From an uncultured Acidobacteriota bacterium (lineage in GTDB: Bacteria > Acidobacteriota > Blastocatellia > RBC074): a DNA stretch of 64,000 nt. Below the pieces are notes generated by a model, which was given only the letters and a program-made list of their open reading frames with translations, did no database searches and was not told where the DNA came from. The translations under genes were made by a program, and so were the position numbers. Below are positions 1 through 64,000 of the stretch, piece by piece; positions within the stretch are counted from its first letter, which is position 1, and every line of letters starts with the position of its first letter. Where the stretch lies: contig CAWDDA010000015.1 of NCBI GenBank assembly GCA_963800895.1, positions 152,994 through 216,993 of the forward strand, written 5' to 3'.

Positions 1-11
1 TTTCGATCTTC

Positions 12-923
12 ATGCTTGGATTGCCGATAGGAATTTTTCTCAGCAATCAGCTGAGCGGCCGGCTCGCCGCTTATTACAACGATTGGCGAGTGCCATTCTA
101 TGTGGCATGCGTTCCGGGGCTTCTCCTTGCGCTGCTTGCGTTGCGCATTCGTGAACCACGGCGCGGCGCCTCCGAGGCCTATGTGATCGCAGATGACACC
201 GCGCGCGCAGGATCGCCTTACAAACGTGTGTTAGGCATTCCGACGATGTGGTGGATTATCATTTCGGGTGCGCTGCACAACTTCAATGCGTATGCGGTAA
301 ATGCGTTTCTGCCCGCTTATCTCGGCCGCTATCACGGTCTGAACCTTAAAGACGCGAATAATATTACTGCGTTTGTTCTGGGAGCAGTCGGTGTTGTCGG
401 CCTGCTGGCCGGTGGTCTCGCGGCAGACTGGATCAGCAGCAAGCGCCGGGACGGGAGGATGCTGCTAGCAGCGGCCTCGCTCGCCATATCGACTCCGTGC
501 GTCTACTTCGCCCTTGCGCAACCGAAGGGCTCGATGGCGCTTTTCATCGTTCTCATGGGCATTGGGTGGATGCTGATCTATGTCTATTACGTCACCGTTT
601 ATCCTGCAATTCAGGATGTCGTGGAGCCTGGACTCAGAGCAACGGCGATGGCGCTCTACTTTTTTGCAATGTACGTGCTCGGTGGAAGTTTCGGAACGAC
701 GATACTGGGGTCGCTCAGCGACTATTTTGCAAATCGGGCAATGATCGATGCGGGTGGCACTCAGATCGAAGCATTTCGGGCTGCCGGTTTGCATAGCGCA
801 TTCTATGTAGTGCCTGTCGTCTCCCTGATCCTGACGTTGGTCTTGTTTGCAGGTTCGCGCACCATCGAAAAGGATATGGCACGACTCGTCGCGTGGATGC
901 GCGAAAGTGTGAAGGCCGCATAA
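12..923 (+). CDS. MFS-type transporter, C-terminal part (probably 5'-truncated by the window edge)
   Basis: The ORF runs from the window start. The translation is a string of hydrophobic helices with short charged loops (REPRRG, SKRRDGR), typical of MFS permeases. Confidence 0.65.
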   Translation: MLGLPIGIFLSNQLSGRLAAYYNDWRVPFYVACVPGLLLALLALRIREPRRGASEAYVIADDTARAGSPYKRVLGIPTMWWIIISGALHNFNAYAVNAFLPAYLGRYHGLNLKDANNITAFVLGAVGVVGLLAGGLAADWISSKRRDGRMLLAAASLAISTPCVYFALAQPKGSMALFIVLMGIGWMLIYVYYVTVYPAIQDVVEPGLRATAMALYFFAMYVLGGSFGTTILGSLSDYFANRAMIDAGGTQIEAFRAAGLHSAFYVVPVVSLILTLVLFAGSRTIEKDMARLVAWMRESVKAA

Positions 924-924
924 G

Positions 925-1071
925 TTGAGTGTGCTGAGTGCTGAGTACTGAGTGCTGAGCCTGGAGTTCAAGCTTTTAGCTTGCTCTTGGAACTCGACTT
1001 GTCAAACAGCAAGCTAAAAGCTTGAACTCCAAACTCGGTCAGTACTCAGCATCTGAAGCGGTACAACGTAC
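925..1071. repeat. Composite palindromic intergenic element (heptamer TRCTGAG array + family-A core hairpin + family-D fragment)
   Basis: 4-5 tandem TGCTGAG/TACTGAG heptamers lie at 925-959. The core arms are GGAGTTCAAGCTTTTAGCTTGCT (963-985) and AGCAAGCTAAAAGCTTGAACTCC (1008-1030). A complementary CTCGGTCAGTACTCAGC lies at 1034-1050, and GCGGTACAACGTAC at 1058-1071. Confidence 0.9.
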
Positions 1072-1089
1072 TCTGTTCTTTGTTATACT

Positions 1090-2151
1090 TTGAGCGTGAA
1101 GACGATCGCAATTCGATCAGTGGTTTGGATCGTGTTCCTTGCGGGCGCAGTGCTTGCTCAGGAGCAGACACCGGCGGTCCCGGTGGTCCCGGAAGTTGTC
1201 GTTTATGGTTGTCCAATCCACGCCGAGGTTCAATCCAAAGTTCCCGGAAAGTGCCACAAGTGCAACACCCTTCTCCTGGCCATAAAACCTGGAGGCGAAG
1301 AGGGGTTTTACACGTGTCCTATGCATGCGGACGTGCAATCAGCCAAGGCTGGAACCTGTCCGAAATGCAAGATGAACCTCATCAAGGCTGCACCCCCTGA
1401 GACCGGTGAATACATCGTTCGAATGGAGACCGTCCCTCGAGCCGTAAAGGCCCGAGAGAAGGTAACGCTGCGCTTTTCGATCTTTCACCCTGACAAGGAA
1501 GAGCAGGTCAAGGAGTTCGGGATCCTGCACGACATGCCTTTCCATCTCTTTGTTGTCGGTCAGGACCTCGAACACTTCGATCACATTCATCCAACCAAAC
1601 AGCCGGACGGATCATTTGTCATTGACACCGTGTTGCCGCGCCCTGGCTACTATAAGATTTTTTGCGACTATTTCCCGGTCGGCGGTTCCCCCCAGGTTAC
1701 GCAGTTGAGCCTTGTAACTTCAAACTTTCCCGGAGATCTCATTTCGTCCCTCTCGAAGCTTCAACCCGATCAGACGCTTTCAAAAACAGTTGAAGGAACA
1801 CGATTTGACCTGACGCTGGGTCCGGAGAAACCCTTTGCGGGGAAGGGTGCCGAGCTCCACTACAAACTAACCGACGAAAAGAGCGGTGCTCCTGTAAAGG
1901 ATCTGAAGCCTTATCTGGGCGCGTGGGGACACACTCTGATCCTCAGCGAAGATGGAACGGACTACCTTCATTCTCATCCGATCGAAATGATTCCCGAAGA
2001 TGTCGATCGAAGTAAAGTGAAGGGTGGCCCCGAAGTCGTCTTCGATACTTTCTTCCCTCATCCGGGCAACTATCGCATCTGGTCGCAGTTCCTTCGCGGA
2101 GAAAAGCTGATCACCGTCTCATTCACGGTGAATGTTCCGCGCCTTCAATAA
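1090..2151 (+). CDS. Secreted protein with two heavy-metal-binding (HMBD/YHS-like) Cys motifs and two beta-rich His-containing domains
   Basis: It has a signal peptide (VVWIVFLAGAVLAQE). Two CP(I/M)HAxV...G(K/T)C(H/P)KC motifs are present, then the repeated HxxH-type segments FDHIHP and LHSHP. TTG at 1090 or GTG at 1096 could be the start. Confidence 0.6.
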   Translation: MSVKTIAIRSVVWIVFLAGAVLAQEQTPAVPVVPEVVVYGCPIHAEVQSKVPGKCHKCNTLLLAIKPGGEEGFYTCPMHADVQSAKAGTCPKCKMNLIKAAPPETGEYIVRMETVPRAVKAREKVTLRFSIFHPDKEEQVKEFGILHDMPFHLFVVGQDLEHFDHIHPTKQPDGSFVIDTVLPRPGYYKIFCDYFPVGGSPQVTQLSLVTSNFPGDLISSLSKLQPDQTLSKTVEGTRFDLTLGPEKPFAGKGAELHYKLTDEKSGAPVKDLKPYLGAWGHTLILSEDGTDYLHSHPIEMIPEDVDRSKVKGGPEVVFDTFFPHPGNYRIWSQFLRGEKLITVSFTVNVPRLQ

Positions 2152-2171
2152 CCTTAACCCGGCGGACACTA

Positions 2172-4370
2172 ATGAGACACACACACCGTGCCCTTCTCAC
2201 ACTTTGTGCATTTTTTCTCGTGTCTGGGGGAGCGACTGCTCAGGAACGGCTGCTTACGATTGATGACCTCTACGGCGAACCTCAGCGGAGGATTAGTTTC
2301 AGCGGAACGCCCGTCGGGCCGGTGACATGGCTTGCTGATGGTACCCATTATCTCGCCCGCAGAAATGGCGAGCTGATGAAGTTCAATGCTGCTTCCGGTT
2401 CGTCGGTCCCCTTTATTGATTCGACAAAGATCGAGGCAGCTTTCGCGGGCCTGTCAGGGTTCAGCGCGGAAGCAGCAAGACGGATTGCGCGCAGCTCATT
2501 CGAAATGAACCCCTCGCGCACAGGAGCGCTCTTCAACTCAGCGAATGACCTTTTCTTCTACGATTTCGCATCGTCTCGAATCACGCGGCTAACTAACACC
2601 CCGGAAACTGAAGTGGGTGAATCATTCAGTCCTGATGGTCGGCTGGTCGCCTATGTGAAGAATTTCAACCTCCATGTCGTCGATCTCGCTGGTCAACGCG
2701 AGCGGTCGCTTACAAGCGACGGAAACTCAAAACTCCTGAATGGCCGGCTCGATTGGGTCTACCAGGAAGAGTTGTATGGGCGTGGCAACTTTCAGGCTTA
2801 CTGGTGGAGTCCGGATTCCGCGCAGATTGCATATTTGCAACTTGATGAGTCGCCGGTAAAGGATTTTGTAGTCGTCGACCACCTTCCAGTGCAGCAAAAC
2901 ATCGAAGTCACTTCCTATCCCAAGGCGGGAGCTCCCAACCCTAATGTCAAAATAGGCGTGGTCAATGCGGCAGGTGGTCCAACGCGCTGGCTCAATATGG
3001 ACAACTACCGTAACGTTGAGCCACTGGTTGTGCGAGTCGGCTGGAAACCGGATTCAGTGGCGGTTGTGTTCATGGTTCAAAACCGCGAACAGACCTGGAT
3101 GGATGTAAATTTTGGGAATGCAGCCACGGGAAAGGTTGAGACAGCGTTTCGTGAGACCAGCTCCGCGTGGGTCGAGCGGGACAATCACCAGATCGCCAAA
3201 TGGCTCCGCGACGGTTCGTTCATATGGATGAGCGAACGAACCGGCTGGAAGCATCTTTATCACTACTCCACAGAGTGCAAGCTGATCAGACCCATCACCT
3301 CAGGAAAATGGGAAGTGAGGTCGCTGCATGGAGTTGATGAAGCGAGTAGCCGGGTTTACTTCTCCGCCACAGAGCGCAGTCCGATCGGCGTTGATGCCTA
3401 CCGAGTGAAGCTGGATGGGACCGGCCTGGAGCGGTTGACCGAAGCACCTGGAACGCATCGGGTGAGTTTCGATCCCGCATTCAGGTACTTCACTGACGTT
3501 TGGAGCGACATCAACACGCCGTCGCAGATGCGTCTCTTTACGGCCGACGGAAAACTTGTGCGTGTCATCGAAGAGAACCGCGTCGACGCACTCAGGCAAT
3601 TCAAGCTTGCAAAGCCCGAGTTCGTTCAGGTGAAGACGCGCGACGGGTTCGTTATGGAGGCGATGTTGATCAAGCCACCCGATTTTGATCGTACGAAGAA
3701 GTATCCCGTTTTCAGTCATACGTATGGCGGCCCGCATGCGCCGGAGGTACGCAATTCGTGGGGTGGCACCACTTTTATGTGGCATCAGCTGCTTGCTCAG
3801 AAAGGTTATGTTGTCTGGATTTGCGACAATCGCTCTGCGAGTGGAAAGGGAATGGAATCGGCGTTCGCAGCGTACAAGAAGCTGGGAGTGACTGAGCTTC
3901 AGGACATTGAGGATGGTATTCGGTGGCTCAAGCAGCAGGAGTGGGTTGATGGCACGAGAATCGGGCTCAACGGTTGGAGTTATGGCGGCTTTATGACGGC
4001 ATACGCGCTCACACACTCGACGTTGTTCAAGGCCGGAATCGCGGGAGCTCCGGTGACCGATTGGAGGCTCTACGATTCGATCTACACCGAGCGGTACATG
4101 GGCACACCACAGAATAACCCTGAGGGTTACGACAAGACTTCAGTCGTAAAGGCGGCAAAGAATCTGCACGGCAACCTGCTGATTATTCATGGTGCGATCG
4201 ATGACAACGTGCACATGCAGAACTCGATTCAGTTCGTCTATGAGCTTGAGAAGTCAGGAAAGCAATTCGAGTTAATGATCTATCCAAAGTCCCGACACGG
4301 TGTCTCCGACCCTGCGCTAGTGAAGCACATGCGTGAGCTGATGCTCCGATTCATTCTGAAGAACCTTTAG
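2172..4370 (+). CDS. Dipeptidyl-peptidase IV family serine peptidase (S9B)
   Basis: 732 aa with a signal peptide. The N-terminal beta-propeller carries the DWVYEEE-like motif DWVYQEELYGR. The C-terminal alpha/beta hydrolase has GWSYGG and HGAIDDNVH. Confidence 0.85.
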   Translation: MRHTHRALLTLCAFFLVSGGATAQERLLTIDDLYGEPQRRISFSGTPVGPVTWLADGTHYLARRNGELMKFNAASGSSVPFIDSTKIEAAFAGLSGFSAEAARRIARSSFEMNPSRTGALFNSANDLFFYDFASSRITRLTNTPETEVGESFSPDGRLVAYVKNFNLHVVDLAGQRERSLTSDGNSKLLNGRLDWVYQEELYGRGNFQAYWWSPDSAQIAYLQLDESPVKDFVVVDHLPVQQNIEVTSYPKAGAPNPNVKIGVVNAAGGPTRWLNMDNYRNVEPLVVRVGWKPDSVAVVFMVQNREQTWMDVNFGNAATGKVETAFRETSSAWVERDNHQIAKWLRDGSFIWMSERTGWKHLYHYSTECKLIRPITSGKWEVRSLHGVDEASSRVYFSATERSPIGVDAYRVKLDGTGLERLTEAPGTHRVSFDPAFRYFTDVWSDINTPSQMRLFTADGKLVRVIEENRVDALRQFKLAKPEFVQVKTRDGFVMEAMLIKPPDFDRTKKYPVFSHTYGGPHAPEVRNSWGGTTFMWHQLLAQKGYVVWICDNRSASGKGMESAFAAYKKLGVTELQDIEDGIRWLKQQEWVDGTRIGLNGWSYGGFMTAYALTHSTLFKAGIAGAPVTDWRLYDSIYTERYMGTPQNNPEGYDKTSVVKAAKNLHGNLLIIHGAIDDNVHMQNSIQFVYELEKSGKQFELMIYPKSRHGVSDPALVKHMRELMLRFILKNL

Positions 4371-4375
4371 AAACA

Positions 4376-4462
4376 GGCATGTTGTACCGCCTTATAGGCG
4401 GAATGGTGACTTTCTCAGGTTAAGAGTGCCACGATTCCGCCTATAAGGCGGTACAACGTACC
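4376..4462. repeat. Family-D hairpin-of-hairpins palindrome
   Basis: The left arm is GGCATGTTGTACCGCCTTATAGGCGGAATGGTG (4376-4408). The right arm is CCACGATTCCGCCTATAAGGCGGTACAACGTACC (4429-4462). Each arm contains its own CCGCC-N5-GGCGG mini-hairpin. Confidence 0.9.
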
Positions 4463-4577
4463 TAAGAGAAGAAAATGATAGAACTGGTCAGTGTTTCGCG
4501 GGATTTTGGGGATGCGAAAGTCGTGCATGCCTTGCGCGACGTGACGCTCAGGATCGAATCGGGGAGAGCGCGTCGCC

Positions 4578-5159
4578 GTGATGGGACCTTCGGGCTCTGG
4601 AAAATCGACGCTTCTCAATCTGATATGCGGACTCGATGAGCCAACAGGTGGATCGGTTCGAATCGACGGAATCGACCTCACGCGGTTGAGCGATGATGAG
4701 CGGACGCGGCTCCGTCGCGAGAAGGTGGGGATGATTTTCCAGACATTCAATCTTCTCCCAACATTGACGGCAGTTGAGAACGTCGCACTACCACTGCGGC
4801 TCAAGGGTGAGGCGAGATCGGAGGCTGTCGAACGCGCCTCAGCAATGATCGATCGCGTGGGACTCAGCGGCCGCTCGTCGCATCGCCCGGATGAGATGTC
4901 GGGCGGAGAACGTCAGCGTGTAGCGATTGCGCGCGCGTTGATATTTGCGCCACCGATCCTTCTTGCGGACGAACCGACAGGAAATCTCGACTCGAATACG
5001 GGCGAAGAGATTCTGACGCTTCTCGATGATCTTCATGCGGAATTCAATACAACCGTTGTGCTCGTAACGCACAATCAGGACGCAGCCGCTCATTGCGATC
5101 GAATACTCCGGCTGAAGGACGGTCAACTCGCAGTTCGGGAAAGAGTGGAGGCAGCCTGA
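4578..5159 (+). CDS. ABC transporter ATP-binding protein (MacB/LolD-like), with its N-terminal ~30 aa in another frame (4475-4565)
   Basis: Walker A is GPSGSGKST, the signature is MSGGERQR and Walker B is ILLADEPT. The missing N-terminus MIELVSVSRDFGDAKVVHALRDVTLRIESG starts at ATG 4475, preceded by an AAGAGAAG RBS. It joins the main frame if one base near 4561-4566 is removed. Confidence 0.85.
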   Translation: MMGPSGSGKSTLLNLICGLDEPTGGSVRIDGIDLTRLSDDERTRLRREKVGMIFQTFNLLPTLTAVENVALPLRLKGEARSEAVERASAMIDRVGLSGRSSHRPDEMSGGERQRVAIARALIFAPPILLADEPTGNLDSNTGEEILTLLDDLHAEFNTTVVLVTHNQDAAAHCDRILRLKDGQLAVRERVEAA

Positions 5160-7727
5160 GTGTTCTCCGCACTGGCTTCAGTCACGTGGAGACAGTGGAG
5201 GCAGCATCGGCTGAGAACCCTCCTTACGATAGCGGGAATTGCCATTGGAGTCGCGGCCTTCTTCGCGGTAAGAACTGCCAATCGATCCCTTCTCAGTTCG
5301 CTCACGCTTACAATCGAAAAACTTGCCGGGAAGGCCACTCTGCAGGTAGTCGCGGGCGAAGCGGGCTTTCCGGAAGAGGTTTGGGAGATCGTCAGGTCGA
5401 CTCCGGGAGTAAAGATCGCCGCCCCGGTGATCGAAGTGATCGCCACGACAGCTTTTGAAGACACGTCGAACCTGATGATAGTCGGTGAAGACACGCTCGG
5501 TGAGCAGGGTCTGCGCGAATTTCAATTTGACGAGTCGTCGATCGAGCTCAATGACCCGCTCGTCTATCTCGCTCAGCCAAACTCGGTAATCGTCTCTCGC
5601 ACATTCGCGACAAAGCACGGACTCAAGGAAGGCGACAGGCTGCCGCTCTTCACGTCTCACGGGCGAAAAGAATTTATTGTGCGCGGAGTTTTTCAGCCCA
5701 CGGGAATTGGCGAGGTGTTTGGCGGTCAGATTGCAGCTATGGATGTCTTCTCGATGCAGCACGTCTTCAATCGAGGAAGAAACTTTGACCGGATCGACGT
5801 AATGAGTGCGCCTGGCGTGGACGTCGAAGACCTGAGAACAAGGTTGAGCAGCCAGCTAAAGGAGTACAGCGCCATCGAAGTTACGCGGCCGGCTGCTCGA
5901 GGGAAGGGAATCGAAAATGCGGTAGCTGCTATGAGCCTTGGAATGACGATCGCCAGCTTCATCGCGCTGCTTGTCGGAGTCTTTATCATATTCAACACCT
6001 TCAGCATCTCTGTGAATCAGCGCTGGAAAGAGATTGGCGTCCTGCGCGCAATTGGCGCCGAGCGCCGCAATGTCCAGATGATGTTTCTGGCCGAGGCAGT
6101 GATCATGGGACTGATCGCCTCGGTTGCAGGGATCGCGCTAGGGTTCTACGCAGCTCGCGGTGCAGCGGCCGTGATGGGTAATATTGCCGCATCGATCTAC
6201 GGATACGTGTCAACCCCCGAACCGCCTGAATTCCATTGGAACTTTGCATTCGCAGCGTTGGCGCTTGGCGTCATTGCGTCAGTTGTTGCCGCGTGGCTTC
6301 CGTCGCGTGCCGCTTCGCGTCTCAATCCTGTGCTTGCGCTGCACAACATTGAGACACGACAACGCGAGGCTGTGCTCGGACGGCCACGTCTTGTGTTCGG
6401 CCTGTTTCTGATCATTGCCGCACTGCTGCTGATCCGGTACGCGCCCGTAAGGGTTGGCTTGATGCTTCAGTTTGGTTATCTGGCGATAATTCTGCTCGGT
6501 CTTCTGATCTTACTACCAAAGCTTTCGGAGCTGATCGCGCGCGCTCTTCGCCCACTAGCTGATCGGATGTTTGGAACTGAAGGTGTGCTCGCAGTGGATT
6601 CGATGATCGGTGCGCCGCGCCGTACTTCGGCGACTGTGGCAGCCTTGATGATCGGCCTCTCGTTTGTCTTTTCGACCGCTGCGTATGTGCAGAGCTACCA
6701 GAGAACTGTTGTCTCGTGGATGGACCGGATGCTCAACTCAGATATTTTCATTACGACTTCAGAGATGGCGCGCAGTCGCACCTATCACTTCAGTGAAGAA
6801 TTGAGTGCAAAGGTTGCCGCCCTCCCGGGAGTCAAAAGAATCGAGAGTGTCAGGTTTACATTTGTGCCATACGCCGGTGACAGCATTGCCATCATATCGC
6901 TCGAGATGGACGGCTGGTTTGCCAGAGTGCGGGATATCATTGAGGGCGCCCGTGAAGACGAAGCGCGTGCAGCAGTTGTATCTGGTCAAGGGGTTATCGT
7001 TGCACGAAATTTTGTCACGCGATTTGGAGCGCGTGTCGGTGATCGAATCAGAATCGATACTCCGACCGGAGTGCTCGAGCGGCCGATTGCAGGAGTGATT
7101 GAAGACTACACATCTGAAAAGGGCACGCTCTTTATGGACCGCGGGCTCTACAAGCAGTACTGGCGCGACAGCGCTGTCGACATCCTGGACGTAAATCTCA
7201 ATCCGGGAGTGGATCCAGATGCATTCAAGACCGAGCTCCAGCGCACTCTTCGAGGAGAGCATCGCGCGTTTATCTACACTAATCAGGAGTACAAGCGCTG
7301 GGTCATCAACCTGATTGATGGATTTTTTGTCCTCAATTACATGCAGATGGGAATTGCGATCGTCGTCGCGGCGCTCGGAATAGTGAACACTCTCATCATT
7401 TCGGTTTCTGAACGTAAGCGTGAGCTGGGCATGTTGCGGGCGCTGGGCGGGTTGAAGCGACAGATCAAAAAGATGGTTTTGCTTGAAGCTGTCGCGATCG
7501 GCTTGATCGGGATCGCAGCTGGCGCGCTTGCCGGTGCACTGAACACCTATTTTCTTGTGCGTACGGCCGCCACAATGATTGGGGGCTATACGATACCTTT
7601 CTATTTCCCGCTGTGGCTCGTGCTGGTCACACTTCCCATTGTGACGCTCATAGCCTTGTTGGCGGCATGGTGGCCCGCCAGGCGCGCGGTCAACCTTGGA
7701 GTCATTGAAGCTATCGGGTATGAGTAA
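5160..7727 (+). CDS. ABC transporter permease with duplicated FtsX/MacB-type domains
   Basis: 855 aa. Two blocks each have a TM helix, a large periplasmic domain and three C-terminal TMs. The start overlaps the ATPase stop (TGAGTG). Confidence 0.85.
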   Translation: MFSALASVTWRQWRQHRLRTLLTIAGIAIGVAAFFAVRTANRSLLSSLTLTIEKLAGKATLQVVAGEAGFPEEVWEIVRSTPGVKIAAPVIEVIATTAFEDTSNLMIVGEDTLGEQGLREFQFDESSIELNDPLVYLAQPNSVIVSRTFATKHGLKEGDRLPLFTSHGRKEFIVRGVFQPTGIGEVFGGQIAAMDVFSMQHVFNRGRNFDRIDVMSAPGVDVEDLRTRLSSQLKEYSAIEVTRPAARGKGIENAVAAMSLGMTIASFIALLVGVFIIFNTFSISVNQRWKEIGVLRAIGAERRNVQMMFLAEAVIMGLIASVAGIALGFYAARGAAAVMGNIAASIYGYVSTPEPPEFHWNFAFAALALGVIASVVAAWLPSRAASRLNPVLALHNIETRQREAVLGRPRLVFGLFLIIAALLLIRYAPVRVGLMLQFGYLAIILLGLLILLPKLSELIARALRPLADRMFGTEGVLAVDSMIGAPRRTSATVAALMIGLSFVFSTAAYVQSYQRTVVSWMDRMLNSDIFITTSEMARSRTYHFSEELSAKVAALPGVKRIESVRFTFVPYAGDSIAIISLEMDGWFARVRDIIEGAREDEARAAVVSGQGVIVARNFVTRFGARVGDRIRIDTPTGVLERPIAGVIEDYTSEKGTLFMDRGLYKQYWRDSAVDILDVNLNPGVDPDAFKTELQRTLRGEHRAFIYTNQEYKRWVINLIDGFFVLNYMQMGIAIVVAALGIVNTLIISVSERKRELGMLRALGGLKRQIKKMVLLEAVAIGLIGIAAGALAGALNTYFLVRTAATMIGGYTIPFYFPLWLVLVTLPIVTLIALLAAWWPARRAVNLGVIEAIGYE

Positions 7728-7770
7728 GTGCGGGCACGAGCGATCGAGCTGGTGACTCTGAGGGAGAGAA

Positions 7771-7939
7771 GAATTCACCGCAGAGAGCCCAATCGATTTG
7801 AGATTTGAGATTTGTCGTTTGAGATTTGTCATTTGCAACTTGTCACTCAAGGTGCGCCTTGCCACGACAAATAACAAATCCAAAATCTAAAATCTAAAAT
7901 CTCAAATCTCAAATGGATTGGGCACTCTGCGGTGAATTC
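7771..7939. repeat. Palindromic element with 7-nt-periodic stems (GATTTGA family)
   Basis: The outer arms are GAATTCACCGCAGAGAGCCCAATCG (7771-) and its complement ending at 7939. Seven tandem heptamers (GATTTGA/GATTTGT/CATTTGC...) lie at 7795-7843, and seven complementary heptamers (ATCTCAA/ATCTAAA/ATAACAA...) lie at 7864-7912. Confidence 0.9.
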
Positions 7940-7984
7940 TTCGCGTTCCACCATTCCTCCTGAAGGCGATACACTCTCCAAGGC

Positions 7985-10717
7985 ATGTGCGCGCGACGAT
8001 CTGACAGACTCGACTTTCCTCCCTTCCACGTTCTTCCCGATGTTGATCTGCTCTACCGCGGCGACGAAATAGTTACACTGCAACCACGTGCCGTGCAGTT
8101 GCTTCGCTATCTCGCCGAGCATCACAAGCGTGCCGTCTCGAAGGCCGAGCTGCTTGCAAAGGTTTGGGACAACGCATTCACGAGCGACGCTGTGATCAAG
8201 CAGGCAATAGCGCAAGTGCGGCGAGCGCTCGGAGATGATGTCCATCACGCTCGTTACATCGAAACATTCCATTCACGCGGCTATCAGTTTATAGGCCGGG
8301 TGAGGCGGTCTGCGCCACCAGCGCCGGGCGCTGACATTCAGATGTCAGTTCCCGATCCCGATTATGATCAATTGGTCGGTCGCGAGCTGGAGTTTGATCT
8401 GCTCTGTTCCGAGTACAGGAGAACACTTGAGGCTCAGACTCAGCCATTACTCGTTACCGGTGAACCCGGCGCCGGCAAGACGCAACTCGCACGACGATTT
8501 GGAAAATGGGCCCAGGACCAGGGAGCGCTCACTCTTTACGCACGATTCTTTGACTATGGCGCCAGTCAGCTTGCGCCCTACGAGATATTCCTCGGATTGC
8601 TGCGGACAGCTCTTGAATGTACGGACCTGAGAGAGGCCGTTCGTGAGCGCGTTCGCGTCGAGCTGCCGGAAGAATTGTTTGCTGCATCTGACATATCACT
8701 TGCGGGTCGCATCAGAGCCTTTTCCGCTGATCAATCACGCGTGATCTCGCCAATTGCCCAGAGCTTTGACCGATTGAGCCTCGAGCGTCCAATCGTTTTG
8801 ATCTTTGACGATCTTCAATGGGCGGACGACGCAAGCCAGAGCTGTCTTGAATACATGATACGCACGGCGTCGACTAACCGGCTGATGATCCTCGGATTGG
8901 CCCGCTCGGTTGAGATTGCGCAAACATCAGATACATCGGCCGGCTGGTTAGAAGGCCCGGTAGCCAAAAGCAGCTTCACAGTTCTCGCGCTCAAGCCGCT
9001 CGATGAGTCCAACTGTGCGCGAGCGATTGAGGCGATATTCGGTGGACCAGCGACCGCGCCGGATGTGCCGGTTGATGATCTTAGGATGCTTCGCGACGTG
9101 ACCGGAGGTAATCCCTATTTTCTGACTGAGATGCTGCGTCTGCTTCAAGCAGAGGGTGCAATCGATCGACGTGGTGCACCTGAAGAACGCTGGCAGTGGT
9201 CTGGCATACGGGATCTTCACCTGCCGGCTACGCTTATGCTCATGTCACAAACAAAGCTCGAGCGGCTCTCGCCCGAAACCCGCGAAGTCCTTGAACACGC
9301 TGCTGTCATCGGTGATGAGTTCAGAATGGACACGATATGTTTAACGGCAGCGCGAGGCGCGACTGAGATTCAGTTTGCTATCGACGAAGGGTTGCGGAGC
9401 GGTGTGCTCTCGATTAAGGGGCTCTCGAGCGGAGAGGACTGTCGTTTCTACCACAATGTTCTCAGACGTACCCTTTACGAAAGCCTGCCGATGCGCAAGC
9501 GAAGGCGGCTGCATGCGCAGACAGCACGATCGCTACAGACTGTCTACGCTGACAAAGCAGATCGCGTCGCTGCAGCGATCAGTTCGCAGTTTGAAGCCGC
9601 CGGTGATACGAAGCAGACTTTTGAATGGGGAATGCGAGCGTGGAAAGCAGCTCGCAGCCGCTGGCAATGGCGCGAGGCAGCGGCGGCCATCGAGCGAGCC
9701 TGGCGCGCGGTGCAGGCAATGGACGCGGCAAGTGGAGAGACCATCTCTCCTCAGCAAAGGATAGATTGCCTTCTCGGTCTTGGCGAAACTTATGGTGCCA
9801 TTGGAAGAATGAAAGATTCCGAAGCTGCGCTTGTCACAGCATTGGCGCTTGCTGAAACGCTCGGCGATCGCGCAAGAACCGCGGGTTCGCTTTTGAGCTT
9901 GAGTCAGACACGTTTCGGTCGTGCTCATTATAGCGAGACGATTGCTCCGGCAGAGAGAGCACTTGAGATCTATGGCGAGATCGGTGATGAGGAAGGTGTC
10001 AGCCTTGCACTGCTTCATTTGAGCAACGCACGTGTTGCGATGGGAGACTACGGGCAGGCTGCGACTCTACTGGAAATGATGCTTCAGGTCGTCGAGCCCG
10101 ATAGTCTGGCGGCCAATATTGCCTACGGAATTCTAGGATGGGCTCGAGTGCGCGAGGGCCGGATTGCCGAAGGGATTCCATTGATCGAAAAGGCAATTGC
10201 AGCACATCGGCTCGAGCTGAATTTGAGGGAGATCTCTCGCCTGGAGCTTCGCCTGCACTGGGCATACTTTCGCCAGGGGGACTACGAAAGTGCTCTACGG
10301 CTGGCACTTCAATCGCGGTCGGGATTTTCTCAGACAGGCGACCTCCCTGGGGTTGCCAAAGCGAACATCGGGTTTGGGCAGGTGCGAATTGCTGAGGGTA
10401 TGCTTGCGGAAGGCAGACAGATTGTGGCCGCGGCGCTTCGCGAGCTGCAGAGGAGCGGCGATTCTCATAGTGAGGCTGAAGCCTTATGGATTCTCGGAAA
10501 GGCTGATGCCGCGAACCATGATGTGGAGAATGCGAGGAAGAACTTTGATCGCGCCCTTGAGCTGGTGCGCGCGATAGGGGACCGCGATGACGAGTTTCGA
10601 ATATTGCTTGATGTTGCTGCGCTTGAGTCAAAGTCCGGAAATCCTCAGGCCGGTTTGTGCACTTCCGACGAAGCCCTGAGAATTGCGCGCGAGCTCGGGA
10701 ATTCTGAAGGCATGTAG
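7985..10717 (+). CDS. Transcriptional regulator: OmpR/CadC-type winged helix + STAND/AAA ATPase + TPR array
   Basis: The N-terminal wHTH reads LLYRGDEIVTLQPRAVQLLRYL...RGYQFIG. Walker A is GEPGAGKTQL and Walker B is VLIFDDLQWAD. The C-terminal ~400 aa are TPR-like repeats. Confidence 0.75.
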   Translation: MCARRSDRLDFPPFHVLPDVDLLYRGDEIVTLQPRAVQLLRYLAEHHKRAVSKAELLAKVWDNAFTSDAVIKQAIAQVRRALGDDVHHARYIETFHSRGYQFIGRVRRSAPPAPGADIQMSVPDPDYDQLVGRELEFDLLCSEYRRTLEAQTQPLLVTGEPGAGKTQLARRFGKWAQDQGALTLYARFFDYGASQLAPYEIFLGLLRTALECTDLREAVRERVRVELPEELFAASDISLAGRIRAFSADQSRVISPIAQSFDRLSLERPIVLIFDDLQWADDASQSCLEYMIRTASTNRLMILGLARSVEIAQTSDTSAGWLEGPVAKSSFTVLALKPLDESNCARAIEAIFGGPATAPDVPVDDLRMLRDVTGGNPYFLTEMLRLLQAEGAIDRRGAPEERWQWSGIRDLHLPATLMLMSQTKLERLSPETREVLEHAAVIGDEFRMDTICLTAARGATEIQFAIDEGLRSGVLSIKGLSSGEDCRFYHNVLRRTLYESLPMRKRRRLHAQTARSLQTVYADKADRVAAAISSQFEAAGDTKQTFEWGMRAWKAARSRWQWREAAAAIERAWRAVQAMDAASGETISPQQRIDCLLGLGETYGAIGRMKDSEAALVTALALAETLGDRARTAGSLLSLSQTRFGRAHYSETIAPAERALEIYGEIGDEEGVSLALLHLSNARVAMGDYGQAATLLEMMLQVVEPDSLAANIAYGILGWARVREGRIAEGIPLIEKAIAAHRLELNLREISRLELRLHWAYFRQGDYESALRLALQSRSGFSQTGDLPGVAKANIGFGQVRIAEGMLAEGRQIVAAALRELQRSGDSHSEAEALWILGKADAANHDVENARKNFDRALELVRAIGDRDDEFRILLDVAALESKSGNPQAGLCTSDEALRIARELGNSEGM

Positions 10718-10814
10718 TACCCACCTGGCATGTCGCTACCGGCGTTTAGCCGGAATCGTTACATTCGAGGTATTAGAATGCAACGATTCCGGCTAAAGGC
10801 CGGTACAACATGCC
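10709..10814. repeat. Family-D hairpin-of-hairpins palindrome (contains the stop codon of the upstream gene)
   Basis: GGCATGTAGTAC (10709-10720) encodes the last codons G-M-stop of the regulator. The arms are GGCATGTCGCTACCGGCGTTTAGCCGGAATCGTT (10727-10760) and AACGATTCCGGCTAAAGGCCGGTACAACATGCC (10782-10814). Confidence 0.9.
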
Positions 10815-11220
10815 TGCTTACCAAATCATAACCAATCGGTCATGACCTCGGGACCCGCGTCCCATTAGAATCCGCTCGTACGTACACTCCGGAGCCACCG
10901 GAGACTCAGCCGAAAGCTGCCCACCGTGGACGCATCCCCGTCCACGACAAACAGAAAGGACCTGTCCATGTCCGAAGTATCGGACCTCATATATAGCCCT
11001 GCTTACTCTCGCCCTGGCGGGAGCTATCTCCTACTGGCCCGGCCCTGTTCGTTCTACAGCGGCTCAGGAAAATGCAAGAATCAGCCAGCAGGCTCTCCGT
11101 CAGATTGAAGCGCTCAATCAGGAAAAGGAGTCACGATCACCTGCGCAACAGAAGATCGATTCTCAATTTCTCTACGCCCTCAAACGCAATCGCCCGGAGT
11201 ATGCGGCCGCATTCAGGACG

Positions 11221-12489
11221 ATGGTGTCTGCAGCCGCAATCGATGCAAATGGCAGTGTGCTCGTTGATATCTCCGCCAATGTGACACCAGAGCTGCTCGC
11301 GAGCATCAAGACTCTCGGGGGCGAAGTCCTCAGCTCATACGAAGAATTCAAGGCCATACAGGCGCGAGTGCCTCTCGAAAGTCTCGAAGCCATCGCGGAA
11401 TCGGAAGACGTTAAATGGATCGGGGCGGCAGATCAGGCGATGACCAATAGGGAAGTCCCGAGCGGCAAACCTCGTCCGCGCGGGTCGCGCGAAGAGCGGC
11501 TTTCGCGAGTCCGAGAGCAGTTACTGAAAGTGCTCCCGGCAGCCGCAGGCAGTTCGTCGGCGAGCTCAGCTTTCATAGGAGTCGCGAACTCTGAAGGTGA
11601 CGTGGCTCATAAAGCAGACCTGGTACGAAACGTCGGATTCAACGGTAACGGCATCAGGATCGGTGTCATATCGGACAGCTACAACAATAATGGTGGTGCA
11701 GCGGCAGATGTTACGAATGGCGACTTGCCCGGCGCGGGCAATCCCTTTGGCAATACGACCGCTGTGACGGTTGTGCAGGACCTCGGAAGTAATGGAACTG
11801 ACGAAGGCCGCGCAATGTTGCATCTGGTTCACGATCTTGCGCCTGCTGCGCAATTGTTTTTTGCGACGGGCTCAGTGTCTCAGGCGGGGATGGCCGCCAA
11901 CATTATCGCCCTCAGAAACACAAACAACTGCCAGATCATCGTCGATGACCTTACTTACTTTTCTGAAGGCGTTTTTCAGGACGACGTCATTGCGCAGGCC
12001 GTAAATACCGTCACCGCGGCCGGAGCGCTCTACTTCTCCTCGGCCGGCAATTCGGGAAATCTCAACGACGGAACCGCGGGTGTCTGGGAAGGCGACTTCA
12101 ATGACGGTGGCGCGATGGCGCTGATACCTGGCGGTACGGTCCATGATTTTGGCGGAGGCGCGCTCAGTAACCTCATAAACCAGACAGGTGGCGGAGTGCG
12201 ACCTATCACTCTCAAATGGTCGGACCCGCTGGGAGCATCGAACAATGACTACGATCTCTACATTTTGAACGGAGCGCTGAATGCCATCATCGCATCCTCA
12301 ACGAACACGCAGAATGGCTCGCAGAATCCAATTGAATCCATTGCCAACAATGCAATGACGCCGGTCTTCAATGCCGGCAATCGAATTGTCATCTTGCGGA
12401 GGACGGGAGAAGCGCAGCGAGCGCTCCACCTGAACAGCAATCGTGGGCGACTGGCGATAGCGAACGTCAGGTATTACGTTTGGACATAA
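11221..12489 (+). CDS. Subtilisin-like S8 serine peptidase, N-terminal fragment (propeptide, Asp and His catalytic regions)
   Basis: The Asp region is GIRIGVISDS, the His region is GTDEGRAMLHLVHDLAP, and SSAGNSGN follows. The reading frame stays open upstream to about 10975 with a signal-peptide-like YIALLTLALAGAISYW. The likely ATG at 10968 is one base out of frame. Confidence 0.75.
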   Translation: MVSAAAIDANGSVLVDISANVTPELLASIKTLGGEVLSSYEEFKAIQARVPLESLEAIAESEDVKWIGAADQAMTNREVPSGKPRPRGSREERLSRVREQLLKVLPAAAGSSSASSAFIGVANSEGDVAHKADLVRNVGFNGNGIRIGVISDSYNNNGGAAADVTNGDLPGAGNPFGNTTAVTVVQDLGSNGTDEGRAMLHLVHDLAPAAQLFFATGSVSQAGMAANIIALRNTNNCQIIVDDLTYFSEGVFQDDVIAQAVNTVTAAGALYFSSAGNSGNLNDGTAGVWEGDFNDGGAMALIPGGTVHDFGGGALSNLINQTGGGVRPITLKWSDPLGASNNDYDLYILNGALNAIIASSTNTQNGSQNPIESIANNAMTPVFNAGNRIVILRRTGEAQRALHLNSNRGRLAIANVRYYVWT

Positions 12490-12493
12490 CGCA

Positions 12494-13963
12494 GTGGGCT
12501 CAGGCTTCTGTGTGGCAGCAGTAGACGTAGCAACCGCTGGCGGCGGAGTCTTCACTGGAGGCGCAGCAAATCCGGTTGAAACGTTTAGTTCAGATGGACT
12601 TCGTCGAATCTTCTATACGCCGGCCGGCGTGGCGATCACTGCAGGTAATGTTCTCTTTGGAACCAACGGCGGACAGGTCTTACAGAAGCCTGACCTTGCT
12701 GCCGGGGACGGCGCGGCTACCAATGTCGGTGGGTTCCAGCCGTTCTTCGGGACATCGGCAGCGGCGCCGCACGCGGCTGCTGTCGCAGCGCTTGTCTGGT
12801 CGTCGAACGTCGGATTGACTCCCGCTCAGGTAAGGACTGCCCTCACTTCAACTGCCCTCGACATAGAGGCGGTTGGCGTGGATAGAGATTCGGGAGTCGG
12901 AATAGTTATGGCTCTCGAAGCGCTCGCGTCACTCACACCCATCGCGGACCTTCGAATTACCAAGCAGGTCGCCCCGGATCCCGTGACGACGGGAACGAAC
13001 ATGTCAATCATTCTCAACGTCACGAATCTGGGTCCGAGTATCGCGACAAACGTTGTGGTCACTGATAACCTTCCGGCGACGACAACGTTCTTTTCCTGCG
13101 TATCCACACTGGGCGGAGTTTGCGGCGGTTCAGGAAACAATAGAACCGTCACCTTTGCCTCGCTTGCGGTCAACGCGACAGCGATCGTGACAATTGGCGC
13201 GACGGCCAATTGCAATGTCAGTAACGGAACTGTGGTTCTAAACAGTGCGTCGGTCGCCGGTACCGAGCCCGATCCTGTCGCAGCAAACAACTCGTCGTCG
13301 GATTCCACAACCATCAACAATCCGCCGCCCGAAATCACCTGCCCTCCGAACATCGACACATTCACCGATCCCGGCCAGCTCTATGCGACTCTCAATCCTG
13401 GCACGCCCACGGCAACGGACGCAGGTGGATGTCCCGTCGTGGTCTCAGGTACGCGAAGCGACGGGCAACCGTTGAATGCTACCTATCCTGTCGGAACCAC
13501 GACGATTGAATGGACGGCGACCGATGCTGCCAACCAGACGGCGACCTGCATTCAGACGATCAAGGTTCGAACACTGGCTGACGTACGGGTGGTGATCGAT
13601 CCACTTATAAATCCGGCGAAGGTCAAACAGTTCCTGACCTACAGGGTTGAGATCATCAATGGAGGTCCCTCACCCGCTCTCGGTGTTCAATTGACTGACA
13701 CAATTGACATGGACCAGTTCTTTGTCTCGGTGACCGCCGGGCCGGGAGTTGGCAGCTGCAGCTTCAATCCGGTTACCCGGATAGTGAGCTGTGATATGGG
13801 GCAGATCAACCAGTTGACCGCGAAGTACGCATTGATCACGGTGAAGCCGCAGTTCAGAGGACTGACGAGTAATCAGGCTTCGGCTGCTGTTGATACCGTG
13901 CTCACACTCGATCCGAATCTGGCAAACAACACAATGACCAAGTACACCACCGTCGTACCCTGA
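12494..13963 (+). CDS. S8 serine peptidase, C-terminal fragment (catalytic Ser) with DUF11-HYR-DUF11-like tail
   Basis: The catalytic Ser region is GTSAAAPHAAAVAALVWS. DUF11-like repeats read DLRITKQVAPDPVTTG and DVRVVIDP. The HYR-like segment is PPEITCPPNIDTFTDPG...TATDAGG...YPVGTTTIEWTATDAANQ. The frame is open from 12461, so it joins the upstream fragment with a 1-nt shift. Confidence 0.75.
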   Translation: MGSGFCVAAVDVATAGGGVFTGGAANPVETFSSDGLRRIFYTPAGVAITAGNVLFGTNGGQVLQKPDLAAGDGAATNVGGFQPFFGTSAAAPHAAAVAALVWSSNVGLTPAQVRTALTSTALDIEAVGVDRDSGVGIVMALEALASLTPIADLRITKQVAPDPVTTGTNMSIILNVTNLGPSIATNVVVTDNLPATTTFFSCVSTLGGVCGGSGNNRTVTFASLAVNATAIVTIGATANCNVSNGTVVLNSASVAGTEPDPVAANNSSSDSTTINNPPPEITCPPNIDTFTDPGQLYATLNPGTPTATDAGGCPVVVSGTRSDGQPLNATYPVGTTTIEWTATDAANQTATCIQTIKVRTLADVRVVIDPLINPAKVKQFLTYRVEIINGGPSPALGVQLTDTIDMDQFFVSVTAGPGVGSCSFNPVTRIVSCDMGQINQLTAKYALITVKPQFRGLTSNQASAAVDTVLTLDPNLANNTMTKYTTVVP

Positions 13964-14013
13964 CGCCCCGCAGACTGACGTTGCGTTTTTAGATTAGAGA
14001 CGCGACAATTATT

Positions 14014-14058
14014 GGCGCGGCATTCACGAAAGAGCTCGTGAAGCCGCGCCTTTCCTTT
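14014..14058 (+). terminator. Rho-independent terminator after the S8 peptidase gene
   Basis: The stem is GGCGCGGCATTCACGA / TCGTGAAGCCGCGCC (one bulge), followed by TTTCCTTT. Confidence 0.6.
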
Positions 14059-14060
14059 GA

Positions 14061-14864
14061 ATGCGTATTAAATCCCATCCAAGAGTCATACTGGCAACTA
14101 TCAGTGCAGCCGTCCTTCTGACAGTTACAGGCATCGCGGTTGCACAGAACCAGGACGCTCGCAAGATCGTGGAGGGCGTCTATCGTCAGGATACGAGCCG
14201 GGATGCGATGTGGCGGGGAACGCTCGATGTAATAGACAAAAAAGGTACATCACGTAAAAAAGGGTTTGCCTTCAGGCGTTTTGGCAGCTTTGGCAACAGT
14301 AAGACGATTGTCCAGTTCACTGATCCGCCCGAGGTGAAGGGGGTGGGACTGCTATCGATCAACCAGCGTGGTGCGAACGAGCGGCAATGGATGTTTACAC
14401 CAGCTATTCAGCGTGTTCGACGTATCGCGCCCCAGGAGCGTGGACGACGCTTCCTCGGGACCGACTTTACCAACGAGGACATGGCTGAACGAGTGCTCGA
14501 GGATTTCGAGTACAAGTTGCTTGCTGATGGTGAAGAGATTGACGGTCGCAAGACATGGAAGGTTGAAGCAGTGCCGGTGGAGGCGGGCCGTTCCCAGTAC
14601 AAATCCGTCTATTTATGGGTCGCGAAGGACATTCCGTGCACGGTCCTCGCGGAATACTATGATGAGAGCGGGAAGCTTGCACGTAAGCTCAAGGCGGGTC
14701 AGATTGAGAAGATATCGGGGATATGGCTTGCGCGTCGCGTTGAGATGAGCACGCCGTCGGAGAACTCACGGACCATGCTCGTGATTGAGGATGTAAAATT
14801 CAATCAGGGGCTCAAAGAAGATATGTTTACCTTGCAGTCATTGGAGAAGGGTAATGTGTTTTGA
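14061..14864 (+). CDS. LolA-like outer-membrane lipoprotein-sorting protein family
   Basis: It has a signal peptide. The conserved stretch WMFTPAIQRVRRIAPQERGRRFLGTDFTNEDM is typical of the LolA_like/outer-membrane lipoprotein-sorting family. Confidence 0.7.
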   Translation: MRIKSHPRVILATISAAVLLTVTGIAVAQNQDARKIVEGVYRQDTSRDAMWRGTLDVIDKKGTSRKKGFAFRRFGSFGNSKTIVQFTDPPEVKGVGLLSINQRGANERQWMFTPAIQRVRRIAPQERGRRFLGTDFTNEDMAERVLEDFEYKLLADGEEIDGRKTWKVEAVPVEAGRSQYKSVYLWVAKDIPCTVLAEYYDESGKLARKLKAGQIEKISGIWLARRVEMSTPSENSRTMLVIEDVKFNQGLKEDMFTLQSLEKGNVF

Positions 14865-16227
14865 GGCGTTGGGGAAGAAACGATTCCGCCTGACGGCGGT
14901 ACTACATGCCCTGGTGTTGCTCGTTGTGGGAGGCACGACGTCCGCCGCACAGATCTCAACGACGCAGCCATGGCTCGAAGACACGAATGCGCAATACATT
15001 ATCTTTGCTCAGGGTACGCTGCAGGACAATGCCCGCGAATTTGCAGTGCCGGTAGAGGCGAAGACTTTTCGATTACAGTTCTGGTCGCGGATGAGCGGCG
15101 ACGTCACGTTCGAGATCATAGGTCCTGGTGGTAAGCCTCAGAGTCTGACCGAACCCAATGTCAACCCAACTGTGGGAAAAGACCGATCCTCGGTGGTCGT
15201 GTTTGATCCAAGACCAGGTCTCTGGAAGATCAGGGTACGCGGCAACGGCAGCTTTACGGCAGGTGTCACGACCCAAAGCGAACTATACGTATGTTGCCTC
15301 GGTCTGGTCAGCGCAGCAGGTCAACAGGGACAACCGCTGCCGCCACTGGTGCAGTTGAGAACACGGCTTCAGGCGATGCAGGTATCGCTTGCCGGCTTTG
15401 AGGTGAAGTCTGTTGAGTTTCATCTGGTTGATGAGAATGATCAGGTGATTCAGCCGGTCAAGATGCGCCAGAATGATTTTTCCAATCCTTACCTGATGAA
15501 TCTGCTCGTAGAGGTGCCAGCGCGTTCATTCCGCATACGCACACGCGGGATTGACCAGACGGGCTATACGTTCCAGCGAACGTTTGCGACGCTATTTCAG
15601 CCGCCGGCTGAGCCGATTGAAGGACCTCCAGCTCAGGACAAGTTTCTCGGTGAGCTTGCTCAACAGGCCGAGGCCGGTCCTTATCAGGTGGTGCGAGCCT
15701 CGGTGATCGACGTTGCCGACGAGGGGTTTCTGTCGGAGCGCGGCACGGTCATCGGATTACGTCTGAAATACTCGCTTCAATTCCCGCGCGATGGCTTCTA
15801 TTCACCAGTTCCCCAGGTCTATCCGGAGAGGATCAATTCAGGCTATACCGGAGCCCTCAGCCTGAAGACACACCGGGTGACGATTGAACCTCGGCCCGAA
15901 GGTCTCACTTCATCTGGTGATCTGCGATACATTTCGCGCGCGATGTACAGGGGTGGGCAGGTGTATCGTTTTACGATCGATCTGATCCCGAACTATGCGA
16001 TTTATCTCGAGCCTTCCCGCAGCTTTTGTATCGCCGTCAAGACATTCGCGCAGGGGACACGCGACCGGTTTTATGCAGAGGTGACCAGCGATGCGCGACT
16101 TCGGTTTCGCTATTCGATCAGCGGCACTGACTACGACGGACGACAACCCGTAACCACGGATCAGGCCTACATTCCTAATAGCTGGTATCAAGGATATCTG
16201 AGAGATGGCGCGGTGGAGTGTCAGTGA
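14854..16227 (+). CDS. Hypothetical secreted beta-rich protein
   Basis: 457 aa. The signal peptide LHALVLLVVGGTTSAAQ is partly encoded by a solo family-D half element at 14878-14910. The start overlaps the LolA-like gene by 11 nt. I recognise no domain. Confidence 0.5.
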   Translation: MCFEALGKKRFRLTAVLHALVLLVVGGTTSAAQISTTQPWLEDTNAQYIIFAQGTLQDNAREFAVPVEAKTFRLQFWSRMSGDVTFEIIGPGGKPQSLTEPNVNPTVGKDRSSVVVFDPRPGLWKIRVRGNGSFTAGVTTQSELYVCCLGLVSAAGQQGQPLPPLVQLRTRLQAMQVSLAGFEVKSVEFHLVDENDQVIQPVKMRQNDFSNPYLMNLLVEVPARSFRIRTRGIDQTGYTFQRTFATLFQPPAEPIEGPPAQDKFLGELAQQAEAGPYQVVRASVIDVADEGFLSERGTVIGLRLKYSLQFPRDGFYSPVPQVYPERINSGYTGALSLKTHRVTIEPRPEGLTSSGDLRYISRAMYRGGQVYRFTIDLIPNYAIYLEPSRSFCIAVKTFAQGTRDRFYAEVTSDARLRFRYSISGTDYDGRQPVTTDQAYIPNSWYQGYLRDGAVECQ

Positions 16228-16261
16228 GGAGGGGGTCAGTGGCCAGGGAGCGCCGGGGTCA

Positions 16262-16326
16262 TCTGAGTTCCGGCTTTAGCTTGTCGTGAGCGTTAAATGC
16301 AATACAAGCTAAAGCTCGGACTCAGA
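16262..16326. repeat. Family-A variant palindrome
   Basis: The arms are TCTGAGTTCCGGCTTTAGCTTGT (16262-16284) and ACAAGCTAAAGCTCGGACTCAGA (16304-16326). The right arm encodes the last residues and stop codon of the minus-strand dehydrogenase gene. Confidence 0.85.
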
Positions 16327-17370
16327 CCCGACCGCCGCCGCTACCCAGGCATAGTTAGGTACAAGCACTGCCTTGATGTCATTGCCCTTTGCTTCGAGCA
16401 TTCGGTGAAACGCAGTCACCCCTTCATTGAGCCTGAACGGCGTTGTCCAGCTTGTCGCGTCAATCTTTCCGTCAGCTATCAGGTCGAGAGCGATTTGAAG
16501 CTCTTCCATCGATGCAGCATAAGAGCCATGAACCTGCCTCTCTGCAAGCGTTATTTCGTGTGAGTCGATGGTTACTGAGTTCTCGTGCAAACCAATCCAG
16601 ACGGTGGCGCCGCCAGGCCGAGTCATCGCAAGGGAGAGCCGCTTGGTGATCGCTCCGCCAACAGCGTCCACAACTACATCAGCACCTTCGCCATTGGTCA
16701 GTTCGAAAACCTTCTTGACGACGTTTTCATTTCGAGGATTGATTGTTGCGCCGGCACCGAGGTTCGATGCCTGAGCAACCCGCTCAGGGATCATGTCGCA
16801 CGTGATTGCCTTCAATCCGAGCATCGCGCTGAATGCCTGCTGGCAGAACAGGCCAATGGGGCCCGCCCCAATGACCACTAATGACTCTGGCTCGAGGTGC
16901 TTCACAAGATTTACAACGTGTACGCCATTAGCTGCCGGTTCAGCCAGGCACGCTGCTTCGGCCGGCACCTTATCAGGCCAACGGATCAGGGAACGCTCCG
17001 GTGCGACGACATATTCAGCAAACCCGCCGGGCATATGCATCCCAAAGAGTTGACGCCGTGCGCACAGGTGACCACGACCGGTTCGGCATCGTACACACTC
17101 GCGGCAGCCGAAGAGCGAGTGCGAAACGACACGATCTCCTGCTTTGAAGAACGGAACGTTTGGACCCACCTCATCAATGACACCGCAGAATTCGTGACCC
17201 ATCACCAATGGTGGGACACGTCGAGGGCTTCGGCTCTTGAAGGCTTCGAGCTCGCTGCCGCAAATGCCGCACGCCGAAACACGCATTCTGACTTCACCCG
17301 AGCTCGGGCGCGGGTCCGGCCAGTCAGCCATTGTCAATTGATCGTAAGCGGGATAAAGAAGTGTCAGCAC
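16309..17370 (-). CDS. Zinc-dependent medium-chain alcohol/polyol dehydrogenase
   Basis: CGICGSE and GHEFCGVI are Zn-ligand motifs. GAGPIGL is the Rossmann motif. 353 aa. Confidence 0.85.
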   Translation of the reverse strand: MLTLLYPAYDQLTMADWPDPRPSSGEVRMRVSACGICGSELEAFKSRSPRRVPPLVMGHEFCGVIDEVGPNVPFFKAGDRVVSHSLFGCRECVRCRTGRGHLCARRQLFGMHMPGGFAEYVVAPERSLIRWPDKVPAEAACLAEPAANGVHVVNLVKHLEPESLVVIGAGPIGLFCQQAFSAMLGLKAITCDMIPERVAQASNLGAGATINPRNENVVKKVFELTNGEGADVVVDAVGGAITKRLSLAMTRPGGATVWIGLHENSVTIDSHEITLAERQVHGSYAASMEELQIALDLIADGKIDATSWTTPFRLNEGVTAFHRMLEAKGNDIKAVLVPNYAWVAAAVGSESEL

Positions 17371-17373
17371 AGT

Positions 17374-18228
17374 CTAAGCTCCACTAAGTCTGTAGATTCT
17401 GGATGCATTATCTGCAAAGAGCGAGCTGAGATGTTCGGCAGACTCGTTAATCGTGACCTCTTCGAGTGCCTTTACCCAGCGCTCTATACTCGATGCAAGC
17501 GTGCAAACGGGCCAATCGCTGCCGAACATGATGCGGTCCCACCCGAATGACTCGATGATATGAACAATAACTGGACGAAGGTCCTCGGCGTTCCAATTTG
17601 CATGATCTGCCTGTGTCACGATTCCTGAAATCTTACACGCCACGTTCGGCAGTGCCGAAAGTCTGGTAATGTCCGCCCGCCATTGCGATAGCGCTCCTGC
17701 AGAGCTTTCTCCGATTGGCGGATTGCCGCAGTGGTCGAGAATGAACTGGACTCGGGGGGCGCTTTCGACAAGCTCGATCGCCAATGGAAGCTGCCGCGAG
17801 AGCACGCAGATATCAAATGAGAGTCCATACTCGCTGAGTTTGACAACGTTTTCCCTGAAGAGTTGCGATCGTGAAACCTCATCCGGCGCGACATGGAGAA
17901 GGCGGCGAATTCCAATCAGTTTGGGATGACGATGAATCGATTCGATGTAGTCTTCAAAACCAGGTTTCTCGGGACGCGCGGCTGCAACTACACCTGCAAC
18001 GCGGCTCCCCGGACGGGCGGCCATCTCGAGCAAAAACGCGGTCTCGCCTGGTATCGCAGGTTCGTCGACGTCGGCTTCGACAAGAATCGTCTCTTCGATT
18101 CCGAGGTTCCGGACCTCCAGCCAGTAGTCATCAGGCGAGAATGAGCGGTTCAGCGGAGGCTTCGAAACCGTCCAGGAGTAAGGCAACCGCTCGAGGTCCC
18201 AGACGTGCTGGTGGGTGTCAATGATCAT
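17374..18228 (-). CDS. Amidohydrolase-2 family metal-dependent hydrolase (lactonase/decarboxylase-like)
   Basis: The MIIDTHQHVWD N-terminus and FILDHCGNPP are typical of PF04909-type TIM-barrel hydrolases. It sits 3 nt upstream of the dehydrogenase gene, so the two form an operon. Confidence 0.8.
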   Translation of the reverse strand: MIIDTHQHVWDLERLPYSWTVSKPPLNRSFSPDDYWLEVRNLGIEETILVEADVDEPAIPGETAFLLEMAARPGSRVAGVVAAARPEKPGFEDYIESIHRHPKLIGIRRLLHVAPDEVSRSQLFRENVVKLSEYGLSFDICVLSRQLPLAIELVESAPRVQFILDHCGNPPIGESSAGALSQWRADITRLSALPNVACKISGIVTQADHANWNAEDLRPVIVHIIESFGWDRIMFGSDWPVCTLASSIERWVKALEEVTINESAEHLSSLFADNASRIYRLSGA

Positions 18229-18234
18229 AAGAAA

Positions 18235-18358
18235 GTGGTCAGTGGTCGGTGGTCAGTGTTTGGAGTTCAAGCTTTAGCTTGCTCTCGACACGCTCGATCT
18301 CAAGCAGCAAGCTAAAGCTTGAACTCCAAACACTGACCACTGACCACCGACCACTGGC
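18235..18358. repeat. Composite palindrome: GTGGTCR heptamers + family-A core
   Basis: The heptamers GTGGTCA GTGGTCG GTGGTCA lie at 18235-18255. The core arms are TTTGGAGTTCAAGCTTTAGCTTGCT (18259-18283) and AGCAAGCTAAAGCTTGAACTCCAAA (18306-18330). Complementary CACTGAC/CACCGAC heptamers lie at 18331-18358. Confidence 0.9.
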
Positions 18359-18360
18359 CC

Positions 18361-19992
18361 CTACTTCCGCCACGACTTCTGTGATAGCTCTGCTGAGTTG
18401 GGCAATTCGGCTATAGCTCTTTGCAGCTGTATGTCGAGATCATTGGCAAGCCGTTTCATCTCGTCATAACCGTAAGCCCCCCAGAGGACTTCCTGGCGAA
18501 GCTGCTTTCTAGCCCATACCAGTTCTGACTCAACTGCGGCCGGCGTAAGGCCGTAATCAGGATTGTCGGCGAGGAACTTCGTCATGAAGTTCCGGTAAGC
18601 TGCGAGCACGTCGTCGCCTATCCAATAAGGATTGGCCTTAGCTCCCGGCTTGAATGTGATTGCATCGACCTTGTATTTCTCGAGTCCTGCAATTCTCCCG
18701 GCAGTCAGTTCGCGGGCAAACATGAAAAGCCCGTGATAGAGCCTTCCTTGTGCCGGAGTGAAGATTTCTGAACTGGGAACCTTGATATCGGGCTCGATGC
18801 CGCCGCCGCCATAGACTGCGCGGCCAAGATCGGTGCGTTTCTCCTCGCCCTGCGGCTTGGTTTGCGTGACAGCTGACTGAGGATTGTCGCGACGCGAATA
18901 ATACTCAAAGAGGGACCCGCTCGAATAATCACGCTGTATCAGACGGCCGCTGGGTGTGTAGTAGCGAGCTATGGTTAACGTCAGTCCGGAACCGTCCTTG
19001 AGCGGGAAAATGTGCTGGACAAGACCCTTTCCAAAGCTGCTTTCGCCCACAATCAAACCACGATCGTGATCCTGAATCGCACCCGCGACGATCTCTGAGG
19101 CGGATGCTGATTCGCGATCGATCAGGATGACGAGTGGAAAGTTCTCGGTTGCGCCTGATTCAGCGACGATGTTTCGATCGAAGTTCTTTCCTTCGCGACC
19201 GCGAACCGATACGACAACCTGCCCGCGTCCTAGAAACTTGTCAGCGACCTTGATCGCCTGATCGAGATAACCTCCCCGATTCTCGCGAAGGTCAAGGACG
19301 AACGACTTAGCGCCTCTCTCAGTCAAATCCGCCATCGCTCGTGTGAGCTCATCGCTCGTCGTCGAATGGAATCCTCTCGAAAGATTGACATACCCGATAC
19401 CCGGACGAAGTAGGTAGTAGCTTGTAATTGATGGCAGCGAGACCGAGTCTCTTTTGATTGCAACCGTGATCGGCTCCGTGACGCCAGGACGCCGAACAGC
19501 TACATTAACAGTTGTTCCGCGCTCACCGCGAAGCACGTTGCGCACGCGGTCCGAAAGCCACGTCGAGGTGTCCTTGCCGTCTACAGAAACAATGTGGTCA
19601 CCGTAGCGAAGACCTGCACGATATGCGGGCGTGTCCGAAAAGGTCTCAAGAACATAGGTGCCCCGGTTGCGGGGTGCAATCTGTGCTCCGATTCCGAAGT
19701 AATGGCTCCTTTGTTCGGACGTCAATTCGGCGAAGGCTTTTTTGTCGAAATAGCCCGAGTGGGGGTCCAGCACTCGCAACATTCCCTGGATTCCACCTTT
19801 GGTGAGCGTCTCGTAAGGGAGCTCCTCAACGTAGCTCTCCCGAACCACGTTCATGGCAGCTTGAAAATCGCGATAAATGCGAGCCTGCGTGGTCGCTTGA
19901 AAGGCTTCAACCGGCCGGATAGTCAGCGCCGAGGCGGCCAACAACACTGCGGTCAGAATGAGGAACGTCGTCCCAGCTCTGGTTTTACTCAC
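18361..19992 (-). CDS. S41 family C-terminal processing (tail-specific) peptidase with PDZ domain
   Basis: It has a signal peptide and a PDZ-like GDHIVSVDG segment. RENRGGYL, SASASEIVAGA and FGKGLVQ are S41 motifs. Confidence 0.85.
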   Translation of the reverse strand: MSKTRAGTTFLILTAVLLAASALTIRPVEAFQATTQARIYRDFQAAMNVVRESYVEELPYETLTKGGIQGMLRVLDPHSGYFDKKAFAELTSEQRSHYFGIGAQIAPRNRGTYVLETFSDTPAYRAGLRYGDHIVSVDGKDTSTWLSDRVRNVLRGERGTTVNVAVRRPGVTEPITVAIKRDSVSLPSITSYYLLRPGIGYVNLSRGFHSTTSDELTRAMADLTERGAKSFVLDLRENRGGYLDQAIKVADKFLGRGQVVVSVRGREGKNFDRNIVAESGATENFPLVILIDRESASASEIVAGAIQDHDRGLIVGESSFGKGLVQHIFPLKDGSGLTLTIARYYTPSGRLIQRDYSSGSLFEYYSRRDNPQSAVTQTKPQGEEKRTDLGRAVYGGGGIEPDIKVPSSEIFTPAQGRLYHGLFMFARELTAGRIAGLEKYKVDAITFKPGAKANPYWIGDDVLAAYRNFMTKFLADNPDYGLTPAAVESELVWARKQLRQEVLWGAYGYDEMKRLANDLDIQLQRAIAELPNSAELSQKSWRK

Positions 19993-20056
19993 CTTCTCCT
20001 CCTGTTCTACTCAGCACTCCGTACTCTGCACCTCCTATTATATAGGATCTGGGCCG

Positions 20057-21403
20057 CTACCTCGACGTGAAGAGTGCCTTGTCGATCTGCGAAGCACTTC
20101 CGACCACTGCAAACCGGAAATTGCGCAAATAAGTCCGCGAAACGCGCTGCACGTCCTCAGGTGTCACCTTGCGTACTTCGTCAATCCAGCCGAGCGCACC
20201 CTTCCATCCGCCACCGAGGAGTTCGTATTCTGCAAATCTGGCGATCTGCGCGTCATTCGTCTCGAGCTTTGTGTAATAGGTCGTCAGAAATCCGCCGACA
20301 ATCGGTTTCAGGCCCTCAGGAAGAATCACCTGTCGTTCGAGGAATTCTATCTGATCAAACATGACTCTCAGCGTCTCGTTTGGTTTGGCCGTGGTCACCG
20401 AAATAAAGCCTGAGTTTGCACCCTGCGAGAGCAGCGTTGCATCGGCGCCGTAGGACAGGTTCCGTTTGACCCGCACCTCCTGAAAGAAAAGCTGTTGGAG
20501 GATGTTGATCGCAATAGTCATTGCAGGGTAGTCAGGATGATTGAGCGGCGGCGCAACAAAGACTCCCCTGATATACGTGGTCGCAACCTGACGGTCGGTG
20601 ATCCGGAGTTCCGGCTTATCCGACTTTACAAATGCGGGCAGCACTTCTTCCTGGTAATTTCCGCGAGGGATCTTGCCGAAGCTCGTTTCTGCTTTTCGCT
20701 TCACGTCGTCGAGAGTGATATTGCCGCCGGCGACCAGAAGCATTCGCGATGTCTGAAAGTGATCGGAATAGTATTGCCGAACCTTCTCCGCCGTCAGACT
20801 GGTCACTGACTCGATCGTTCCTGCAGGTGAATTCGAGTACGGATGCGACCTGAAGAGAAGCCGGTTGCTCTCGAGAGCGACGACAGATTCGGCGACGTCA
20901 TTCTCCTGCCGGAGAGCGTTGACCAGCTGATCCTTAAAGAGGTCGACTTCCTGAGGCTCGAAGAGAGGATTGAGAACAATGTCGGAGAATATCTGCCACG
21001 AGCGGTCGAAATGCTGGCGCACGCACCGCATAGCAAGGACACTGAAGTCGTATCCGCCGCTCGATTCGATTACCGTTCCCATCTTCGCGAGCTCGCGATT
21101 GATCGCGCCTTTGGAAAACCCTTTCGATCCGTTTTGCGCCACCTCGAGCATGATCGTTTCAATGCCGGCATTCTGCGGACCGAAGTTTCTCACTCCACCT
21201 CTGAAATAGAGGCGAACGGCGATGACTTCATTGCCTTCGACCCGATGATGTATCACCTTGAGGCCGTTCGTCGTTGAGAACTCGGTCGGGCCTGTCTGGA
21301 CCGGGACCGGAGCCTGTGCAGCGGCTGGAGCCTGTGCGAGAGCCCCCGCAGGGATAAGAATGAGAAGGGCAACGTGAAGAATTGCAGCTCGTACTGCTTT
21401 CAT
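20057..21403 (-). CDS. M16 family peptidase-like protein (probably the non-catalytic partner)
   Basis: It has a signal peptide and insulinase-like two-domain length. It lacks an HxxEH motif and lies adjacent to an HxxEH-containing M16 gene. Confidence 0.75.
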   Translation of the reverse strand: MKAVRAAILHVALLILIPAGALAQAPAAAQAPVPVQTGPTEFSTTNGLKVIHHRVEGNEVIAVRLYFRGGVRNFGPQNAGIETIMLEVAQNGSKGFSKGAINRELAKMGTVIESSGGYDFSVLAMRCVRQHFDRSWQIFSDIVLNPLFEPQEVDLFKDQLVNALRQENDVAESVVALESNRLLFRSHPYSNSPAGTIESVTSLTAEKVRQYYSDHFQTSRMLLVAGGNITLDDVKRKAETSFGKIPRGNYQEEVLPAFVKSDKPELRITDRQVATTYIRGVFVAPPLNHPDYPAMTIAINILQQLFFQEVRVKRNLSYGADATLLSQGANSGFISVTTAKPNETLRVMFDQIEFLERQVILPEGLKPIVGGFLTTYYTKLETNDAQIARFAEYELLGGGWKGALGWIDEVRKVTPEDVQRVSRTYLRNFRFAVVGSASQIDKALFTSR

Positions 21404-21424
21404 TAGATATTGATTCCCGTTCGG

Positions 21425-22978
21425 TTAGTTTCGTCGTTTTTGAACCGCAGGCGCAGGCTTTGCAGGCTTCGCGGTCACCGGGGTCATTCGGATTGTCGGG
21501 CACGCAGGTGCCACCTTGAGCTTGGTCACCGTCCCTTGCCGTTTCAGGAGGTCTTCGCGTTTCAGACCCACACGTGCCTGGTCTTCAGCTGATATCATGA
21601 CGCCTACAACACGGGGCCGGTTCTTGATGTATTTATCCACATAGCACTTGATATCAGCTCGCGTCACAGCCTTCACGGCGTCGACGTACTTAGAGTAATA
21701 GTCCAGACCCGAGCTTGCCCACCAGAAGCTCACCGTATGAGCGTACTCTGAGGGCTTCTCGCGGTCATACGTCTCGTTGACCTCGAGCAACGTCTTCGCA
21801 CTTTCGAGCTGCTCGTCCGTAATGTAATCGGGTGAATCGAACTTTTCTATCTCAGCGTTGATCGCATCCAGAGCACTTTTCACCTTTTCAGGAGTCGTCT
21901 GCGCACTGATTGAGATTGGACCGACGTTGCGTTGCGTATAGTAATTGATTCCAACTCCGGTCGTGATCCCGGAATCAATGAGCGTGCGCGAGAATTTGGA
22001 ATCGGGCTGGTTGACGATAAACGAAAATACGTCCGCCGTGTATGTTGCCGGCTCATCAATGTCAGTTGACGGACCATGATACGACACTTGCAGCGTCACG
22101 GCCTGGACTGGTTGATTCACTATCACTGCCTCATCAGCCTCGAGAACCGGATGCCGTGGTACAGGCTCAGCGGAGAATGGATCAGCACCTCTCGGCCAGT
22201 CTCCAAAGATCTCCTGAGCAAGTCTGAACACTTCCGTCGCGCTAACATCTCCCGACGCTACAAGCGCCGCATTGTTGGGATGGTAGAACTTCCTGCGGAT
22301 CGTCTGCATCATCTCAGGAGTGGCGCTTGAGACCGTCTCGCGGCTCCCGCCGGGATTCTTGCGTGATTGGTACTTGTACCACAGCCGGTCATCCATCGAT
22401 CGTATGAGATAGTAGAAGGGATTTGACAGCTGTCTCGAGAGCTCATCGAGCACGACTTCGATCTCCTGATCAAGCTCGCGTTTGTCGAAGAGTGGATAAC
22501 GGATTGAATCCTTCATGAGCATCATTGCTTCGCGCAGCCCGGTCTTTACGGAAGTTGTGTAATAGGTGACAACCTCCTCGCGCGTCTGTGCATTCTGCAT
22601 CATGCCCAGGTCTTCAACCTTGTCGAGATAACCTTCATCCTTCGAGCGCTCATTCGATTTGAAAAACATGTGCTCGTAGAGGTGCGACAACCCGTTGTAT
22701 TCGGGCGGCTCGGTGTATGCGCCATTCTTGACCGCGATTTCGACGGTTACCATTGGCACCGAACGGTTCTCAATGACTATTACCTCGAGACCGTTGCGGA
22801 GAGTCGTGCGCTTCCACTCGGGCTTCGCAAAGGAGATGAGACTAAGTCCGCAAACAACAACCAGAACTGCGGCTGTTGAGCGAACCAATCGGTAGGATAT
22901 TCTCCTGGTGATCGGTGTTTGTTGGTCGGTGGTCGGTGTCATTGTTACTTTCTTTCCGTGCTGTCGTCCATTGAGCAT
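21425..22978 (-). CDS. M16 family zinc peptidase (pitrilysin/insulinase-like)
   Basis: The HLYEH (HxxEH) zinc motif follows NGLEV...VKNGAYTEP. 517 aa. The N-terminal TM or signal segment is AAVLVVVCGLSLISFA. Confidence 0.8.
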   Translation of the reverse strand: MLNGRQHGKKVTMTPTTDQQTPITRRISYRLVRSTAAVLVVVCGLSLISFAKPEWKRTTLRNGLEVIVIENRSVPMVTVEIAVKNGAYTEPPEYNGLSHLYEHMFFKSNERSKDEGYLDKVEDLGMMQNAQTREEVVTYYTTSVKTGLREAMMLMKDSIRYPLFDKRELDQEIEVVLDELSRQLSNPFYYLIRSMDDRLWYKYQSRKNPGGSRETVSSATPEMMQTIRRKFYHPNNAALVASGDVSATEVFRLAQEIFGDWPRGADPFSAEPVPRHPVLEADEAVIVNQPVQAVTLQVSYHGPSTDIDEPATYTADVFSFIVNQPDSKFSRTLIDSGITTGVGINYYTQRNVGPISISAQTTPEKVKSALDAINAEIEKFDSPDYITDEQLESAKTLLEVNETYDREKPSEYAHTVSFWWASSGLDYYSKYVDAVKAVTRADIKCYVDKYIKNRPRVVGVMISAEDQARVGLKREDLLKRQGTVTKLKVAPACPTIRMTPVTAKPAKPAPAVQKRRN

Positions 22979-23044
22979 CTGCGAATATTAAGAAGCTCTC
23001 CAGGCGATCAGGTTTGTCAGGGGGAAGGCTTTCTTGAGATTGAT

Positions 23045-23842
23045 CTACCGCCAGAACGCAAACCAGCTCTTCGTTTTCTTGCGACCCGCCAGTGCATCCA
23101 GATCAGGATCCAGCTGATAGGGAATCGCCCGGTCTTCGATGAGCGCCTGTGGATTCTCTTCAACCAACGCACGAGCGTATTCGGAGCCGACAATTTCGCT
23201 TGCGATCGCGACGGCTTGCGAAAGATTGGGTCTACGCCGGTCCTGGTGATGCGCATCAGTTGCCATGAAGTGCGCCATCCCCGCTTCGAGGATCCGCTTC
23301 GCAGTCTGATAAGACTCCATCCCGAAACTCTTGGTCAGGCTTCCTGCGTCGATCTGTGAAAAAGCTCCGCGCTCGATCAGAGTTGCGAGCACTTCCGGGC
23401 TTCTTTGAATTTTTTTGTTTCGCTCGGGATGCGCGATCACCGGTGTGATTCCGGCATTAAGCATCTCGAAGACGGTTATTTCGATGTTCGCAGGCACCAT
23501 GTCAAATGCGAACTCCAGAAGCATATACGAAGTGCCATTCAGTTTGATTCGTGTATTCGGTAACGCCGCTTCCTGGAATATCTCATGGCTATAACGGACC
23601 TCGCCCCCGGGAACGAGCTCAATGATCCCATTCGTCGCTGCCTTTACCTGTGTGATTCGCTCCAGAATCGTATCGCGTGTGGGCGTATGATGAACACCAT
23701 CAAACATGTGAGGCGTCGCTATTATTACTTTGATCCCGTCCTCTGCCGCTGCCCTGCACATCGCCACAGACTCATCAATCGAAAGTGATCCGTCGTCTGT
23801 CGCCGGCAGAATGTGGCAGTGAATATCAACCATCCCGGCCAT
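23045..23842 (-). CDS. CpsB/CapC-type PHP-family protein-tyrosine phosphatase
   Basis: MVDIHCHILPATDDG...IIATPHM...AHPERN...TDAHH are the metal-binding motifs of the capsular polysaccharide tyrosine phosphatase family. Confidence 0.75.
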   Translation of the reverse strand: MAGMVDIHCHILPATDDGSLSIDESVAMCRAAAEDGIKVIIATPHMFDGVHHTPTRDTILERITQVKAATNGIIELVPGGEVRYSHEIFQEAALPNTRIKLNGTSYMLLEFAFDMVPANIEITVFEMLNAGITPVIAHPERNKKIQRSPEVLATLIERGAFSQIDAGSLTKSFGMESYQTAKRILEAGMAHFMATDAHHQDRRRPNLSQAVAIASEIVGSEYARALVEENPQALIEDRAIPYQLDPDLDALAGRKKTKSWFAFWR

Positions 23843-23889
23843 AGATCCCCCGAAACTCTTCCTTATCTTCTTAATAAGCCAATCTCCAT

Positions 23890-23918
23890 ATTATCAGTGA
23901 TGTAGCGTGCTCGTTCAA
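23890..23918 (-). promoter_or_regulatory. Candidate sigma-70-type promoter for the CpsB-like gene
   Basis: The minus strand reads TTGAAC-N17-GATAAT, about 45 nt upstream of the ATG. Confidence 0.3.
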
Positions 23919-24241
23919 GTAAGCAAGTTGTAACACTTTCAGGCGGATTCCTTCGCTCGAAGACCGAGGAGCATCATTTTGACACGCGCAAGCTTGTTAA
24001 ATTAACTGTCTTGTATCATCCTGAACCGCCACCGGTGTTCAGCGCGTATCTGAGCCCAATTTGACTCAAAATAGACCTGCGCGCCGTTTGCAAATGTGAC
24101 CCTTGTCGGCTAAACTCAGACATTCCGTGCCTTGCTGAGCGAACAGTGGGTGTTTTTAAATCCTGTATTTGCTTTAACTTGCAAGCGACGTCACATTCTC
24201 ACCGTCGAAAAACGCAGATTTTGACGCGGAACGAGCAGAAG

Positions 24242-24257
24242 TGGCCCACGGATCGCA
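24242..24257 (+). promoter_or_regulatory. Candidate sigma-54 (-24/-12) promoter element upstream of the radical-SAM gene
   Basis: TGGCCCACGGATCGCA places GG and GC at the canonical spacing of TGGCACG-N4-TTGCW. It lies about 245 nt upstream of ATG 24503. A sigma-54 activator is encoded in the window at 34684. Confidence 0.25.
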
Positions 24258-24502
24258 TGAGAGAGTAGTTTTGATAGAGGTACTCACTTCCGAGTAAAGA
24301 GAAAAGGCACCTTGAGGGGTTATTCTCACACCTCCGAGGATCAATTTGGAAGGTGAGCATCATCGCCATCAATCAAGTCGGACTACAAACAATACTTTTG
24401 CAGTTGATTTAAGCCAACCTGACGAATTCGAAAGTCTCTGGGAGAAAACCGCCGGTGAGGCGGATTCTTTCGATTCGTACAGCGAGGGGAGAGACAAAAA
24501 AA

Positions 24503-26536
<2,034 letters not shown>

Positions 26537-26573
26537 TTTTTGTTCAACAGCAGGTATCACCCGTACTCTAAAC

Positions 26574-26606
26574 ACGGCTGCTTCGAAAGGAGCAGCCGTT
26601 GTTTTT
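26574..26606 (+). terminator. Canonical Rho-independent terminator of the radical-SAM gene
   Basis: A perfect 9-bp stem ACGGCTGCT/AGCAGCCGT with an 8-nt loop, followed by TGTTTTT. Confidence 0.75.
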
Positions 26607-26610
26607 AAGG

Positions 26611-26755
26611 AAGGTGCTGAGTGCTGGAAGAAGGTGCTGATATGTTGCAGTGCTGAGTGCTGAGTATTTCAAGCGTTGGTTTGTTCTCAACATCCAAGCT
26701 TGCATGAACAAGATGAAAGCATGAACTCAAAACTCAGCACTCAGCACTCAGCAAT
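26611..26755. repeat. Composite palindrome with TGCTGAG heptamers and a degenerate family-A-like core
   Basis: GGTGCTGAGTGCTGG...GTGCTGAGTGCTGAGTA forms the left side, and CTCAGCA x3 (26733-26753) the right. The degenerate central core is TTTCAAGCGTTGG...GCATGAACTCAAAA. Confidence 0.8.
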
Positions 26756-26818
26756 GTACAAACGTGATTTGTCGTAGACTATCCAAAACACCCAAGCACC
26801 CAAGAGGAGGATCCACAG

Positions 26819-28132
26819 ATGAATCGGAGAAGTTTTATTGCTTCCACTGGAGCGGCCGCGGCTGGAACGGCGCTCGGCAGTCTAAACGCCAAAAGTGCAA
26901 ACGACACAGTCCGTGTAGCAGTAGTTGGCTTCAGAGGACAAGGCGGAACTCACATTCGAAATTATCTGCGGATGCCGAACGTCGAGGTTGCTGCTCTGTG
27001 CGACGTTGATGCGAGCGTCGTTGCAAAGGCGGTCGCCGATATAGAAAAGGCGGGCGCAAAGAAGCCAGCAACTTTCACCGACATGCGCAAGCTTCTCGAG
27101 GACAAAACGATCGATGCGATCTCGATAGCGTCGCCAAATCACTGGCATTCGCTAATGGGGATATGGGCCTGTCAGGCGGGCAAGGATGTCTACGTCGAGA
27201 AGCCGTGCTCCCACACTTTCTGGGAAGGCCGAAAACTTGTCGAGGCGGCGAGGAAATACGATCGTATAGTCCAGCACGGTACCAACAGCCGCTCTTCAGT
27301 CGCACTGCGCGAAGCGATGCAACTTCTCAATGAGGGCGTGATCGGTGATGTCTATATGGCTCGCGGTCTTTGCTACAAGTGGCGGGATACGATCGGGAAG
27401 AAGCCGGACGGACCCGTCCCCGAAGGCGTCGATTACGATCTGTGGCTGGGTCCGGCACCGAAAAAGCCGTTCAATCCGAATCGTTTTCATTACAACTGGC
27501 ACTGGAACTGGGACTACGGAAATGGAGACCTCGGCAATCAGGGTATCCACGAGATGGACATTTGCCGATGGGGTCTCGGAGTGACGCTTCCCACTAAGGC
27601 ATACTCGAGTGGCGCTCACTTTATGTTTGAGGACGATCAGCAGACGCCAAACACGCAGATTGCGACGCTCGATTTCGATAAGAATGGCAAGAAGGCAATG
27701 ATCGTCTTCGAGGTGCGTCACTGGATTTCGAACCACGAGGCTGGAATTGGTGAGGGCAAGGAGCGGTTTGATCCAAATACGATAGGGAATATCTTTTACG
27801 GTTCAAAGGGCTACATGGCCATCGATGGTTACACATCTTATAAAGTATTCCTGGGCAAGGAGCAGCAGCCCGGCCCTACCAACACCAAGGGTGGCAGCAC
27901 CTGGGCGAACTTTATCGATGCCGTAAGAAGCCGCAAACGAACTGACCTTCACGCAGAGATTGAAGAAGGGCATCGCTCATCAGCGCTTGTGCACCTGGCG
28001 AACATATCCTATCGCCTCGGGCGCGCGATCAATTTTGATCCGGCAAAAGAGGTGATTGCTGGAGACGCGGAGGCATCCAGGATGTTACGCCGCGAGTATC
28101 GAACTCCATTTGCAGTGCCGGAGAAAGTGTGA
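26819..28132 (+). CDS. Tat-exported Gfo/Idh/MocA family oxidoreductase
   Basis: The twin-arginine signal is MNRRSFIASTGAAAAG. The Rossmann segment is VRVAVVGFRGQGGTH. EKP and the C-terminal dimerisation domain are typical of the family. Confidence 0.85.
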   Translation: MNRRSFIASTGAAAAGTALGSLNAKSANDTVRVAVVGFRGQGGTHIRNYLRMPNVEVAALCDVDASVVAKAVADIEKAGAKKPATFTDMRKLLEDKTIDAISIASPNHWHSLMGIWACQAGKDVYVEKPCSHTFWEGRKLVEAARKYDRIVQHGTNSRSSVALREAMQLLNEGVIGDVYMARGLCYKWRDTIGKKPDGPVPEGVDYDLWLGPAPKKPFNPNRFHYNWHWNWDYGNGDLGNQGIHEMDICRWGLGVTLPTKAYSSGAHFMFEDDQQTPNTQIATLDFDKNGKKAMIVFEVRHWISNHEAGIGEGKERFDPNTIGNIFYGSKGYMAIDGYTSYKVFLGKEQQPGPTNTKGGSTWANFIDAVRSRKRTDLHAEIEEGHRSSALVHLANISYRLGRAINFDPAKEVIAGDAEASRMLRREYRTPFAVPEKV

Positions 28133-28182
28133 GATGCGCTGCTCCGATGCCCACTCGAGTTTGGCCACTTAGCAATGATCGA

Positions 28183-28382
28183 CTGACGCCGGAGGCGTCA
28201 AGGATCGTAGCCAGGGGTTGAGTCTTCGAAAACCCCTGGTTGCATTGTGAGAGGAATAGTGCATCCCGGAGGGATGCGAGAAACGATCTGGTGAAACCTG
28301 GTCGTCTTTTCTCGCATCCCTCCGGGATGCAATTGGTAAATGGAATCGATCCAGGGGTTTTCGAAGACTCAACCCCTGGCTA
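28183..28382. repeat. Nested double palindrome (MITE-like, ~200 bp)
   Basis: The outer 33-nt arms lie at 28206-28238 and 28350-28382 (GTAGCCAGGGGTTGAGTCTTCGAAAACCCCTGG and its complement). The inner arms lie at 28260-28282 and 28307-28329 (GCATCCCGGAGGGATGCGAGAAA and its complement). Every arm is itself a mini-hairpin. An extra hairpin TGACGCCGGAGGCGTCA lies at 28183-28199. Confidence 0.9.
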
Positions 28383-28458
28383 CGTTCTCGCACCGCTCCG
28401 CGGTGATTGCGCTGCGGATATTCTTTCCCTTTCGTTCCTTCCGCGATAACATCCGCAG

Positions 28459-30054
28459 ATGCGTTCAAGAGTTCTGTTTCGCATTGTCGCTTCCCGCCTC
28501 TTCCTCATTAGTGTCCTCCTTACGTCGCCACAGTTGGGCATCGCTCAACAGGGGGGCGAGGCCCGGTCGCACGCGGCACCGGCCTCGTCGCTTTCGATAT
28601 TGCGCGAGAAGATCGGGTCAATTCTCGATCAGCCTCAGTTTGCGGCGGCACGCTGGGGCGTGCTTGTTGTTTCTTCAAACAATGATGTCATTTATGAGCG
28701 GGATGCCGACAAGGCATTTACTCCAGCCTCGAACATGAAGTTGTACACCTCGGCTGCCGCGCTCGACGCACTGGGACCTGATTTCAAGGTTGCAACGACT
28801 GTGTATGCCAGCCGGGCTCCAGCCAAAGGCGGAATTCTCAAAGGTGATCTGCTCTTGTACGGACGCGGCGACACGACCCTTTCTGCGCGTTTCGATGCGG
28901 GCCGCAATCCACTTGAATTCGAATCAGCTGACCGCATCTTCGGAATCGAATCGCTTGCCGACGAAATCCAAAGGCGAGGCATCCGGCGGATTGCGGGCGA
29001 TGTGATCGGAGATGACAGCTACTTTGCTTCTGACAGTCTCGGTGTCGGCTGGGAATGGGATGATGCTCAATTCTATTATGGTGCTGAGATCAGTGCGTTA
29101 ACGATCAACGACAATGTAGTCACATTCACGGTGAAGCCCGGCCTGCAAGCCGGTCTTCCTCCTGAGATAACCGTTCAACCCCAGACCTCGTACATGACAA
29201 TCGTTAACGAGGCCAACACCGTGGCGACTGGTTCGACCAGGATAGGGGTTCACCGTCCACTGAATAGCAACAACGTGCATTTCTTCGGATCGATACCTCA
29301 CACCTCTGAGAAGTTTCAGGTCAATATTGCGGTACACGATCCGGCGCGATTTGCAGCCACGCTCTTGAAGGAAGCGCTCATTCGTCGTGGCATCACTGTT
29401 TCCGGCAGGGTTCGACGAATCGATTCGATTGTGCGGATGAAAGAACCATTCAATCCCTCAACGCTTGTAGAGCTCGCCAAAGTTGAATCCAAGCCGCTAT
29501 GGGTCATGCTGCGCATTGTCAACAAACCCAGCCAGAACCTTCACACCGAGTTGTTGCTGAGACAGCTGGGTACGATAAAGGGAATGCCGGCAATCGATGA
29601 TTACGGCCGCCCGCGAAGCGCAGATGCACTTGGGAACGAATTGAGAAGACAGTTTCTCTTAAGGGCCGGTATTACGCTCGAGCCGTTGAGCCTTCGCGAC
29701 GGGTCGGGCCTTGCGCGGCAGAATCTGGTGACGCCTCGCGCGACCGTACGGCTGCTGCAATACATGCTGACACATCGATACAAGGACGTGTTCCGCGATT
29801 CGCTGCCGATTGCTGGCAGCGACGGAACGCTCGAAAGAAGAATGCGTGATACCGTGGCTGCCGGGAATCTTCGTGCCAAGACGGGAACCCTGTCGTACGT
29901 CAATGCGCTTTCGGGCTATGTCAGGACTCGAGGTGGCGAGGTATTGGTCTTCAGCATGTTTGGCAATAACTATGTTGGTTCGTCGCGTGATGTGACCCAG
30001 GTGATTGACCGCATCTGCGCACTCCTGGCGGAATTCGATGGAGAGACGGTGTGA
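28459..30054 (+). CDS. dacB: D-alanyl-D-alanine carboxypeptidase/endopeptidase (PBP4, S13 family)
   Basis: It has a signal peptide. [11 protein letters not shown] is the SxxK motif. DGSG and KTGTL are PBP4 signatures. 531 aa. Confidence 0.85.
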
Positions 30055-31019
30055 GCGATGAAGCGCACGTATCCGGGCATCACAAGAACACGCGGCTCAT
30101 TATTGGTTCTCGTGGAAGCCGCCTCGCAATGTGGCAATCTGAGTGGGTTGCCCGAAGACTTGAAGCTGCACATCCCGGTCTGACGACTGAAATCCGTATT
30201 ATCAAGACCACAGGCGACAAACTCGCTCAGGCATCGCTTGCTCAGATTGCCGGTAAAGGTGTTTTCACCAAGGAACTAGAAGATTCCCTGCTTGAAGGAA
30301 GCACTGACATTGCCGTACACAGCCTGAAGGATCTTCCTACTCGACTGCCTGACGGACTTCATGTCGGCGCTGTTCCTGAGCGCGAGGACCCGTTCGACGC
30401 ACTAGTGGTCTCTGCTTCTCTGAATCCATCAATAAGATCGATCGATCAACTACCCAAACGTGCAAGAGTCGGAACGAGCAGCATTCGACGTTCGGCACAG
30501 CTCCAGGCCACGCGATCGGACGTCGAAATTATCGAACTGCGGGGAAATGTCGAGACACGACTGCGGAAACTTGATGAGGGCAACTACGATGCCCTTATCC
30601 TTGCGTGCGCTGGCCTCTTGCGGCTTGGATTCGGTGATCGAATAACGGAGCGTATAGGCTCCTCAATAATGCTTCCTGCACCCGGTCAGGGAGCGCTCGC
30701 GATCGAATCGCGCGATGGGGACACGAGTGTAAGCGCGCTGCTCAATTCGATCGAAGATGTCGATACGCGTCGCTCGGTAGATGCGGAACGTGCGGTGCTG
30801 GCTGCACTCGGCGGAGGCTGCGCCACTCCGGTGGCAACTCACGCGAGCATCAAAGGTGAGATCATTTCAATCGAGGCTCTTGTCGCCAGCCGCGCGGGAG
30901 ATCGCATTCTTCGTGATTCGATTTCCGGACCGTCAACCCGGTCGATCGAGCTTGCAGAGCAGCTTGCCGCCACTCTGCTCGAACGCGGTGCAGGAGAGCT
31001 TCTTGAGCAATCCGCCTGA
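30051..31019 (+). CDS. hemC: Hydroxymethylbilane synthase (porphobilinogen deaminase)
   Basis: [29 protein letters not shown] and GGCATPV are conserved HemC blocks. Confidence 0.9.
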
Positions 31020-31824
31020 ACGAATCCTCGAAGGCAGGAGCGTAGTTCTGACCCGCGCTGCCGGGCATGCGTCGGTACTAGGGCGCGAGCTCGAGCGTCT
31101 GGGAGCCTCTGTCATCTTTTTCCCGACGATCGAGATTCGAGAACCGGCGTCATGGGTACACCTTGACCGTGCACTCTCAGACCTTTCCAGTTACGACTGG
31201 CTGCTGTTTACAAGCGCAAACGCTGTTGAGTCTTTCGTTTGTCGTGCGCGAGAAAAGGGAATCAGTGATGCAGCGTTGCAGCGCCTGAAAACTGGCGTTG
31301 TTGGGAGCGCCACACGGTCGACGCTTGAAGCACACGGTCTCATGGTTACGCTACAGCCGGACGACTTCAGCGGCAGGTCTCTCGTTGACGAGCTTCGTGC
31401 TTTCGTCGGAATTCCTCAAAATCGAGATAGTTTTCGCGTTCTTGTGCCATCATCAAACCTCGCCAGGACTCAGGTCTGGGAACCGCTTACCGCGGAAGGC
31501 GTCATAGTTGACGTGGTTGAGGCATACAGAAACGTCCTTGTGGAACACAGCGGCGAAGACGTGCGCAGAACGCTTAACGCAGCCAGAGGCGGCTATATCG
31601 TTTTTGCGAGTCCGTCTGCAATCGTGAATCTGTCAAAGCTGGCCGGTACTGATGACCTTTCATCCGCACTTTCTGGTACGAAAGCAGTTTGTATTGGCCC
31701 GACAACAACAAAAGCTGCGCGGCAGCATGGAATTCAAGAATTGATTCAACCTGAGGAAGCCTCTGCTGCAGCGATCGTCAAGATGATCGCTGAAGATGTT
31801 CGGTCGTTGGGCATTAAACAATGA
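31003..31824 (+). CDS. hemD: Uroporphyrinogen-III synthase
   Basis: [32 protein letters not shown] and LLFTSANAV are typical HemD. TTG 31003 is the proposed start, overlapping hemC by 17 nt. The upstream part of the longer track ORF (30781) lies inside hemC. Confidence 0.75.
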
Positions 31825-31836
31825 TCAATTGAATCT

Positions 31837-33093
31837 ATGGATGAGTTTCGAGTAATTGGAGGTTCCACTCTTAGGGGCAGCGTAAGCGTCAGCGGCGCAA
31901 AGAACTCGGCGCTTCCGTGCCTTGCCGCGTCATTGCTTACGGGTGAAAGCGTGATCCTGCATAACGTGCCGTATGTGCGAGATCTGATCACCATGAGGCG
32001 GCTGCTCGAAGACCTTGGCGCCAGGATCCTTGTGCCGGAGCTGCGCACTCACAGCATCTCTGCATCGACTGTCGATTCCTTCGAAGCTCCTTACGAGCTG
32101 GTCAAAACGATGCGCGCGTCGGTGCTTGTGCTTGGACCGTTGGTTGCCCGTTACGGCCAGGCCCGTGTAAGTCTGCCGGGCGGGTGCGCCATTGGACAGA
32201 GGCCGATTGATCTACATCTGAATGCCCTCGAGAAGCTCGGCGCAAAGATCGACTTGCAGGGCGGCGTTGTAGATGCGACTGCATCGCGTCTGCAAGGCGC
32301 TGACATCGAATTCGAGTCCGTAACGGTGACCGGCACCGAGAACATCATGATGGCGGCGACTCTTGCCTCCGGTGTTACGAGACTGCGCAACGCTGCATGC
32401 GAGCCCGAAATCGTCGACCTCGCCGGGCTGCTGATCAAGATGGGTGCAAAAATAAAGGGAGCTGGCACAACCGAAATCACTATCGAGGGACAGCCCGAGC
32501 TTGGAGGCGCTGAGCATAGCATCATTCCTGACCGGGTTGAGACTGGTACCCTTCTGGCAGCGGCAGCAATCACTCGCGGGGAGCTCGAGATTCGAGAATG
32601 CATTCCTGGTCATCTCGAAGCTGTGATATCTCACTTTCGCAACATTGGAGTCGAGATTGAAACAGACACTACCAGACTTTTTGTTCGCGCTTCGAAAGCC
32701 ATACGCGCAGCGAGCATTTCAACAGAGGTCTATCCGGGTTTCCCGACTGACATGCAAGCTCAATACATGGCTTTAATGACCCAGGCAGAAGGTGATTCTG
32801 AGATAAGTGAGACGATCTTTGAGAATCGGTTCATGCACGTCAGCGAGCTGCAACGGCTTGGAGCAGACGTGCGCGTCAACGGGAATTCTGTGCGAGTCAG
32901 TGGTCCGCGGCCCTTGACCGGGGCGCGCGTTATGGCCTCGGACCTTCGAGCATCCGCGTCTCTGGTTCTCGCTGCATTAGTGGCAACGGGTGAAACGCGA
33001 ATCGAGCGCGTCTATCACATCGATCGTGGGTACGAAGCGATTGAAGAGAAGCTCTGCTCTGTCGGAGCGACTATCGAGCGAATAAAGCTGTGA
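31837..33093 (+). CDS. murA: UDP-N-acetylglucosamine 1-carboxyvinyltransferase
   Basis: G(S)KNSALP is present and LPGGCAIGQRPIDLH carries the catalytic Cys. 418 aa with full-length collinearity to MurA. Confidence 0.92.
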   Translation: MDEFRVIGGSTLRGSVSVSGAKNSALPCLAASLLTGESVILHNVPYVRDLITMRRLLEDLGARILVPELRTHSISASTVDSFEAPYELVKTMRASVLVLGPLVARYGQARVSLPGGCAIGQRPIDLHLNALEKLGAKIDLQGGVVDATASRLQGADIEFESVTVTGTENIMMAATLASGVTRLRNAACEPEIVDLAGLLIKMGAKIKGAGTTEITIEGQPELGGAEHSIIPDRVETGTLLAAAAITRGELEIRECIPGHLEAVISHFRNIGVEIETDTTRLFVRASKAIRAASISTEVYPGFPTDMQAQYMALMTQAEGDSEISETIFENRFMHVSELQRLGADVRVNGNSVRVSGPRPLTGARVMASDLRASASLVLAALVATGETRIERVYHIDRGYEAIEEKLCSVGATIERIKL

Positions 33094-33097
33094 GTTT

Positions 33098-33190
33098 GAA
33101 GTTCAAGCTTGGAGTTCAAGTTTGGAGTTCACGCTTTTAGCTTGCTCGTTGCATTCTCACTTGCTGACATCAAGCTAACGCTTGAACTCC
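33098..33190. repeat. Family-A element with triplicated left arm
   Basis: The tandem left-arm copies are GAAGTTCAAGCTT, GGAGTTCAAGTTT and GGAGTTCACGCTTTTAGCTTGCT. The right arm is ATCAAGCTAACGCTTGAACTCC (33169-33190) and encodes the MEFKR-stop end of murB. Confidence 0.85.
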
Positions 33191-34230
33191 ATGCCCACTA
33201 AAACCGGCTCGCGGTCAAGCTGAACGCCAAAACGCTCTTTCACCTCACTACTTAATTCTTCCGCAAGAGCGACGATTTCCTGCGCAGTCGCGCCGCCCCG
33301 GTTAACTATAGCCAGCGTATGCTTTCCTGAAATCCCGGCTCGACCCTTTGGGTAGCCACGATGGAAGCCGGCCTGTTCGATCAGCCATGCAGCGGAAATC
33401 TTGTATCGGCCATCAGGCTCCGGAAAAGCAACCACTTCAGTCATAGTGGACTTTCGGATCATCTCCAGGACATCGTTCGAGACTATGGGATTCTTGAAGA
33501 ACGATCCGACACTTCGCGAATCAGGGTCCCGTGGATCGATGACCATTCCCTTCGAGGCGCGGATTTTGAGCACGGCAGCTCGCACATTCGAGAGCGTTGC
33601 AGCCTTTCCCGTTTCCGTAAAGAACGACACAAGATCGCGGTACGTCAAGGTTGGCTTTTCATCTCTCCTCAGCCTGAAAACAACTTCGAGAACAATGTAA
33701 CGATCGCGGGCCGTCGTATTGAACATGCTACTGCGATAGCCAAAGCCGCAGTCGGCATTACTAAGTGTCAGTGATTTCATGGACTGCCGGTCGATGACGC
33801 GAACAGATTCAATCGTCTGACTGACTTCCTGACCGTATGCGCCTACATTCTGTATCGGGGTTGCACCGGTGTATCCAGGTATACCGCTCAGCGTCTCAAA
33901 ACCGGCCAGGTTTGCGGCTACGCATTTGCTGACGACAGTGTCCCACTCTTCACCGGCAGCCACTGAAACGATGGTTGCGGCGCCACCGCCCTCAATTCGG
34001 ATTCCTTTGATTGCGATGTGAATCACAAGGCCAGGAAAGCCGTCATCAGAAATTACAACGTTGCTTCCACCTCCCAGGATAAGCACGGGAAGATCACGCG
34101 ACGCAGCGAATGCGAGAGCGTCGAAAATTCCCGCCTCGTCATTTACAGAGATGAAGAATCCTGCAACGCCTCCGACTCCGAGGGTGGTCAAAGGCGAAAG
34201 CGGGACTGCTTCGCGCAGCCCCGTCATCAT
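33175..34230 (-). CDS. murB: UDP-N-acetylmuramate dehydrogenase
   Basis: TTLGVGG and LILGGGSNV mark the FAD-binding domain. The C-terminal domain contains SVGSFFKNP. Confidence 0.9.
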   Translation of the reverse strand: MMTGLREAVPLSPLTTLGVGGVAGFFISVNDEAGIFDALAFAASRDLPVLILGGGSNVVISDDGFPGLVIHIAIKGIRIEGGGAATIVSVAAGEEWDTVVSKCVAANLAGFETLSGIPGYTGATPIQNVGAYGQEVSQTIESVRVIDRQSMKSLTLSNADCGFGYRSSMFNTTARDRYIVLEVVFRLRRDEKPTLTYRDLVSFFTETGKAATLSNVRAAVLKIRASKGMVIDPRDPDSRSVGSFFKNPIVSNDVLEMIRKSTMTEVVAFPEPDGRYKISAAWLIEQAGFHRGYPKGRAGISGKHTLAIVNRGGATAQEIVALAEELSSEVKERFGVQLDREPVLVGMEFKR

Positions 34231-34574
34231 TTGATAATGCGGAGCGTCAGCGGATACCGATATCTGACGCCTTCATTGGATTTGATCGCGGCTATGACCA
34301 TGAAGATGAGCCCGGCGACTGCTAAGAGGGGGATGAGAACGATACCAACAACAATCATGATCGAGATGATAGCCACAATTACATAGATCGTAAGCGAAAT
34401 CTGGAAATTGACAGCTTCCTTGCCTTGATCGTCAATGAACGACGATTGATCTTTCTTGAGCAGCCAGACAAGCAACGGCCCAAATATGTTGCCAAAAGGA
34501 ACAACATAACCAGCAAGTCCCGCCAGGTGCGCGACCACAGCCCATGTGCGATCATCCTTGGTCAATGGTTGCAT
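34227..34574 (-). CDS. DUF4870-like small membrane protein
   Basis: 115 aa. [32 protein letters not shown]...EAVNFQIS is the typical DUF4870 pattern. It overlaps the murB start by 4 nt. Confidence 0.6.
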
Positions 34575-34683
34575 TTCTCGACCTTTGCAATGCTATTTGA
34601 ACTCGAACCGCGCCGTAGTATGCAAGAGCCGAACGAGGAATGCAATTTGGCATAGACTGGTGTGCTTGGTACACTTCCAGACA

Positions 34684-36054
34684 ATGACGCGCGAACGAGT
34701 TCTTATAGTCGATGATGAAAACTCCGCACGAGTTGGCTTGAGCGAAATCGTCGAGGCCTGGGGCTACGAATCAAAGACGGCGACGGATGGTATGGACGCT
34801 CTCGCGGTCGCTTCAGAATTCAAACCTGCCGCTCTCATCACAGATGTAATCATGCCCCGCCTGGATGGTTTTGGCCTGCTCGCACGTTTGAGAGAAGACA
34901 TGCCGGAAACAAGGGTCATCCTTCTTACAGGGCAGGGAAACGTCGAGGATGCGGTTCGAGCAGTCAAGGAAGAAGGGGCTTTTTACTACTTCGAGAAGCC
35001 GATCAACACGCGTCAGCTACAGCTTGTGCTGCAAAGAGCTATCGAGCAGTCGGCGACTCAACACGAAAACCTGCGACTTCGGCGGCGCCTCAGTGAGTAC
35101 GGCGTTTTTGGAAAGCTTGTAGGTTCGTCGCACGCAATGCGTCAAATCTATACGATCATCGAGCAGGTGGCAGGGTCCGCAGTCTCTGTTCTCATCTCAG
35201 GTGAGTCAGGTACCGGAAAAGAGGTCGTAGCAAATACGATTAATGACATGAGTCCTCGCTCAACGCGGCCATTTGTAGCGATCAATTGCTCCGCGATTCC
35301 GGAAACGCTCATGGAATCCGAACTCTTTGGCCACGAGCGTGGTGCGTTTACCGGCGCCATCAGTCGTCGTGAAGGGTGTTTCGAGCTTGCAAATACCGGC
35401 ACGCTGTTTCTGGACGAGATTGCTGAAATGCCTGTCATGCTTCAGGCAAAACTGCTTCGTGTGCTCGAGGAACGAAGGCTGCGGCGGGTCGGCGGCTCGC
35501 GCGAAATAGCCGTCGATGTGCGGGTCCTGGCCGCTACTAACAAAGACCCACAGGAGGCAGTGCGGCGGGGAGAATTGCGCGAAGACCTGCTCTATCGATT
35601 GAATGTGATTCACATCAAGCTACCAACGCTTCGTGAGCGCCGCGAAGATATCCCGCTGCTGGCTCGACACATGGTTGATGATCTGGGGCAACGGCACAGC
35701 CGCCAGGTGCGATTGATCGCGCCGGAAGTGCTGGAGCTTTTTTCGAGATATTCGTGGCCGGGAAATGTCCGTGAGCTTCGCAACGTCGTGGAACACGCGA
35801 TTGTTGTATGCGAAGGGCAGCGGATTGAGCGAAGCCATCTGCCGCATCATCTCGAGGTGGGAAGCCCTATCACCCCTGATGAGACGATCTCATTTCCTGT
35901 CGGAGTTACTCTGGAACAGGCCGAGCGCGAATTGATTCTGCGCACACTGATAAAGACGAATAACAACAAGACGCGTGCAGCAGAGCTTCTTCAGGTCAGC
36001 CTCAAGACCCTCCACAACAAACTCAAGGCCTACCGCGAAGCTGAGGATGTTTAA
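34684..36054 (+). CDS. Sigma-54-dependent response regulator (NtrC/Fis family)
   Basis: The REC domain reads VLIVDDE...DVIMP. The AAA+ domain has [14 protein letters not shown] and the ESELFGHE loop. A C-terminal Fis-type HTH follows. ATG 34684 is the preferred start. Confidence 0.88.
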
Positions 36055-36058
36055 AGTT

Positions 36059-36183
36059 CCTGGGAACGCTGGCCTCTGGCGTCGGGAAAGCCGCGATTTG
36101 GAGTGCGGCGACTTGTCGCCGCTTTCTCTTCGTTGCGGGTTGCTTCAGCGGACGAAAAGCGGCGCCAAGTCGCCGCACTCCAA
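36059..36183. repeat. Family-C half element + family-E palindrome
   Basis: CCTGGGAACGCTGGCCTCTGGCG lies at 36059-36081. The family-E arms are TTTGGAGTGCGGCGACTTGTCGCCGCTTTC (36097-36126) and GAAAAGCGGCGCCAAGTCGCCGCACTCCAAA (36153-36183). Confidence 0.9.
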
Positions 36184-36199
36184 ACTCTTCCTTCCCCGG

Positions 36200-38818
36200 T
36201 CAAAATCTGACTCGTGCTCCGATCTGAACTGTTCGTTGCGGGAGGCGGGTGTCGACTGATGAGCCGAGCGCTGGCGATCCGAGCTGATGCACTGGAATAC
36301 CGTAGTGGGCCCTGTTGAAGAGATTGAAGACTTCGGCGCGTAACTCGATATCCCTTTTTTCACTAAATCTGAATTGTTTGCTGACCGCAAGATCGAGATT
36401 TGCCGTGCCTTGAGCCCGGAATGAATTTCTTGAAACGGCACCATCTCGACCGACCTCCGCAAGAAGTTGGCGCTCGCCAGCCGCACCTTCAGGAAAGCGA
36501 AGTCGTACCCTTCCGTCATTTACAACAGTGATGCCGCTCGTAGTATTCAATCGGTCGGTCAAATTGCCATCAACATTCACATCGAACCCTGCCAACACCG
36601 TATACGGACGGCCAGTCTCAACTGTCGCAATGCCCGCGAGCTGCCAGCCGCCGAGCCAGAAGCTTCCAGAAGGCCACGGTATCTCCCAGATCGCACTACC
36701 CGCAAACCGGTGCCTGACGTCAAAGTTCGCATCACCCTTCTCGGCGCGCAGATTGAAGCTGTTCTGAGGAAGCGCGCGCGTCCCCGCAAGATCGAAGAGG
36801 TCCGATACCTGATCGATAGCGTGAGACCACGTATACGCGCTTGTGAATTGGACGCCGCTTGCAAAGCGCCGGTTCAGCTCTAGCTGAAGGCTGTGATATG
36901 ACGACTGCGCGTCTGACTCGATCGAAGTAAACGACCCGAGAAATGGAAATGTGCGCGCCGAGCCAGGTCCGGGTGCGATAGTGAAGCCGGTAAACTGAGG
37001 TTCAAGAGCGCCTCTTGCTCCCGTAATCACCGGGAAAACATTCGGCCCGAAATTTGGAGTCGCAGTTCGTAACAGGTGGGTTCCTCGGGTTCCAACGTAT
37101 GCAGCGGAAGCTACTGTATGCATTCCCAATTGTTGTTCTAACGTTAGTCCCCAGTGCTGTGCACTGGGGGTCACGAGCCGATTGGCGGGGAGCACAAAAC
37201 CAGGACCTCCAGGATAGTTTGCGATCCGATTTCCACCTCCAGGAACTGGATTGGTAAATTGGCTGAGCAATATCAGGAAGCTGACTGCGTCCGCACCAAA
37301 CTGAGTGAGATCGCCAGTGTTGATCGTCCCTGGCCGGGCTAGCAGGGACGGATTGAACGGAAGCAGTGCTCCATTTCGAAATGGATTTACACCAGCCAGA
37401 TTCAGTGAAGAAAACGTCGGAAAGACGCTTCGCGACTGGCTGACAACCGCGCCAAGGATCTGGTCGAAATAGACTCCGTATCCTCCGCGAAGTGACATCG
37501 TTCCTCGACCCGTCGGATCCCAGGCAAATGCCAGATGAGGAGCGATGTTATTGGCATCTTTGCGATAAATTGACCGGCGTTCATCGAGAAACAGCTCAAA
37601 GCCCGATACACCGAACAATTGCTTCTCAGTTTCAATAAACCTGAAGACCTGCGGATCGGTGAAAGTTCGCTCGATCCTTCGATTCACTTCCTCAGGTACG
37701 GTATTGAGCTCGTAGCGCACCCCAATAGTGAGTGTCAGTCCGTCAGCCGCATGAAACTGGTCACTCGCAAAGAGGTTGCCCTGCCAGTAACGCAGACCGA
37801 TCTCTGAATCGGGCGATCGTGCCAGAGTCTGGAAATACCCAGTCACGCCGCCGGCAGCGACGAAATCCGTGCCAGCATAAAACCCCGAAGGACTGAATGA
37901 GGGCAGCCCAAAGCGTGGGGCAATGTCTGCAGCTCCGCTGAATGTTGCCTGCGACCTGAAGTTGCGATCAAGAATACTGTTGAGCTGCGTGCGCCGAAAA
38001 TCTACACCGGCAGTCAGTACATGTCGTGAGACCTGGTAAACCGACGTGTTCGCCACTTGAAACGTGTTGTTGGCTCGTTGCTGCGGAAAATTGAATACGT
38101 CGACGCCAACGGGACTGAAGCCCGAGACTACGAGTTGACCAACAGGCGCGGTCACCTCTTCTGATGTGATTCCCTGATAGACATATTCCGGATTGCCTGC
38201 CACAAATTGATTCCCCGATCGAACAGGAAGGGTAGCATTTGCAAGCAATGGTGCATTCAAAAGCAATGGCGTTGAAGGAAACGACTTCGAAGGAAGCAGG
38301 CAATGTTCAGACAGTTGTACCTGAGAAGTGACGCATCTCTGTGACGCATCGGCAAACTGGAGCCTGGTCCTGCCATAGGAAAACCGAAACTGATTGCTCG
38401 CCGATGGTGCAAGCGCTGTCGAGACAATGAAGGACAGATTGCGAGTTTTCACAGAGGCGTTGAGCGATGAATAGATCGCATCTCCAGTCACAGGAAGATC
38501 GGTCCGGTCGTCTGTCTGGTTATAGCGAACCGTTACAGCGTGGCGCGCTCCAAGCAGAACAAAATTCGGCTGGTCGAGTTTTGCTGATGCAATATTGCCG
38601 GCAGCATTCGCCGGCAGCACCGCCGTAAATGTATTCGCTCCGTACGGACCCGGCGGATTATTTGGAAAAGGGAAAAGACTGAAGAAGGCATCGCCAGATA
38701 TCGATGTCGGAAAGAACGGAACCCTGTTGCACCGCTGTCGACGTAACAACAAGCCCCCGATCACCCAGTCCAAAGAGTCCTCGCTCAGCAACTGTTGGGA
38801 CAGCAAAGTGTGATTCAC
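36200..38818 (-). CDS. TonB-dependent-receptor-like outer-membrane beta-barrel, C-terminal fragment
   Basis: Long beta-strand-rich sequence ending in ...TVQIGARVRF, a terminal aromatic typical of OMPs. It is contiguous with the N-terminal fragment after a 1-nt shift near 38715-38725. Confidence 0.7.
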   Translation of the reverse strand: MNHTLLSQQLLSEDSLDWVIGGLLLRRQRCNRVPFFPTSISGDAFFSLFPFPNNPPGPYGANTFTAVLPANAAGNIASAKLDQPNFVLLGARHAVTVRYNQTDDRTDLPVTGDAIYSSLNASVKTRNLSFIVSTALAPSASNQFRFSYGRTRLQFADASQRCVTSQVQLSEHCLLPSKSFPSTPLLLNAPLLANATLPVRSGNQFVAGNPEYVYQGITSEEVTAPVGQLVVSGFSPVGVDVFNFPQQRANNTFQVANTSVYQVSRHVLTAGVDFRRTQLNSILDRNFRSQATFSGAADIAPRFGLPSFSPSGFYAGTDFVAAGGVTGYFQTLARSPDSEIGLRYWQGNLFASDQFHAADGLTLTIGVRYELNTVPEEVNRRIERTFTDPQVFRFIETEKQLFGVSGFELFLDERRSIYRKDANNIAPHLAFAWDPTGRGTMSLRGGYGVYFDQILGAVVSQSRSVFPTFSSLNLAGVNPFRNGALLPFNPSLLARPGTINTGDLTQFGADAVSFLILLSQFTNPVPGGGNRIANYPGGPGFVLPANRLVTPSAQHWGLTLEQQLGMHTVASAAYVGTRGTHLLRTATPNFGPNVFPVITGARGALEPQFTGFTIAPGPGSARTFPFLGSFTSIESDAQSSYHSLQLELNRRFASGVQFTSAYTWSHAIDQVSDLFDLAGTRALPQNSFNLRAEKGDANFDVRHRFAGSAIWEIPWPSGSFWLGGWQLAGIATVETGRPYTVLAGFDVNVDGNLTDRLNTTSGITVVNDGRVRLRFPEGAAGERQLLAEVGRDGAVSRNSFRAQGTANLDLAVSKQFRFSEKRDIELRAEVFNLFNRAHYGIPVHQLGSPALGSSVDTRLPQRTVQIGARVRF

Positions 38819-39815
38819 GTGTCGCGTTTATCTGCTGGTGTTCGTAGGAGAGAAAGAAGTTTGAGTTTCTTATGAAAGGTCCTCCAAAGACGAAACCATA
38901 AAGACCACGCGTAGCCGAATCCTCACCTTCCACTGGATTCCGCAACACGATCGGACGCGTGACATTTGCGCCTGGCCTCAGATCAGTCAGCTGGATTGGT
39001 GTCTGATCGCTGTCTCTAACCAACGCATAGGTTGCGGGTCCACCGGTCAGATCAAAGGGATCCTTTGCCCGAAGCTGCTTGTCGGTCAGGAACCCATATA
39101 TCGTGCCAAAGAGACTGTGCGTACCTGTGATCGAAACGGCATCAACCTGACCGCCGAGATTGCGGCCAAACTGAGGTTCCGGTAGCAGTGTTGTAATCTG
39201 AAACTCACCTATGCTCTCGATCGACTGCGGAAGCAGCGACGTAAATCCCTGGCGCCTGACCCCGATATCATCATCATTATTGTCGGAGCCATCTATCGTG
39301 AAATTGTTTGCGCGACTTCTGAGTCCATTGACTGAAAACTGACCTGACGTTCCAACGCCCGGTCCGATGCCCGGACCAACCGTTTTCCCGATAGCATCAG
39401 GTGGCGGCGCGACCCCCGGTGCGAGCAGTGCCAGAGAATCGAAAGTTCGCGTGCCAGGTAAGGGCGGCCCAAGGAGCATTCTCGCATCAAAGTTGGCTCG
39501 TCGACTGGCGTTCCTGGTGTTTACAAGACGTTCATAGATCGATCCACCCACCGTGGCAGGCGGTGGAGATGGCGGGGCAGCAGGTGCGGGCGGTACTCCT
39601 GCGCGGCGCAAAGTAATGGGTGGAGGATTGACTACGTTTTCTTTGGCCAGCCGGACCTGAAATCCTCGCGCCATCGAAAATGGTGACTCAACAAATCCTT
39701 CTTTTTGCCCTCTGAGTGTGTAAATGCCTACAGGGAGAAGTCCGATAAAATATCGGCCGTTTCCGTCGGTCAGCGTTGATCGTTCGAGTCCCGTCTCTTC
39801 ATTGGTAACGACCAC
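38658..39815 (-). CDS. TonB-dependent-receptor-like protein, N-terminal fragment (CarboxypepD_reg + plug region)
   Basis: VVVVVTNEETGLERSTLTDGNGRYFIGLLPVGIYTLRGQKEGF is a carboxypeptidase-regulatory-like fold. The frame is open upstream to a signal-peptide-like LLGPATLLLVLSFEAAAQ. ATG 39966 is one base out of frame. Confidence 0.7.
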   Translation of the reverse strand: MVVTNEETGLERSTLTDGNGRYFIGLLPVGIYTLRGQKEGFVESPFSMARGFQVRLAKENVVNPPPITLRRAGVPPAPAAPPSPPPATVGGSIYERLVNTRNASRRANFDARMLLGPPLPGTRTFDSLALLAPGVAPPPDAIGKTVGPGIGPGVGTSGQFSVNGLRSRANNFTIDGSDNNDDDIGVRRQGFTSLLPQSIESIGEFQITTLLPEPQFGRNLGGQVDAVSITGTHSLFGTIYGFLTDKQLRAKDPFDLTGGPATYALVRDSDQTPIQLTDLRPGANVTRPIVLRNPVEGEDSATRGLYGFVFGGPFIRNSNFFLSYEHQQINATRESHFAVPTVAERGLFGLGDRGLVVTSTAVQQGSVLSDIDIWRCLLQSFPFSK

Positions 39816-39972
39816 TACGACGGAGGAAACCAGACTGTTGGTGCCTTCTTCGAGGACCAGTCCCTGAACGGCTCCGGTTGTCTGGGTTTGTGCGGCTGCC
39901 TCGAATGACAGGACGAGGAGGAGAGTGGCTGGTCCGAGTAAGGGATCTGATGTTTCCAGATAACATTCTGCG

Positions 39973-40062
39973 CCTGGGAACGCTGGCCTCTGGCCGGCGT
40001 TCTTTCTGGATCACGCGCCGGCCAGGGGCCAGCGTTCCCAGGGCAAGCTAAAGCTTGAACTC
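39973..40062. repeat. Family-C palindrome + family-A half element
   Basis: The family-C arms are CCTGGGAACGCTGGCCTCTGGCCGGCG (39973-39999) and CGCCGGCCAGGGGCCAGCGTTCCCAGG (40016-40042). GCAAGCTAAAGCTTGAACTC follows at 40043-40062. Confidence 0.9.
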
Positions 40063-40070
40063 AAAACCGG

Positions 40071-40397
40071 TCATCGAAACCGGATCTGAACTCGGTTGGA
40101 GAGTGTGCCGTCCACCTGAATATACAGTTCCAGTATGCCTTTGCCTGACAATGACTGTGGCAAAGCGAGATTAACCTGGTCAAGGCCGTCGAACGCACCC
40201 TGGTTGCCTGAGTAATTGACGGAAAGCTCGTCAACTCCAGCGAATGCTCGAACCTCACCTCTCGCGCCTCGGATCCCTGTTCCAAACAGAACGAGGAACG
40301 CGCTTCCAGTGTCATTGTCAACCTGTATTGGAACCGCTTCCCACAGATTGCGCTCACCTTCGAACCTTGCAACCGGCGTCCATGCCCTCAGTTCCAT
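40071..40397 (-). CDS. C-terminal fragment of giant secreted protein (end of TIGR03437-like domain)
   Basis: LVLFGTGIRG...VNYSGNQGAFDGLDQVNLALPQSLSGKG...VDGTLSNRVQIRF matches the pattern of the Solibacter-type uncharacterised C-terminal domain. Confidence 0.6.
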   Translation of the reverse strand: MELRAWTPVARFEGERNLWEAVPIQVDNDTGSAFLVLFGTGIRGARGEVRAFAGVDELSVNYSGNQGAFDGLDQVNLALPQSLSGKGILELYIQVDGTLSNRVQIRFR

Positions 40398-42168
40398 CCG
40401 ATGACACGGTCACGACGAAGGCCGCAGGAGGCCCCTCACCCGTCGATGACACAGTAAAGAATGCAGGTGCTACATTCTCCACCGGGACTACGCCTCTCGC
40501 GACAACATCGTCGTCTTGAACGATCTCGATCGTTGCCATGCCGAGTGCCGTATCGGACGGAACAATGTAATTGATCTGTGTTGGAGACACAAAGACGAGT
40601 GACGCGAAGCGCTGGACACCGAGCCCATCTCGCACTCGCAAGCGCGCGCCGGCTAGCTCAGTCTTAAGCTCGATTGACGATCGGGCTAGAGTCTCTGCTA
40701 CTAATCCTGAGCCAAAGGCTGTCGCGAGACTGCCAGGTGCAACCTCTGCAAGACCCGGATCAGCCGCTGAAACGGTGACCAGCGTCTTTGTATTTTCCGA
40801 TGCACCCGCGCTGAAGGCAGCACGAACAGTTGAAGCATCCACGGTTACTGCTTCACGCGCGATGGGCTCATCGCCGAACCCGATGACAAACGGATTTGCC
40901 TGTTCGCGTACTCGCGTGAATTGCAGATCGACAATGTTCTGTCGGCCCGGTGCGATAGTTGCACCTGGCGCCAGGACAAGCGCAACACCGATCCGTCCCT
41001 CTGATGCACGAGTTCTATTGAGGAGGACTTGTGCACTTGTGATCGGTGAAGATGCGCCAGCGAAGCTCCAATCGCGCGGGTCGAAATTGATACTCCACCC
41101 GAGCGAGTTTTCGTCGCCGTTGGCATTGAGCGAGATCGATGCGACACGAGCGTCTCCGTTACGATAAGGCCGAAGCTCGCCATCGATACGGCTTACGCGA
41201 CCTTCCTGACGAGCTGAGCTCCCACGTCCGGAAAGGCTCGAACTGGCCGCAGCTGAGGCAGCGCCGGCGGGCCCGCCAGCCGTTGTTACGGGATCAAGTC
41301 CGGTAGCAAAGCGCCCGGCCTGAACATAATCTGCGAGACTGACAGAGTTGTCTCCTTTTGTATCTCTCGGAGCACAGTCAGCGCGCCTAAACTCTGCGCC
41401 AGCAGCCGGCGTATCGAGTCCGATTGCGAATCGTCCAATCTGTACAAAGTCCTGAAGATTGACAGTGCCGTTGTTCTTTCCATTTGGTCGCGGCGTAACG
41501 TCCGCTTCATAGCCGCCAGTTGAAATACTCAAACTCCCGCCATTGAATGTGGTTCCTGCCGTAAGACTGCTCGCGTCCGCGCCAACAACCTGGCGCGTAA
41601 TCGGCTGGTCGCCCACTGCGAGTGAGGCAGACGTGGCAGTAGTGTTCGCTACCATAAAGGTGACGGTAGCGAGTTGTCGGTTGCCTGTGGGGAAGGACTG
41701 TCCCTGATCCACAGTGGCGGCAAGTCCTACGCGACCCTGTGCAGCCTGGTTTTCGTTCCTGAGCAATGCAGTTGCATCAGAACCCCTGGCCGAACTCTGA
41801 TAAGTAAGAATGGCCGGGTCAAAGACAACGCTCAATCCGACAGTGTTTTCGTTTCCAAGCGCGGACATTTCAATTGGCACCGTGACACTGCTTCCGGGGC
41901 TGCCGTTCGAGTTTGCTATCCGCACCGACTCTTCCGTTCGGAACCGGAGTGGGAGTCGGTGAGGGTGTCGGTGTCGGTGTCGGACCCGGAGTTGGCGTCG
42001 GTGTTGGACCGGGAGTTGGCGTCGGCGTTGGGCCCGGCGTCGGAGTAGGTGTTGGAGTTGGCGTCGGTTGATTTGAAAGCAACGTGCGATGCGGTCCGCC
42101 GCCTTCTGTACCGATGTACAGATAGCCATTCTGCACTGCAAATGTATTGACGTTGAGCCCAAAGCCAC
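40354..42168 (-). CDS. Middle fragment of giant secreted protein: cohesin-like / dockerin-like pair / cohesin-like / TIGR03437-like start
   Basis: The real coding part starts at about 41940, after the PT linker. The first cohesin-like segment is SPGSSVTVPIEMSALGNENTVGLSVVFDP. Two dockerin-like repeats read ADVTPRPNGKNNGTVNLQDFVQIGRFAIGLD and DCAPRDTKGDNSVSLADYVQAGRFATGLD. A second cohesin-like segment follows, then VAPGSLATAFGSGL...VSPTQINYIVP. Confidence 0.6.
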   Translation of the reverse strand: MALGSTSIHLQCRMAICTSVQKAADRIARCFQINRRQLQHLLRRRAQRRRQLPVQHRRQLRVRHRHRHPHRLPLRFRTEESVRIANSNGSPGSSVTVPIEMSALGNENTVGLSVVFDPAILTYQSSARGSDATALLRNENQAAQGRVGLAATVDQGQSFPTGNRQLATVTFMVANTTATSASLAVGDQPITRQVVGADASSLTAGTTFNGGSLSISTGGYEADVTPRPNGKNNGTVNLQDFVQIGRFAIGLDTPAAGAEFRRADCAPRDTKGDNSVSLADYVQAGRFATGLDPVTTAGGPAGAASAAASSSLSGRGSSARQEGRVSRIDGELRPYRNGDARVASISLNANGDENSLGWSINFDPRDWSFAGASSPITSAQVLLNRTRASEGRIGVALVLAPGATIAPGRQNIVDLQFTRVREQANPFVIGFGDEPIAREAVTVDASTVRAAFSAGASENTKTLVTVSAADPGLAEVAPGSLATAFGSGLVAETLARSSIELKTELAGARLRVRDGLGVQRFASLVFVSPTQINYIVPSDTALGMATIEIVQDDDVVARGVVPVENVAPAFFTVSSTGEGPPAAFVVTVSSDGTEGMDAGCKVRR

Positions 42169-43003
42169 TCAATCCTGTACTGACGGATTCCCAGGAGTCG
42201 CCATTGTTCAGACGTCCGCCACACTCCAGCTTCGGTTGCGGCGAGCAGCTCGTTGCCATTGATGAAGAACTCACGGACATGAGCGCAAGACCAGTCAATC
42301 CCTGACTTGCCTTCTCCCACGATGCAGCGTTGTTGCTCGAGCGAAAGATACCGTCGTGACCTCCACCAGCAAAGAGATAGGGTCCGAACCTGATGAACGC
42401 ATTGACCCGCGCGGCAACGAGGCCGTTGTTGATTGCCGTCCAGGTGAGACCATTGTCAGTTGAGCGGCCTGCGCCGTTGACTTCGAGCCCGACGTATACA
42501 GCTGAGCCATCAACGTAGAATCCAACCGCTCCGTCTGAGATTAGTCCCAGGTGTGATCGAGTCCAGTTGAACCCTCCGTCTGTGCTTCGAAAGATTCCAA
42601 ACGATGTGCCAACTAGAATGGACCCGTCTGGCGTATATGTGAACTTGTACGCGAATGGTACGGTACCGACATTATTCACAAGTCCCGCGCTTGTTTGGAC
42701 GAGCGCGAGATCATCGAACGCAGTGCGCCACACGCCCGAAGGCGTACCGATGAGCAGTGAAGTGGGTGTTTCAAGAAAACCGTACTGGTGGCGATTATCT
42801 CGATTAGTACCCGTTAGAACGTCAGTCCAGTTGGTCCCGCCGTCATCTGTATAGTAGAGGCTGAAACCGCCAGTAGCGGCAAACAGTCGATTCTGCCGGA
42901 CATGGAGATCGCGCATCTGGAGACCAGGTCCGAAGAGAGTCGTGCCAACGCGCTGCCACGAGTAGACGGCAGCGGCATTGCCGCGCGCGCGAGAGCTCAA
43001 CAT
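41870..43003 (-). CDS. N-terminal fragment of giant secreted protein: BNR/Asp-box beta-propeller + Pro-Thr linker
   Basis: The Asp-box repeats are TDDGGTNW, STDGGFNW, STDNGLTW, SSNNAASW and NNGDSW. A (PT)n/GPTPTPTP linker follows. The true N-terminus (TM/signal AILTIIVISAATALMIV, ORF 42843-43118) is in another frame across a CGCGCGCGCG run near 42985. Confidence 0.65.
   Translation of the reverse strand: MLSSRARGNAAAVYSWQRVGTTLFGPGLQMRDLHVRQNRLFAATGGFSLYYTDDGGTNWTDVLTGTNRDNRHQYGFLETPTSLLIGTPSGVWRTAFDDLALVQTSAGLVNNVGTVPFAYKFTYTPDGSILVGTSFGIFRSTDGGFNWTRSHLGLISDGAVGFYVDGSAVYVGLEVNGAGRSTDNGLTWTAINNGLVAARVNAFIRFGPYLFAGGGHDGIFRSSNNAASWEKASQGLTGLALMSVSSSSMATSCSPQPKLECGGRLNNGDSWESVSTGLSGFGLNVNTFAVQNGYLYIGTEGGGPHRTLLSNQPTPTPTPTPTPGPTPTPTPGPTPTPTPGPTPTPTPSPTPTPVPNGRVGADSKLERQPRKQCHGAN
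41947..42070. repeat. Low-complexity Pro-Thr linker coding repeat
   Basis: GGTGTCGGTGTCGG/GGAGTTGGCGTCGG-type iterations encode PTPTPTPGPTPTP on the minus strand. Confidence 0.8.
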
Positions 43004-43326
43004 ATCCTGGAACGATCATGAGAGCTGTCGCGGCTGAAATAACGATTATTGTGAGTATTGCTTTGTTAAGGAGAAGTGTATGGATCAGGCGGCGTGTAAG
43101 ATCACGGCAAAATGTCATTGCAAATCCCTTTTTTGGGGTTGGAGATGAGTCGCGAGCTCAAGACTATCTGGCTCGCGACTCGATAAAGTCCGACTGTTGT
43201 GTGCAGCACGCACACCTTGGAGTTCGACCCAGGAAAAAGCATCGATCACCTATCCCAGACAAGGTTGGGTGTGAGGTAAAGACCCACTAGATTTTGTTGT
43301 ATCCGTGCGAGAAGGTACTATAGATG

Positions 43327-44231
43327 CTACTTTGTGTCAATGAGGAAATCGGGATAAAGTCTTTTCCTCGCAATTAGCGAGCGGGCGAATCCCAGCAGTT
43401 GCTCAAAGATTTCGGCATAGAACTCTGACGGAAAGCGCTCCCTCAGCAAACGCTTAGCGAACCCATCCCCGCCCAGGGCAATCGCGCCGTGTAATTTGTT
43501 GGCTGTCTTTGGCACCTGAGCGTAATCACGAACAAGAGGCAGTCCAGGGTCTAAAATTAGCTTCGCAGAAATGCAAAGCAATTCCGGGCGGTGTTTGGCC
43601 AGTGCGTCGACCAGTGTGAAAAAGGGCGTGTTGGGTCCCAGGTTGATCACGTCCCAGCCATCAGCCTCAAGCAATGAATGCAAGAGGTGGATCGGCAACT
43701 CATGAAGGTATACCTCAATTCCACAAATCAAGGACTATGGTATGGCTAGGGAGGCGACACATGGATCACGCTGCGTAACTTCTAAATGGAGGTAATTGCC
43801 GTTTGTGAAGCAAGATGTTCGTCAGGACGATAGTCAGCTCGCCGCGATACCAGAGGTCACCGACTCGATGCATGGCCTTGGTGATCGCTCGATCAAACAG
43901 TGAGACTAAACTCTGGCCATGCAAATAAGCGCTGATCAAGCGTGGCAGCCGTCTCCTCTTCGTCACCCTCGGTCAGATGCCGAAACAACAGAGCGGGCGA
44001 AACCTCTGCTCGAAATGCTGCCTTGCTGGCCGCAGGAGGGGGGACTTGCTGAGTCGGGGCTACCCCGCGCTGCCGCTGAAACCGCGCAATCTCTGCCAGA
44101 CCGAAGCGCCGATGGCCCCCGACAGTCTTTGCAGATTGGATCACGCCGTGGTCAGCCCAGCGCTTTACTGTCGCCTCGCTGACGCTTAGCAACCTGGCTA
44201 CTTCTTGAGTCGTAAGTGCAGTGCCCGCCAT
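43327..44231 (-). pseudogene. CarH/LitR-like regulator (excisionase/MerR-type HTH + B12-binding domains), broken into >=3 frames
   Basis: The HTH is LTTQEVARLLSVSEATVKRWADHG...GGHRRF. The B12-binding-2-like segment is RVGDLWYRGELTIV followed, in another frame, by DEHLASQTAITSI. The Rossmann-like B12 domain is GIEVYLHELPIHLLHSLLEADGWDVINLGPNTP. Stops occur in all frames between 43731 and 43800. Confidence 0.6.
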
Positions 44232-44305
44232 TTGTCCCGTCCGTCTGATACTATATCAGAAAGCGCTCATTTCGACCACTAGAATGATTATCAGTAGTGC
44301 ATTGC

Positions 44306-44334
44306 TTGACACGGTGGGAAGGCCGATCTATATT
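44306..44334 (+). promoter_or_regulatory. Near-consensus sigma-70 promoter (TTGACA-N17-TATATT)
   Basis: TTGACA lies at 44306-44311, the spacer is exactly 17 nt, and TATATT lies at 44329-44334. It sits in the divergent region between the CarH-like gene and the fasciclin genes. Confidence 0.5.
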
Positions 44335-44337
44335 TGC

Positions 44338-44364
44338 AAATCGCTCAAATCGCTCACCTCGCTC
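44338..44364 (+). promoter_or_regulatory. Three tandem 9-bp direct repeats at the predicted transcription start (candidate operator)
   Basis: AAATCGCTC AAATCGCTC ACCTCGCTC lies immediately downstream of the -10 element. Confidence 0.35.
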
Positions 44365-44454
44365 ATAAGAGGGGGCGTCTGAAATTGGGGCGATTAGGAT
44401 GCGGAACTACAAACAGGCTCCCGAGAGAGCCACAACCAAGGGAGAAAGATAGTC

Positions 44455-45017
44455 TGATCATCAAATCAATCAACTCTGCACTGAAACACGGGGTCAACTT
44501 TGCGGTTGCGCTGTCTCTATTAATTGCCGTCGCCGTGGGCCCGAATGTAGCTGCCGCTGCAAACGGGACCGCCATTAAGAAATCGGACAAGGCCCTCTCG
44601 GCCGACATCGTGGACACGGCTGTGGCAGCCGGAAATTTCACCACCCTGGCCAAAGCGCTTGAAGCCGCCGGCCTGATCGACGCTTTGAAGGGCGAAGGGC
44701 CTTTCACTGTGTTTGCACCAACCGACGCAGCATTTGCCCAAACTTCCAGCCGGCACGGTTGCTTCTCTGCTCAAGGCTGAGAACAAGGAAAAGCTGAAGG
44801 CGATTCTGGTTTATCACGTGAGTCTCTGGCAAGGTCACTGCCGCGGACGTTATGAAACTCAATGGCAAGTCGGTCAAGACCCTGGCGGGCAGAAATGGTC
44901 AAGGTGAACACGAAAAACGGCGTGCGGGTGGACAACGCCAACGTGACGCAAACCGACATCGAGGCTTCGAACGGCGTGATTCACGTGATTGACACTGTGT
45001 TGATGCCAAAAATGTAA
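44455..45017 (+). pseudogene. Fasciclin (FAS1) domain protein, >=3 frameshifts
   Basis: The pieces, spread over three frames, are [92 protein letters not shown] and [39 protein letters not shown]-stop. The 5' boundary is approximate. Confidence 0.65.
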
Positions 45018-45118
45018 GAGGAGCTATGTGCCGGCAGTCGGCTGGACTTCGGCATCCCGCTCACTTACCAAGCCGTATTCAAAACTAAGGAAGGCTATGG
45101 AAAAAGAAAATTGACATT

Positions 45119-45529
45119 GTGGAAACCGCGATTGCAGCGGGAAACTTTTCGACCCTGGCAACGGTACTGACAGCCGCAGGCCTGGTCGAGACGCTAAAAG
45201 GCGACGGACCGTTCACTGTGTTTGCGCCGACCGACGAGGCTTTCGCAAGATTGCCGCAACAGACTCTGAGTGACCTACTCAAACCAGAGAACAAAGAAAA
45301 GCTGACGGCAATACTTACTTATCACGTCGTGCCGGGCAAGATCACGGCGAGTCAAGTGGCCAGCATCAGCAAAGCGATGACGGTCCAGGGCCAATCGCTC
45401 AAGGTTGATACCAATGATGGTGTCAAAATTGACAACGCTAAGGTAATTGCCGCTGACGTCGAAGCGAGCAATGGCGTTATTCATGTCATCGACACGGTTC
45501 TGCTGCCTACCACCGCAGCTACCGGATAA
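45119..45529 (+). CDS. Fasciclin (FAS1) domain protein
   Basis: The 136-aa intact ORF contains [20 protein letters not shown] and [14 protein letters not shown]. The start is GTG 45119, or ATG 45097 if one A in the A-run is spurious ([12 protein letters not shown]...). Confidence 0.8.
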
Positions 45530-45795
45530 GCGGTTACGGGCAAAGGGGAGGGAGGAGGCCGCGGCGCTTCAGGGAACGACGCGCCGCGGCCTACATCAAA
45601 CGACACTCTCAGCAGGAGGTGAAGAGCGAACATGTTCAAAGAGTCTGACGTATCGATTCTCAACGCCGCGTCTATTTCTTTTCTTTTCTTGGTGTCTACT
45701 CTAGTTTGGCGTATCTGGAGACCCAGCTTGAAAGGGCTGGGGAGTACTCAAGATCGTGTGACAGCTGACTTGCATAACGAAATTTGGAGCATATT

Positions 45796-46339
45796 ATGCT
45801 ACTAAGACTATTCGCGATTCTACTTATGTACAGGATTATCACAGCTAACAAATCTACAGGAGACATTTAAAACATCTAAACTACAGACCACATCCATGAG
45901 TTGATCTGGCACGTTATGCAGGACGCTGGTACGAAATCGCGCGCCTGCCCAATGGTTTTCAAAAAGAAGTGTGCTGGTGGAATCTCTGCCACCTATAAAC
46001 TGTTGTCCCGATGGGAAGGTCGCAGTGATCAAATGAATGCCGCAACGGTTTCGGCCGGGATGCAGCCAAGAGCAAAGGGCACGGCCGAGATTGCTGACAA
46101 GAAATCAAATGCCAGAATCGGAAAGATGACTTTCTTCTGGCCTTTCTATGGCGACTACTGGATTCTCGACCTGGGACCAAACTACGAATATGCGGTCGTG
46201 GGCGAGCCGAAGCGGCGCTATCTTTGGATACTCAGCCGGACGCCTCAGATTAACGATGCGCTTTATCAAGAAGTTACTCGCCAAGATGGCTAACCAGGGC
46301 TTTGACACCGGCCGCGTGGTCAAGACGCTGCAGCCCTAG
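45796..46339 (+). pseudogene. Bacterial lipocalin (Blc-like), multiple frameshifts
   Basis: The pieces, in different frames, are VDLARYAGRWYEIARLPN, QKKCAGGISATYKLL, DGKVAVI, MTFFWPFYGDYWILDLGPNYEYAVVGEPKRRYLWILSRTP and GFDTGRVVKTLQP. ATG 45796 has a GGAG RBS and a signal-like start. Confidence 0.6.
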
Positions 46340-46374
46340 CAGTCAAAGAGCCCGCGCTAAATGAGAATAATGCA

Positions 46375-47852
46375 TTGAAGAATCACTCTATTCTGCTTAC
46401 TGGGGCAACGGGTTACGTAGGTGGTCGGCCTACTGAAGGTGCTAGAGACACAGGGCCATACTCTAAACTGTATCGCGCGCACTCCAATGTATTTGCGGTC
46501 GCGTGTAACGCCAACGACGAGGGTTTTCGCCGCGGATGTGCTCGACAAAGAATCTTTCAGGCCAGCGTTAATCAGGAATGGATACAGCGTATTACCTGAT
46601 CCATTCGTTGGGTGAGTCGAAAGGATTTCGAGGAGCAAGAGAAAATCGGCGCGCAAAACTTCGCCGCAGTGGCCCGGGAGTCTGGCGTCGGGCGCATTAT
46701 CTATCTTGGCGGGATGGGCAACGAGCGGGAAGAATTATCACCACACCTTCGCAGCCGGCATGAGGTAGGAAGAATCCTGCGCGACTCAGGCGTGCCGACG
46801 CTGGAGTTTCGCGCTTCAATCGTACTGGGATCCGGAAGTCTTTCTTTTTGGAGATGATCCGGGCCTTGACCGAGCATCTACCGGTAATGGTCATGCCGCG
46901 TTGGGTTTCGGTTCTGGCCCAGCCGATTGGAATTCAGGACCTGATTAGTTATCTGGTGCAGGCGCTCGATATTCCGATCGAGGCGAGCGAGGTTGTGGAG
47001 ATCGGCGGCGCCGATCAACTCTCTTACCGCGAACTGATGAAAGAGTACGCCCGCCTGAGAAATTTGAAGCGGGTGATGATACCTTTGCCAGTGCTCACTC
47101 CGCGGCTCAGCAGTCTGTGGTTGGGTTTCGATTACTCCCCTCTATGCGCGCGTCGGACGAAAGCTGATCGAGAGCATCAAACATCCAACCATCGTTACCA
47201 GCAATCGCGCCCACGAATTATTTGCATTGCAGCCCAGCGGAGCGGCGCAGGCTATGCAAGCCGCGCTGGAGAACGAGGATCGAAAGTTCGCGGAGACGCG
47301 TTGGTCTGATTCGCTGTCGGCCAGCGGCACTCCCAGGAGTTATGGCGGTTACCAGTTCGCCAGCCGGTTGATTGACTACCGGGAGAAACATGTTGATGCC
47401 ACGCCCGAGCTGACTTTCCAGGTCATCGAAAGTATTGGAGGCAACAAAGGCTGGTTTGGGTACGATTTCCTCTGGCGTCTGCGAGGTTTAATTGATCTGC
47501 TATTTGGCGGGGTTGGGATGAGAAGGGGCAGACCGCTGCATCGCCATCTCAGGCCTGGAGATGCTTTGGACTTCTGGCGCGTTGAAGAATTTGAGCGGCC
47601 TCGCAAGTTCGCTTGCTGGCCGAGATGAAGGTTCCGGGCCGAGCCTGGCTGGAGTTCGTGGTGGAACCAGAGGTTGGCGGATCAGTCATTCGGCAAACCG
47701 CCATCTTTGACCCCAGCGGGCTCTTCGGTCGGCTCTACTGGTACACCGTCTACCCGCTGCATGCCCTGGTATTTCAGGATATGGTCGACTCGATCGCCAG
47801 GCGCGTAATGCGTCTACCCAAAGCGCAACCTGTCGCTGGTCAAACCGCTTAA
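46375..47852 (+). pseudogene. NAD(P)-binding SDR/NmrA-like protein with DUF2867-like C-terminus, ~6 frameshifts
   Basis: The collinear pieces are ILLTGATGYVGGR, LLKVLETQGHTLNCIART, DTAYYLIHSLG, GVGRIIYLGGMG...LEFRASIVLGSGSLSF, VMVMPRWVSVLAQPIGIQDL, PLYARVGRKLIESIKHPT, GNKGWFGYDFLWRLRGLIDLL and MKVPGRAWLEFVVEP. They are spread over all three frames. Confidence 0.6.
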
Positions 47853-47867
47853 TTGTCCTTTTGCGGA

Positions 47868-47999
47868 TTAACTTACGCTCTTACAACAGGTGCTGTCAGT
47901 CAGTTTTCTAGGACCACTTCTAGAGATAGCCTTATGGAACAGAGAGACGTGCGAAAGAAACTGCATGATTTGAGCGAATACGGTTTGTCCTTGGCTCAC
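47868..47999 (-). mobile_element. Remnant of an IS4-family (DUF4372-type N-terminus) transposase gene
   Basis: The 43-codon ORF MSQGQTVFAQIMQFLSHVSLFHKAISRSG... resembles the conserved N-terminus GKTVFAQLM.FLP..EFRKCV.RY.G of DUF4372-containing IS4-like transposases. The rest of the gene is absent, and the surroundings are AT-rich. Confidence 0.4.
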
Positions 48000-48200
48000 G
48001 GCACTCCCCTCAACGGGAATACTCGCCGGGTAAGACCCGAATAACCAGGAAAATACTTCAAATCGTAGAAACTCATTTTGGCCAGTTTCTTACGCGTTAT
48101 CATACGGTTACAGCTCTTTGCGAAACGTTTAACCGGACAGTAGTGATGACAAATAATGACAAATCTCAAGTGGAATAGGACAAATGTAAATTGGGTAGGG

Positions 48201-49100
48201 CTAGTTCTTTTTGTCGATCGAATAGACCTTCTTGCTGCAGGTGATATAAAGCGTCTTTCTGTCGCGTCCGCCAAAACCCACATTGCTCGCAAATTCCGGA
48301 ATCGGTATCAGGCCAAGCGACTTTCCATCAGAAGATGTAACCCAAACGCCGCCTCGCATTGCGAAGTACAGGTTCCCGTTCTCGTCTGAAGTCATACCGT
48401 CAGGATCATTCTGATTGTCTGTCTGCGGGTCGAAGAACACCTTGACGGCTCCCTGGTCTATCAGGCCGCCAGCAATTACAGGATATGAGTAAATGCGTTT
48501 TTCAAAGCTGTCGCCAACGTAGAGCGTTTTTCCGTCGTTCGAGACAAGTACACCATTCGGAATCTTCAGATGCGTTATTACCCTGTGCACCTTCTGCTCA
48601 GAATCGATGAAGTAGACTGCGCTCCGGGTTTTGCCTTGAAAGTCGGGGTCCGTGTAATAGATTCCTCCGCCGGGTGCCTCAGCGAGATCGTTAGGCTGGT
48701 TATAGGTCTGTCCCTCGAAGTTGCTCGTCAGACTTCGTATGTCTTCCGGACCCTCGGCTCCGATCTTCAAGCTCAACAGATTATGACCATACGCCTGGGC
48801 TCCGAGCAGACGGCCTGATCGCGAAATACGCATTCCATTTATTCCCTTGGTGTCGCGCATCCACACTGTTACCTTTCCCGGGGCATCCAGACGAAGAATC
48901 TGTTGAGTATCCTTCTTGAAAGCAGTGAAATAGAGCTTTCCGGTTGCCGGGTCCCATGCAGGCCCCTCAAAGAATGCATCGTCCTCGTAAACTGCCTTGA
49001 GCGTCGTGGCATCAAAGAACGTCGGCAGGTTTGTCTGCGCGGGGAACGGACTGAGATATAACAATATGAAGATGCTTGCGACCACCGTTGTAAGTTTCAT
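48201..49100 (-). CDS. SMP-30/gluconolactonase/LRE-like beta-propeller protein (secreted)
   Basis: The signal peptide is MKLTTVVASIFILLYLSPFPAQ. EGPAWD, NGMRISRSG, PNDLAEAPGGGIYYTDP, PNGVLVSNDGKTLYV and PDGMTSDENGNLY are SGL-repeat signatures. Confidence 0.8.
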   Translation of the reverse strand: MKLTTVVASIFILLYLSPFPAQTNLPTFFDATTLKAVYEDDAFFEGPAWDPATGKLYFTAFKKDTQQILRLDAPGKVTVWMRDTKGINGMRISRSGRLLGAQAYGHNLLSLKIGAEGPEDIRSLTSNFEGQTYNQPNDLAEAPGGGIYYTDPDFQGKTRSAVYFIDSEQKVHRVITHLKIPNGVLVSNDGKTLYVGDSFEKRIYSYPVIAGGLIDQGAVKVFFDPQTDNQNDPDGMTSDENGNLYFAMRGGVWVTSSDGKSLGLIPIPEFASNVGFGGRDRKTLYITCSKKVYSIDKKN

Positions 49101-50009
49101 GGCAATCGGATTATCAGTTCTTTCACCAGATCGAGACAAGCTGATCCGTATTGAAGAGGCGCGCGTCTCGATGGGATGTACCTACGCCATCGTTGCATAC
49201 ACAAGCGAGCCCGAAAAGACCACCCTACTGCTTAGCCAGGCCCTTGATGAGGTCGATCGAATAGATGCTCTTATGAGCCACTACAAGAAAGAGAGTGCGC
49301 TCTCCCGGATCAACCGGGAAGCCGCATTTCGCTCAATGGTGATCGACCGTGAGCTTTTCGACTTTATCGAGCGCTGCCTCGAGTACAGTCGCGTTTCCGA
49401 TGGCGCTTTCGACATTAACGGTCGGCCGTCTGATGAAGGTCTGGGGTTTCTTTGACGGCAATCCACGTGTGCCATCAGCAGAAGCACTCAGAGATGCAGT
49501 TGCACAGACTGGGTACAAACACGTGATTCTCAACAAAGGTGAGCGCTCGATACGCTTCGCGCGGCCCGGGATCGAGCTTGACACTGGCGGCATTGGAAAG
49601 GGCTATGCGGTTGATCGCGCGACTGCAATTCTGAAGTCGCACGGGGTCACGCGTGCACTTGTGAATGCCGGCGGAAGCACCATCTTTGCGATCGGTACGC
49701 CGCCGGCGGAGAGCGCGTGGGAGATTAAGATCGAGGGTTACGCTCCGGTAAGGCTGCGAGATCGTGCACTTTCAGTTTCCGGAGCCTACTCGAAGTCGTT
49801 CGAAAGTAATGGCATCAGGTACGGGCACATTCTTAGATCCGAGAACAGGGTGGCCGGTACAGGGAATTGATAAAGTCATTGTCATTGCCGGCTCGGGTAC
49901 CGAAGCAGATGCTCTCGATAACGTCTTGTTTGTGATCGGCCCGGAAGCATCACGTGAGTTTCTTAAACAGCGCGGAGGAGCAGAGGCTTTCTTTATTACG
50001 CGCCCGTGA
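49066..50009 (+). pseudogene. apbE: FAD:protein FMN transferase (ApbE family), two frameshifts
   Basis: SALSRINREA, DGAFDI|VGRLMKVWGF, DTGGIGKGYAVD, SVSGAYSKSFESNGIRYGHIL|DPRTGWP and TEADALDNVLFV are collinear across three frames. The shifts lie near 49415 and 49835. ATG 49171 is an alternative start. Confidence 0.7.
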
Positions 50010-50015
50010 GAGAGT

Positions 50016-50125
50016 GGCGAATGTCGCCATCCCGGGAGCGCCAGGCTCCAGCCTGGCGCGTGTGGTGTCGCCGAAACCCCTGGTCTTGCTGACGCGCCAG
50101 GCTGGAGCCTGGCGCTCCCGGGATG
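50016..50125. repeat. Family-F hairpin-of-hairpins palindrome
   Basis: A small hairpin GGCGAATGTCGCC lies at 50016-50028. The arms are CATCCCGGGAGCGCCAGGCTCCAGCCTGGCGCG (50028-50060) and CGCGCCAGGCTGGAGCCTGGCGCTCCCGGGATG (50093-50125). Each arm contains GCGCCAGGC...GCCTGGCGC. Confidence 0.9.
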
Positions 50126-50127
50126 CA

Positions 50128-51048
50128 CTACGGTTTCTTCAGCTCAACAATTGAATAGGGGCCGATTCGGGGAAGCGTGAATTCAATCGCGTCGGTGCCG
50201 AAGATAACATCCTCAAGGTTGAGCGCGCCTGGACCGAAAGAACTCGCGCTCGAAGTTTTATATGCTCCTGTCACCCGCACTCGAATACCTTCAACCTCGC
50301 GGCCGCTGTAATTGAGGATGTGAAGCCTCGCGCCGGTGGGGTTCCTCAGCAGGCGGCAGATTACTACGTCACTTCCATACACTCTGATCGATCGCTCTTC
50401 GTCGGTGAGTTGCCGTCGAATCTTCAACGCGAACTCACTGGGGTCAGCCATTTCAGGTCCCGGTTTGACATTGACCTTGTACTCTGACGACGCTGCGTCG
50501 ACGATTCTAAAGAGAAGGTTGCGACGAGAAAGAAGATTGAGCGCTTCGCCTGTTATTGGCGATCCATCGTCCACAACGCCTATGTCGGCAACCGGCCGCA
50601 TATCGGTGTCGGGGATTTGCTTAAGAAAGCTGAGCAGGCGGCCAGTTTCATTGATGTCTGCAGGACCGATTTTGAGCACAACGTCTGCCTGATACACAAA
50701 ACTCTCCGCCGCTGCCAGCGGCCCGTTGTTTCGGCCGAGAACGTTGTGCACAAACGATCCCGAAGGTTGACGAATAAAGCGCCAGCCATTGGCAACAACC
50801 CAGGGACTACGTGTCGGTGAAGCCTGATCGGCGCGTGCAATGATGCCGGGAGATTCAAGGAGTGTGCGCTTCGCGAGCTGAGCAGAAGTGATCGTGACAA
50901 CCTCGAAGCCGGCTTTCCGCCACTTGGCTGCGGCAGGGGGCGTCACAGCGATCCTGTCAATTCCTGCGCGCTTAAGGGCCGGCGCCGTTTCGATCCCGTG
51001 CTGCCAGAAGATGAGCGGAAGAAGCGCAACGGCGAGGAGGATACTCAT
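50128..51048 (-). CDS. Hypothetical exported protein
   Basis: 306 aa with an N-terminal hydrophobic signal (MSILLAVALLPLIF). The start overlaps the stop of the DUF362 gene (ATGA). I recognise no domain. Confidence 0.5.
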   Translation of the reverse strand: MSILLAVALLPLIFWQHGIETAPALKRAGIDRIAVTPPAAAKWRKAGFEVVTITSAQLAKRTLLESPGIIARADQASPTRSPWVVANGWRFIRQPSGSFVHNVLGRNNGPLAAAESFVYQADVVLKIGPADINETGRLLSFLKQIPDTDMRPVADIGVVDDGSPITGEALNLLSRRNLLFRIVDAASSEYKVNVKPGPEMADPSEFALKIRRQLTDEERSIRVYGSDVVICRLLRNPTGARLHILNYSGREVEGIRVRVTGAYKTSSASSFGPGALNLEDVIFGTDAIEFTLPRIGPYSIVELKKP

Positions 51049-52160
51049 ACTTCAATGCTGGTAACATTGATAGCGTTCAGATCGTATACGCCGAGTCCAA
51101 GTTTGGATGCATATTCGATATGCCCTGGCTCGCGGATGATGATGTTGACATTGGGATGCAGATCCCTCGCCCTGGTATTATCGATCTTAAGGAATTCCGG
51201 TGATCGGTTCCAGATGGAAATGGCGCCTTCTGCTTTTCGCTTTTCATCGATAATGTCGAGCAGCAGCCGGTCTATTGCTACCGGATCGGTTCCTATCATG
51301 ATCTGTCGCGGCGAGAATACATATCGCTCTGTACGAGCGAAAGGACCGCCATGCCAGACAGCGCGCAATCCATCCATTATCTGAAGCACCGTCCGCGATC
51401 TTAAAGGTTCGACAGATGCGAGCGTGCCGACAAACGAATGAGTAAATGACTTACCCTTATGGTGTGTCCGGGCAACATTTGAAAAACTGCCGTAAGAGAT
51501 ATTCTTCAGGCACCCGGTCACGCCCGTTGCGCCGTGATCTTTCATGTTGGGAATATTGATAATCTTGGTGACCCGTTCGCTTACGAGCCGCATCATGTTT
51601 GAACGAGTGTCTTCCTCACCGAAGAAGTCCGCTTCAACATACGTGTTGGCGTCATAGGATCGACGTTCTCCACGTTTGCTTTCGGCGGCCACAATTTCCA
51701 CGCCTTTAGGAATGTGCGGAACATAGTTCACCGAATTGAGCTGATCCAGAAATCGTTCGTAGATGATGATCTGCGATTCTTTGATGCCCACCGCCATCAG
51801 ATTCTTCACAACTTCCGTGACAATTGAGGGAGACGAGACCACCCACGGCCGGCCACCGCAGTTCACCTTGATTCCTACGATGTCGGAAGGCTCAAAGAAT
51901 CGGCGCCAGGAGGCAATTGCAGTCGATTCTCCCGTTAGAGCAAGCATCCCTCTAAGCAACATCTCACGCACGTCATCTGCGCCAACAGGATCACGTTTTG
52001 ACTTGAGCGAGATGACGCGTCCGGGAAACGGACCTGGCATACCCGGAAGTGCTGTCGGTTTGAACGTGCTCACAATGCGGTAACGTGGAACGTCATCTGC
52101 TCGCGCGCCCGTGACGATCGGAGCCGCCCCGAGAATCTGCATGAAAGTTCGGCGATCCAT
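51045..52160 (-). CDS. Tat-exported DUF362 domain protein
   Basis: The twin-arginine signal is MDRRTFMQILGAAPIVTGA. IVGIKVNCGG...IINIPNMKDHG...GTDPVAIDR matches my recollection of DUF362. Confidence 0.65.
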   Translation of the reverse strand: MDRRTFMQILGAAPIVTGARADDVPRYRIVSTFKPTALPGMPGPFPGRVISLKSKRDPVGADDVREMLLRGMLALTGESTAIASWRRFFEPSDIVGIKVNCGGRPWVVSSPSIVTEVVKNLMAVGIKESQIIIYERFLDQLNSVNYVPHIPKGVEIVAAESKRGERRSYDANTYVEADFFGEEDTRSNMMRLVSERVTKIINIPNMKDHGATGVTGCLKNISYGSFSNVARTHHKGKSFTHSFVGTLASVEPLRSRTVLQIMDGLRAVWHGGPFARTERYVFSPRQIMIGTDPVAIDRLLLDIIDEKRKAEGAISIWNRSPEFLKIDNTRARDLHPNVNIIIREPGHIEYASKLGLGVYDLNAINVTSIEV

Positions 52161-52615
52161 CAGATGTAAGCTATCACGTCTATTTCGACGAGTGAATCTC
52201 CGGGAATGCCTCCGGCGGCGGCTATTGTCGTTCTCACGGGCGGTTCCTCACCAAATCGGCCTCGGAACACTTCATTCATTGCCTGATAGTCCTTGAGATC
52301 ATTCAGATACACGTTGCACTTGAGTACCTTGTCCATCGAGGACCCGGCATTGACGAGCTCCTTTTCAACCTCGTCGAGAACGTGCTTGGTGTGCGCCTTG
52401 ATATCGCCCTTGAAATGCGCGCCTTTCCCTGCGATGAAAAGGAGATTGCCGAACGAGACGGCACCGGAAAAGAGCGGCGTCGTTGTGGGCCTGGTTCCGC
52501 GATAATGAACTTTCTTCTTTGCGGTCTGGGGCGTCTGCCCTTTTGCCATGATTGGAGTCGCGGCGACGGCGCCGGCCACCGCAGCCTTGAAAACTTTGCG
52601 TCTCTGTGAGTTCAT
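52160..52615 (-). CDS. Tat-signal RidA/YjgF/L-PSP family enamine/imine deaminase
   Basis: The N-terminus is MNSQRRKVFKAAVAGAVAATPIMA. The RidA core is LFIAGKG...HVLDEVEKELVNAGSSMDKVLKCNVYLNDLKDYQAMNEVF...PVRTTIAAAGGIPGDSLVEIDVIA. ATG 52615 is the preferred start. Confidence 0.8.
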   Translation of the reverse strand: MNSQRRKVFKAAVAGAVAATPIMAKGQTPQTAKKKVHYRGTRPTTTPLFSGAVSFGNLLFIAGKGAHFKGDIKAHTKHVLDEVEKELVNAGSSMDKVLKCNVYLNDLKDYQAMNEVFRGRFGEEPPVRTTIAAAGGIPGDSLVEIDVIAYI

Positions 52616-52674
52616 ACGAGTGTTCCTTTGCGTCCTTTCCGTCTGTTTCGATTGATCTACGAGCGAGGTGTTCA

Positions 52675-53886
52675 ATGACTGATCGTCGCAGTTTCCTGCA
52701 GGGCGTCTCAAGCCTTCCACTTATTTCTGCCTCGGTCCAGGGGGCGCCCGGTGCCACTGCGTCGGGACCGCGTGATGTCCTGAAGGAACTCAATGTTCGC
52801 AAGTTCATCAACGCTGCCGGCACCTACACCGTCTTAACAGCGTCGCTGATGCGCTCTGAAGTAGTTGAAGCGATGAACCAGGCAGCGCACCATTTCGTGA
52901 ATCTGAACGAACTGCACGAGGCAGCTGGCCGCCGAATTTCAGAGTTGCTTCGCTGCGACGCGGCAATGGTGACCTCAGGAGCGGCTGCGGCTCTTACGGT
53001 TGGCACAGCCGCCTGCATTACGGGAAAGAATCCCGACTTCATTCGCCGAATCCCGGACGTAACCGGAATGAAGAACGAGGTCATAATACAGAAGTCTCAC
53101 CGATACGGCTATGACCATGCTGTCCGTAACTGCGGCATCAGGTTCATCGAGGTTGAGTCTGCAGATGAGCTCGAGCGCGCTCGGAACGAGCGGACAGCAA
53201 TGATGCTCTTCTTTCACGCAGCTGAACCAAAAGGCAAGGTGACGGCAAAGGACTTCGTCGCACTCGGAAAAAAGCATCAAGTGCCGACCTTTATTGATGC
53301 TGCAGCGAACGTGCCTCCTACTGAACAGCTTTGGAATCTGACAAAGATGGGTTTCGACCTGGTCACGTTTTCGGGCGGAAAGGGAATTGGAGGTCCCCAG
53401 AGCGCCGGCTTGCTCATGGGCCGTCGTGATCTGATCGAAGCGGCGCGCATGAATTGTTCGCCAAACAGCGATTCGATCGGACGCGGGATGAAGGTGAATA
53501 AAGAAGAGATCGTTGGAATGCTAGTCGCGCTTGAACTCTATTTGAAGCGGGATGCAAAGGCAGAAGCCGAAGAATGGGCACGTCGTGCTGATCTGATTGT
53601 TGCGAGTGTGTCAGGCATCAAGGAGATTACTACGAAAGTGGATGTTCCTCCGATTGCGGACCACGTTCCGCACATCAGGCTGAGCTGGGATAAGGCGGCA
53701 CTTGCACTCACAAGCGATGAGATACGTAAGAGACTGCGCGAGGGAAACCCGTCGATTGAGATCGTTCCATCTGGCAGTCCTCCCGGAGACCCGCGCCAGG
53801 AGATCCAGGTCGGAGTGTGGCAACTTCAGCCGGGAGAAGCCTCCGTGGTTGCGAGAAGGGTGAAAGAAGCGTTCACCGGCATGTAG
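52675..53886 (+). CDS. Tat-signal PLP-dependent enzyme of the SelA / D-glucosaminate-6-phosphate ammonia-lyase-like fold
   Basis: The twin-arginine signal is MTDRRSFLQGVSSLPL. INAAGTYTVLTASLM is present, and FSGGKGIGGPQSAGLLMGR resembles the SelA-type PLP-lysine motif S(G)GDKLLGGPQAG. Confidence 0.7.
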   Translation: MTDRRSFLQGVSSLPLISASVQGAPGATASGPRDVLKELNVRKFINAAGTYTVLTASLMRSEVVEAMNQAAHHFVNLNELHEAAGRRISELLRCDAAMVTSGAAAALTVGTAACITGKNPDFIRRIPDVTGMKNEVIIQKSHRYGYDHAVRNCGIRFIEVESADELERARNERTAMMLFFHAAEPKGKVTAKDFVALGKKHQVPTFIDAAANVPPTEQLWNLTKMGFDLVTFSGGKGIGGPQSAGLLMGRRDLIEAARMNCSPNSDSIGRGMKVNKEEIVGMLVALELYLKRDAKAEAEEWARRADLIVASVSGIKEITTKVDVPPIADHVPHIRLSWDKAALALTSDEIRKRLREGNPSIEIVPSGSPPGDPRQEIQVGVWQLQPGEASVVARRVKEAFTGM

Positions 53887-54073
53887 TACTGCTCCGTAGG
53901 CGGAATCCCCATTATTTATCATTTGTCATTTGCCATTTATCATTTGTTATTTGTGATTTGTCATGGAAGGCGACTGCCGGAGAATGACAAACGACTTGCA
54001 CAAATAACAAATGACAAATGCAAATGACAAATGACAAATAATAAGGATTCCGTCTTCCTCGGTACTACCTGCC
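53878..54073. repeat. Composite palindrome: family-D-like outer arms + ATTTGTC heptamer stems
   Basis: GGCATGTAGTAC (53878-53889) provides the G-M-stop of the upstream gene. Seven heptamers ATTTATC/ATTTGTC/ATTTGCC... lie at 53914-53962. Complementary CAAATGA/CAAATAA heptamers lie at about 53999-54043. The outer right arm GGATTCCGTCTTCCTCGGTACTACCTGCC ends at 54073. Confidence 0.9.
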
Positions 54074-54106
54074 CACGGCCTGCGCTATACTCGCAGGGCT
54101 TCGGCA

Positions 54107-56041
54107 ATGGATACTCTTGAAGCCAAGAAATGTGAAAGTTGTAACACGACTTTCGACCGGGGAATTCAATTCTGTCCTAACTGCGGATCGCGTCTCGTAA
54201 CCATCAATACCATCCTTGGCCAGACGCTTGATGGGCGGTACCGAATTGATAATGTGCTTGGACGCGGCGGAATGGGAGTTGTCTACAAGGCAACCCACAT
54301 TCGGCTGGACGCGCCGTGTGCGGTTAAGATCCTTCACCGGGAGCTGGTTTCGAACCAGTTAGCCATCGAACGATTCAGGCGCGAGGCTCGAGCTGCGGGT
54401 CGGATACAACACCCGAATGCGATTCAAGTCACAGACTTCGGTGTAGCGGCCGACAATATAGTCTATCTGGTGATGGAGCTCGTGACCGGACAGACTCTCA
54501 GGGAGGTCATCAAATCGACTGGTCCACTGGATATTGACCGCGCGACCGCGATTCTCAGTCAGGTATGCGCTGCAGTCCAGGCAGCACACGACTCAGGAGT
54601 CATCCACCGCGATTTGAAACCTGACAACATCGTTCTACAACCCATTACCGGGGGCGACCGGGTGAAGGTCCTCGACTTCGGTATTGCCAAATTGCGAGAG
54701 CGGAGCATCCAGCCCGAGTCGCAGCCTCTCGACCCTGATTCCGGCAGCTTTGAAGGCACACTTACTGAGGCGGGTATGCTCATCGGCACCCCTCAATATA
54801 TGTCCCCAGAGCAGTGTCGCGCGCGGAAACTTGAACCGCAGTCGGACATCTACAGTCTCGGTGTAGTCCTCTTCGAGATGTTGAGCGGCGAATTGCCATT
54901 CACCGGTGAGACGCCGATGGAGATCGTTCTTAAGCAGATCAAGCAGGCGCCTCCACGAGTGCGCGAGCTCAGGCCTGAGATCCCTCCCTCAATTGATGAA
55001 GTGGTAGCAAGGGCATTGTCGAAAGATCCAAGCGAGAGATTCGCATCTGCTTCTGACTTTGCTCGCGAATTGGAGTTGGCAAAGAGATCGGCAGAACGGT
55101 ACCTGGTCGAATCGAAGCTACCAACTCTCGCGGGGGAATACGAGCAGCCGCGCCGCGTTACTGTAGTGCAGCGATCAGGCTCTGTTGAACAGCTTGAGTT
55201 GCCGCCTGAAGTGGTTTCGTCGTCCACGCGGAAGAAGCGCAACCTTAGCATCCCATTACTTGCAGTTCTCGGGCTATTGGTGCTGATTGCAATGGCGCTC
55301 GTGTCTTATTTCGTACTAAAAGGGCAGAAGGCTCCGGTAGTTCCCGACGGAATGGTCTACATTGAAGGTGGCCGGTTCCTGATGGGCCGCAATGATGGTG
55401 AGGAAGATGAGCGACCGGCGCATGAAGTGGCAGTTCCTTCATTCTTTCTAGACAAGTATGAGGTCACGAACCGGCAATACAGAGAGTTCGTTGATGCGAC
55501 GGGTCGCGAACGCCCCCGCCACTGGACGATCAATGGAGCATTTGACTCGGCAGATTCAAACTTGCCCGTCACCAATGTCACCTGGAATGATGCCCGTGAT
55601 TTCGCTATCTGGAAAGGGAAGCGGCTGCCGACCGAAGCTGAGTGGGAGTACGCGGCGCGAGGCGGCGCCAGACAGTGGTTATATCCATGGGGTGACGAGT
55701 ACCGTGAGGGAATAGCCAATGTCTATCGCAAGGGCAGCTCGAGGCTGGCGGTTATCGGAAGGTATGAGGACGATGTAAGTGTGAGCGGTGCCTACGACCT
55801 TGGCGGCAATGTGAGTGAATGGGTCGAAGATTCATTCAAACGGTATGGTGGTGTGGTCGATACGCCTTATAAGGTCTTTCGTGGTGGAAACTTTATGGAG
55901 CCGCCGGAAAAAGCGACTTCGACCTACCGGTGGTATGACACGCCTCGACCTCCCGATGAGAGCGATCGCGAAGGCTTTCTTTCTTATGTCGATCAGCAGC
56001 GGCGACTTGGATTTCGGTGTGCCACAGATATAAAGCAGTAA
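54107..56041 (+). CDS. Ser/Thr protein kinase with N-terminal zinc ribbon, one TM helix and extracytoplasmic FGE-sulfatase (SUMF1-like) domain
   Basis: The zinc ribbon is CESCNTTFDRGIQFCPNCG. The kinase motifs are GRGGMGVVYKA, HRDLKPDNI, DFGIAK and SPEQ. The TM helix is LLAVLGLLVLIAMALVSYFVL. The FGE domain reads RPAHEVAVPSFFLDKYEVTNRQY...RLPTEAEWEYAARGG. Confidence 0.85.
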   Translation: MDTLEAKKCESCNTTFDRGIQFCPNCGSRLVTINTILGQTLDGRYRIDNVLGRGGMGVVYKATHIRLDAPCAVKILHRELVSNQLAIERFRREARAAGRIQHPNAIQVTDFGVAADNIVYLVMELVTGQTLREVIKSTGPLDIDRATAILSQVCAAVQAAHDSGVIHRDLKPDNIVLQPITGGDRVKVLDFGIAKLRERSIQPESQPLDPDSGSFEGTLTEAGMLIGTPQYMSPEQCRARKLEPQSDIYSLGVVLFEMLSGELPFTGETPMEIVLKQIKQAPPRVRELRPEIPPSIDEVVARALSKDPSERFASASDFARELELAKRSAERYLVESKLPTLAGEYEQPRRVTVVQRSGSVEQLELPPEVVSSSTRKKRNLSIPLLAVLGLLVLIAMALVSYFVLKGQKAPVVPDGMVYIEGGRFLMGRNDGEEDERPAHEVAVPSFFLDKYEVTNRQYREFVDATGRERPRHWTINGAFDSADSNLPVTNVTWNDARDFAIWKGKRLPTEAEWEYAARGGARQWLYPWGDEYREGIANVYRKGSSRLAVIGRYEDDVSVSGAYDLGGNVSEWVEDSFKRYGGVVDTPYKVFRGGNFMEPPEKATSTYRWYDTPRPPDESDREGFLSYVDQQRRLGFRCATDIKQ

Positions 56042-56059
56042 CACGCGGGTCCGCGAAGT

Positions 56060-56557
56060 ATGACGGGACGTTATAGATCAACGAACGAGTCACTGATAGC
56101 ATTCATGTCGATAACTCTGACCTTCAGTCTCATTGGCATCAGTACCGTAGGTGCGCAGCCTAAGCGTTCGACTGGCGTAAAAGCTGACCCTGTGCCCGCT
56201 GGACCGAAGCGAAGTACTGGGGTTCGCGAGGAACAGAGCGTCACCACTCCCGCAGCGAGTGACCTTGAAAAGGTACTTACGGCCAGGCCGGTCGTGAGGA
56301 GCAAAGGCGTGATAGTCGTTATTGGAGTTCCAGGAGCAGAGATTACTTTCAAACTGTTGAGAGGTGAGACTCCCGGCCGCGGTACAAGATTCCAGTTGAA
56401 GGGAAAGAACAACACGCTTACTCTTTCCAATCTTGAACCGGGTTCTTATCTTCTCACGTTCGTACATCCGGATTATATGTTTAGAGAAGAGAAGGTCAGC
56501 ATCGGTGCTGGCGAAGTCAAAGCGCTGACGGATCTGCGTAGTTCCGAAGTTTGGTGA
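56060..56557 (+). CDS. PEGA-domain secreted protein, N-terminal fragment
   Basis: It has a signal peptide, two near-repeats PKRSTGV and a PEGA-like block (LSNLEPGSYLLTFVHPDY). It sits 18 nt after the kinase stop. It continues in the next ORF after a 1-nt shift near 56530-56545. Confidence 0.55.
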   Translation: MTGRYRSTNESLIAFMSITLTFSLIGISTVGAQPKRSTGVKADPVPAGPKRSTGVREEQSVTTPAASDLEKVLTARPVVRSKGVIVVIGVPGAEITFKLLRGETPGRGTRFQLKGKNNTLTLSNLEPGSYLLTFVHPDYMFREEKVSIGAGEVKALTDLRSSEVW

Positions 56558-56561
56558 AGTA

Positions 56562-57644
56562 GTGATCGGGGGAGTAGTTTCCGGAAGCAAGCTAATGATA
56601 AACGGCAAGACCGTTCCGGATGCCCAGCTTGCACAAAACGAAGAAGAGGGAAAGATAACAATAAGCAAGTTGCCTGAAGGAGAGCACGATATCACTCTGG
56701 AAAAGGCCGGATACGATATCTGGAGAAAAAGCATCCGCGTCATCCCGGGCCGTTCGGTTCCGGAGTCTGCAGAAATGAAGCGCGCCACTATCACATTGAC
56801 TATACGTTCACTTACGGGTGCGCGCGTCAATGTCGATCGAATCGACCGAGGAACGATACAGCCTGACGGTACGCTGGTTATCTCTGAGCTAGAGCCGGGC
56901 GAGCACAACCTTCGCTTGTCGCTCGAGGGATACGATGACGCTCAGCAAACTTTGCCCCTCAATCTGGCGAACCGAAAGCCGGTTATTCCAATCGAGCTCA
57001 GGCGTACACCGGAATCTGTAGAAGCCTCGGAGGAGTTTATTACCGGGGCCAGTCGATGGGTTGTACCATCAACCTGGCAGCTCGATAGAAAGGGCTTGAA
57101 CGTTTCCGGGCAAACTGTCGGTCTCTTCAAAGACCCGACTGAAAAGCGCGCGTTCAATTACTACGCTGATTTCGACATGAACTTTGATGCGCGATTTGAG
57201 AATGGACGCGGTGTGGCATGGATCGCTCGAGCAAAGGATGACAGGAACTATTATATGTTTCAGCTCTCGACTGAATCAGTTTCGGCGGCTCGGGCACGGA
57301 TGAGCTTTTTCATTTGCAGGGAAGGGCGTTGTGAGCTCAAAGACAGCCGTCCGGTCGTCGAGAAGCTCGACACTCCGAACGATTCGTATCACATCATTCT
57401 CGAAGCCCGTGGCTCGGAGTTTACCGTGCGCATTCGCGTTTTGAGCACGCCGAGACCGGACGATCCGCAAAAGCTGGCCGTCTTCAATGACGACACGTTT
57501 CAGATCGGGGGTATTGGCTTTCGCGGGTTTGATGATAGCCGGGCTTTAATTCAAAGCCTTATCGTACGACCAAAACCGAGAAGTACTAGTTTGGAGTTCA
57601 AGCTTTGGCTCGCCTGGGAACGCTGGCCTCTGGCCGGCGAGTGA
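56562..57644 (+). CDS. PEGA-domain protein, C-terminal fragment with jelly-roll (LamG/DUF1080-like) domain
   Basis: The PEGA-like units are ISKLPEGEHDITLEKAGYD and ISELEPGEHNLRLSLEGYD. The C-terminal beta-sandwich-like region is uncertain. The last 18 codons (LEFKLWLAWERWPLAGE) are read from the repeat element. Confidence 0.55.
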   Translation: MIGGVVSGSKLMINGKTVPDAQLAQNEEEGKITISKLPEGEHDITLEKAGYDIWRKSIRVIPGRSVPESAEMKRATITLTIRSLTGARVNVDRIDRGTIQPDGTLVISELEPGEHNLRLSLEGYDDAQQTLPLNLANRKPVIPIELRRTPESVEASEEFITGASRWVVPSTWQLDRKGLNVSGQTVGLFKDPTEKRAFNYYADFDMNFDARFENGRGVAWIARAKDDRNYYMFQLSTESVSAARARMSFFICREGRCELKDSRPVVEKLDTPNDSYHIILEARGSEFTVRIRVLSTPRPDDPQKLAVFNDDTFQIGGIGFRGFDDSRALIQSLIVRPKPRSTSLEFKLWLAWERWPLAGE

Positions 57645-57692
57645 TTGCGAAGAAACGCCGGCCAGAGGCAGCGTTCCCAGAGCCCCAAACTC
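57590..57692. repeat. Family-A half element + family-C palindrome
   Basis: TTTGGAGTTCAAGCTTTGGCT lies at 57590-57610. The family-C arms are CCTGGGAACGCTGGCCTCTGGCCGGCG (57613-57639) and CGCCGGCCAGAGGCAGCGTTCCCAG (57656-57680). Confidence 0.9.
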
Positions 57693-57710
57693 AGAAACAG
57701 GAGACGCGAA

Positions 57711-58613
57711 ATGAACCGTAGATGCACCGTGTCGATCGTATTTCTTCTCACACTGCTGACCAGTGTTGGGTTGGCTCAGAGTCCGGCCATTGCTAAAAAA
57801 CAGGTAGATGTCTTTGGCCAGCGCATCAACTATCTCGAAGCGGGTTCGGGGCCCGCGGTCATCCTGCTGCATGGGCTCGGAGGCGACTCCACAAACTGGG
57901 CGGCCACTGTGCCGGCGCTCGCTCAGAAGTTCAAAGTGTACGTTCCGGACCAGATTGGATTTGGAGAGTCAGCGAAGCCTCTTATCAACTATCGTGTAGC
58001 CACGCTCGTCGACTTCCTCAATGAATTCTATGTAAAAGCCGGTATCACCCGCGCATCGCTTGTGGGAAACTCGCTTGGTGGTTGGACTGCTGCAGCCTTC
58101 GCGCTCGCGCACCCGGACAAAGTAGAACGCCTGGTCCTGGTAGCGGCCGCAGGTTACTCCACGTCACGGACCGGTACGCAGGCACTGTCCAGAGAACAGA
58201 TGCTTCAGTTGAATCCATCAACGCTTGCAGGAATGAAAACCCTGCTGAGTGCTGTCTTCTACAACAAGCAGATGCTCACTGATCCGTTCATTGCACAGGC
58301 ATTCGCGAGCCGGATGACGAAGAACGACGGCTACACGGTGAATATGTTCATCGATTCGATTCTCAGAGGAGAAGACATTTTTGATGGAAAGCTGGGAGCT
58401 ATAAAGGCTCCGACCCTGATCGTCTGGGGCAGGGAGGATGCACTTACCCCGCTCGCTATGGGAAAGGCCTTCTCGGAGGACATCCGCGGGTCCGAGTTGT
58501 TTATCATCGACAAATGCGGGCACGTTCCACAGACGGAATCACCGTTAGTATTCAATCAAAAAGTGAGTTCGTTCCTTTCGGCTGCTCAGGGCGCGGCGGC
58601 GTCGTCTAAATAG
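57711..58613 (+). CDS. Secreted alpha/beta-fold hydrolase
   Basis: The AGGAGA RBS lies at 57699-57704. It has a signal peptide. ILLHGLGGDSTNW and the GNSLGG nucleophile elbow are present, and KCGHVPQ carries the catalytic His. Confidence 0.8.
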   Translation: MNRRCTVSIVFLLTLLTSVGLAQSPAIAKKQVDVFGQRINYLEAGSGPAVILLHGLGGDSTNWAATVPALAQKFKVYVPDQIGFGESAKPLINYRVATLVDFLNEFYVKAGITRASLVGNSLGGWTAAAFALAHPDKVERLVLVAAAGYSTSRTGTQALSREQMLQLNPSTLAGMKTLLSAVFYNKQMLTDPFIAQAFASRMTKNDGYTVNMFIDSILRGEDIFDGKLGAIKAPTLIVWGREDALTPLAMGKAFSEDIRGSELFIIDKCGHVPQTESPLVFNQKVSSFLSAAQGAAASSK

Positions 58614-58618
58614 GTGCA

Positions 58619-58999
58619 ATGGAGTCGGCTCTCAAGGCGCGGGTGTATCTTGCAGCGGGTTTTCTGTTTGTAGGCCTTGGTGTTGCCGGGATACCTCTTC
58701 CGCTGTTACCGACGACCCCCTTTCTGCTGGTTGCCGCCTACTGCTTCGCGCGCGGCAGCAAGAAATGGCACGAATGGCTGGTGACTCATCGCGTTCTTGG
58801 TATATACATCGCCGCATTTCGTGAAAGACGCGGGTTGACTCGCGGTCAGAAGGTGAGGGCCGCAATTGTCGTTACTCTGACGTTGCTCATAACCGCCATC
58901 TTTTCACCTTTATTGGTCGGCAAGTTGCTCGCTGGTTTCATATGGGTTACCAGTATGATCGCGCTCTATCTTTTTCGCAGCGCCGAATCGACAAAATAA
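58619..58999 (+). CDS. DUF454 (YbaN-like) inner-membrane protein
   Basis: 126 aa. GIPLPLLPTTPFLLVAAYCFARGSKKWHEWL is the typical YbaN N-terminus. Confidence 0.7.
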   Translation: MESALKARVYLAAGFLFVGLGVAGIPLPLLPTTPFLLVAAYCFARGSKKWHEWLVTHRVLGIYIAAFRERRGLTRGQKVRAAIVVTLTLLITAIFSPLLVGKLLAGFIWVTSMIALYLFRSAESTK

Positions 59000-59000
59000 T

Positions 59001-59777
59001 ATGCAAGCCGAAGACTACGCCTACATGTATGATCTCGAAAAACATTTCTGGTGGTTCGCAGGAATGCGCGAGATTACTGGAATTCTCCTCGATCGCGAAT
59101 GCGGTCCGGCGCGAGACCGGCGCATTCTTGATGCCGGGTGCGGCACTGGAGCCAACGTTGAATGGCTCGCGCGCTATGCCGGAAAAGGCAGGGTCATAGG
59201 TATTGATCTGGTCTCCACGGCGCTGGGATTCTGCAGGCAACGAGCGCTGGATGGGCTGGTTCAAGCGTCAGCGACGCACCTCCCTTTTGGAGACGAGACA
59301 TTCGACCTGGTTACAAGCTTCGACGTGCTCGTTCAGATTGAAGGAGAGGGCAATGATGATCGAGCCATCAGCGAAATGTATCGCGTTCTCAAACCCGGTG
59401 GGATTGCATTTGTTCGCGGCGCTGCTTATGGATGGATGCGCAGCGGGCACGACCAGGCGCTGGGCACTCAGCGGCGTTACAATCTCGGCGAGCTGAAAGA
59501 AAAGATCGAACGTCCGGGCTTCACCGTTCTGCGCACAACGTACGCTAATTCGCTTGCTTTCCCGCTCGTTCTGTTGCGGAGACTCGTGCTGAAGCCTGTT
59601 GGCCTGGCAGACCGTGGTTCAGACGTCAAACCTCTGCCACCCGGGCTGGAATGGCTTAACAGGATTCTGACGAATGGACTGCGAACTGAGGCGCGCTATC
59701 TGAAAGACCCGCAGGCAAGCCTTCCTGCAGGGCTTTCGGCTATCTGCATTGCCCGCAAACCGCTGCGAGCAAGCTAA
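59001..59777 (+). CDS. Class I SAM-dependent methyltransferase
   Basis: ILDAGCGTGAN is motif I, and FDLVTSFDVL and LKPGG follow. The stop TAA lies in a family-A half element. Confidence 0.8.
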   Translation: MQAEDYAYMYDLEKHFWWFAGMREITGILLDRECGPARDRRILDAGCGTGANVEWLARYAGKGRVIGIDLVSTALGFCRQRALDGLVQASATHLPFGDETFDLVTSFDVLVQIEGEGNDDRAISEMYRVLKPGGIAFVRGAAYGWMRSGHDQALGTQRRYNLGELKEKIERPGFTVLRTTYANSLAFPLVLLRRLVLKPVGLADRGSDVKPLPPGLEWLNRILTNGLRTEARYLKDPQASLPAGLSAICIARKPLRAS

Positions 59778-59790
59778 ATCTTGAACTCGA
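59765..59790. repeat. Solo family-A half element shared by two convergent gene ends
   Basis: GAGCAAGCTAAATCTTGAACTCGAAA contains the TAA stop of the plus-strand methyltransferase. On the other strand it contains ...FEFKI-TAG of the aminotransferase. Confidence 0.8.
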
Positions 59791-60886
59791 AACGTCGCAC
59801 TCCGTCGATTACTCGTTGGACTTCGTTATCGGTTAATTGCGGATAGAGTGGCAGTGAAAGAATCCTGCTTCCGACCTCTTCTGCAACAGGCAGGTTGCGG
59901 GTTGCTTTGTGCCTGAAAAGTGGCTGCTGATGAAGAAGGAATGGATAGTGAATCTGAGTTTCGATTCCGCTACGTTCGAGGTGGGCTCTCAACTGATCTC
60001 GCATCAAGTGCTGGATGACGTAAAGGTGATAGACATGGTCAGAGGACTTTCGCGCGAAGGGGATTGCCAGTCCAGTGACATCGCGCAAGGCTTCGTCATA
60101 TTGCCGCGCAATGTCCTTTCTTCTCAGATTCCATCGGTTCAGGTGTCGCAGCTTGACACTCAGAACTGCCGCCTGAATTTCATCGAGTCGCGAGCTGCGT
60201 CCCGCAATCTTTGCTTGCAATCCCGGCAGGTGGCCTCCTTGCCGTAGAAGTTTCACACGCTCGATGACATCCGCATCGTCTGCGACGACGGCCCCACCAT
60301 CACCGTAAGCTCCCAGGTTCTTCGTTGGATAGAAACTGTAAGCGGCAATGCGGCCTCGTCCACCTACGTTCGAGGCGGTACTGGGTGCACCATGAGCCTG
60401 AGCAGCATCCTCGATGACAAACAGGTCGTGCCGCGAGGCAACGTCGTAGATCGCAGTCATGTCAGCCATCTGTCCATAAAGATGCACGGGGACAATGGCT
60501 CGTGTGCGTGGTGTGACTGCGGTTTCAACCGCGTGAGGATCGAGCGTGCAGGTCTGCCCGTTTATGTCAGCAAAGACCGGCGTTGCTCCGGCGTTCACGA
60601 TTGCGAGCGCCGTGTAGCCGGCAGTTAGAGGTGAGGTGATAACTTCGTCGTCCTGACCTTGCCTGACGGCTCCCGACGCAATCAGCGCCAGCGTAAGAGC
60701 ATCAGTTCCGCTTGCTACTGAGGCACAGAATCCCGTTCTGCAATAGCTCGCCCACTCTTCCTCAAAAGCTGTAACTTCGCTGCCGAGAATGTAGACGCCG
60801 CTCGCCAGCGCTCGTTCAAGCGCTGGCAGGACTTCCGCCTCAAGTTCCTGATGTTGTCGTTTGAGGTTGAGAAACGAGATCCGCAT
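59774..60886 (-). CDS. DegT/DnrJ/EryC1/StrS family sugar aminotransferase
   Basis: The N-terminus is MRISFLNLKRQHQELEAEV. SGTDAL and SFYPTKNLGAYGDGG (PLP-Lys region) are present. ATG 60886 is preferred over the longer track ORF. Confidence 0.85.
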   Translation of the reverse strand: MRISFLNLKRQHQELEAEVLPALERALASGVYILGSEVTAFEEEWASYCRTGFCASVASGTDALTLALIASGAVRQGQDDEVITSPLTAGYTALAIVNAGATPVFADINGQTCTLDPHAVETAVTPRTRAIVPVHLYGQMADMTAIYDVASRHDLFVIEDAAQAHGAPSTASNVGGRGRIAAYSFYPTKNLGAYGDGGAVVADDADVIERVKLLRQGGHLPGLQAKIAGRSSRLDEIQAAVLSVKLRHLNRWNLRRKDIARQYDEALRDVTGLAIPFARKSSDHVYHLYVIQHLMRDQLRAHLERSGIETQIHYPFLLHQQPLFRHKATRNLPVAEEVGSRILSLPLYPQLTDNEVQRVIDGVRRFEFKI

Positions 60887-61889
60887 TAGGGTACCAATAG
60901 TGATCGCGGTGCTTGCGGTAGAACTCGACAGTGCGCGCAAGTCCAGTGCGCAATGAGACCTTCGGGCGCCACCCGAGTGCACTCTCGATCTTTTGGTAGC
61001 TGGAGAAGCAGTTCCCTATATCGATGAGTTGACGTTCAGGAGGAAAGGGAACGCTGCGTACCGAGCCACTTCCTGTCAAAATGATCAGTTCTTCTGCCAG
61101 CTCGGCAAGGCTGATTGGCCGCTCGCTTCCAAGATTGAATGTCTCACCCTCGGCTGCTTCACTTACTCCCGCGAGAAGCAGGGCATCGATGACGTCATCA
61201 ACATAGTTCAGGTCTCGCCGTTGCTTCCCGCCGCCGAACAATTCAATCACCCCGCCGTCCATTGCCTGTCGGATAAACCAGGGAACGAAGCCGTGGCGGT
61301 CATGCTGAATCAGCTGTCGGGGGCCGTAGGTATTGCTCAGGCGAAGGCAGGCAGACCGTAATCCATAAGCACGGTGATAAAGCAGATGATAGCTCTCGGC
61401 CGCCAGCTTGTTGATACCATTGATATCGAGAGGCATTACTCGATGCTGTTCGTCAACCGGTAGATAAACAGGTCGACCATAAACCTGTCTTGTACTCGTG
61501 AAAACTATCTTCACGTGCGGGTTGAACATGCGGCAGGCTTCGAGAAGCACGAGTTGCGCTGAGCAGTTCAACTCAAGATCACGTGGCGGATTGAGCATCG
61601 AGTCTATATGGCTGACACTCCCCGCCAGATTGAAGATATAGTCGACTCCGCCGACGAGATGATTGATGACCGAACTGTCACCTATATCGGCCAGGCGGAC
61701 CTCGACACGATCCTTGATCGAGTCAATGTTGAACAGGTTGCCGCCCTGATCGGGCAGAAGCGCATCAATGATGGTTATCTCGACATCTCCAAGCTGCACG
61801 AGGCGGGATGCCAGCGTGCTGCCGATGAATCCGAGTCCGCCAGTAATCAGAACAGAACGACCTTTGTACTTGTTGAGAGGAGCAGACAT
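60840..61889 (-). CDS. NAD-dependent nucleotide-sugar epimerase/dehydratase (extended SDR)
   Basis: VLITGGLGFIGS is the Rossmann motif, STRQVYG follows, and the YxxxK region reads ESYHLLYHRAY. 349 aa. Confidence 0.85.
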   Translation of the reverse strand: MSAPLNKYKGRSVLITGGLGFIGSTLASRLVQLGDVEITIIDALLPDQGGNLFNIDSIKDRVEVRLADIGDSSVINHLVGGVDYIFNLAGSVSHIDSMLNPPRDLELNCSAQLVLLEACRMFNPHVKIVFTSTRQVYGRPVYLPVDEQHRVMPLDINGINKLAAESYHLLYHRAYGLRSACLRLSNTYGPRQLIQHDRHGFVPWFIRQAMDGGVIELFGGGKQRRDLNYVDDVIDALLLAGVSEAAEGETFNLGSERPISLAELAEELIILTGSGSVRSVPFPPERQLIDIGNCFSSYQKIESALGWRPKVSLRTGLARTVEFYRKHRDHYWYPNADLVSQPQTTTSGT

Positions 61890-61959
61890 ATGTAACGTTG
61901 ACTCCAGTTCGAATCCGAGTCCCGGTCACATCGAAACGGGAAACAGATTCTAGAAGGGT

Positions 61960-62754
61960 CTATAAAACGCGCTGTCCATCCCTTGTCGCATTGCTTCGAC
62001 TGGGGCTCGTTCGGAAAGCAAAAACCGGGCGGACGACCAACCTCAGCCAGAGACGCACGAAATCAAGCGCAGTCCGCGCCACACGCCTCAGAGTGAAAAA
62101 CTGTGATTTTCCCGCTGTTCGCGGGAAATGATGAACCGGCACTTCAGCGAAAACGGCACCGGAGGTGTGAAGTTTGTGTACCAGCTCAACGCAAATTACT
62201 CCGCTTGATGCACCAAGCTCTATCCTCTCCATCGCCCTGCGTCTGATCAGGCGGAAGTCACAATCCACGTCGCGGATTGGGAGCCGGAAAACCAGATGTG
62301 CCAGCCTGTTATAAATCCCACCCAGAAGCAGTCGGGAAAACGTATCCACACGTTTTATCTTATACCCGTTGACGATGTCAATCTCGGCTCCCAGAAGTGG
62401 ATGCAGGAGTGCCAGTTCGCGGACATCGTACTGACCGTCTCCATCTGTGTAGAAGATCAGATCTTTGGACGCGTTGTTAAAGCCAGTGCGTAAAGCAGCG
62501 CCATACCCCTGATTGGATTTATGATGGATCACGCGAATCCGGGGATTTTGTTTTGCCAATCTCTCCAGAATCTCGCCTGTTTCATCGACGCTCCCATCGT
62601 TGATCACGAGCACTTCGTAATCATCTGTAAAAGTCGAGAGCACGTTAAGCGCAGTCGTCGACAGGTCCGCAATCGTCGCGGCATCGTTGTAAGCTGGAAA
62701 GAAGGCGCTAATGCTCTCCTTCTTTCCCTTCTGCGATCTGCTGTCACCTGCCAT
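61960..62754 (-). CDS. GT2 family polyprenyl-phosphate glycosyltransferase (ArnC/GtrB/DPM1-like)
   Basis: SAFFPAYND, VLVINDGSVDET, YGAALRTGF and TDGDGQY (DxD) are present. Confidence 0.8.
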   Translation of the reverse strand: MAGDSRSQKGKKESISAFFPAYNDAATIADLSTTALNVLSTFTDDYEVLVINDGSVDETGEILERLAKQNPRIRVIHHKSNQGYGAALRTGFNNASKDLIFYTDGDGQYDVRELALLHPLLGAEIDIVNGYKIKRVDTFSRLLLGGIYNRLAHLVFRLPIRDVDCDFRLIRRRAMERIELGASSGVICVELVHKLHTSGAVFAEVPVHHFPRTAGKSQFFTLRRVARTALDFVRLWLRLVVRPVFAFRTSPSRSNATRDGQRVL

Positions 62755-62765
62755 GGATCACAAAC

Positions 62766-63656
62766 TCATGGATCACGAAGAAAAAGATAGACTGTGTGAA
62801 AGTCTTTTGGAGGCGGCTCTTTCATCTCGACTAGATGATAACCGGGAAGCGGACTCTTCACGTCAGTATGATAACTGATGATAGCTGCGTATTTCCTGGA
62901 TTTGAGAGCATCTTGAAGTGTTTGGTGCAGTTCTGGTGACCAGCCATCCTCGTATTGCATCCAGTCATCGAAATGATACTCACGCCCCGTTTGCGTCACC
63001 AGCTCCGGGAAGATACTGAAGCACAGGCTCCCGGGTGGAGCAGAACGGTCAAGAGTAGTCACCATCTCCTTGAAATATGGCAGCGCTTTCCACCTGTTGT
63101 GCTCGCCCCGCGCAACGCGAACAATCTGAACAGCGCCGGTGAGTGCGATCAGAACCATGAGAGCCGGATAAGCCCATTGTTTCAGGTAGCCCGACCGGTC
63201 GAGCCAGTCCCACGCAAGAGCAGCGACAAGAGACGCAATCAGCGCCGTCTCGAGATAGTAGTTGACCGCTGATCCATGCCGCGCCGATGATATGACCGAT
63301 TCAAGAACGGCCAGAATGAGATAACAGCCAGCTAACAATCTTGGGTCTCTAATCCACGACCAGTGAAACGGCCTGGACGCGAACCGAAAACTAAAGAGCG
63401 CGAGTAGCAATAGAAGAACCCACGTCGAAGGAGCCGTGAGTACGTCGAACGCTACTTTCGCTGTTCGCGCATATGTGAGGGGCAACTTCTGTGCATAGGT
63501 GAAATGCTGCCATAAGTATCCGGTCGAGCCTGAGGTCTTGGTCAAAAGGACCATCAACCCCGCAGTCAGCAAAACGGTCCCGAGGAAAACGAAAAGCGCG
63601 CGACGGTATTTGCCCTGCTGCCAGTATCGCGCTGCTGCGATGATGACAGGAATCAA
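62766..63656 (-). CDS. GT-C fold (ArnT/PMT-like) membrane glycosyltransferase, C-terminal fragment
   Basis: It has multiple TM helices followed by a soluble C-terminal domain. It is collinear with upstream fragments in other frames. Confidence 0.6.
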   Translation of the reverse strand: MIPVIIAAARYWQQGKYRRALFVFLGTVLLTAGLMVLLTKTSGSTGYLWQHFTYAQKLPLTYARTAKVAFDVLTAPSTWVLLLLLALFSFRFASRPFHWSWIRDPRLLAGCYLILAVLESVISSARHGSAVNYYLETALIASLVAALAWDWLDRSGYLKQWAYPALMVLIALTGAVQIVRVARGEHNRWKALPYFKEMVTTLDRSAPPGSLCFSIFPELVTQTGREYHFDDWMQYEDGWSPELHQTLQDALKSRKYAAIISYHTDVKSPLPGYHLVEMKEPPPKDFHTVYLFLRDP

Positions 63657-63744
63657 CGTCGTCAGCTTGCTGAAGAATGCCGCCGAGCAAAGCAGGATGA
63701 TTACGAGCGAGCGAAAAGTGATTCGATCACCCTTGCTATCAGGC

Positions 63745-64000
63745 TCAAACGCGAGCGTGACTGCCGCAAAGCCGAGGGCAATAGACAGCGCATCGGGCCT
63801 TTGAACGACCAGCCAGGCCTGGAGAGGGAAAGGTGGCGAGGTAGGCCAGCATTGCCAGCCACACTGGCTGCCATCGCCGCGTCATGACGAACGCCATCCT
63901 CCCAGCGCAAGCGAGACACACCAGGGTCGAAAGGAGAGAAAGAATTCGTCCAAACCATAATTGCAGCCCGAACAGCTTGGTTCCCACGCCGATGATCAGG
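63745..64000 (-). CDS. GT-C fold membrane glycosyltransferase, N-proximal fragment (runs off the window)
   Basis: The TM-rich piece is GTKLFGLQLWFGRILSLLSTLVCLACAGRMAFVMTRRWQPVWLAMLAYLATFP. The frame is open to the window end. It joins 63701-63958 and 62766-63656 only with a frameshift near 63830. Confidence 0.45.
   Translation of the reverse strand, partial: LIIGVGTKLFGLQLWFGRILSLLSTLVCLACAGRMAFVMTRRWQPVWLAMLAYLATFPSPGLAGRSKARCAVYCPRLCGSHARV

What the first reader, a model, noticed from the sequence alone, without database searches (positions are those of the whole stretch)
963..1030. Family-A palindrome GGAGTTCAAGCTTTAGCTTGC recurs at >=8 gene ends as a modular building block
**Copies seen.**
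- Full hairpins (both arms of about 23 nt) lie at 963-1030, 18259-18330 and 33111-33190. The last has a triplicated left arm.
- A diverged but still self-complementary variant lies at 16262-16326.
- A degenerate copy lies at about 26665-26732.
- Solo half-copies lie at 40043-40062, 57590-57610 and 59765-59790.

**How it is used.** The core is always intergenic or overlaps a gene's 3' end. It combines freely with other repeat families: heptamer arrays, family C and family D. This gives nested stem-loops of 100-170 nt without a U-tract.

**Inference.** This looks like a REP/BIME-like or MITE-like system, or a non-canonical bidirectional terminator or mRNA-stabiliser. The modular mix-and-match of arm families is unusual.
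Basis: seen in the sequence. Interest (0 to 1): 0.6.

Follow-up and report, generated by a model that had tools for sequence, protein, structure and literature searches.

The report
REP doublets of a RAYT transposase
The recurring palindrome is a REP element, a small hairpin repeat copied around the chromosome by a dedicated tyrosine transposase (RAYT); here, in a soil acidobacterium, it is unusually abundant and often sits inside hairpins made of 7-base tandem repeats, but it is a known kind of element.

Summary
All eight copies are at the stated places, and the assembly carries 726 arms in 443 loci (a reversed-genome control gives 2).

Each arm is a REP unit: head G(G/A)AGTT, a 5-bp stem CAAGC/GCTTG and a TTTA loop. 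Most copies are tail-to-tail doublets with a 23-24 nt spacer that varies between copies.

About 200-aa RAYT genes in the same-genus genome and in many relatives (Blastocatellia/Pyrinomonadaceae, Verrucomicrobiota and others) are flanked by this unit or by variants whose stems change compensatorily. No cognate RAYT was found in this 74%-complete assembly.

Copies lie almost entirely outside genes and are twice as dense between convergent genes. They start about 34 nt after stop codons and have no U-tract.

Comparison with the congeneric genome shows both inherited copies and rapid turnover. Outer heptamer arrays often stay in place while the inner module is swapped.

The "modular mixing" comes from several co-resident Y1-transposase repeat systems plus heptamer arrays, which also flank four small four-helix-bundle genes.

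This scan reached the same REP/RAYT reading earlier on another piece of this genome (e1-2876015). I tested it independently here. Verdict: a new member of a known kind.

The parts
927..1056 (.). Composite hairpin. GTGCTGA heptamer array at 931-959. REP arm at 963-984. Variable 24-nt spacer at 985-1008. Inverted REP arm at 1009-1030. Degenerate complementary heptamers follow to about 1056. It starts 4 nt after the stop codon at 923.
   Evidence: I14; -71.6 kcal/mol, z -9.3. The orthologous gap in G001 holds a head-to-head doublet instead.
16264..16324 (.). Decaying tail-to-tail REP doublet between convergent genes. The arms are TGAGTTCCGGCTTTAGCTTGT and ACAAGCTAAAGCTCGGACTCA.
   Evidence: A more canonical orthologous copy is present in G001.
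18234..18356 (.). Canonical composite. AGTGGTC heptamers at 18234-18258. REP arm at 18259-18282. Spacer at 18283-18306. Inverted arm at 18307-18330. Complementary heptamers at 18331-18356.
   Evidence: (I4: 50-nt arms, 96% complementary). The orthologous copy in G001 has identical arms, 3 differences in the 24-nt spacer, and heptamer arrays of different length and type.
26649..26753 (.). Degenerate REP doublet enclosed by AGTGCTG / ACTCAGC heptamer arrays.
   Evidence: (D8, I6, I25). In G001 the same arrays enclose a different, also degenerate inner doublet.
33094..33194 (.). Tail-to-tail REP doublet whose left head (TTGGAGTTCAAGC) is tandemly triplicated. It overlaps the 3' end of the minus-strand ORF 33175-34230.
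   Evidence: (period 13, 3.2 copies). G001 has a differently arranged element in this gap.
39973..40067 (.). Family-C palindrome (arms 39973-39999 and 40016-40042) abutted by one REP-A arm at 40043-40063 on the minus strand. This is a half-copy of the nested A(C)A arrangement.
   Evidence: (I24). Complete A-C-A nests occur elsewhere in the genome.
57593..57669 (.). REP-A arm at 57593-57613 on the plus strand, directly followed by a family-C palindrome at 57611-57669. The right A arm is mostly deleted.
   Evidence: (I3). The whole insert is absent from the orthologous G001 gap, and no flanking duplication is seen.
59769..59789 (-). Solo REP-A arm overlapping the 3' ends of two convergent ORFs.
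   Evidence: G001 has a full doublet at the orthologous position, so this copy is a deletion remnant or the G001 copy was completed later.

Best explanation
**What it is.**
- Family A is a REP (repetitive extragenic palindrome) family.
- Each roughly 24-nt arm is one REP unit. It has a linker and head (T/G)(A/T)(T/C)-G(G/A)AGTT, a 5-bp stem CAAGC/GCTTG around a TTTA loop, and a 1-nt tail.
- Two units in inverted, tail-to-tail orientation with a 23-24 nt spacer form the common REPIN-like doublet.

**How it most likely works.**
- The units are recognised as folded single-stranded DNA by a roughly 200-aa REP-associated tyrosine (HUH/Y1) transposase, a RAYT.
- The RAYT resembles subclass 2.8 of Quentin et al. 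Its gene is itself flanked by these units with the heads pointing outward.
- In trans, the enzyme cuts and rejoins at the foot of the hairpin. This copies or moves the gene-less doublets without a target-site duplication.
- Copies survive where they do least harm, just after stop codons, and especially in or next to existing palindromes.

**Why the modules mix.**
- The same gaps are used by other Y1-transposase-linked repeats: family B, family D and a 260-nt element.
- They are also used by hairpins whose arms are 7-nt tandem arrays. Those arrays also flank four small four-helix-bundle genes.
- This shared use gives the nested, mix-and-match stem-loops.

**Shown and inferred.**
- Shown: the anatomy, copy number, location, RAYT flanking in relatives, stem covariation, and turnover between sister genomes.
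- Inferred: catalysis by the RAYT, the single-strand mechanism, and how inner modules are exchanged.
For: **Abundance and location**
- The genome has 726 arms in 443 loci: 249 tail-to-tail doublets, 20 head-to-head doublets and 167 solo arms. The reversed-genome control gives 2.
- About 95% lie outside good ORFs. Occupancy is 30% of convergent gaps, 11% of tandem gaps and 15% of divergent gaps.
- In tandem gaps the median distance from the upstream stop codon is 34 nt.

**Link to a RAYT gene**
- In same-genus G001, a RAYT gene at C29 has the motifs ILPNHYH and NYIHHNPV. Family-A doublets flank it on both sides.
- In the class, 47 of 151 genomes have a homologue (E <= 1e-20), usually one per genome.
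- 11 of 30 fetched loci have A-like arms on both sides of the gene. G025 has exact GGAGTTCAAGCTTTAGCTTGC arms with heads outward.
- In named genomes, 29 of 80 RAYT loci carry A-like arms.

**Hairpin covariation**
- I selected sites by head and loop only, across 110 RAYT loci. Of 472 such sites, 363 have a perfect 5-bp stem.
- These use 25 different stem sequences. With the 3' partner slid by 2 nt, none is perfect.

**The protein**
- It matches NCBIfam NF047646, REP-associated tyrosine transposase, at E 1.2e-20.
- It matches E. coli TnpA-REP, PDB 4ER8, with the HUH and Tyr motifs aligned.
- Its motifs NHYH, W[YH], YxHHNP, its roughly 200-aa length and its PWHSPPH N-terminus fit subclass 2.8 (PMC6006769).

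**Fit to published REP behaviour**
- Tail-to-tail REP dimers with variable spacers are the published rule (PMC3733652).

**Mobility**
- Identical spacers occur in different flank contexts.
- Three G001 copies share one spacer at gaps where G000 has other content.
- Of 23 mapped G000 loci, 9 have no family-A arm in G001. Of 23 mapped G001 loci, 9 have none in G000.
- No flanking duplication is seen at the presence/absence site 57590.

**Other systems in the genome**
- A paralogous RAYT at G000 C25 is flanked by a different REP, family B. So two REP/RAYT systems coexist.
Against: **No cognate gene in this genome**
- No RAYT flanked by family A was found in this assembly. The five PF01797 hits have no family-A arm within 3 kb.
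- The locus syntenic to G001's RAYT is empty. The assembly is only 74% complete.

**The closest cognate gene may be broken**
- G001's cognate RAYT reads with two frame shifts. One lies in a run of five A's, and the second junction was not precisely located. These could be assembly errors or a pseudogene.

**Association across the class is loose**
- By my hand tally, 12 genomes have >=10 arms but no strong homologue.

**Departures from the canonical REP**
- The head is G(G/A)AG, not GT(A/G)G.
- The 5-bp stem is at the short end of the REP range.
- Pfam's Y1_Tnp model does not reach this protein, and the NCBIfam score of 73.8 is below the curated cut-off of 80.

**Spacer divergence is not explained by simple copying**
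- Spacers are almost saturated with differences, about 12-13 of 24 between copies, while the arms are near-identical. Simple copying of whole doublets does not by itself explain this.
Confidence: 0.82

Rival explanations
1. The hairpins are primarily host signals: bidirectional factor-dependent terminators, 3'-end mRNA stabilisers, or protein-binding or supercoiling sites. On this view they are kept by selection on the host, and the transposase link is secondary.
For: - They sit just after stop codons and are twice as dense between convergent genes.
- The hairpins are extremely stable.
- In three orthologous live copies, the six 19-nt cores show 0 differences in 114 sites, while the spacers show 9 in 72.
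- Such roles are documented for E. coli REP/BIME elements (background in PMC3733652).
Against: - There is no U-tract enrichment.
- Solo arms show no orientation bias, 46 against 43.
- About 40% of loci are not shared with a congeneric genome whose genes are roughly 80% identical. Occupied gaps often hold a different repeat family there.
- Some orthologous copies let their arms decay: 312746 has 9 of 48 arm differences, and 16264 is also degenerate.
- The arm-conservation test is biased, because I found loci by their arms.
- No RNA data could be obtained.
Confidence: 0.1
2. Family A is a MITE: a deletion derivative of a DDE-type insertion sequence, with terminal inverted repeats and target-site duplications.
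For: It has a palindromic structure, a high copy number, intergenic sites and presence/absence differences between sister genomes.
Against: - I saw no target-site duplication at the insert absent from G001 (57590).
- I found no IS with these ends.
- The genes found between outward-facing arms are Y1/HUH transposases, not DDE enzymes.
- The conserved unit is a small hairpin whose stem covaries, which is typical of REPs.
Confidence: 0.03
3. The family-A core belongs to the heptamer-array element, the shell of the four-helix-bundle (PF05635) gene cassettes. On this view it is moved by whatever moves those cassettes, not by a RAYT.
For: - 36% of doublets have 7-nt arrays on both sides and 19% on one side, against 0.3% at random positions. 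The junction phase is fixed.
- All four PF05635 genes are flanked by complementary arrays of one of the heptamer kinds that also flank family-A doublets.
- Three sister copies in G001 all sit in GTGCTGA arrays.
Against: - 44% of doublets have no arrays.
- Copies with identical spacers occur both with and without arrays, and copies differing by 3 of 23 spacer bases sit in different array kinds.
- Arrays persist in orthologous gaps while the inner module changes.
- Of the flanks of 17 RAYT loci that I read, none carries these heptamer arrays; L067 shows tandem repeats of the REP head.
- None of the four PF05635 genes has a family-A arm directly at its ends.
Confidence: 0.05

Closest known systems
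REPIN-RAYT systems (REP doublets plus a single-copy REP-associated tyrosine transposase; Bertels & Rainey 2011, PMC3116915; E. coli TnpA-REP, PDB 4ER8)
   Same: - Short hairpin units with a conserved 5' head, in hundreds of extragenic copies, mostly as inverted doublets.
- The same units flank an HUH/Tyr transposase gene that is usually single-copy per genome.
- Both vertical persistence and turnover are seen.
- No target-site duplication was seen at the one site inspected.
   Different: - The head is G(G/A)AG rather than GTAG.
- The stem is only 5 bp.
- Doublet spacers are almost unrelated between copies.
- No cognate RAYT was found in this assembly.
- More than half of the doublets sit inside 7-nt tandem arrays.
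TnpA-Y1 subclass 2.8 of Quentin et al. 2018 (PMC6006769)
   Same: The motifs NHYH, W[YH] and Y-x-H-x-NP, a length of about 199 aa, a proline-containing N-terminal motif, and flanking REPs with a GT[AG]G-type foot.
   Different: - That subclass was described from 8 cyanobacterial proteins, with a remark that relatives exist in other phyla.
- Here the clade is found in Blastocatellia/Pyrinomonadaceae, Verrucomicrobiota, Planctomycetota, Lentisphaerota and others.
- I matched motifs only. I did not place the protein in their tree.
GTAG-tagged REP families and their TT/HH dimers (Di Nocera et al. 2013, PMC3733652)
   Same: The head-stem-loop-tail layout. Tail-to-tail dimers have variable spacers of fixed length, singletons are remnants of dimers, and DNA is inserted between dimer partners.
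   Different: In the paper's one passage that names Acidobacteria, the listed species are not Blastocatellia. This sequence family and its nesting in heptamer arrays turned up in none of my three library searches.
E. coli BIMEs (mosaics of REP types with linkers)
   Same: A mosaic, modular combination of palindromic units in the gaps after genes.
   Different: - The modules here belong to different transposase-linked families and to heptamer arrays. They are not two REP variants with fixed linkers.
- IHF or gyrase binding was not tested.
Inverted heptamer arrays (GGGAATC in Xanthomonas, GGGGA(C/T)T in Nostoc; Rehm et al. 2015, PMC4692102) and cyanobacterial STRR repeats
   Same: Arrays of about four 7-nt units, often in convergent pairs, lying after gene ends. 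The G-rich kinds could form G-quadruplexes. Copy number varies between relatives.
   Different: - Here the arrays form the outer stem around a REP doublet.
- They also flank PF05635 genes.
- That paper reports no association with mobile elements.

Membership tests
REP / REPIN-RAYT | A short palindromic unit (20-40 nt) that folds into a hairpin, supported by compensatory stem changes between lineages | tested here: met
   The unit has a 5-bp stem CAAGC/GCTTG and a TTTA loop. I selected 472 sites by head and loop alone, next to 110 RAYT genes. Of these, 363 have 5/5 pairs, using 25 stem sequences. The slid control gives 0.
REP / REPIN-RAYT | A conserved 5' tetranucleotide GT[AG]G at the foot of the hairpin | tested here: inconclusive
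   The head here is GGAG, AGAG or TGAG followed by TT. Some relatives of the same RAYT clade have GTAG, for example L080, L118 and L135. So this is a variant of the tag, not the canonical tag.
REP / REPIN-RAYT | High copy number, predominantly extragenic | tested here: met
   443 loci in 4.26 Mb. About 95% lie outside good ORFs.
REP / REPIN-RAYT | The same units flank a RAYT gene in inverted orientation | tested here: met
   Met in relatives:
- G001 C29.
- G025 with exact arms, and 10 further class genomes.
- 29 of 80 named loci.

Not met in this genome: none was found in the 74%-complete assembly, and the syntenic locus is empty.
REP / REPIN-RAYT | The transposase has HUH and catalytic Tyr motifs and is present at low copy number | tested here: met
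   - NHYH and Y-[VI]-H-H-N-P are invariant in 12 aligned proteins.
- NF047646 matches at E 1.2e-20, though at 73.8 bits against a cut-off of 80.
- PDB 4ER8 aligns over both motifs.
- The gene is mostly present once per genome.
REP / REPIN-RAYT | Evidence that doublets are copied or moved within genomes | tested here: met
   - Identical spacers occur in different flanks.
- Three same-spacer copies in G001 are absent from the orthologous G000 gaps.
- About 40% of loci are not shared between congeners.
REP / REPIN-RAYT | The RAYT binds and cleaves its REP as single-stranded DNA | not testable with these tools
   This needs biochemistry.
MITE (DDE-transposon derivative) | Target-site duplication and a related autonomous IS with the same terminal inverted repeats | tested here: not met
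   I saw no duplication at the 57590 presence/absence site. The genes found between outward-facing arms are Y1 transposases.
Intrinsic (Rho-independent) terminator | A GC-rich hairpin followed by a U-tract | tested here: not met
   A T4+/A4+ run lies next to the hairpin base in 8 of 195 copies, against 4% at random positions.
Known RNA families (Rfam) | A match to a curated covariance model | tested here: not met
   The window has 0 matches at gathering thresholds.

The most novel reading that the evidence does not exclude
The centre of these hairpins may be a slot that is exchanged site-specifically. Heptamer-array shells, which also carry four-helix-bundle (PF05635) genes, stay at a locus. 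Meanwhile REP doublets of several RAYT systems, other palindromes or genes are swapped in and out at a fixed junction phase.

The swapping might occur by Y1-transposase cleavage and rejoining at hairpin feet. If so, two unrelated kinds of element cooperate in a cassette-exchange system, rather than merely piling up in the same gaps.
Probability: 0.2. Interest if true: 0.6.

Novelty: new member of a known kind. Interest (0 to 1): 0.35.

Why it matters
**Scale and annotation.** With 443 loci, roughly one intergenic gap in ten of this assembly holds a family-A copy. Annotation pipelines do not name the element. It will confuse gene-end calls, assembly and comparative alignment in Blastocatellia.

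**Extension of known biology.** REPIN-RAYT biology has been studied almost only in Proteobacteria. Here it appears in a soil acidobacterial class, with a RAYT clade (subclass 2.8-like) that has barely been described.

**Possible further use.** The combination seen here could make this a useful natural system for asking how REP populations are maintained and how palindromic elements target each other:
- The arms are nearly identical between copies.
- The spacers are almost saturated with differences.
- REP populations appear orphaned of their transposase.
- The elements are regularly enclosed in heptamer arrays.

**Limits.** None of this changes the classification. It is a REP family.

Tried and rejected
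**Looking for the cognate transposase**
- PF01797 in the own genome gave five hits, none with family-A arms within 3 kb.
- The strong IS200-like hits in relatives (L028-L057) are flanked by other repeats. The family-A arms near L038 and L039 only sit at neighbouring gene ends.

**Other databases**
- Rfam gave no hit in the window.
- Plasmid and phage collections gave no match to the 134-nt composite.
- A look-up of the doublet consensus in earlier scan notes by sequence found nothing.
- Literature searches found no paper linking REPs with Blastocatellia. They also found none linking PF05635 genes with heptamer arrays.

- A first fuzzy-regex census with BESTMATCH undercounted arms. A full-genome fuzzy scan timed out. 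I replaced both with a seeded scan.

**Ideas I dropped**
- I considered that the spacer might be a small conserved hairpin of its own. Only the outermost position pairs often, at 0.89; deeper positions pair at 0.2-0.56.
- I considered that heptamer units might derive from duplicated REP heads. Tandem head duplications do exist (33096-33136; L067). I could not test the idea further and I make no claim.
Full report
**1. Observation**

- The 21-mer GGAGTTCAAGCTTTAGCTTGC has 6 matches at <=3 mismatches in the window, where 0 are expected.
- The copy at 963 has one extra T in each arm, so that search missed it. The sequence is plain: arms 963-984 and 1009-1030, spacer 985-1008.
- The window is G000:C15:152994-216993 of a 4.26-Mb, 27-contig assembly that is 74% complete.

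A seeded fuzzy scan of the whole assembly gives the following.
- There are 726 arms with <=3 errors: 196 exact, 265 with one error, 183 with two and 82 with three. The reversed, non-complemented genome gives 2.
- The arms cluster into 443 loci: 249 "+-" doublets, 20 "-+" doublets and 167 solo arms.
- Eight loci in 64 kb is therefore the normal density for this genome.

**2. Anatomy**

The common element reads, from outside to inside:
- A linker and head, such as TAT-GGAGTT, TTT-AGAGTT or GTT-TGAGTT.
- CAAGC-TTTA-GCTTG-C.
- A 23-24 nt spacer.
- The mirror image of the above.

Each arm contains its own small hairpin, with a 5-bp stem and a TTTA loop. In the terms of Di Nocera et al., the "+-" doublets are tail-to-tail (TT) dimers and the "-+" doublets are head-to-head (HH) dimers.

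Spacers of TT doublets behave differently from the arms.
- They have only a weak consensus, T(C/G)TT...TCGA...AA(G/C)A.
- They differ from each other at about 12-13 of 24 positions.
- The arms, in contrast, are almost identical between copies.

That paper states that TT dimers as a rule have variable spacers (PMC3733652). So this feature, odd as it looks, has precedent.

The whole palindromes have these properties.
- Their median length is 92 nt, with a 10-90% range of 73-142 nt.
- They fold very stably. For example, 18229-18362 folds at -96.2 kcal/mol with z = -15.
- No Rfam family matches the window.

**3. Position relative to genes**

I called genes crudely, as the longest non-overlapping ORFs filtered by a dicodon score.
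- About 95% of loci lie outside good ORFs.
- Occupancy is 30% of convergent gaps, 11% of tandem gaps and 15% of divergent gaps. Per kb of gap the figures are 0.70, 0.37 and 0.32.
- In tandem gaps the arm starts a median 34 nt after the upstream stop codon. That is about the length of a four-unit heptamer array.
- T-runs are not enriched: 8 of 195, against 4% at random positions.
- Solo arms have no orientation preference relative to transcription, 46 against 43.

These are not canonical intrinsic terminators.

**4. The transposase link**

*In this genome.* The five PF01797 hits have no family-A arm within 3 kb.

*In the same-genus genome G001* (353 arms). A weak PF01797 hit at C29 lies between two family-A HH doublets.
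- Its reading frames contain the HUH motif (ILPNHYHLL), the tyrosine motif (NYIHHNPV) and WPWSS, spread over three frames.
- One shift lies in a run of five A's. I cannot tell an assembly error from a pseudogene.
- The syntenic locus in G000 (C21) lacks both the gene and the doublets.

*A paralogue in G000.* G000 has a paralogue at C25:269115-269700, 53% identical.
- It also has one apparent frame shift.
- It is flanked by a different REP, family B (GTTGTA-CCGGC-GTTTA-GCCGG).
- Family B also occurs in the window at 4371-4463 and 10737-10819.

*Across the class.* I searched 151 genomes of the class with the read-through G001 protein.
- 47 genomes have matches at E <= 1e-20 (this count includes G000). 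About 38 of them are strong, roughly 200-aa homologues, mostly one per genome.
- In 11 of the 30 fetched loci the gene is bracketed by A-like arms.
- G025 has exact arms arranged as REP REP - gene - REP REP, with heads outward.

*The protein.*
- It matches NCBIfam NF047646, "REP-associated tyrosine transposase", at E 1.2e-20. Its 73.8 bits are just under the curated 80.
- It matches E. coli TnpA-REP (PDB 4ER8) over both motifs.
- Pfam Y1_Tnp does not reach it.
- Its motifs NHYH, W[YH] and YxHHNP, its roughly 200-aa length and its PWHSPPH N-terminus match subclass 2.8 of Quentin et al. That subclass was described from Cyanobacteria, with relatives noted elsewhere (PMC6006769).

**5. Covariation**

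I scanned named genomes with an alignment of 12 of these proteins.
- The scan found 441 relatives.
- The best are in Pyrinomonadaceae and Blastocatellia MAGs, followed by Verrucomicrobiota, Planctomycetota, Lentisphaerota and others.
- Some labels are clearly mis-binned contigs, so I do not lean on the cross-phylum claim.

In the 400-nt flanks, the units share one plan: T-(T/C)-x-GAGT-x, then a 5-bp stem, then TT(T/C)A, then the complementary stem. The stem sequence differs from lineage to lineage, for example CAAGC, CAACC, CCGCC, ACGCC, CCGAC, CAGGC and CACGC.

To avoid circularity I selected sites by head and loop alone.
- Of 472 such sites in 110 RAYT loci, 363 have five Watson-Crick pairs and 42 have four.
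- They use 25 stem sequences.
- With the 3' partner slid by two bases, none has five pairs.

Family A is thus one allele (CAAGC) of a REP superfamily tied to this RAYT clade. The small hairpin inside each "arm" is the recognised structure.

**6. Distribution in the class**

The 19-nt core at <=1 mismatch occurs in 53 of 151 class genomes, in 6 of 10 families.
- G000 has by far the most, at 568. The next highest are 163, 118 and 90. The controls are essentially zero.
- By my hand tally, 17 of 38 genomes with a strong RAYT homologue have >=10 arms. Of the other 112 genomes, 12 do.
- These genomes are related to each other, and many are incomplete.

RAYT and REP-A therefore go together, but apparent orphan populations like the one in G000 are not rare.

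**7. The "modules"**

*Heptamer arrays.*
- Of 248 TT doublets, 90 have 7-nt tandem arrays on both flanks and 48 on one flank. At random positions the frequency is 0.3%.
- The kinds seen are GTGCTGA, GGGGTC(A/G), (A/C)GTGGTC and ATTTGTC/GATTTGA.
- The arrays are always complementary across the element. They join the REP linker at a fixed phase...GCTGAG|TAT|GGAG...GGGGTCAGGG|TAT|GGAG...GTGGTCGGTG|TAT|GGAG.
- The genome has four PF05635 (23S_rRNA_IVP, four-helix-bundle) genes. Each is flanked by complementary arrays of one of these heptamer kinds.
- The arrays are therefore the ends of a second kind of element. The REP doublet occupies the same central place as those genes.

*Inner palindromes.* Between the tails of the two A arms there may be further palindromes:
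- Family C: CCTGGGAACGCTGGCCTCTGGCCGGCG.
- Family D: CCCGGGAGCGCCAGGCTCCAGCCTGGCGCG.
- A CGCGAGGCCGAAGGCCGAAGC family.

These give three-layer nests.

*Links to other transposases.*
- Family D flanks another Y1-like gene, L011.
- The 260-nt repeat at window 28150-28420 flanks an IS200-like gene, L010.

The mixing of arm families thus reflects several co-resident Y1-transposase repeat systems plus the heptamer shells.

**8. Comparison with the congeneric genome**

Genes of G000 and G001 are about 80% identical, and long stretches are collinear.

*In the window:*

| Window locus | G000 | G001 |
|---|---|---|
| 18259 | Doublet | Orthologous doublet with identical arms, 3 of 24 spacer differences, and heptamer arrays differing in number and type |
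| 16264 | Degenerate doublet | More canonical orthologous doublet |
| 59769 | Solo arm | Full doublet |
| 915-1083 | A arms | A arms in a different arrangement |
| 33111 | A arms | A arms in a different arrangement |
| 40043 | A arms | A arms in a different arrangement |
| 57590 | Insert present | Insert absent; no flanking duplication seen |
| 36040 | Other repeats | Family-A doublet |
| 53898 | Other repeats | Family-A doublet |

The two G001-only doublets at 36040 and 53898, and the copy at 26665, share one spacer (TCTTGTGACGATCGAATGCAACC). They are recent copies of one another.

*In a further 293-kb collinear segment*:
- 23 G000 loci could be mapped. Ten are TT doublets in both genomes, but only five of those have related spacers. 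Four have family-A arms in another arrangement. Nine have no family-A arm in G001.
- In the reverse direction, 14 of 23 mapped G001 loci are shared and 9 are not.
- At three gaps the outer heptamer arrays are kept while the inner module differs: 374379 and 263584, and G001 position 189676.
- At two gaps family B replaces family A: 471454 and 260477.

*Sister copies within G000.* Copies with identical spacers occur both with and without arrays. Copies whose spacers differ by 3 of 23 bases sit in different array kinds. So the doublet can move on its own.

**9. Are the arms maintained?**
- In three clear orthologous pairs (18259, 335843, 473854), the six 19-nt cores show no difference in 114 sites. 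The spacers differ at 9 of 72 sites.
- At equal rates, my rough arithmetic gives about 0.875^114, or roughly 2.5e-7.
- The test is biased, because I found loci by their arms.
- Other orthologous copies do let their arms decay: 312746 has 9 of 48 arm differences with a 23/24 spacer, and 16264 is also degenerate.

I take this as suggestive only. Either live copies are kept intact by selection or by re-copying, or only intact ones are counted.

**10. Reading**

Family A is a REP family with REPIN-like TT doublets, belonging to a RAYT clade that resembles subclass 2.8.
- Catalysis, the single-strand mechanism and the way inner modules are swapped are inferred from what is known of IS200/IS605 and TnpA-REP enzymes. 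None of this is shown here.
- A host role as terminator, stabiliser or binding site may have been added.

**11. Novelty**
- The kind is known. The same scan reached the REP/RAYT reading earlier on another piece of this genome (e1-2876015). I tested it independently and it holds.
- Three library searches turned up no paper that describes REPs in Blastocatellia or links PF05635 genes with heptamer arrays.
- I file the finding as a new member of a known kind. The regular nesting in heptamer-array shells is its most unusual trait.

Noticed in passing
window 28150-28420: A roughly 260-nt palindromic repeat with arms at 28190-28246 / 28344-28400 and 28260-28286 / 28305-28331. It has more than 40 copies at about 90% identity in the sister genome G001. 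The same ends flank an IS200-like Y1 transposase gene at G000:C13:87708-88040 (L010). The orthologous G001 gap is only 122 nt long.
   Followed up: partly
window 4371-4463 and 10737-10819; G000:C25:269003-269745: A second REP family, B (GTTGTA-CCGGC/CCGCC-GTTTA-...), with about 84 arms in the genome. It flanks a paralogous RAYT gene at C25:269115-269700. That gene is 53% identical to the G001 family-A RAYT gene and has one apparent frame shift near its N-terminus.
   Followed up: partly
G000:C26:448926-449243, C25:147475-147789, C12:3825-4118, C15:13442-13732 (outside the window): Each of the four PF05635 (23S_rRNA_IVP, four-helix-bundle) genes is flanked by complementary 7-nt tandem arrays of a different kind: GGGGTCR, GGTGGxC, GTGCTGA and ATTTGTC. 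The same four kinds flank family-A doublets.
   Followed up: partly
window 7768-7942 and 53898-54055: Long hairpins whose arms are GATTTGA/ATTTGTC heptamer arrays, with no REP inside. The first is wholly absent from the orthologous G001 gap, which is 6 nt long. The second is replaced in G001 by GTGCTGA arrays around a family-A doublet, while an outer GGCGGAATC stem is kept.
   Followed up: partly
window 50028-50125; G000:C19:17801-18019 (L011): The family-D palindrome (CCCGGGAGCGCCAGGCTCCAGCCTGGCGCG, about 95 arms) flanks a weak Y1-transposase-like gene on both sides. It is also found nested between family-A arms.
   Followed up: partly
window 39973-40042, 57611-57669, 36057-36085: The family-C palindrome (CCTGGGAACGCTGGCCTCTGGCCGGCG, about 97 arms) has no associated gene that I could find. 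It often replaces the whole spacer of a family-A doublet exactly.
   Followed up: no
G021 (another family of the class), e.g. C2:34042/34130, C41:13039/13127, C144:13791/13879: In this genome the same family-A cores occur as doublets with a constant 88-nt offset. So the spacer length of the doublet differs between lineages.
   Followed up: no
window 41940-42068: A 12/24-nt tandem repeat (GTCGGTGTTGGACCCGGAGTTGGC-like) inside a long minus-strand ORF (40354-42168). It is probably a low-complexity repeat region of a protein.
   Followed up: no

What the first reader, a model, noticed from the sequence alone, without database searches (positions are those of the whole stretch)
7795..7912. Hairpin stems built from 7-nt tandem repeats (four different heptamer families)
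**What the sequence shows.** At least five elements have long stems made of tandem heptamers, with the complementary heptamer array on the other side of the loop.

| Heptamer family | Left array | Right array |
|---|---|---|
| GATTTGA / GATTTGT | 7795-7843 | 7864-7912 |
| ATTTGTC / ATTTATC | 53914-53962 | about 53999-54043 |
| GTGGTCA / GTGGTCG | 18235-18255 | 18331-18358 |
| TGCTGAG / TACTGAG | 925-959 | 1034-1050 |
| TGCTGAG / TACTGAG | 26611-26664 | 26733-26753 |

**Why it matters.** Different heptamer sequences share the same architecture of 3-7 copies arranged as inverted arrays. That argues the periodic structure itself is what is generated or selected, not one sequence. Possible causes are slipped-strand expansion of hairpin stems, or binding of a protein with 7-nt register. 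I do not know a described element class with this property.
Basis: seen in the sequence. Interest (0 to 1): 0.62.

Follow-up and report, generated by a model that had tools for sequence, protein, structure and literature searches.

The report
Nested hairpin repeats with heptamer arms
The long hairpins with arms made of 7-base tandem repeats are real; they are one module of a fast-changing population of small palindromic repeats that fill the gaps after genes in a soil acidobacterium, a partly described kind of element whose origin and function remain unknown.

Summary
Observation confirmed. All five hairpins exist at the stated places and fold far better than shuffles (z -4.4 to -14.6). Period 7 is the only enriched tandem period in the window (10 arrays against 0-1 for other periods).

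They are modular, nested extragenic palindromes in a Blastocatellia-type acidobacterium.
- **Focal element (7768-7942).** It is present in a close strain, absent from three genomes about 81% identical, and replaced by an unrelated giant palindrome in a fourth.
- **Inner unit (7790-7920).** About 130 nt, with the same order of variant heptamers. It recurs at a second locus in the close strain, so the hairpin spreads as a unit.
- **Arm length.** Arms change by whole units and not in step: left 7/7/7, right 7/6/5.
- **Arm origin.** The order of variant units is mirrored between arms, so the arms begin as inverse copies.
- **Centres are swap sites.** The same outer arms hold a REP doublet in one genome and a heptamer hairpin in another.
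- **REP core.** It lies next to REP-associated tyrosine transposase (RAYT) genes in five other genomes. There it lacks heptamer arms.
- **Pure heptamer hairpins.** They also occur in Verrucomicrobiota.

Inverted heptamer arrays are already described in Xanthomonas. This is a new variant of a known kind. Mechanism and function remain inferred.

The parts
7768..7942 (.). Focal composite hairpin. It lies between the stop codon of an FtsX/MacB-type permease gene (TAA at 7725-7727) and the start of a regulator gene (ATG at 7985).
   Evidence: Inverted repeat I1 has 77-nt arms, 83% complementary. DNA fold is -61.4 kcal/mol, z -13.8. The element is present in L093 and absent in L095, L096 and L099.
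7790..7920 (.). Inner dispersed unit, CAATC ... GATTG: left arm, loop, right arm.
   Evidence: A three-way alignment with the orthologous copy (L093:5885-6060) and a second, non-orthologous copy (L093:14400-14585) shows similarity starting at CAATC and ending at GATTG. The flanks are unrelated in the second copy. By BLAST the second copy is 87% identical over 135 nt.
7795..7843 (+). Left arm: 7 units (ATTTGAG, ATTTGAG, ATTTGTC, GTTTGAG, ATTTGTC, ATTTGCA, ACTTGTC).
   Evidence: 77% matches. The unit number is unchanged in L093 and in the Logan contigs X2 and X3.
7864..7914 (+). Right arm: 7 units of AAATCTA/AAATCTC type (complement of the left-arm units).
   Evidence: 93% matches. L093 has 6 units here. 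One soil contig carries a 15-nt deletion at 7876.
7768..7789 (.). Outer stem, left half (GAAGAATTCACCGCAGAGAGCC). It pairs with 7921-7942.
7921..7942 (.). Outer stem, right half (GGCACTCTGCGGTGAATTCTTC).
7950..7975 (+). Solo half-copy resembling the 'family D' palindrome arm (CCATTCCTCCTGAAGGCGATACAC). It is part of the roughly 245 nt that relatives lack.
   Evidence: Read, by comparison with 4423-4463 and with L092 (CACGATTCCTCCTGAAGGCGGTACAAC).
53898..54055 (.). ATTTGTC-type heptamer hairpin (arms 53911-53962 and 53999-54043) nested inside the two halves of a family-D palindrome (GTAGGCGGAATCC ... GGATTCCG).
   Evidence: The order of variant units is mirrored between the arms: score 28 against a permutation mean of 17.5, with 0.4% of permutations as good. 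Orthologues are L100 and L101.
18234..18358 (.). GTGGTCA-arm hairpin with a REP-A doublet at its centre (18260-18329). It fills the whole gap between two minus-strand genes.
   Evidence: The orthologue in L092/L058 has 4 and 5 units instead of 3 and 3-4.
925..1055 (.). TGCTGAG-arm hairpin (left arm 4 units, right arm about 2.5) with a REP-A doublet at 961-1032. It starts 2 nt after a stop codon.
   Evidence: Relatives carry other palindromes at this junction.
26611..26753 (.). TGCTGAG-arm hairpin with a degenerate REP-A centre and an interrupted left arm.
   Evidence: The orthologue in L092 is shown.
16233..16345 (.). Degenerate REP-A doublet (16262-16326) with decayed GTGGTCA-type arms, between convergent genes.
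   Evidence: The same junction holds long GTGGTCA arms plus a REP-A doublet in L092. In L093 it holds long arms plus a copy of the focal inner hairpin. In L094 it is empty.
22907..22938 (+). Unpartnered GGTGGTC-type array. It is a 33-nt in-frame insertion directly after the ATG of the minus-strand gene.
   Evidence: It is absent from the orthologue in L058/L092.
20010..20030 (-). Unpartnered, degenerate 3-unit TGCTGAG-type array in the 64-nt spacer before the S41 peptidase gene.
   Evidence: The orthologous spacer in L092 (11373-11467) holds about 13.5 units.
4375..4463 (.). Family-D palindrome with a plain loop (context: the un-nested form of the outer layer of the 53898 element). A second copy lies at 10737-10805.

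Best explanation
The heptamer-stem hairpins are one module of a population of small, non-coding, extragenic palindromic repeats (REPIN- or MITE-like) in a soil acidobacterium.

**What a hairpin is.** It consists of two inverse copies of a short heptanucleotide array around a short variable loop.

**How it behaves.**
1. *Shown:* whole hairpins are gained, lost and copied to new gene junctions.
2. *Shown:* they sit almost only in gaps after genes.
3. *Shown for two junctions, inferred in general:* the centre of an existing palindrome is a preferred place for the next one. This gives Russian-doll structures: a REP doublet inside heptamer arms, a heptamer hairpin inside family-D arms, or a heptamer hairpin inside other heptamer arms.
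4. *Shown:* once in place, each arm behaves as a microsatellite and gains or loses whole 7-nt units independently.
5. *Shown:* the order of variant units shows that the two arms start as mirror copies.
6. *Shown in five other genomes, untestable in this one:* the conserved REP-A core belongs to a REP family that lies beside RAYT (REP-associated tyrosine transposase) genes.

**Inferred, not shown.**
- Movement goes through single-stranded hairpin DNA handled by such an enzyme.
- The exposed loop of a hairpin is the favoured target.
- The enzyme that moves REP-less heptamer hairpins is unknown.
- The reason for a period of 7 is unknown.
For: **Presence or absence at the focal junction.**
- The element is present in the window and in L093 (92-99% nt identity).
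- It is absent in L095, L096 and L099 (about 81% identity), where only 15 nt separate the stop codon from the next ATG.
- L094 carries an unrelated palindrome with 135-nt arms there.

**Dispersal as a unit.** L093 holds a second copy of the inner hairpin with the same unit order and a similar loop, at another junction.

**Multi-copy arms.** Summed contig depth over the arms is 16-65 against 2-5 in the flanks, 400-1200 against about 3 and 26-155 against 2-5. Contigs join the same arms through different loops of 9-32 nt and have different flanks.

**Centre swapping.**
- At the 16262 junction the same GTGGTCA outer arms hold a REP-A doublet in the window and L092, but the ATTTGAG hairpin in L093. 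L094 is empty there.
- At the 53898 junction the same family-D outer arms hold an ATTTGTC hairpin in the window and L100, but a REP-A doublet in L101.

**Turnover at other junctions.** Junctions 925, 10737 and 28190 each hold different palindrome families in different relatives.

**Arms as microsatellites.**
- Focal right arm: 7, 6 or about 5 units, with the left arm fixed at 7.
- E18234: 3/3-4 units against 4/5 in the orthologue.
- L093 outer arms: 6 and about 15 units.
- A solo array: 3 units against 13.5 in the orthologue.

**Arms as mirror copies.**
- Unit-order permutation tests give 0.004 (53898) and 0.017 (L093 second copy).
- In-register arm identity is 0.86-0.96 against 0.64-0.86 after a 7-nt shift, in most REP-A-centred copies.

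**Independence of the two modules.**
- REP-A doublets occur in more than 90 loci, mostly Verrucomicrobiota. About 1 of 70 of those has any heptamer arm, against 11 of 18 in the related acidobacterial MAG.
- Heptamer hairpins without REP-A occur in the window, L062 and several Limisphaerales MAGs.

**RAYT link.** ORFs abutting REP-A doublets in L036, L063, L080 and L033 (L019 partial) match NF047646, REP-associated tyrosine transposase. E is about 1e-20 over the full profile length. They also match E. coli TnpA-REP, 4er8; tblastn results are.
Against: - No transposition event was observed directly.
- The second copy of the focal hairpin rests on one low-coverage ('3x') metagenome contig.
- No target-site duplication or defined ends beyond CAATC/GATTG were seen.
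- An exact 21-mer from the focal arm found no further copies in JGI metagenome contigs.
- No enzyme is linked to REP-less heptamer hairpins.
- The RAYT matches score 73-74 bits, just under the curated cut-off of 80.
- Solo arrays that appear as blocks, and one that grew from 3 to 13.5 units, show that some arrays arise or grow without any hairpin.
- Differences between relatives could also come from recombination between strains rather than transposition.
- Nothing here explains the period of 7.
Confidence: 0.55

Rival explanations
1. Local generation without transposition. Heptamer microsatellites arise and expand by replication slippage. A fold-back or template switch at a nearby short palindrome then copies the array in inverse orientation. 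Later templated correction between the arms (quasi-palindrome correction) keeps them alike.
For: - Solo arrays of the same unit families exist and change greatly in length: 3 against 13.5 units. Other solo arrays lie at 22907-22938 and L092:17545-17581.
- Loops are locus-specific while arms are alike.
- Mirrored unit order is what a fold-back copy would give.
- Window and L100 differ in unit order, yet each is internally mirrored.
- Heptamers are reported as the most over-represented long simple repeats in many prokaryotes, with a polymerase-slippage explanation proposed (as cited in PMC4679880 and PMC4692102).
Against: - Only a few unit families are used at many loci and in many genomes, rather than units derived from local sequence.
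- The 22907 array has no seed unit at the empty orthologous site.
- An identical unit order plus a similar loop at two loci in L093 needs copying of the whole hairpin.
- Hairpin centres are replaced while the arms stay.
Confidence: 0.2
2. Selected cis-acting signals. The hairpins would be kept because they act on the transcript or the DNA. They could be two-way transcription stops, 3'-end protectors of mRNA, or binding arrays for a protein that reads a 7-nt register. In this view mobility is secondary.
For: - All five lie in gaps after genes and begin 2-45 nt after a stop codon.
- Junctions that lose one palindrome usually hold another, as if any strong hairpin is wanted there.
- The same units are conserved across species.
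- Every acidobacterial unit carries TGA on one strand. Three units therefore give stops in all three frames (read).
Against: - Three close relatives do without any element at the focal junction, with 15 nt between the genes.
- No U-tract follows the stems, and the terminator scan finds none at the hairpins.
- No Rfam family matches.
- The arms are often unequal and decayed (925, 16262, 26611).
- No RNA data could be obtained.
- The stop-codon property fails for the verrucomicrobial AACATCC unit and the Xanthomonas GGGAATC unit.
Confidence: 0.15
3. Plain microsatellites whose complementary partners are coincidental, or artefacts of assembly.
For: Arm lengths vary independently. Assemblies often break at these repeats: short Logan contigs end in the arms.
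Against: - All 10 strong arrays in the window are partnered within 110 nt, with none in shuffles.
- Unit order is mirrored between the arms.
- The same hairpins appear in independent long-read and short-read assemblies from different samples.
Confidence: 0.03

Closest known systems
Inverted pairs of GGGAATC heptamer arrays in Xanthomonas campestris and X. axonopodis (Rehm et al. 2015, PMC4692102)
   Same: - Intergenic tandem heptamers.
- 70-75 cases per genome of two arrays in convergent orientation close together, able to form stem-loops.
- Array length differs between species, while the type (single or inverted pair) is usually kept.
   Different: - One G-rich, quadruplex-forming unit there. 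Here there are several unit families, including A/T-rich ones.
- No nesting with REP-type palindromes, no presence/absence polymorphism and no paralogous whole-hairpin copies were reported there.
- The host phylum is different.
REP / BIME / REPIN elements with their RAYT transposase (Bertels and Rainey 2011, PMC3116915; Di Nocera et al. 2013, PMC3733652; E. coli TnpA-REP structure 4er8)
   Same: - High-copy extragenic palindromes at gene ends.
- The replicative unit is an inverted doublet forming a hairpin, with conserved arms and a variable spacer.
- The REP-A core lies beside RAYT-like genes in five genomes.
- Excision is documented for REPINs.
   Different: - The focal element and the 53898 element contain no REP unit.
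- Their arms are tandem heptamers that are not palindromic on their own.
- No GTAG or CGTC tag is present.
- Nesting of one palindrome in the apex of another is not part of the REPIN description.
STRR (short tandemly repeated repetitive) heptanucleotides of heterocyst-forming cyanobacteria (Mazel et al. 1990; cited as ref. 39 in PMC4692102)
   Same: Several different intergenic heptamer units coexist in one genome, with unknown function. From memory, one unit (TTGGTCA) is close to GTGGTCA here.
   Different: STRR are defined as tandem arrays, not as inverted pairs. The host is a cyanobacterium. The unit sequences are recalled from memory and were not checked here.
TAACTGA direct heptamer repeats of marine Beggiatoaceae (MacGregor 2015, PMC4679880)
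   Same: One heptamer is repeated 2-6 times at many intergenic sites. It is shared across distant lineages, and a binding protein has been proposed.
   Different: There almost all sets are direct repeats upstream of start codons, with only one inverted case among 170 sets. Here most are inverted pairs after stop codons.
MITEs (miniature inverted-repeat transposable elements)
   Same: Small, non-coding and dispersed, with inverted ends and insertion polymorphism between strains.
   Different: No target-site duplication and no related autonomous element were found. The arms are internally repetitive.

Membership tests
Inverted heptamer simple-repeat pairs (Xanthomonas type, PMC4692102) | Tandem heptanucleotide arrays located in intergenic DNA. 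| tested here: met
   Period-7 arrays are shown. All lie between ORFs.
Inverted heptamer simple-repeat pairs (Xanthomonas type, PMC4692102) | Two arrays of complementary sequence in convergent orientation close together. | tested here: met
   Five of five hairpins qualify. The arms lie 21-97 nt apart.
Inverted heptamer simple-repeat pairs (Xanthomonas type, PMC4692102) | Array length differs between related genomes while the paired type is kept. | tested here: met
   E18234 has 3/3-4 units against 4/5 in the orthologue. The focal element has 7/7 against 7/6. E26611 is paired in both genomes.
Inverted heptamer simple-repeat pairs (Xanthomonas type, PMC4692102) | G-rich unit able to form G-quadruplexes. 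| tested here: not met
   ATTTGAG, ATTTGTC, TGCTGAG and GTGGTCA have no G-runs. Only the GGGGTCA arms of the related MAG might qualify; this was not tested.
REP / REPIN-RAYT system | Short conserved palindromic unit in high copy in extragenic space. | tested here: met
   This holds for the REP-A core only: 15 hits against 1.7 expected in the window, and more than 91 loci in public genomes. The focal and 53898 hairpins contain no such unit.
REP / REPIN-RAYT system | Inverted doublet of REP units forming a hairpin (REPIN). | tested here: met
   REP-A doublets lie at 961-1032 and 18260-18329.
REP / REPIN-RAYT system | A cognate RAYT (Y1/HUH transposase) gene flanked by the REP units in the same genome. 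| not testable with these tools
In other genomes, RAYT-like ORFs abut REP-A doublets: L036, L063, L080, L033 and L019. They match NF047646 at E about 1e-20 and 73-74 bits against a cut-off of 80.
REP / REPIN-RAYT system | Evidence of mobility (insertion or excision polymorphism). | tested here: met
   Orthologous junctions are empty, occupied, or occupied by another family. This is comparative evidence, not a direct observation of movement.
MITE | Terminal inverted repeats with a target-site duplication, and a related autonomous element. | tested here: inconclusive
   The arms are inverted, but no duplication is visible at the edges of the focal insertion. No gene was found enclosed by distant partner arrays.
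Intrinsic (Rho-independent) terminator | G+C-rich stem with a short loop, followed by a U-tract. | tested here: not met
   No terminator-like site falls at the hairpins. The overall count equals that of the shuffles: 18 against 17.7.
Cyanobacterial STRR | Tandem heptamers of the STRR1-3 units in heterocyst-forming cyanobacteria. | tested here: not met
   The host is an acidobacterium. Nearest genomes and protein names are Acidobacteriota and Blastocatellia. The unit sequences differ.

The most novel reading that the evidence does not exclude
Heptamer-arm hairpins may be a distinct, widespread class of mobile palindrome, present in Acidobacteriota, Verrucomicrobiota, Xanthomonas and perhaps cyanobacteria. 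Their tandem 7-nt arms would be the recognition ends of an as yet unidentified enzyme or DNA-binding protein that reads a 7-nt register. Together with REPINs they would integrate preferentially into the single-stranded apex of existing hairpins. Bacterial gene junctions would then accumulate Russian-doll palindromes through a so far undescribed target choice.
Probability: 0.2. Interest if true: 0.75.

Novelty: new variant of a known kind. Interest (0 to 1): 0.5.

Why it matters
- **Scale.** These hairpins occur about once per 13 kb in this window. By extrapolation that would be several hundred per genome in an abundant but poorly studied group of soil bacteria.
- **Sequence evolution.** They are the fastest-changing sequence between close relatives.
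- **Effects on genes.**
  - At 18234 the hairpin fills the whole spacer inside what looks like an operon.
  - At two other gene ends the surrounding family-D palindrome supplies the stop codon.
  - At 22907 an array adds 11 codons just after a start codon.
  - At 16262 the neighbouring gene's reading frame runs on into the palindrome.
- **Assembly.** They break short-read assemblies.
- **Mechanism.** If hairpin apexes are true integration targets, that would be a simple physical rule for where single-strand transposases land. It would explain composite palindromes (BIME-like mosaics) in general.
- **Strain typing.** Unit-number variation could serve as a strain marker, as STRR-PCR does in cyanobacteria.

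Tried and rejected
- **Metagenome scan.** The single scan, with a 21-mer of the focal arm, returned two unrelated hits. It added nothing.
- **Exact-protein look-ups.** They failed for L058:6897-7916, L058:6936-7916, P0125 and window:17374-18228.
- **RNA data.** One run of unknown type was the only candidate. Transcription and 3' ends were not examined.
- **Known RNA families.** Rfam gave no match in the window.
- **Terminators.** The simple terminator scan found nothing at the hairpins. I therefore reject a reading as a classical intrinsic terminator.
- **L012.** The 2.1 kb between its two REP-A doublets encodes an MFS transporter, not a transposase.
- **Distant partner arrays.** A search for partner arrays 250-4000 nt apart that might enclose a gene (a possible autonomous element) found nothing convincing.
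- **Strand rule.** In all acidobacterial hairpins the G/T-rich arm is the 5' arm. Only about three independent unit families are involved, and verrucomicrobial hairpins show both orders. I make no claim from this.
- **Ungapped arm comparison.** It is uninformative for elements with indels. I replaced it with a gapped permutation test.

Full report
**1. Observation**

- Tandem Repeats Finder reports period-7 arrays on both sides of each, and the inverted-repeat scan pairs them.
- Folded as single-stranded DNA they give -34.7 to -61.4 kcal/mol, with z-scores of -4.4 to -14.6. No shuffle folds as well.
- In my own scan period 7 is the only enriched period: 10 arrays against 0-1 for periods 4-14, and none in shuffles. 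All 10 arrays lie in the five hairpins.
- All five are intergenic and start 2-45 nt after a stop codon. The one at 18234 fills the entire gap between two genes. The flanking genes are unrelated to each other.
- There are no Rfam matches and no terminator-type sites at the hairpins.

**2. Anatomy**

The elements are layered.
- Three of them (925, 18234, 26611) have a conserved non-heptamer centre. It is an inverted doublet of TTGGAGTTCAAGCTTTAGCTTGCT, here called REP-A, with 15 hits against 1.7 expected.
- The 53898 element has the opposite order. A heptamer hairpin lies inside the two halves of another palindrome family ('family D'). That family occurs un-nested at 4375 and 10737.
- The focal element has a 22-bp outer stem, 7 + 7 units and a 22-nt loop.

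The window's own genome could therefore not be searched. All wider evidence comes from public contigs fetched by pattern or by protein.

**4. Host and relatives**

- A scan of species-representative genomes for the REP-A doublet returned more than 91 loci.
- One acidobacterial MAG (MFD00962.bin.2.203) is syntenic with window 14045-31548 at about 81% identity (L058/L092).
- Homologues of the permease upstream of the focal element led to four further loci:

| Locus | Identity to the window |
|---|---|
| L093 | same species, 92-99% |
| L095, L096, L099 | about 81% |
| L094 | about 71% |

- Homologues of the gene upstream of the 53898 element led to L100 (88%) and L101 (79%).
- Source names for these proteins are Acidobacteriota or Blastocatellia.

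**5. The focal element is an insertion polymorphism and a dispersed unit**

- L093 carries it.
- L095, L096 and L099 have only 15 nt between the stop codon and the next ATG.
- L094 has an unrelated palindrome with 135-nt arms at the same place.
- L093 also carries a second copy of the inner 130 nt (CAATC...GATTG). It has the same order of variant units (ATTTGAG, ATTTGAG, ATTTGTC, ATTTGAG, ATTTGTC, ATTTGTA, ACTTGTC) and a similar loop. It sits at a different junction, inside long GTGGTCA-type arms. That composite is 299 nt long and folds at -104 kcal/mol.
- Caveat: L093 is a low-coverage contig.

**6. Centres are exchanged while outer arms stay**

| Junction | Outer layer | Centre |
|---|---|---|
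| 16262 | GTGGTCA-type arms | REP-A doublet in the window (degenerate) and L092; the ATTTGAG hairpin in L093. L094 has no element at all |
| 53898 | family-D halves | ATTTGTC hairpin in the window and L100; REP-A doublet with short TGCTGAG arms in L101 |

Junctions 925, 10737 and 28190 hold different palindrome families in different relatives. At 10737 the window and the close strain L093 already differ.

**7. Arms**

*Short time scale.* The arms change independently and by whole units.
- The purer right arm of the focal element (93% matches) has 7, 6 and about 5 units in the window, L093 and a soil contig respectively.
- The less pure left arm (77% matches) stays at 7.
- Outer arms of 6 and about 15 units occur in L093. 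E925 has 4 and about 2.5.

*Origin.* The order of variant units is nevertheless mirrored between arms.
- Permutation tests give 0.004 for 53898, 0.017 for the L093 second copy, 0.06 for the focal element and 0.15 for L100.
- REP-A-centred copies in the MAG show 0.86-0.96 in-register identity.
- The arms therefore start as inverse copies and then drift.

*Solo arrays* of the same units exist.
- A 33-nt in-frame block lies after a start codon and is absent from the relative.
- A spacer array has 3 units here and 13.5 in the relative.
- In acidobacterial DNA not chosen for it, I count about 16 paired hairpins and about 5 solo arrays.

**8. Two independent modules**

- REP-A doublets are common in Verrucomicrobiota and occur in other phyla. 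There, about 1 of 70 has any heptamer arm, against 11 of 18 in the acidobacterial MAG.
- ORFs abutting REP-A doublets in L036, L063, L080 and L033 (an Acidobacteria MAG), with L019 partial, match the NCBIfam model for REP-associated tyrosine transposase. E is about 1e-20 over the full length, at 73-74 bits against a cut-off of 80. They also match E. coli TnpA-REP weakly.
- Heptamer hairpins without REP-A occur in the window, in L062 and in several Limisphaerales MAGs with other units such as AACATCC and GAGTTGA.
- Laid on soil and rhizosphere contigs, the heptamer arms carry 10 to several hundred times the depth of their flanks. Contigs join the same arms through different short loops, or skip the REP-A doublet altogether.
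- REP-A spacers are equally variable between copies. A variable loop is therefore no argument against mobility.

**9. Interpretation**

The best reading is a population of small palindromic repeats with four properties:
- they are copied as whole hairpins;
- they settle in gaps after genes;
- they land preferentially in the apex of existing palindromes;
- their arms then behave as heptamer microsatellites.

Movement through single-stranded hairpin DNA by a RAYT-type enzyme is an inference for REP-A, and an open question for the REP-less heptamer hairpins.

Rivals:
- Local generation by slippage plus fold-back copying. This fits the solo arrays and the locus-specific loops. It does not fit the shared unit order at two loci or the few unit families.
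- Selection as RNA or DNA signals. This fits the position after genes. It does not fit the empty junctions or the lack of terminator features.

**10. Comparison with the literature**

- Inverted pairs of heptamer arrays are described for Xanthomonas: 70-75 per genome, with length differences between species (PMC4692102).
- Heptamers are reported as over-represented among long simple repeats in many prokaryotes.
- REPIN-RAYT biology, including excision, is established (PMC3116915; PMC3733652).
- I found no description of heptamer-arm hairpins in Acidobacteria, or of palindromes nested apex-in-apex.
- Earlier notes of this scan reached a similar REP-plus-heptamer reading for other windows. I treated them as leads and re-derived the points used here.

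**11. Verdict**

This is a real, non-random feature. It is a new variant of a known kind. Interest is moderate, because the class is widespread and unexplained, and because the nesting and turnover evidence makes a concrete mechanism testable.

Noticed in passing
window 22907-22938: A GGTGGTC-type array of 33 nt sits directly after the ATG of the minus-strand gene. It adds 11 in-frame codons (TPTTDQQTPIT) ahead of a signal-peptide-like segment. The orthologue in L058/L092 lacks it exactly.
   Followed up: partly
window 20010-20030 (minus strand); L092:11373-11467: An unpartnered TGCTGAG array lies in the spacer between a TATATAAT-like box and the ribosome-binding site of the S41 peptidase gene. 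It has 3 degenerate units here and about 13.5 in the relative.
   Followed up: partly
L094:12600-13030: At the junction where the window holds the focal hairpin, a genome about 71% identical holds an unrelated palindrome of roughly 400 nt with arms of about 135 nt.
   Followed up: no
L093:14369-14667: A 299-nt three-layer hairpin fills the whole gap between convergent genes. It consists of GTGGTCA-type outer arms of 6 and about 15 units around a copy of the focal inner hairpin. It folds at -104 kcal/mol.
   Followed up: partly
L036:2009-2650, L063:4726-5337, L080:282-911, L033:228-890, L019:7430-7696: RAYT-like genes lie immediately beside REP-A doublets in four Verrucomicrobiota MAGs and one Acidobacteria MAG. 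They carry the HUH motif LPNHYH and the motif YxHHNP, and match NF047646 at E about 1e-20. The same REP sequence is thus shared across phyla.
   Followed up: partly
L003:5099-5186, L017:3500-3584, 5521-5614 and 7529-7612, L089:4275-4368, L083:6114-6192, L035:1078-1150: Limisphaerales and other Verrucomicrobiota MAGs carry pure heptamer-arm hairpins with short unique loops (units GAGTTGA, AACATCC/AACATTC, AGGTATG, GGTCGAA). These are separate from their arm-less REP-A doublets.
   Followed up: no
window 16309-16350 (minus-strand gene 16309..17370): The alcohol-dehydrogenase-like gene ends ...VLVPNYAWVAAAVGSESEL, while the orthologue ends ...VLIPE. The extra residues are read from the palindrome at 16262-16326.
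   Followed up: no
window 53878-53886 and 10709-10717: The left half of the family-D palindrome (GGCATGTAG...) supplies the last codons and the TAG stop of the upstream gene at both places. The same is seen in L100 and L101.
   Followed up: no
window 10737-10805 versus L093: At the junction after the regulator gene, the window has a family-D palindrome. The close strain L093 has a composite palindrome of another family (CCCTGGGAGCGCCGGCC...) between the same flanks.
   Followed up: partly
window 33096-33192: The left half of REP-A is triplicated in tandem (period 13, 3.2 copies) opposite a single right half.
   Followed up: no
window 925-1055, 7795-7914, 18234-18358, 26611-26753 and 53911-54043: Every heptamer unit here (ATTTGAG, ATTTGTC, TGCTGAG, GTGGTCA, and GGGGTCA in the relative) contains TGA on one strand. 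Because 7 is not a multiple of 3, three units give stop codons in all three frames, and each hairpin does so on both strands. This does not hold for verrucomicrobial AACATCC or Xanthomonas GGGAATC.
   Followed up: no
L096:5817-5925 and read laying joints 18326>18263: REP-A also occurs as tail-to-tail doublets (GCTTGAACTC...GAGTTCAAGC) with short spacers. These occur at the junction orthologous to window 925 and in many soil contigs.
   Followed up: no
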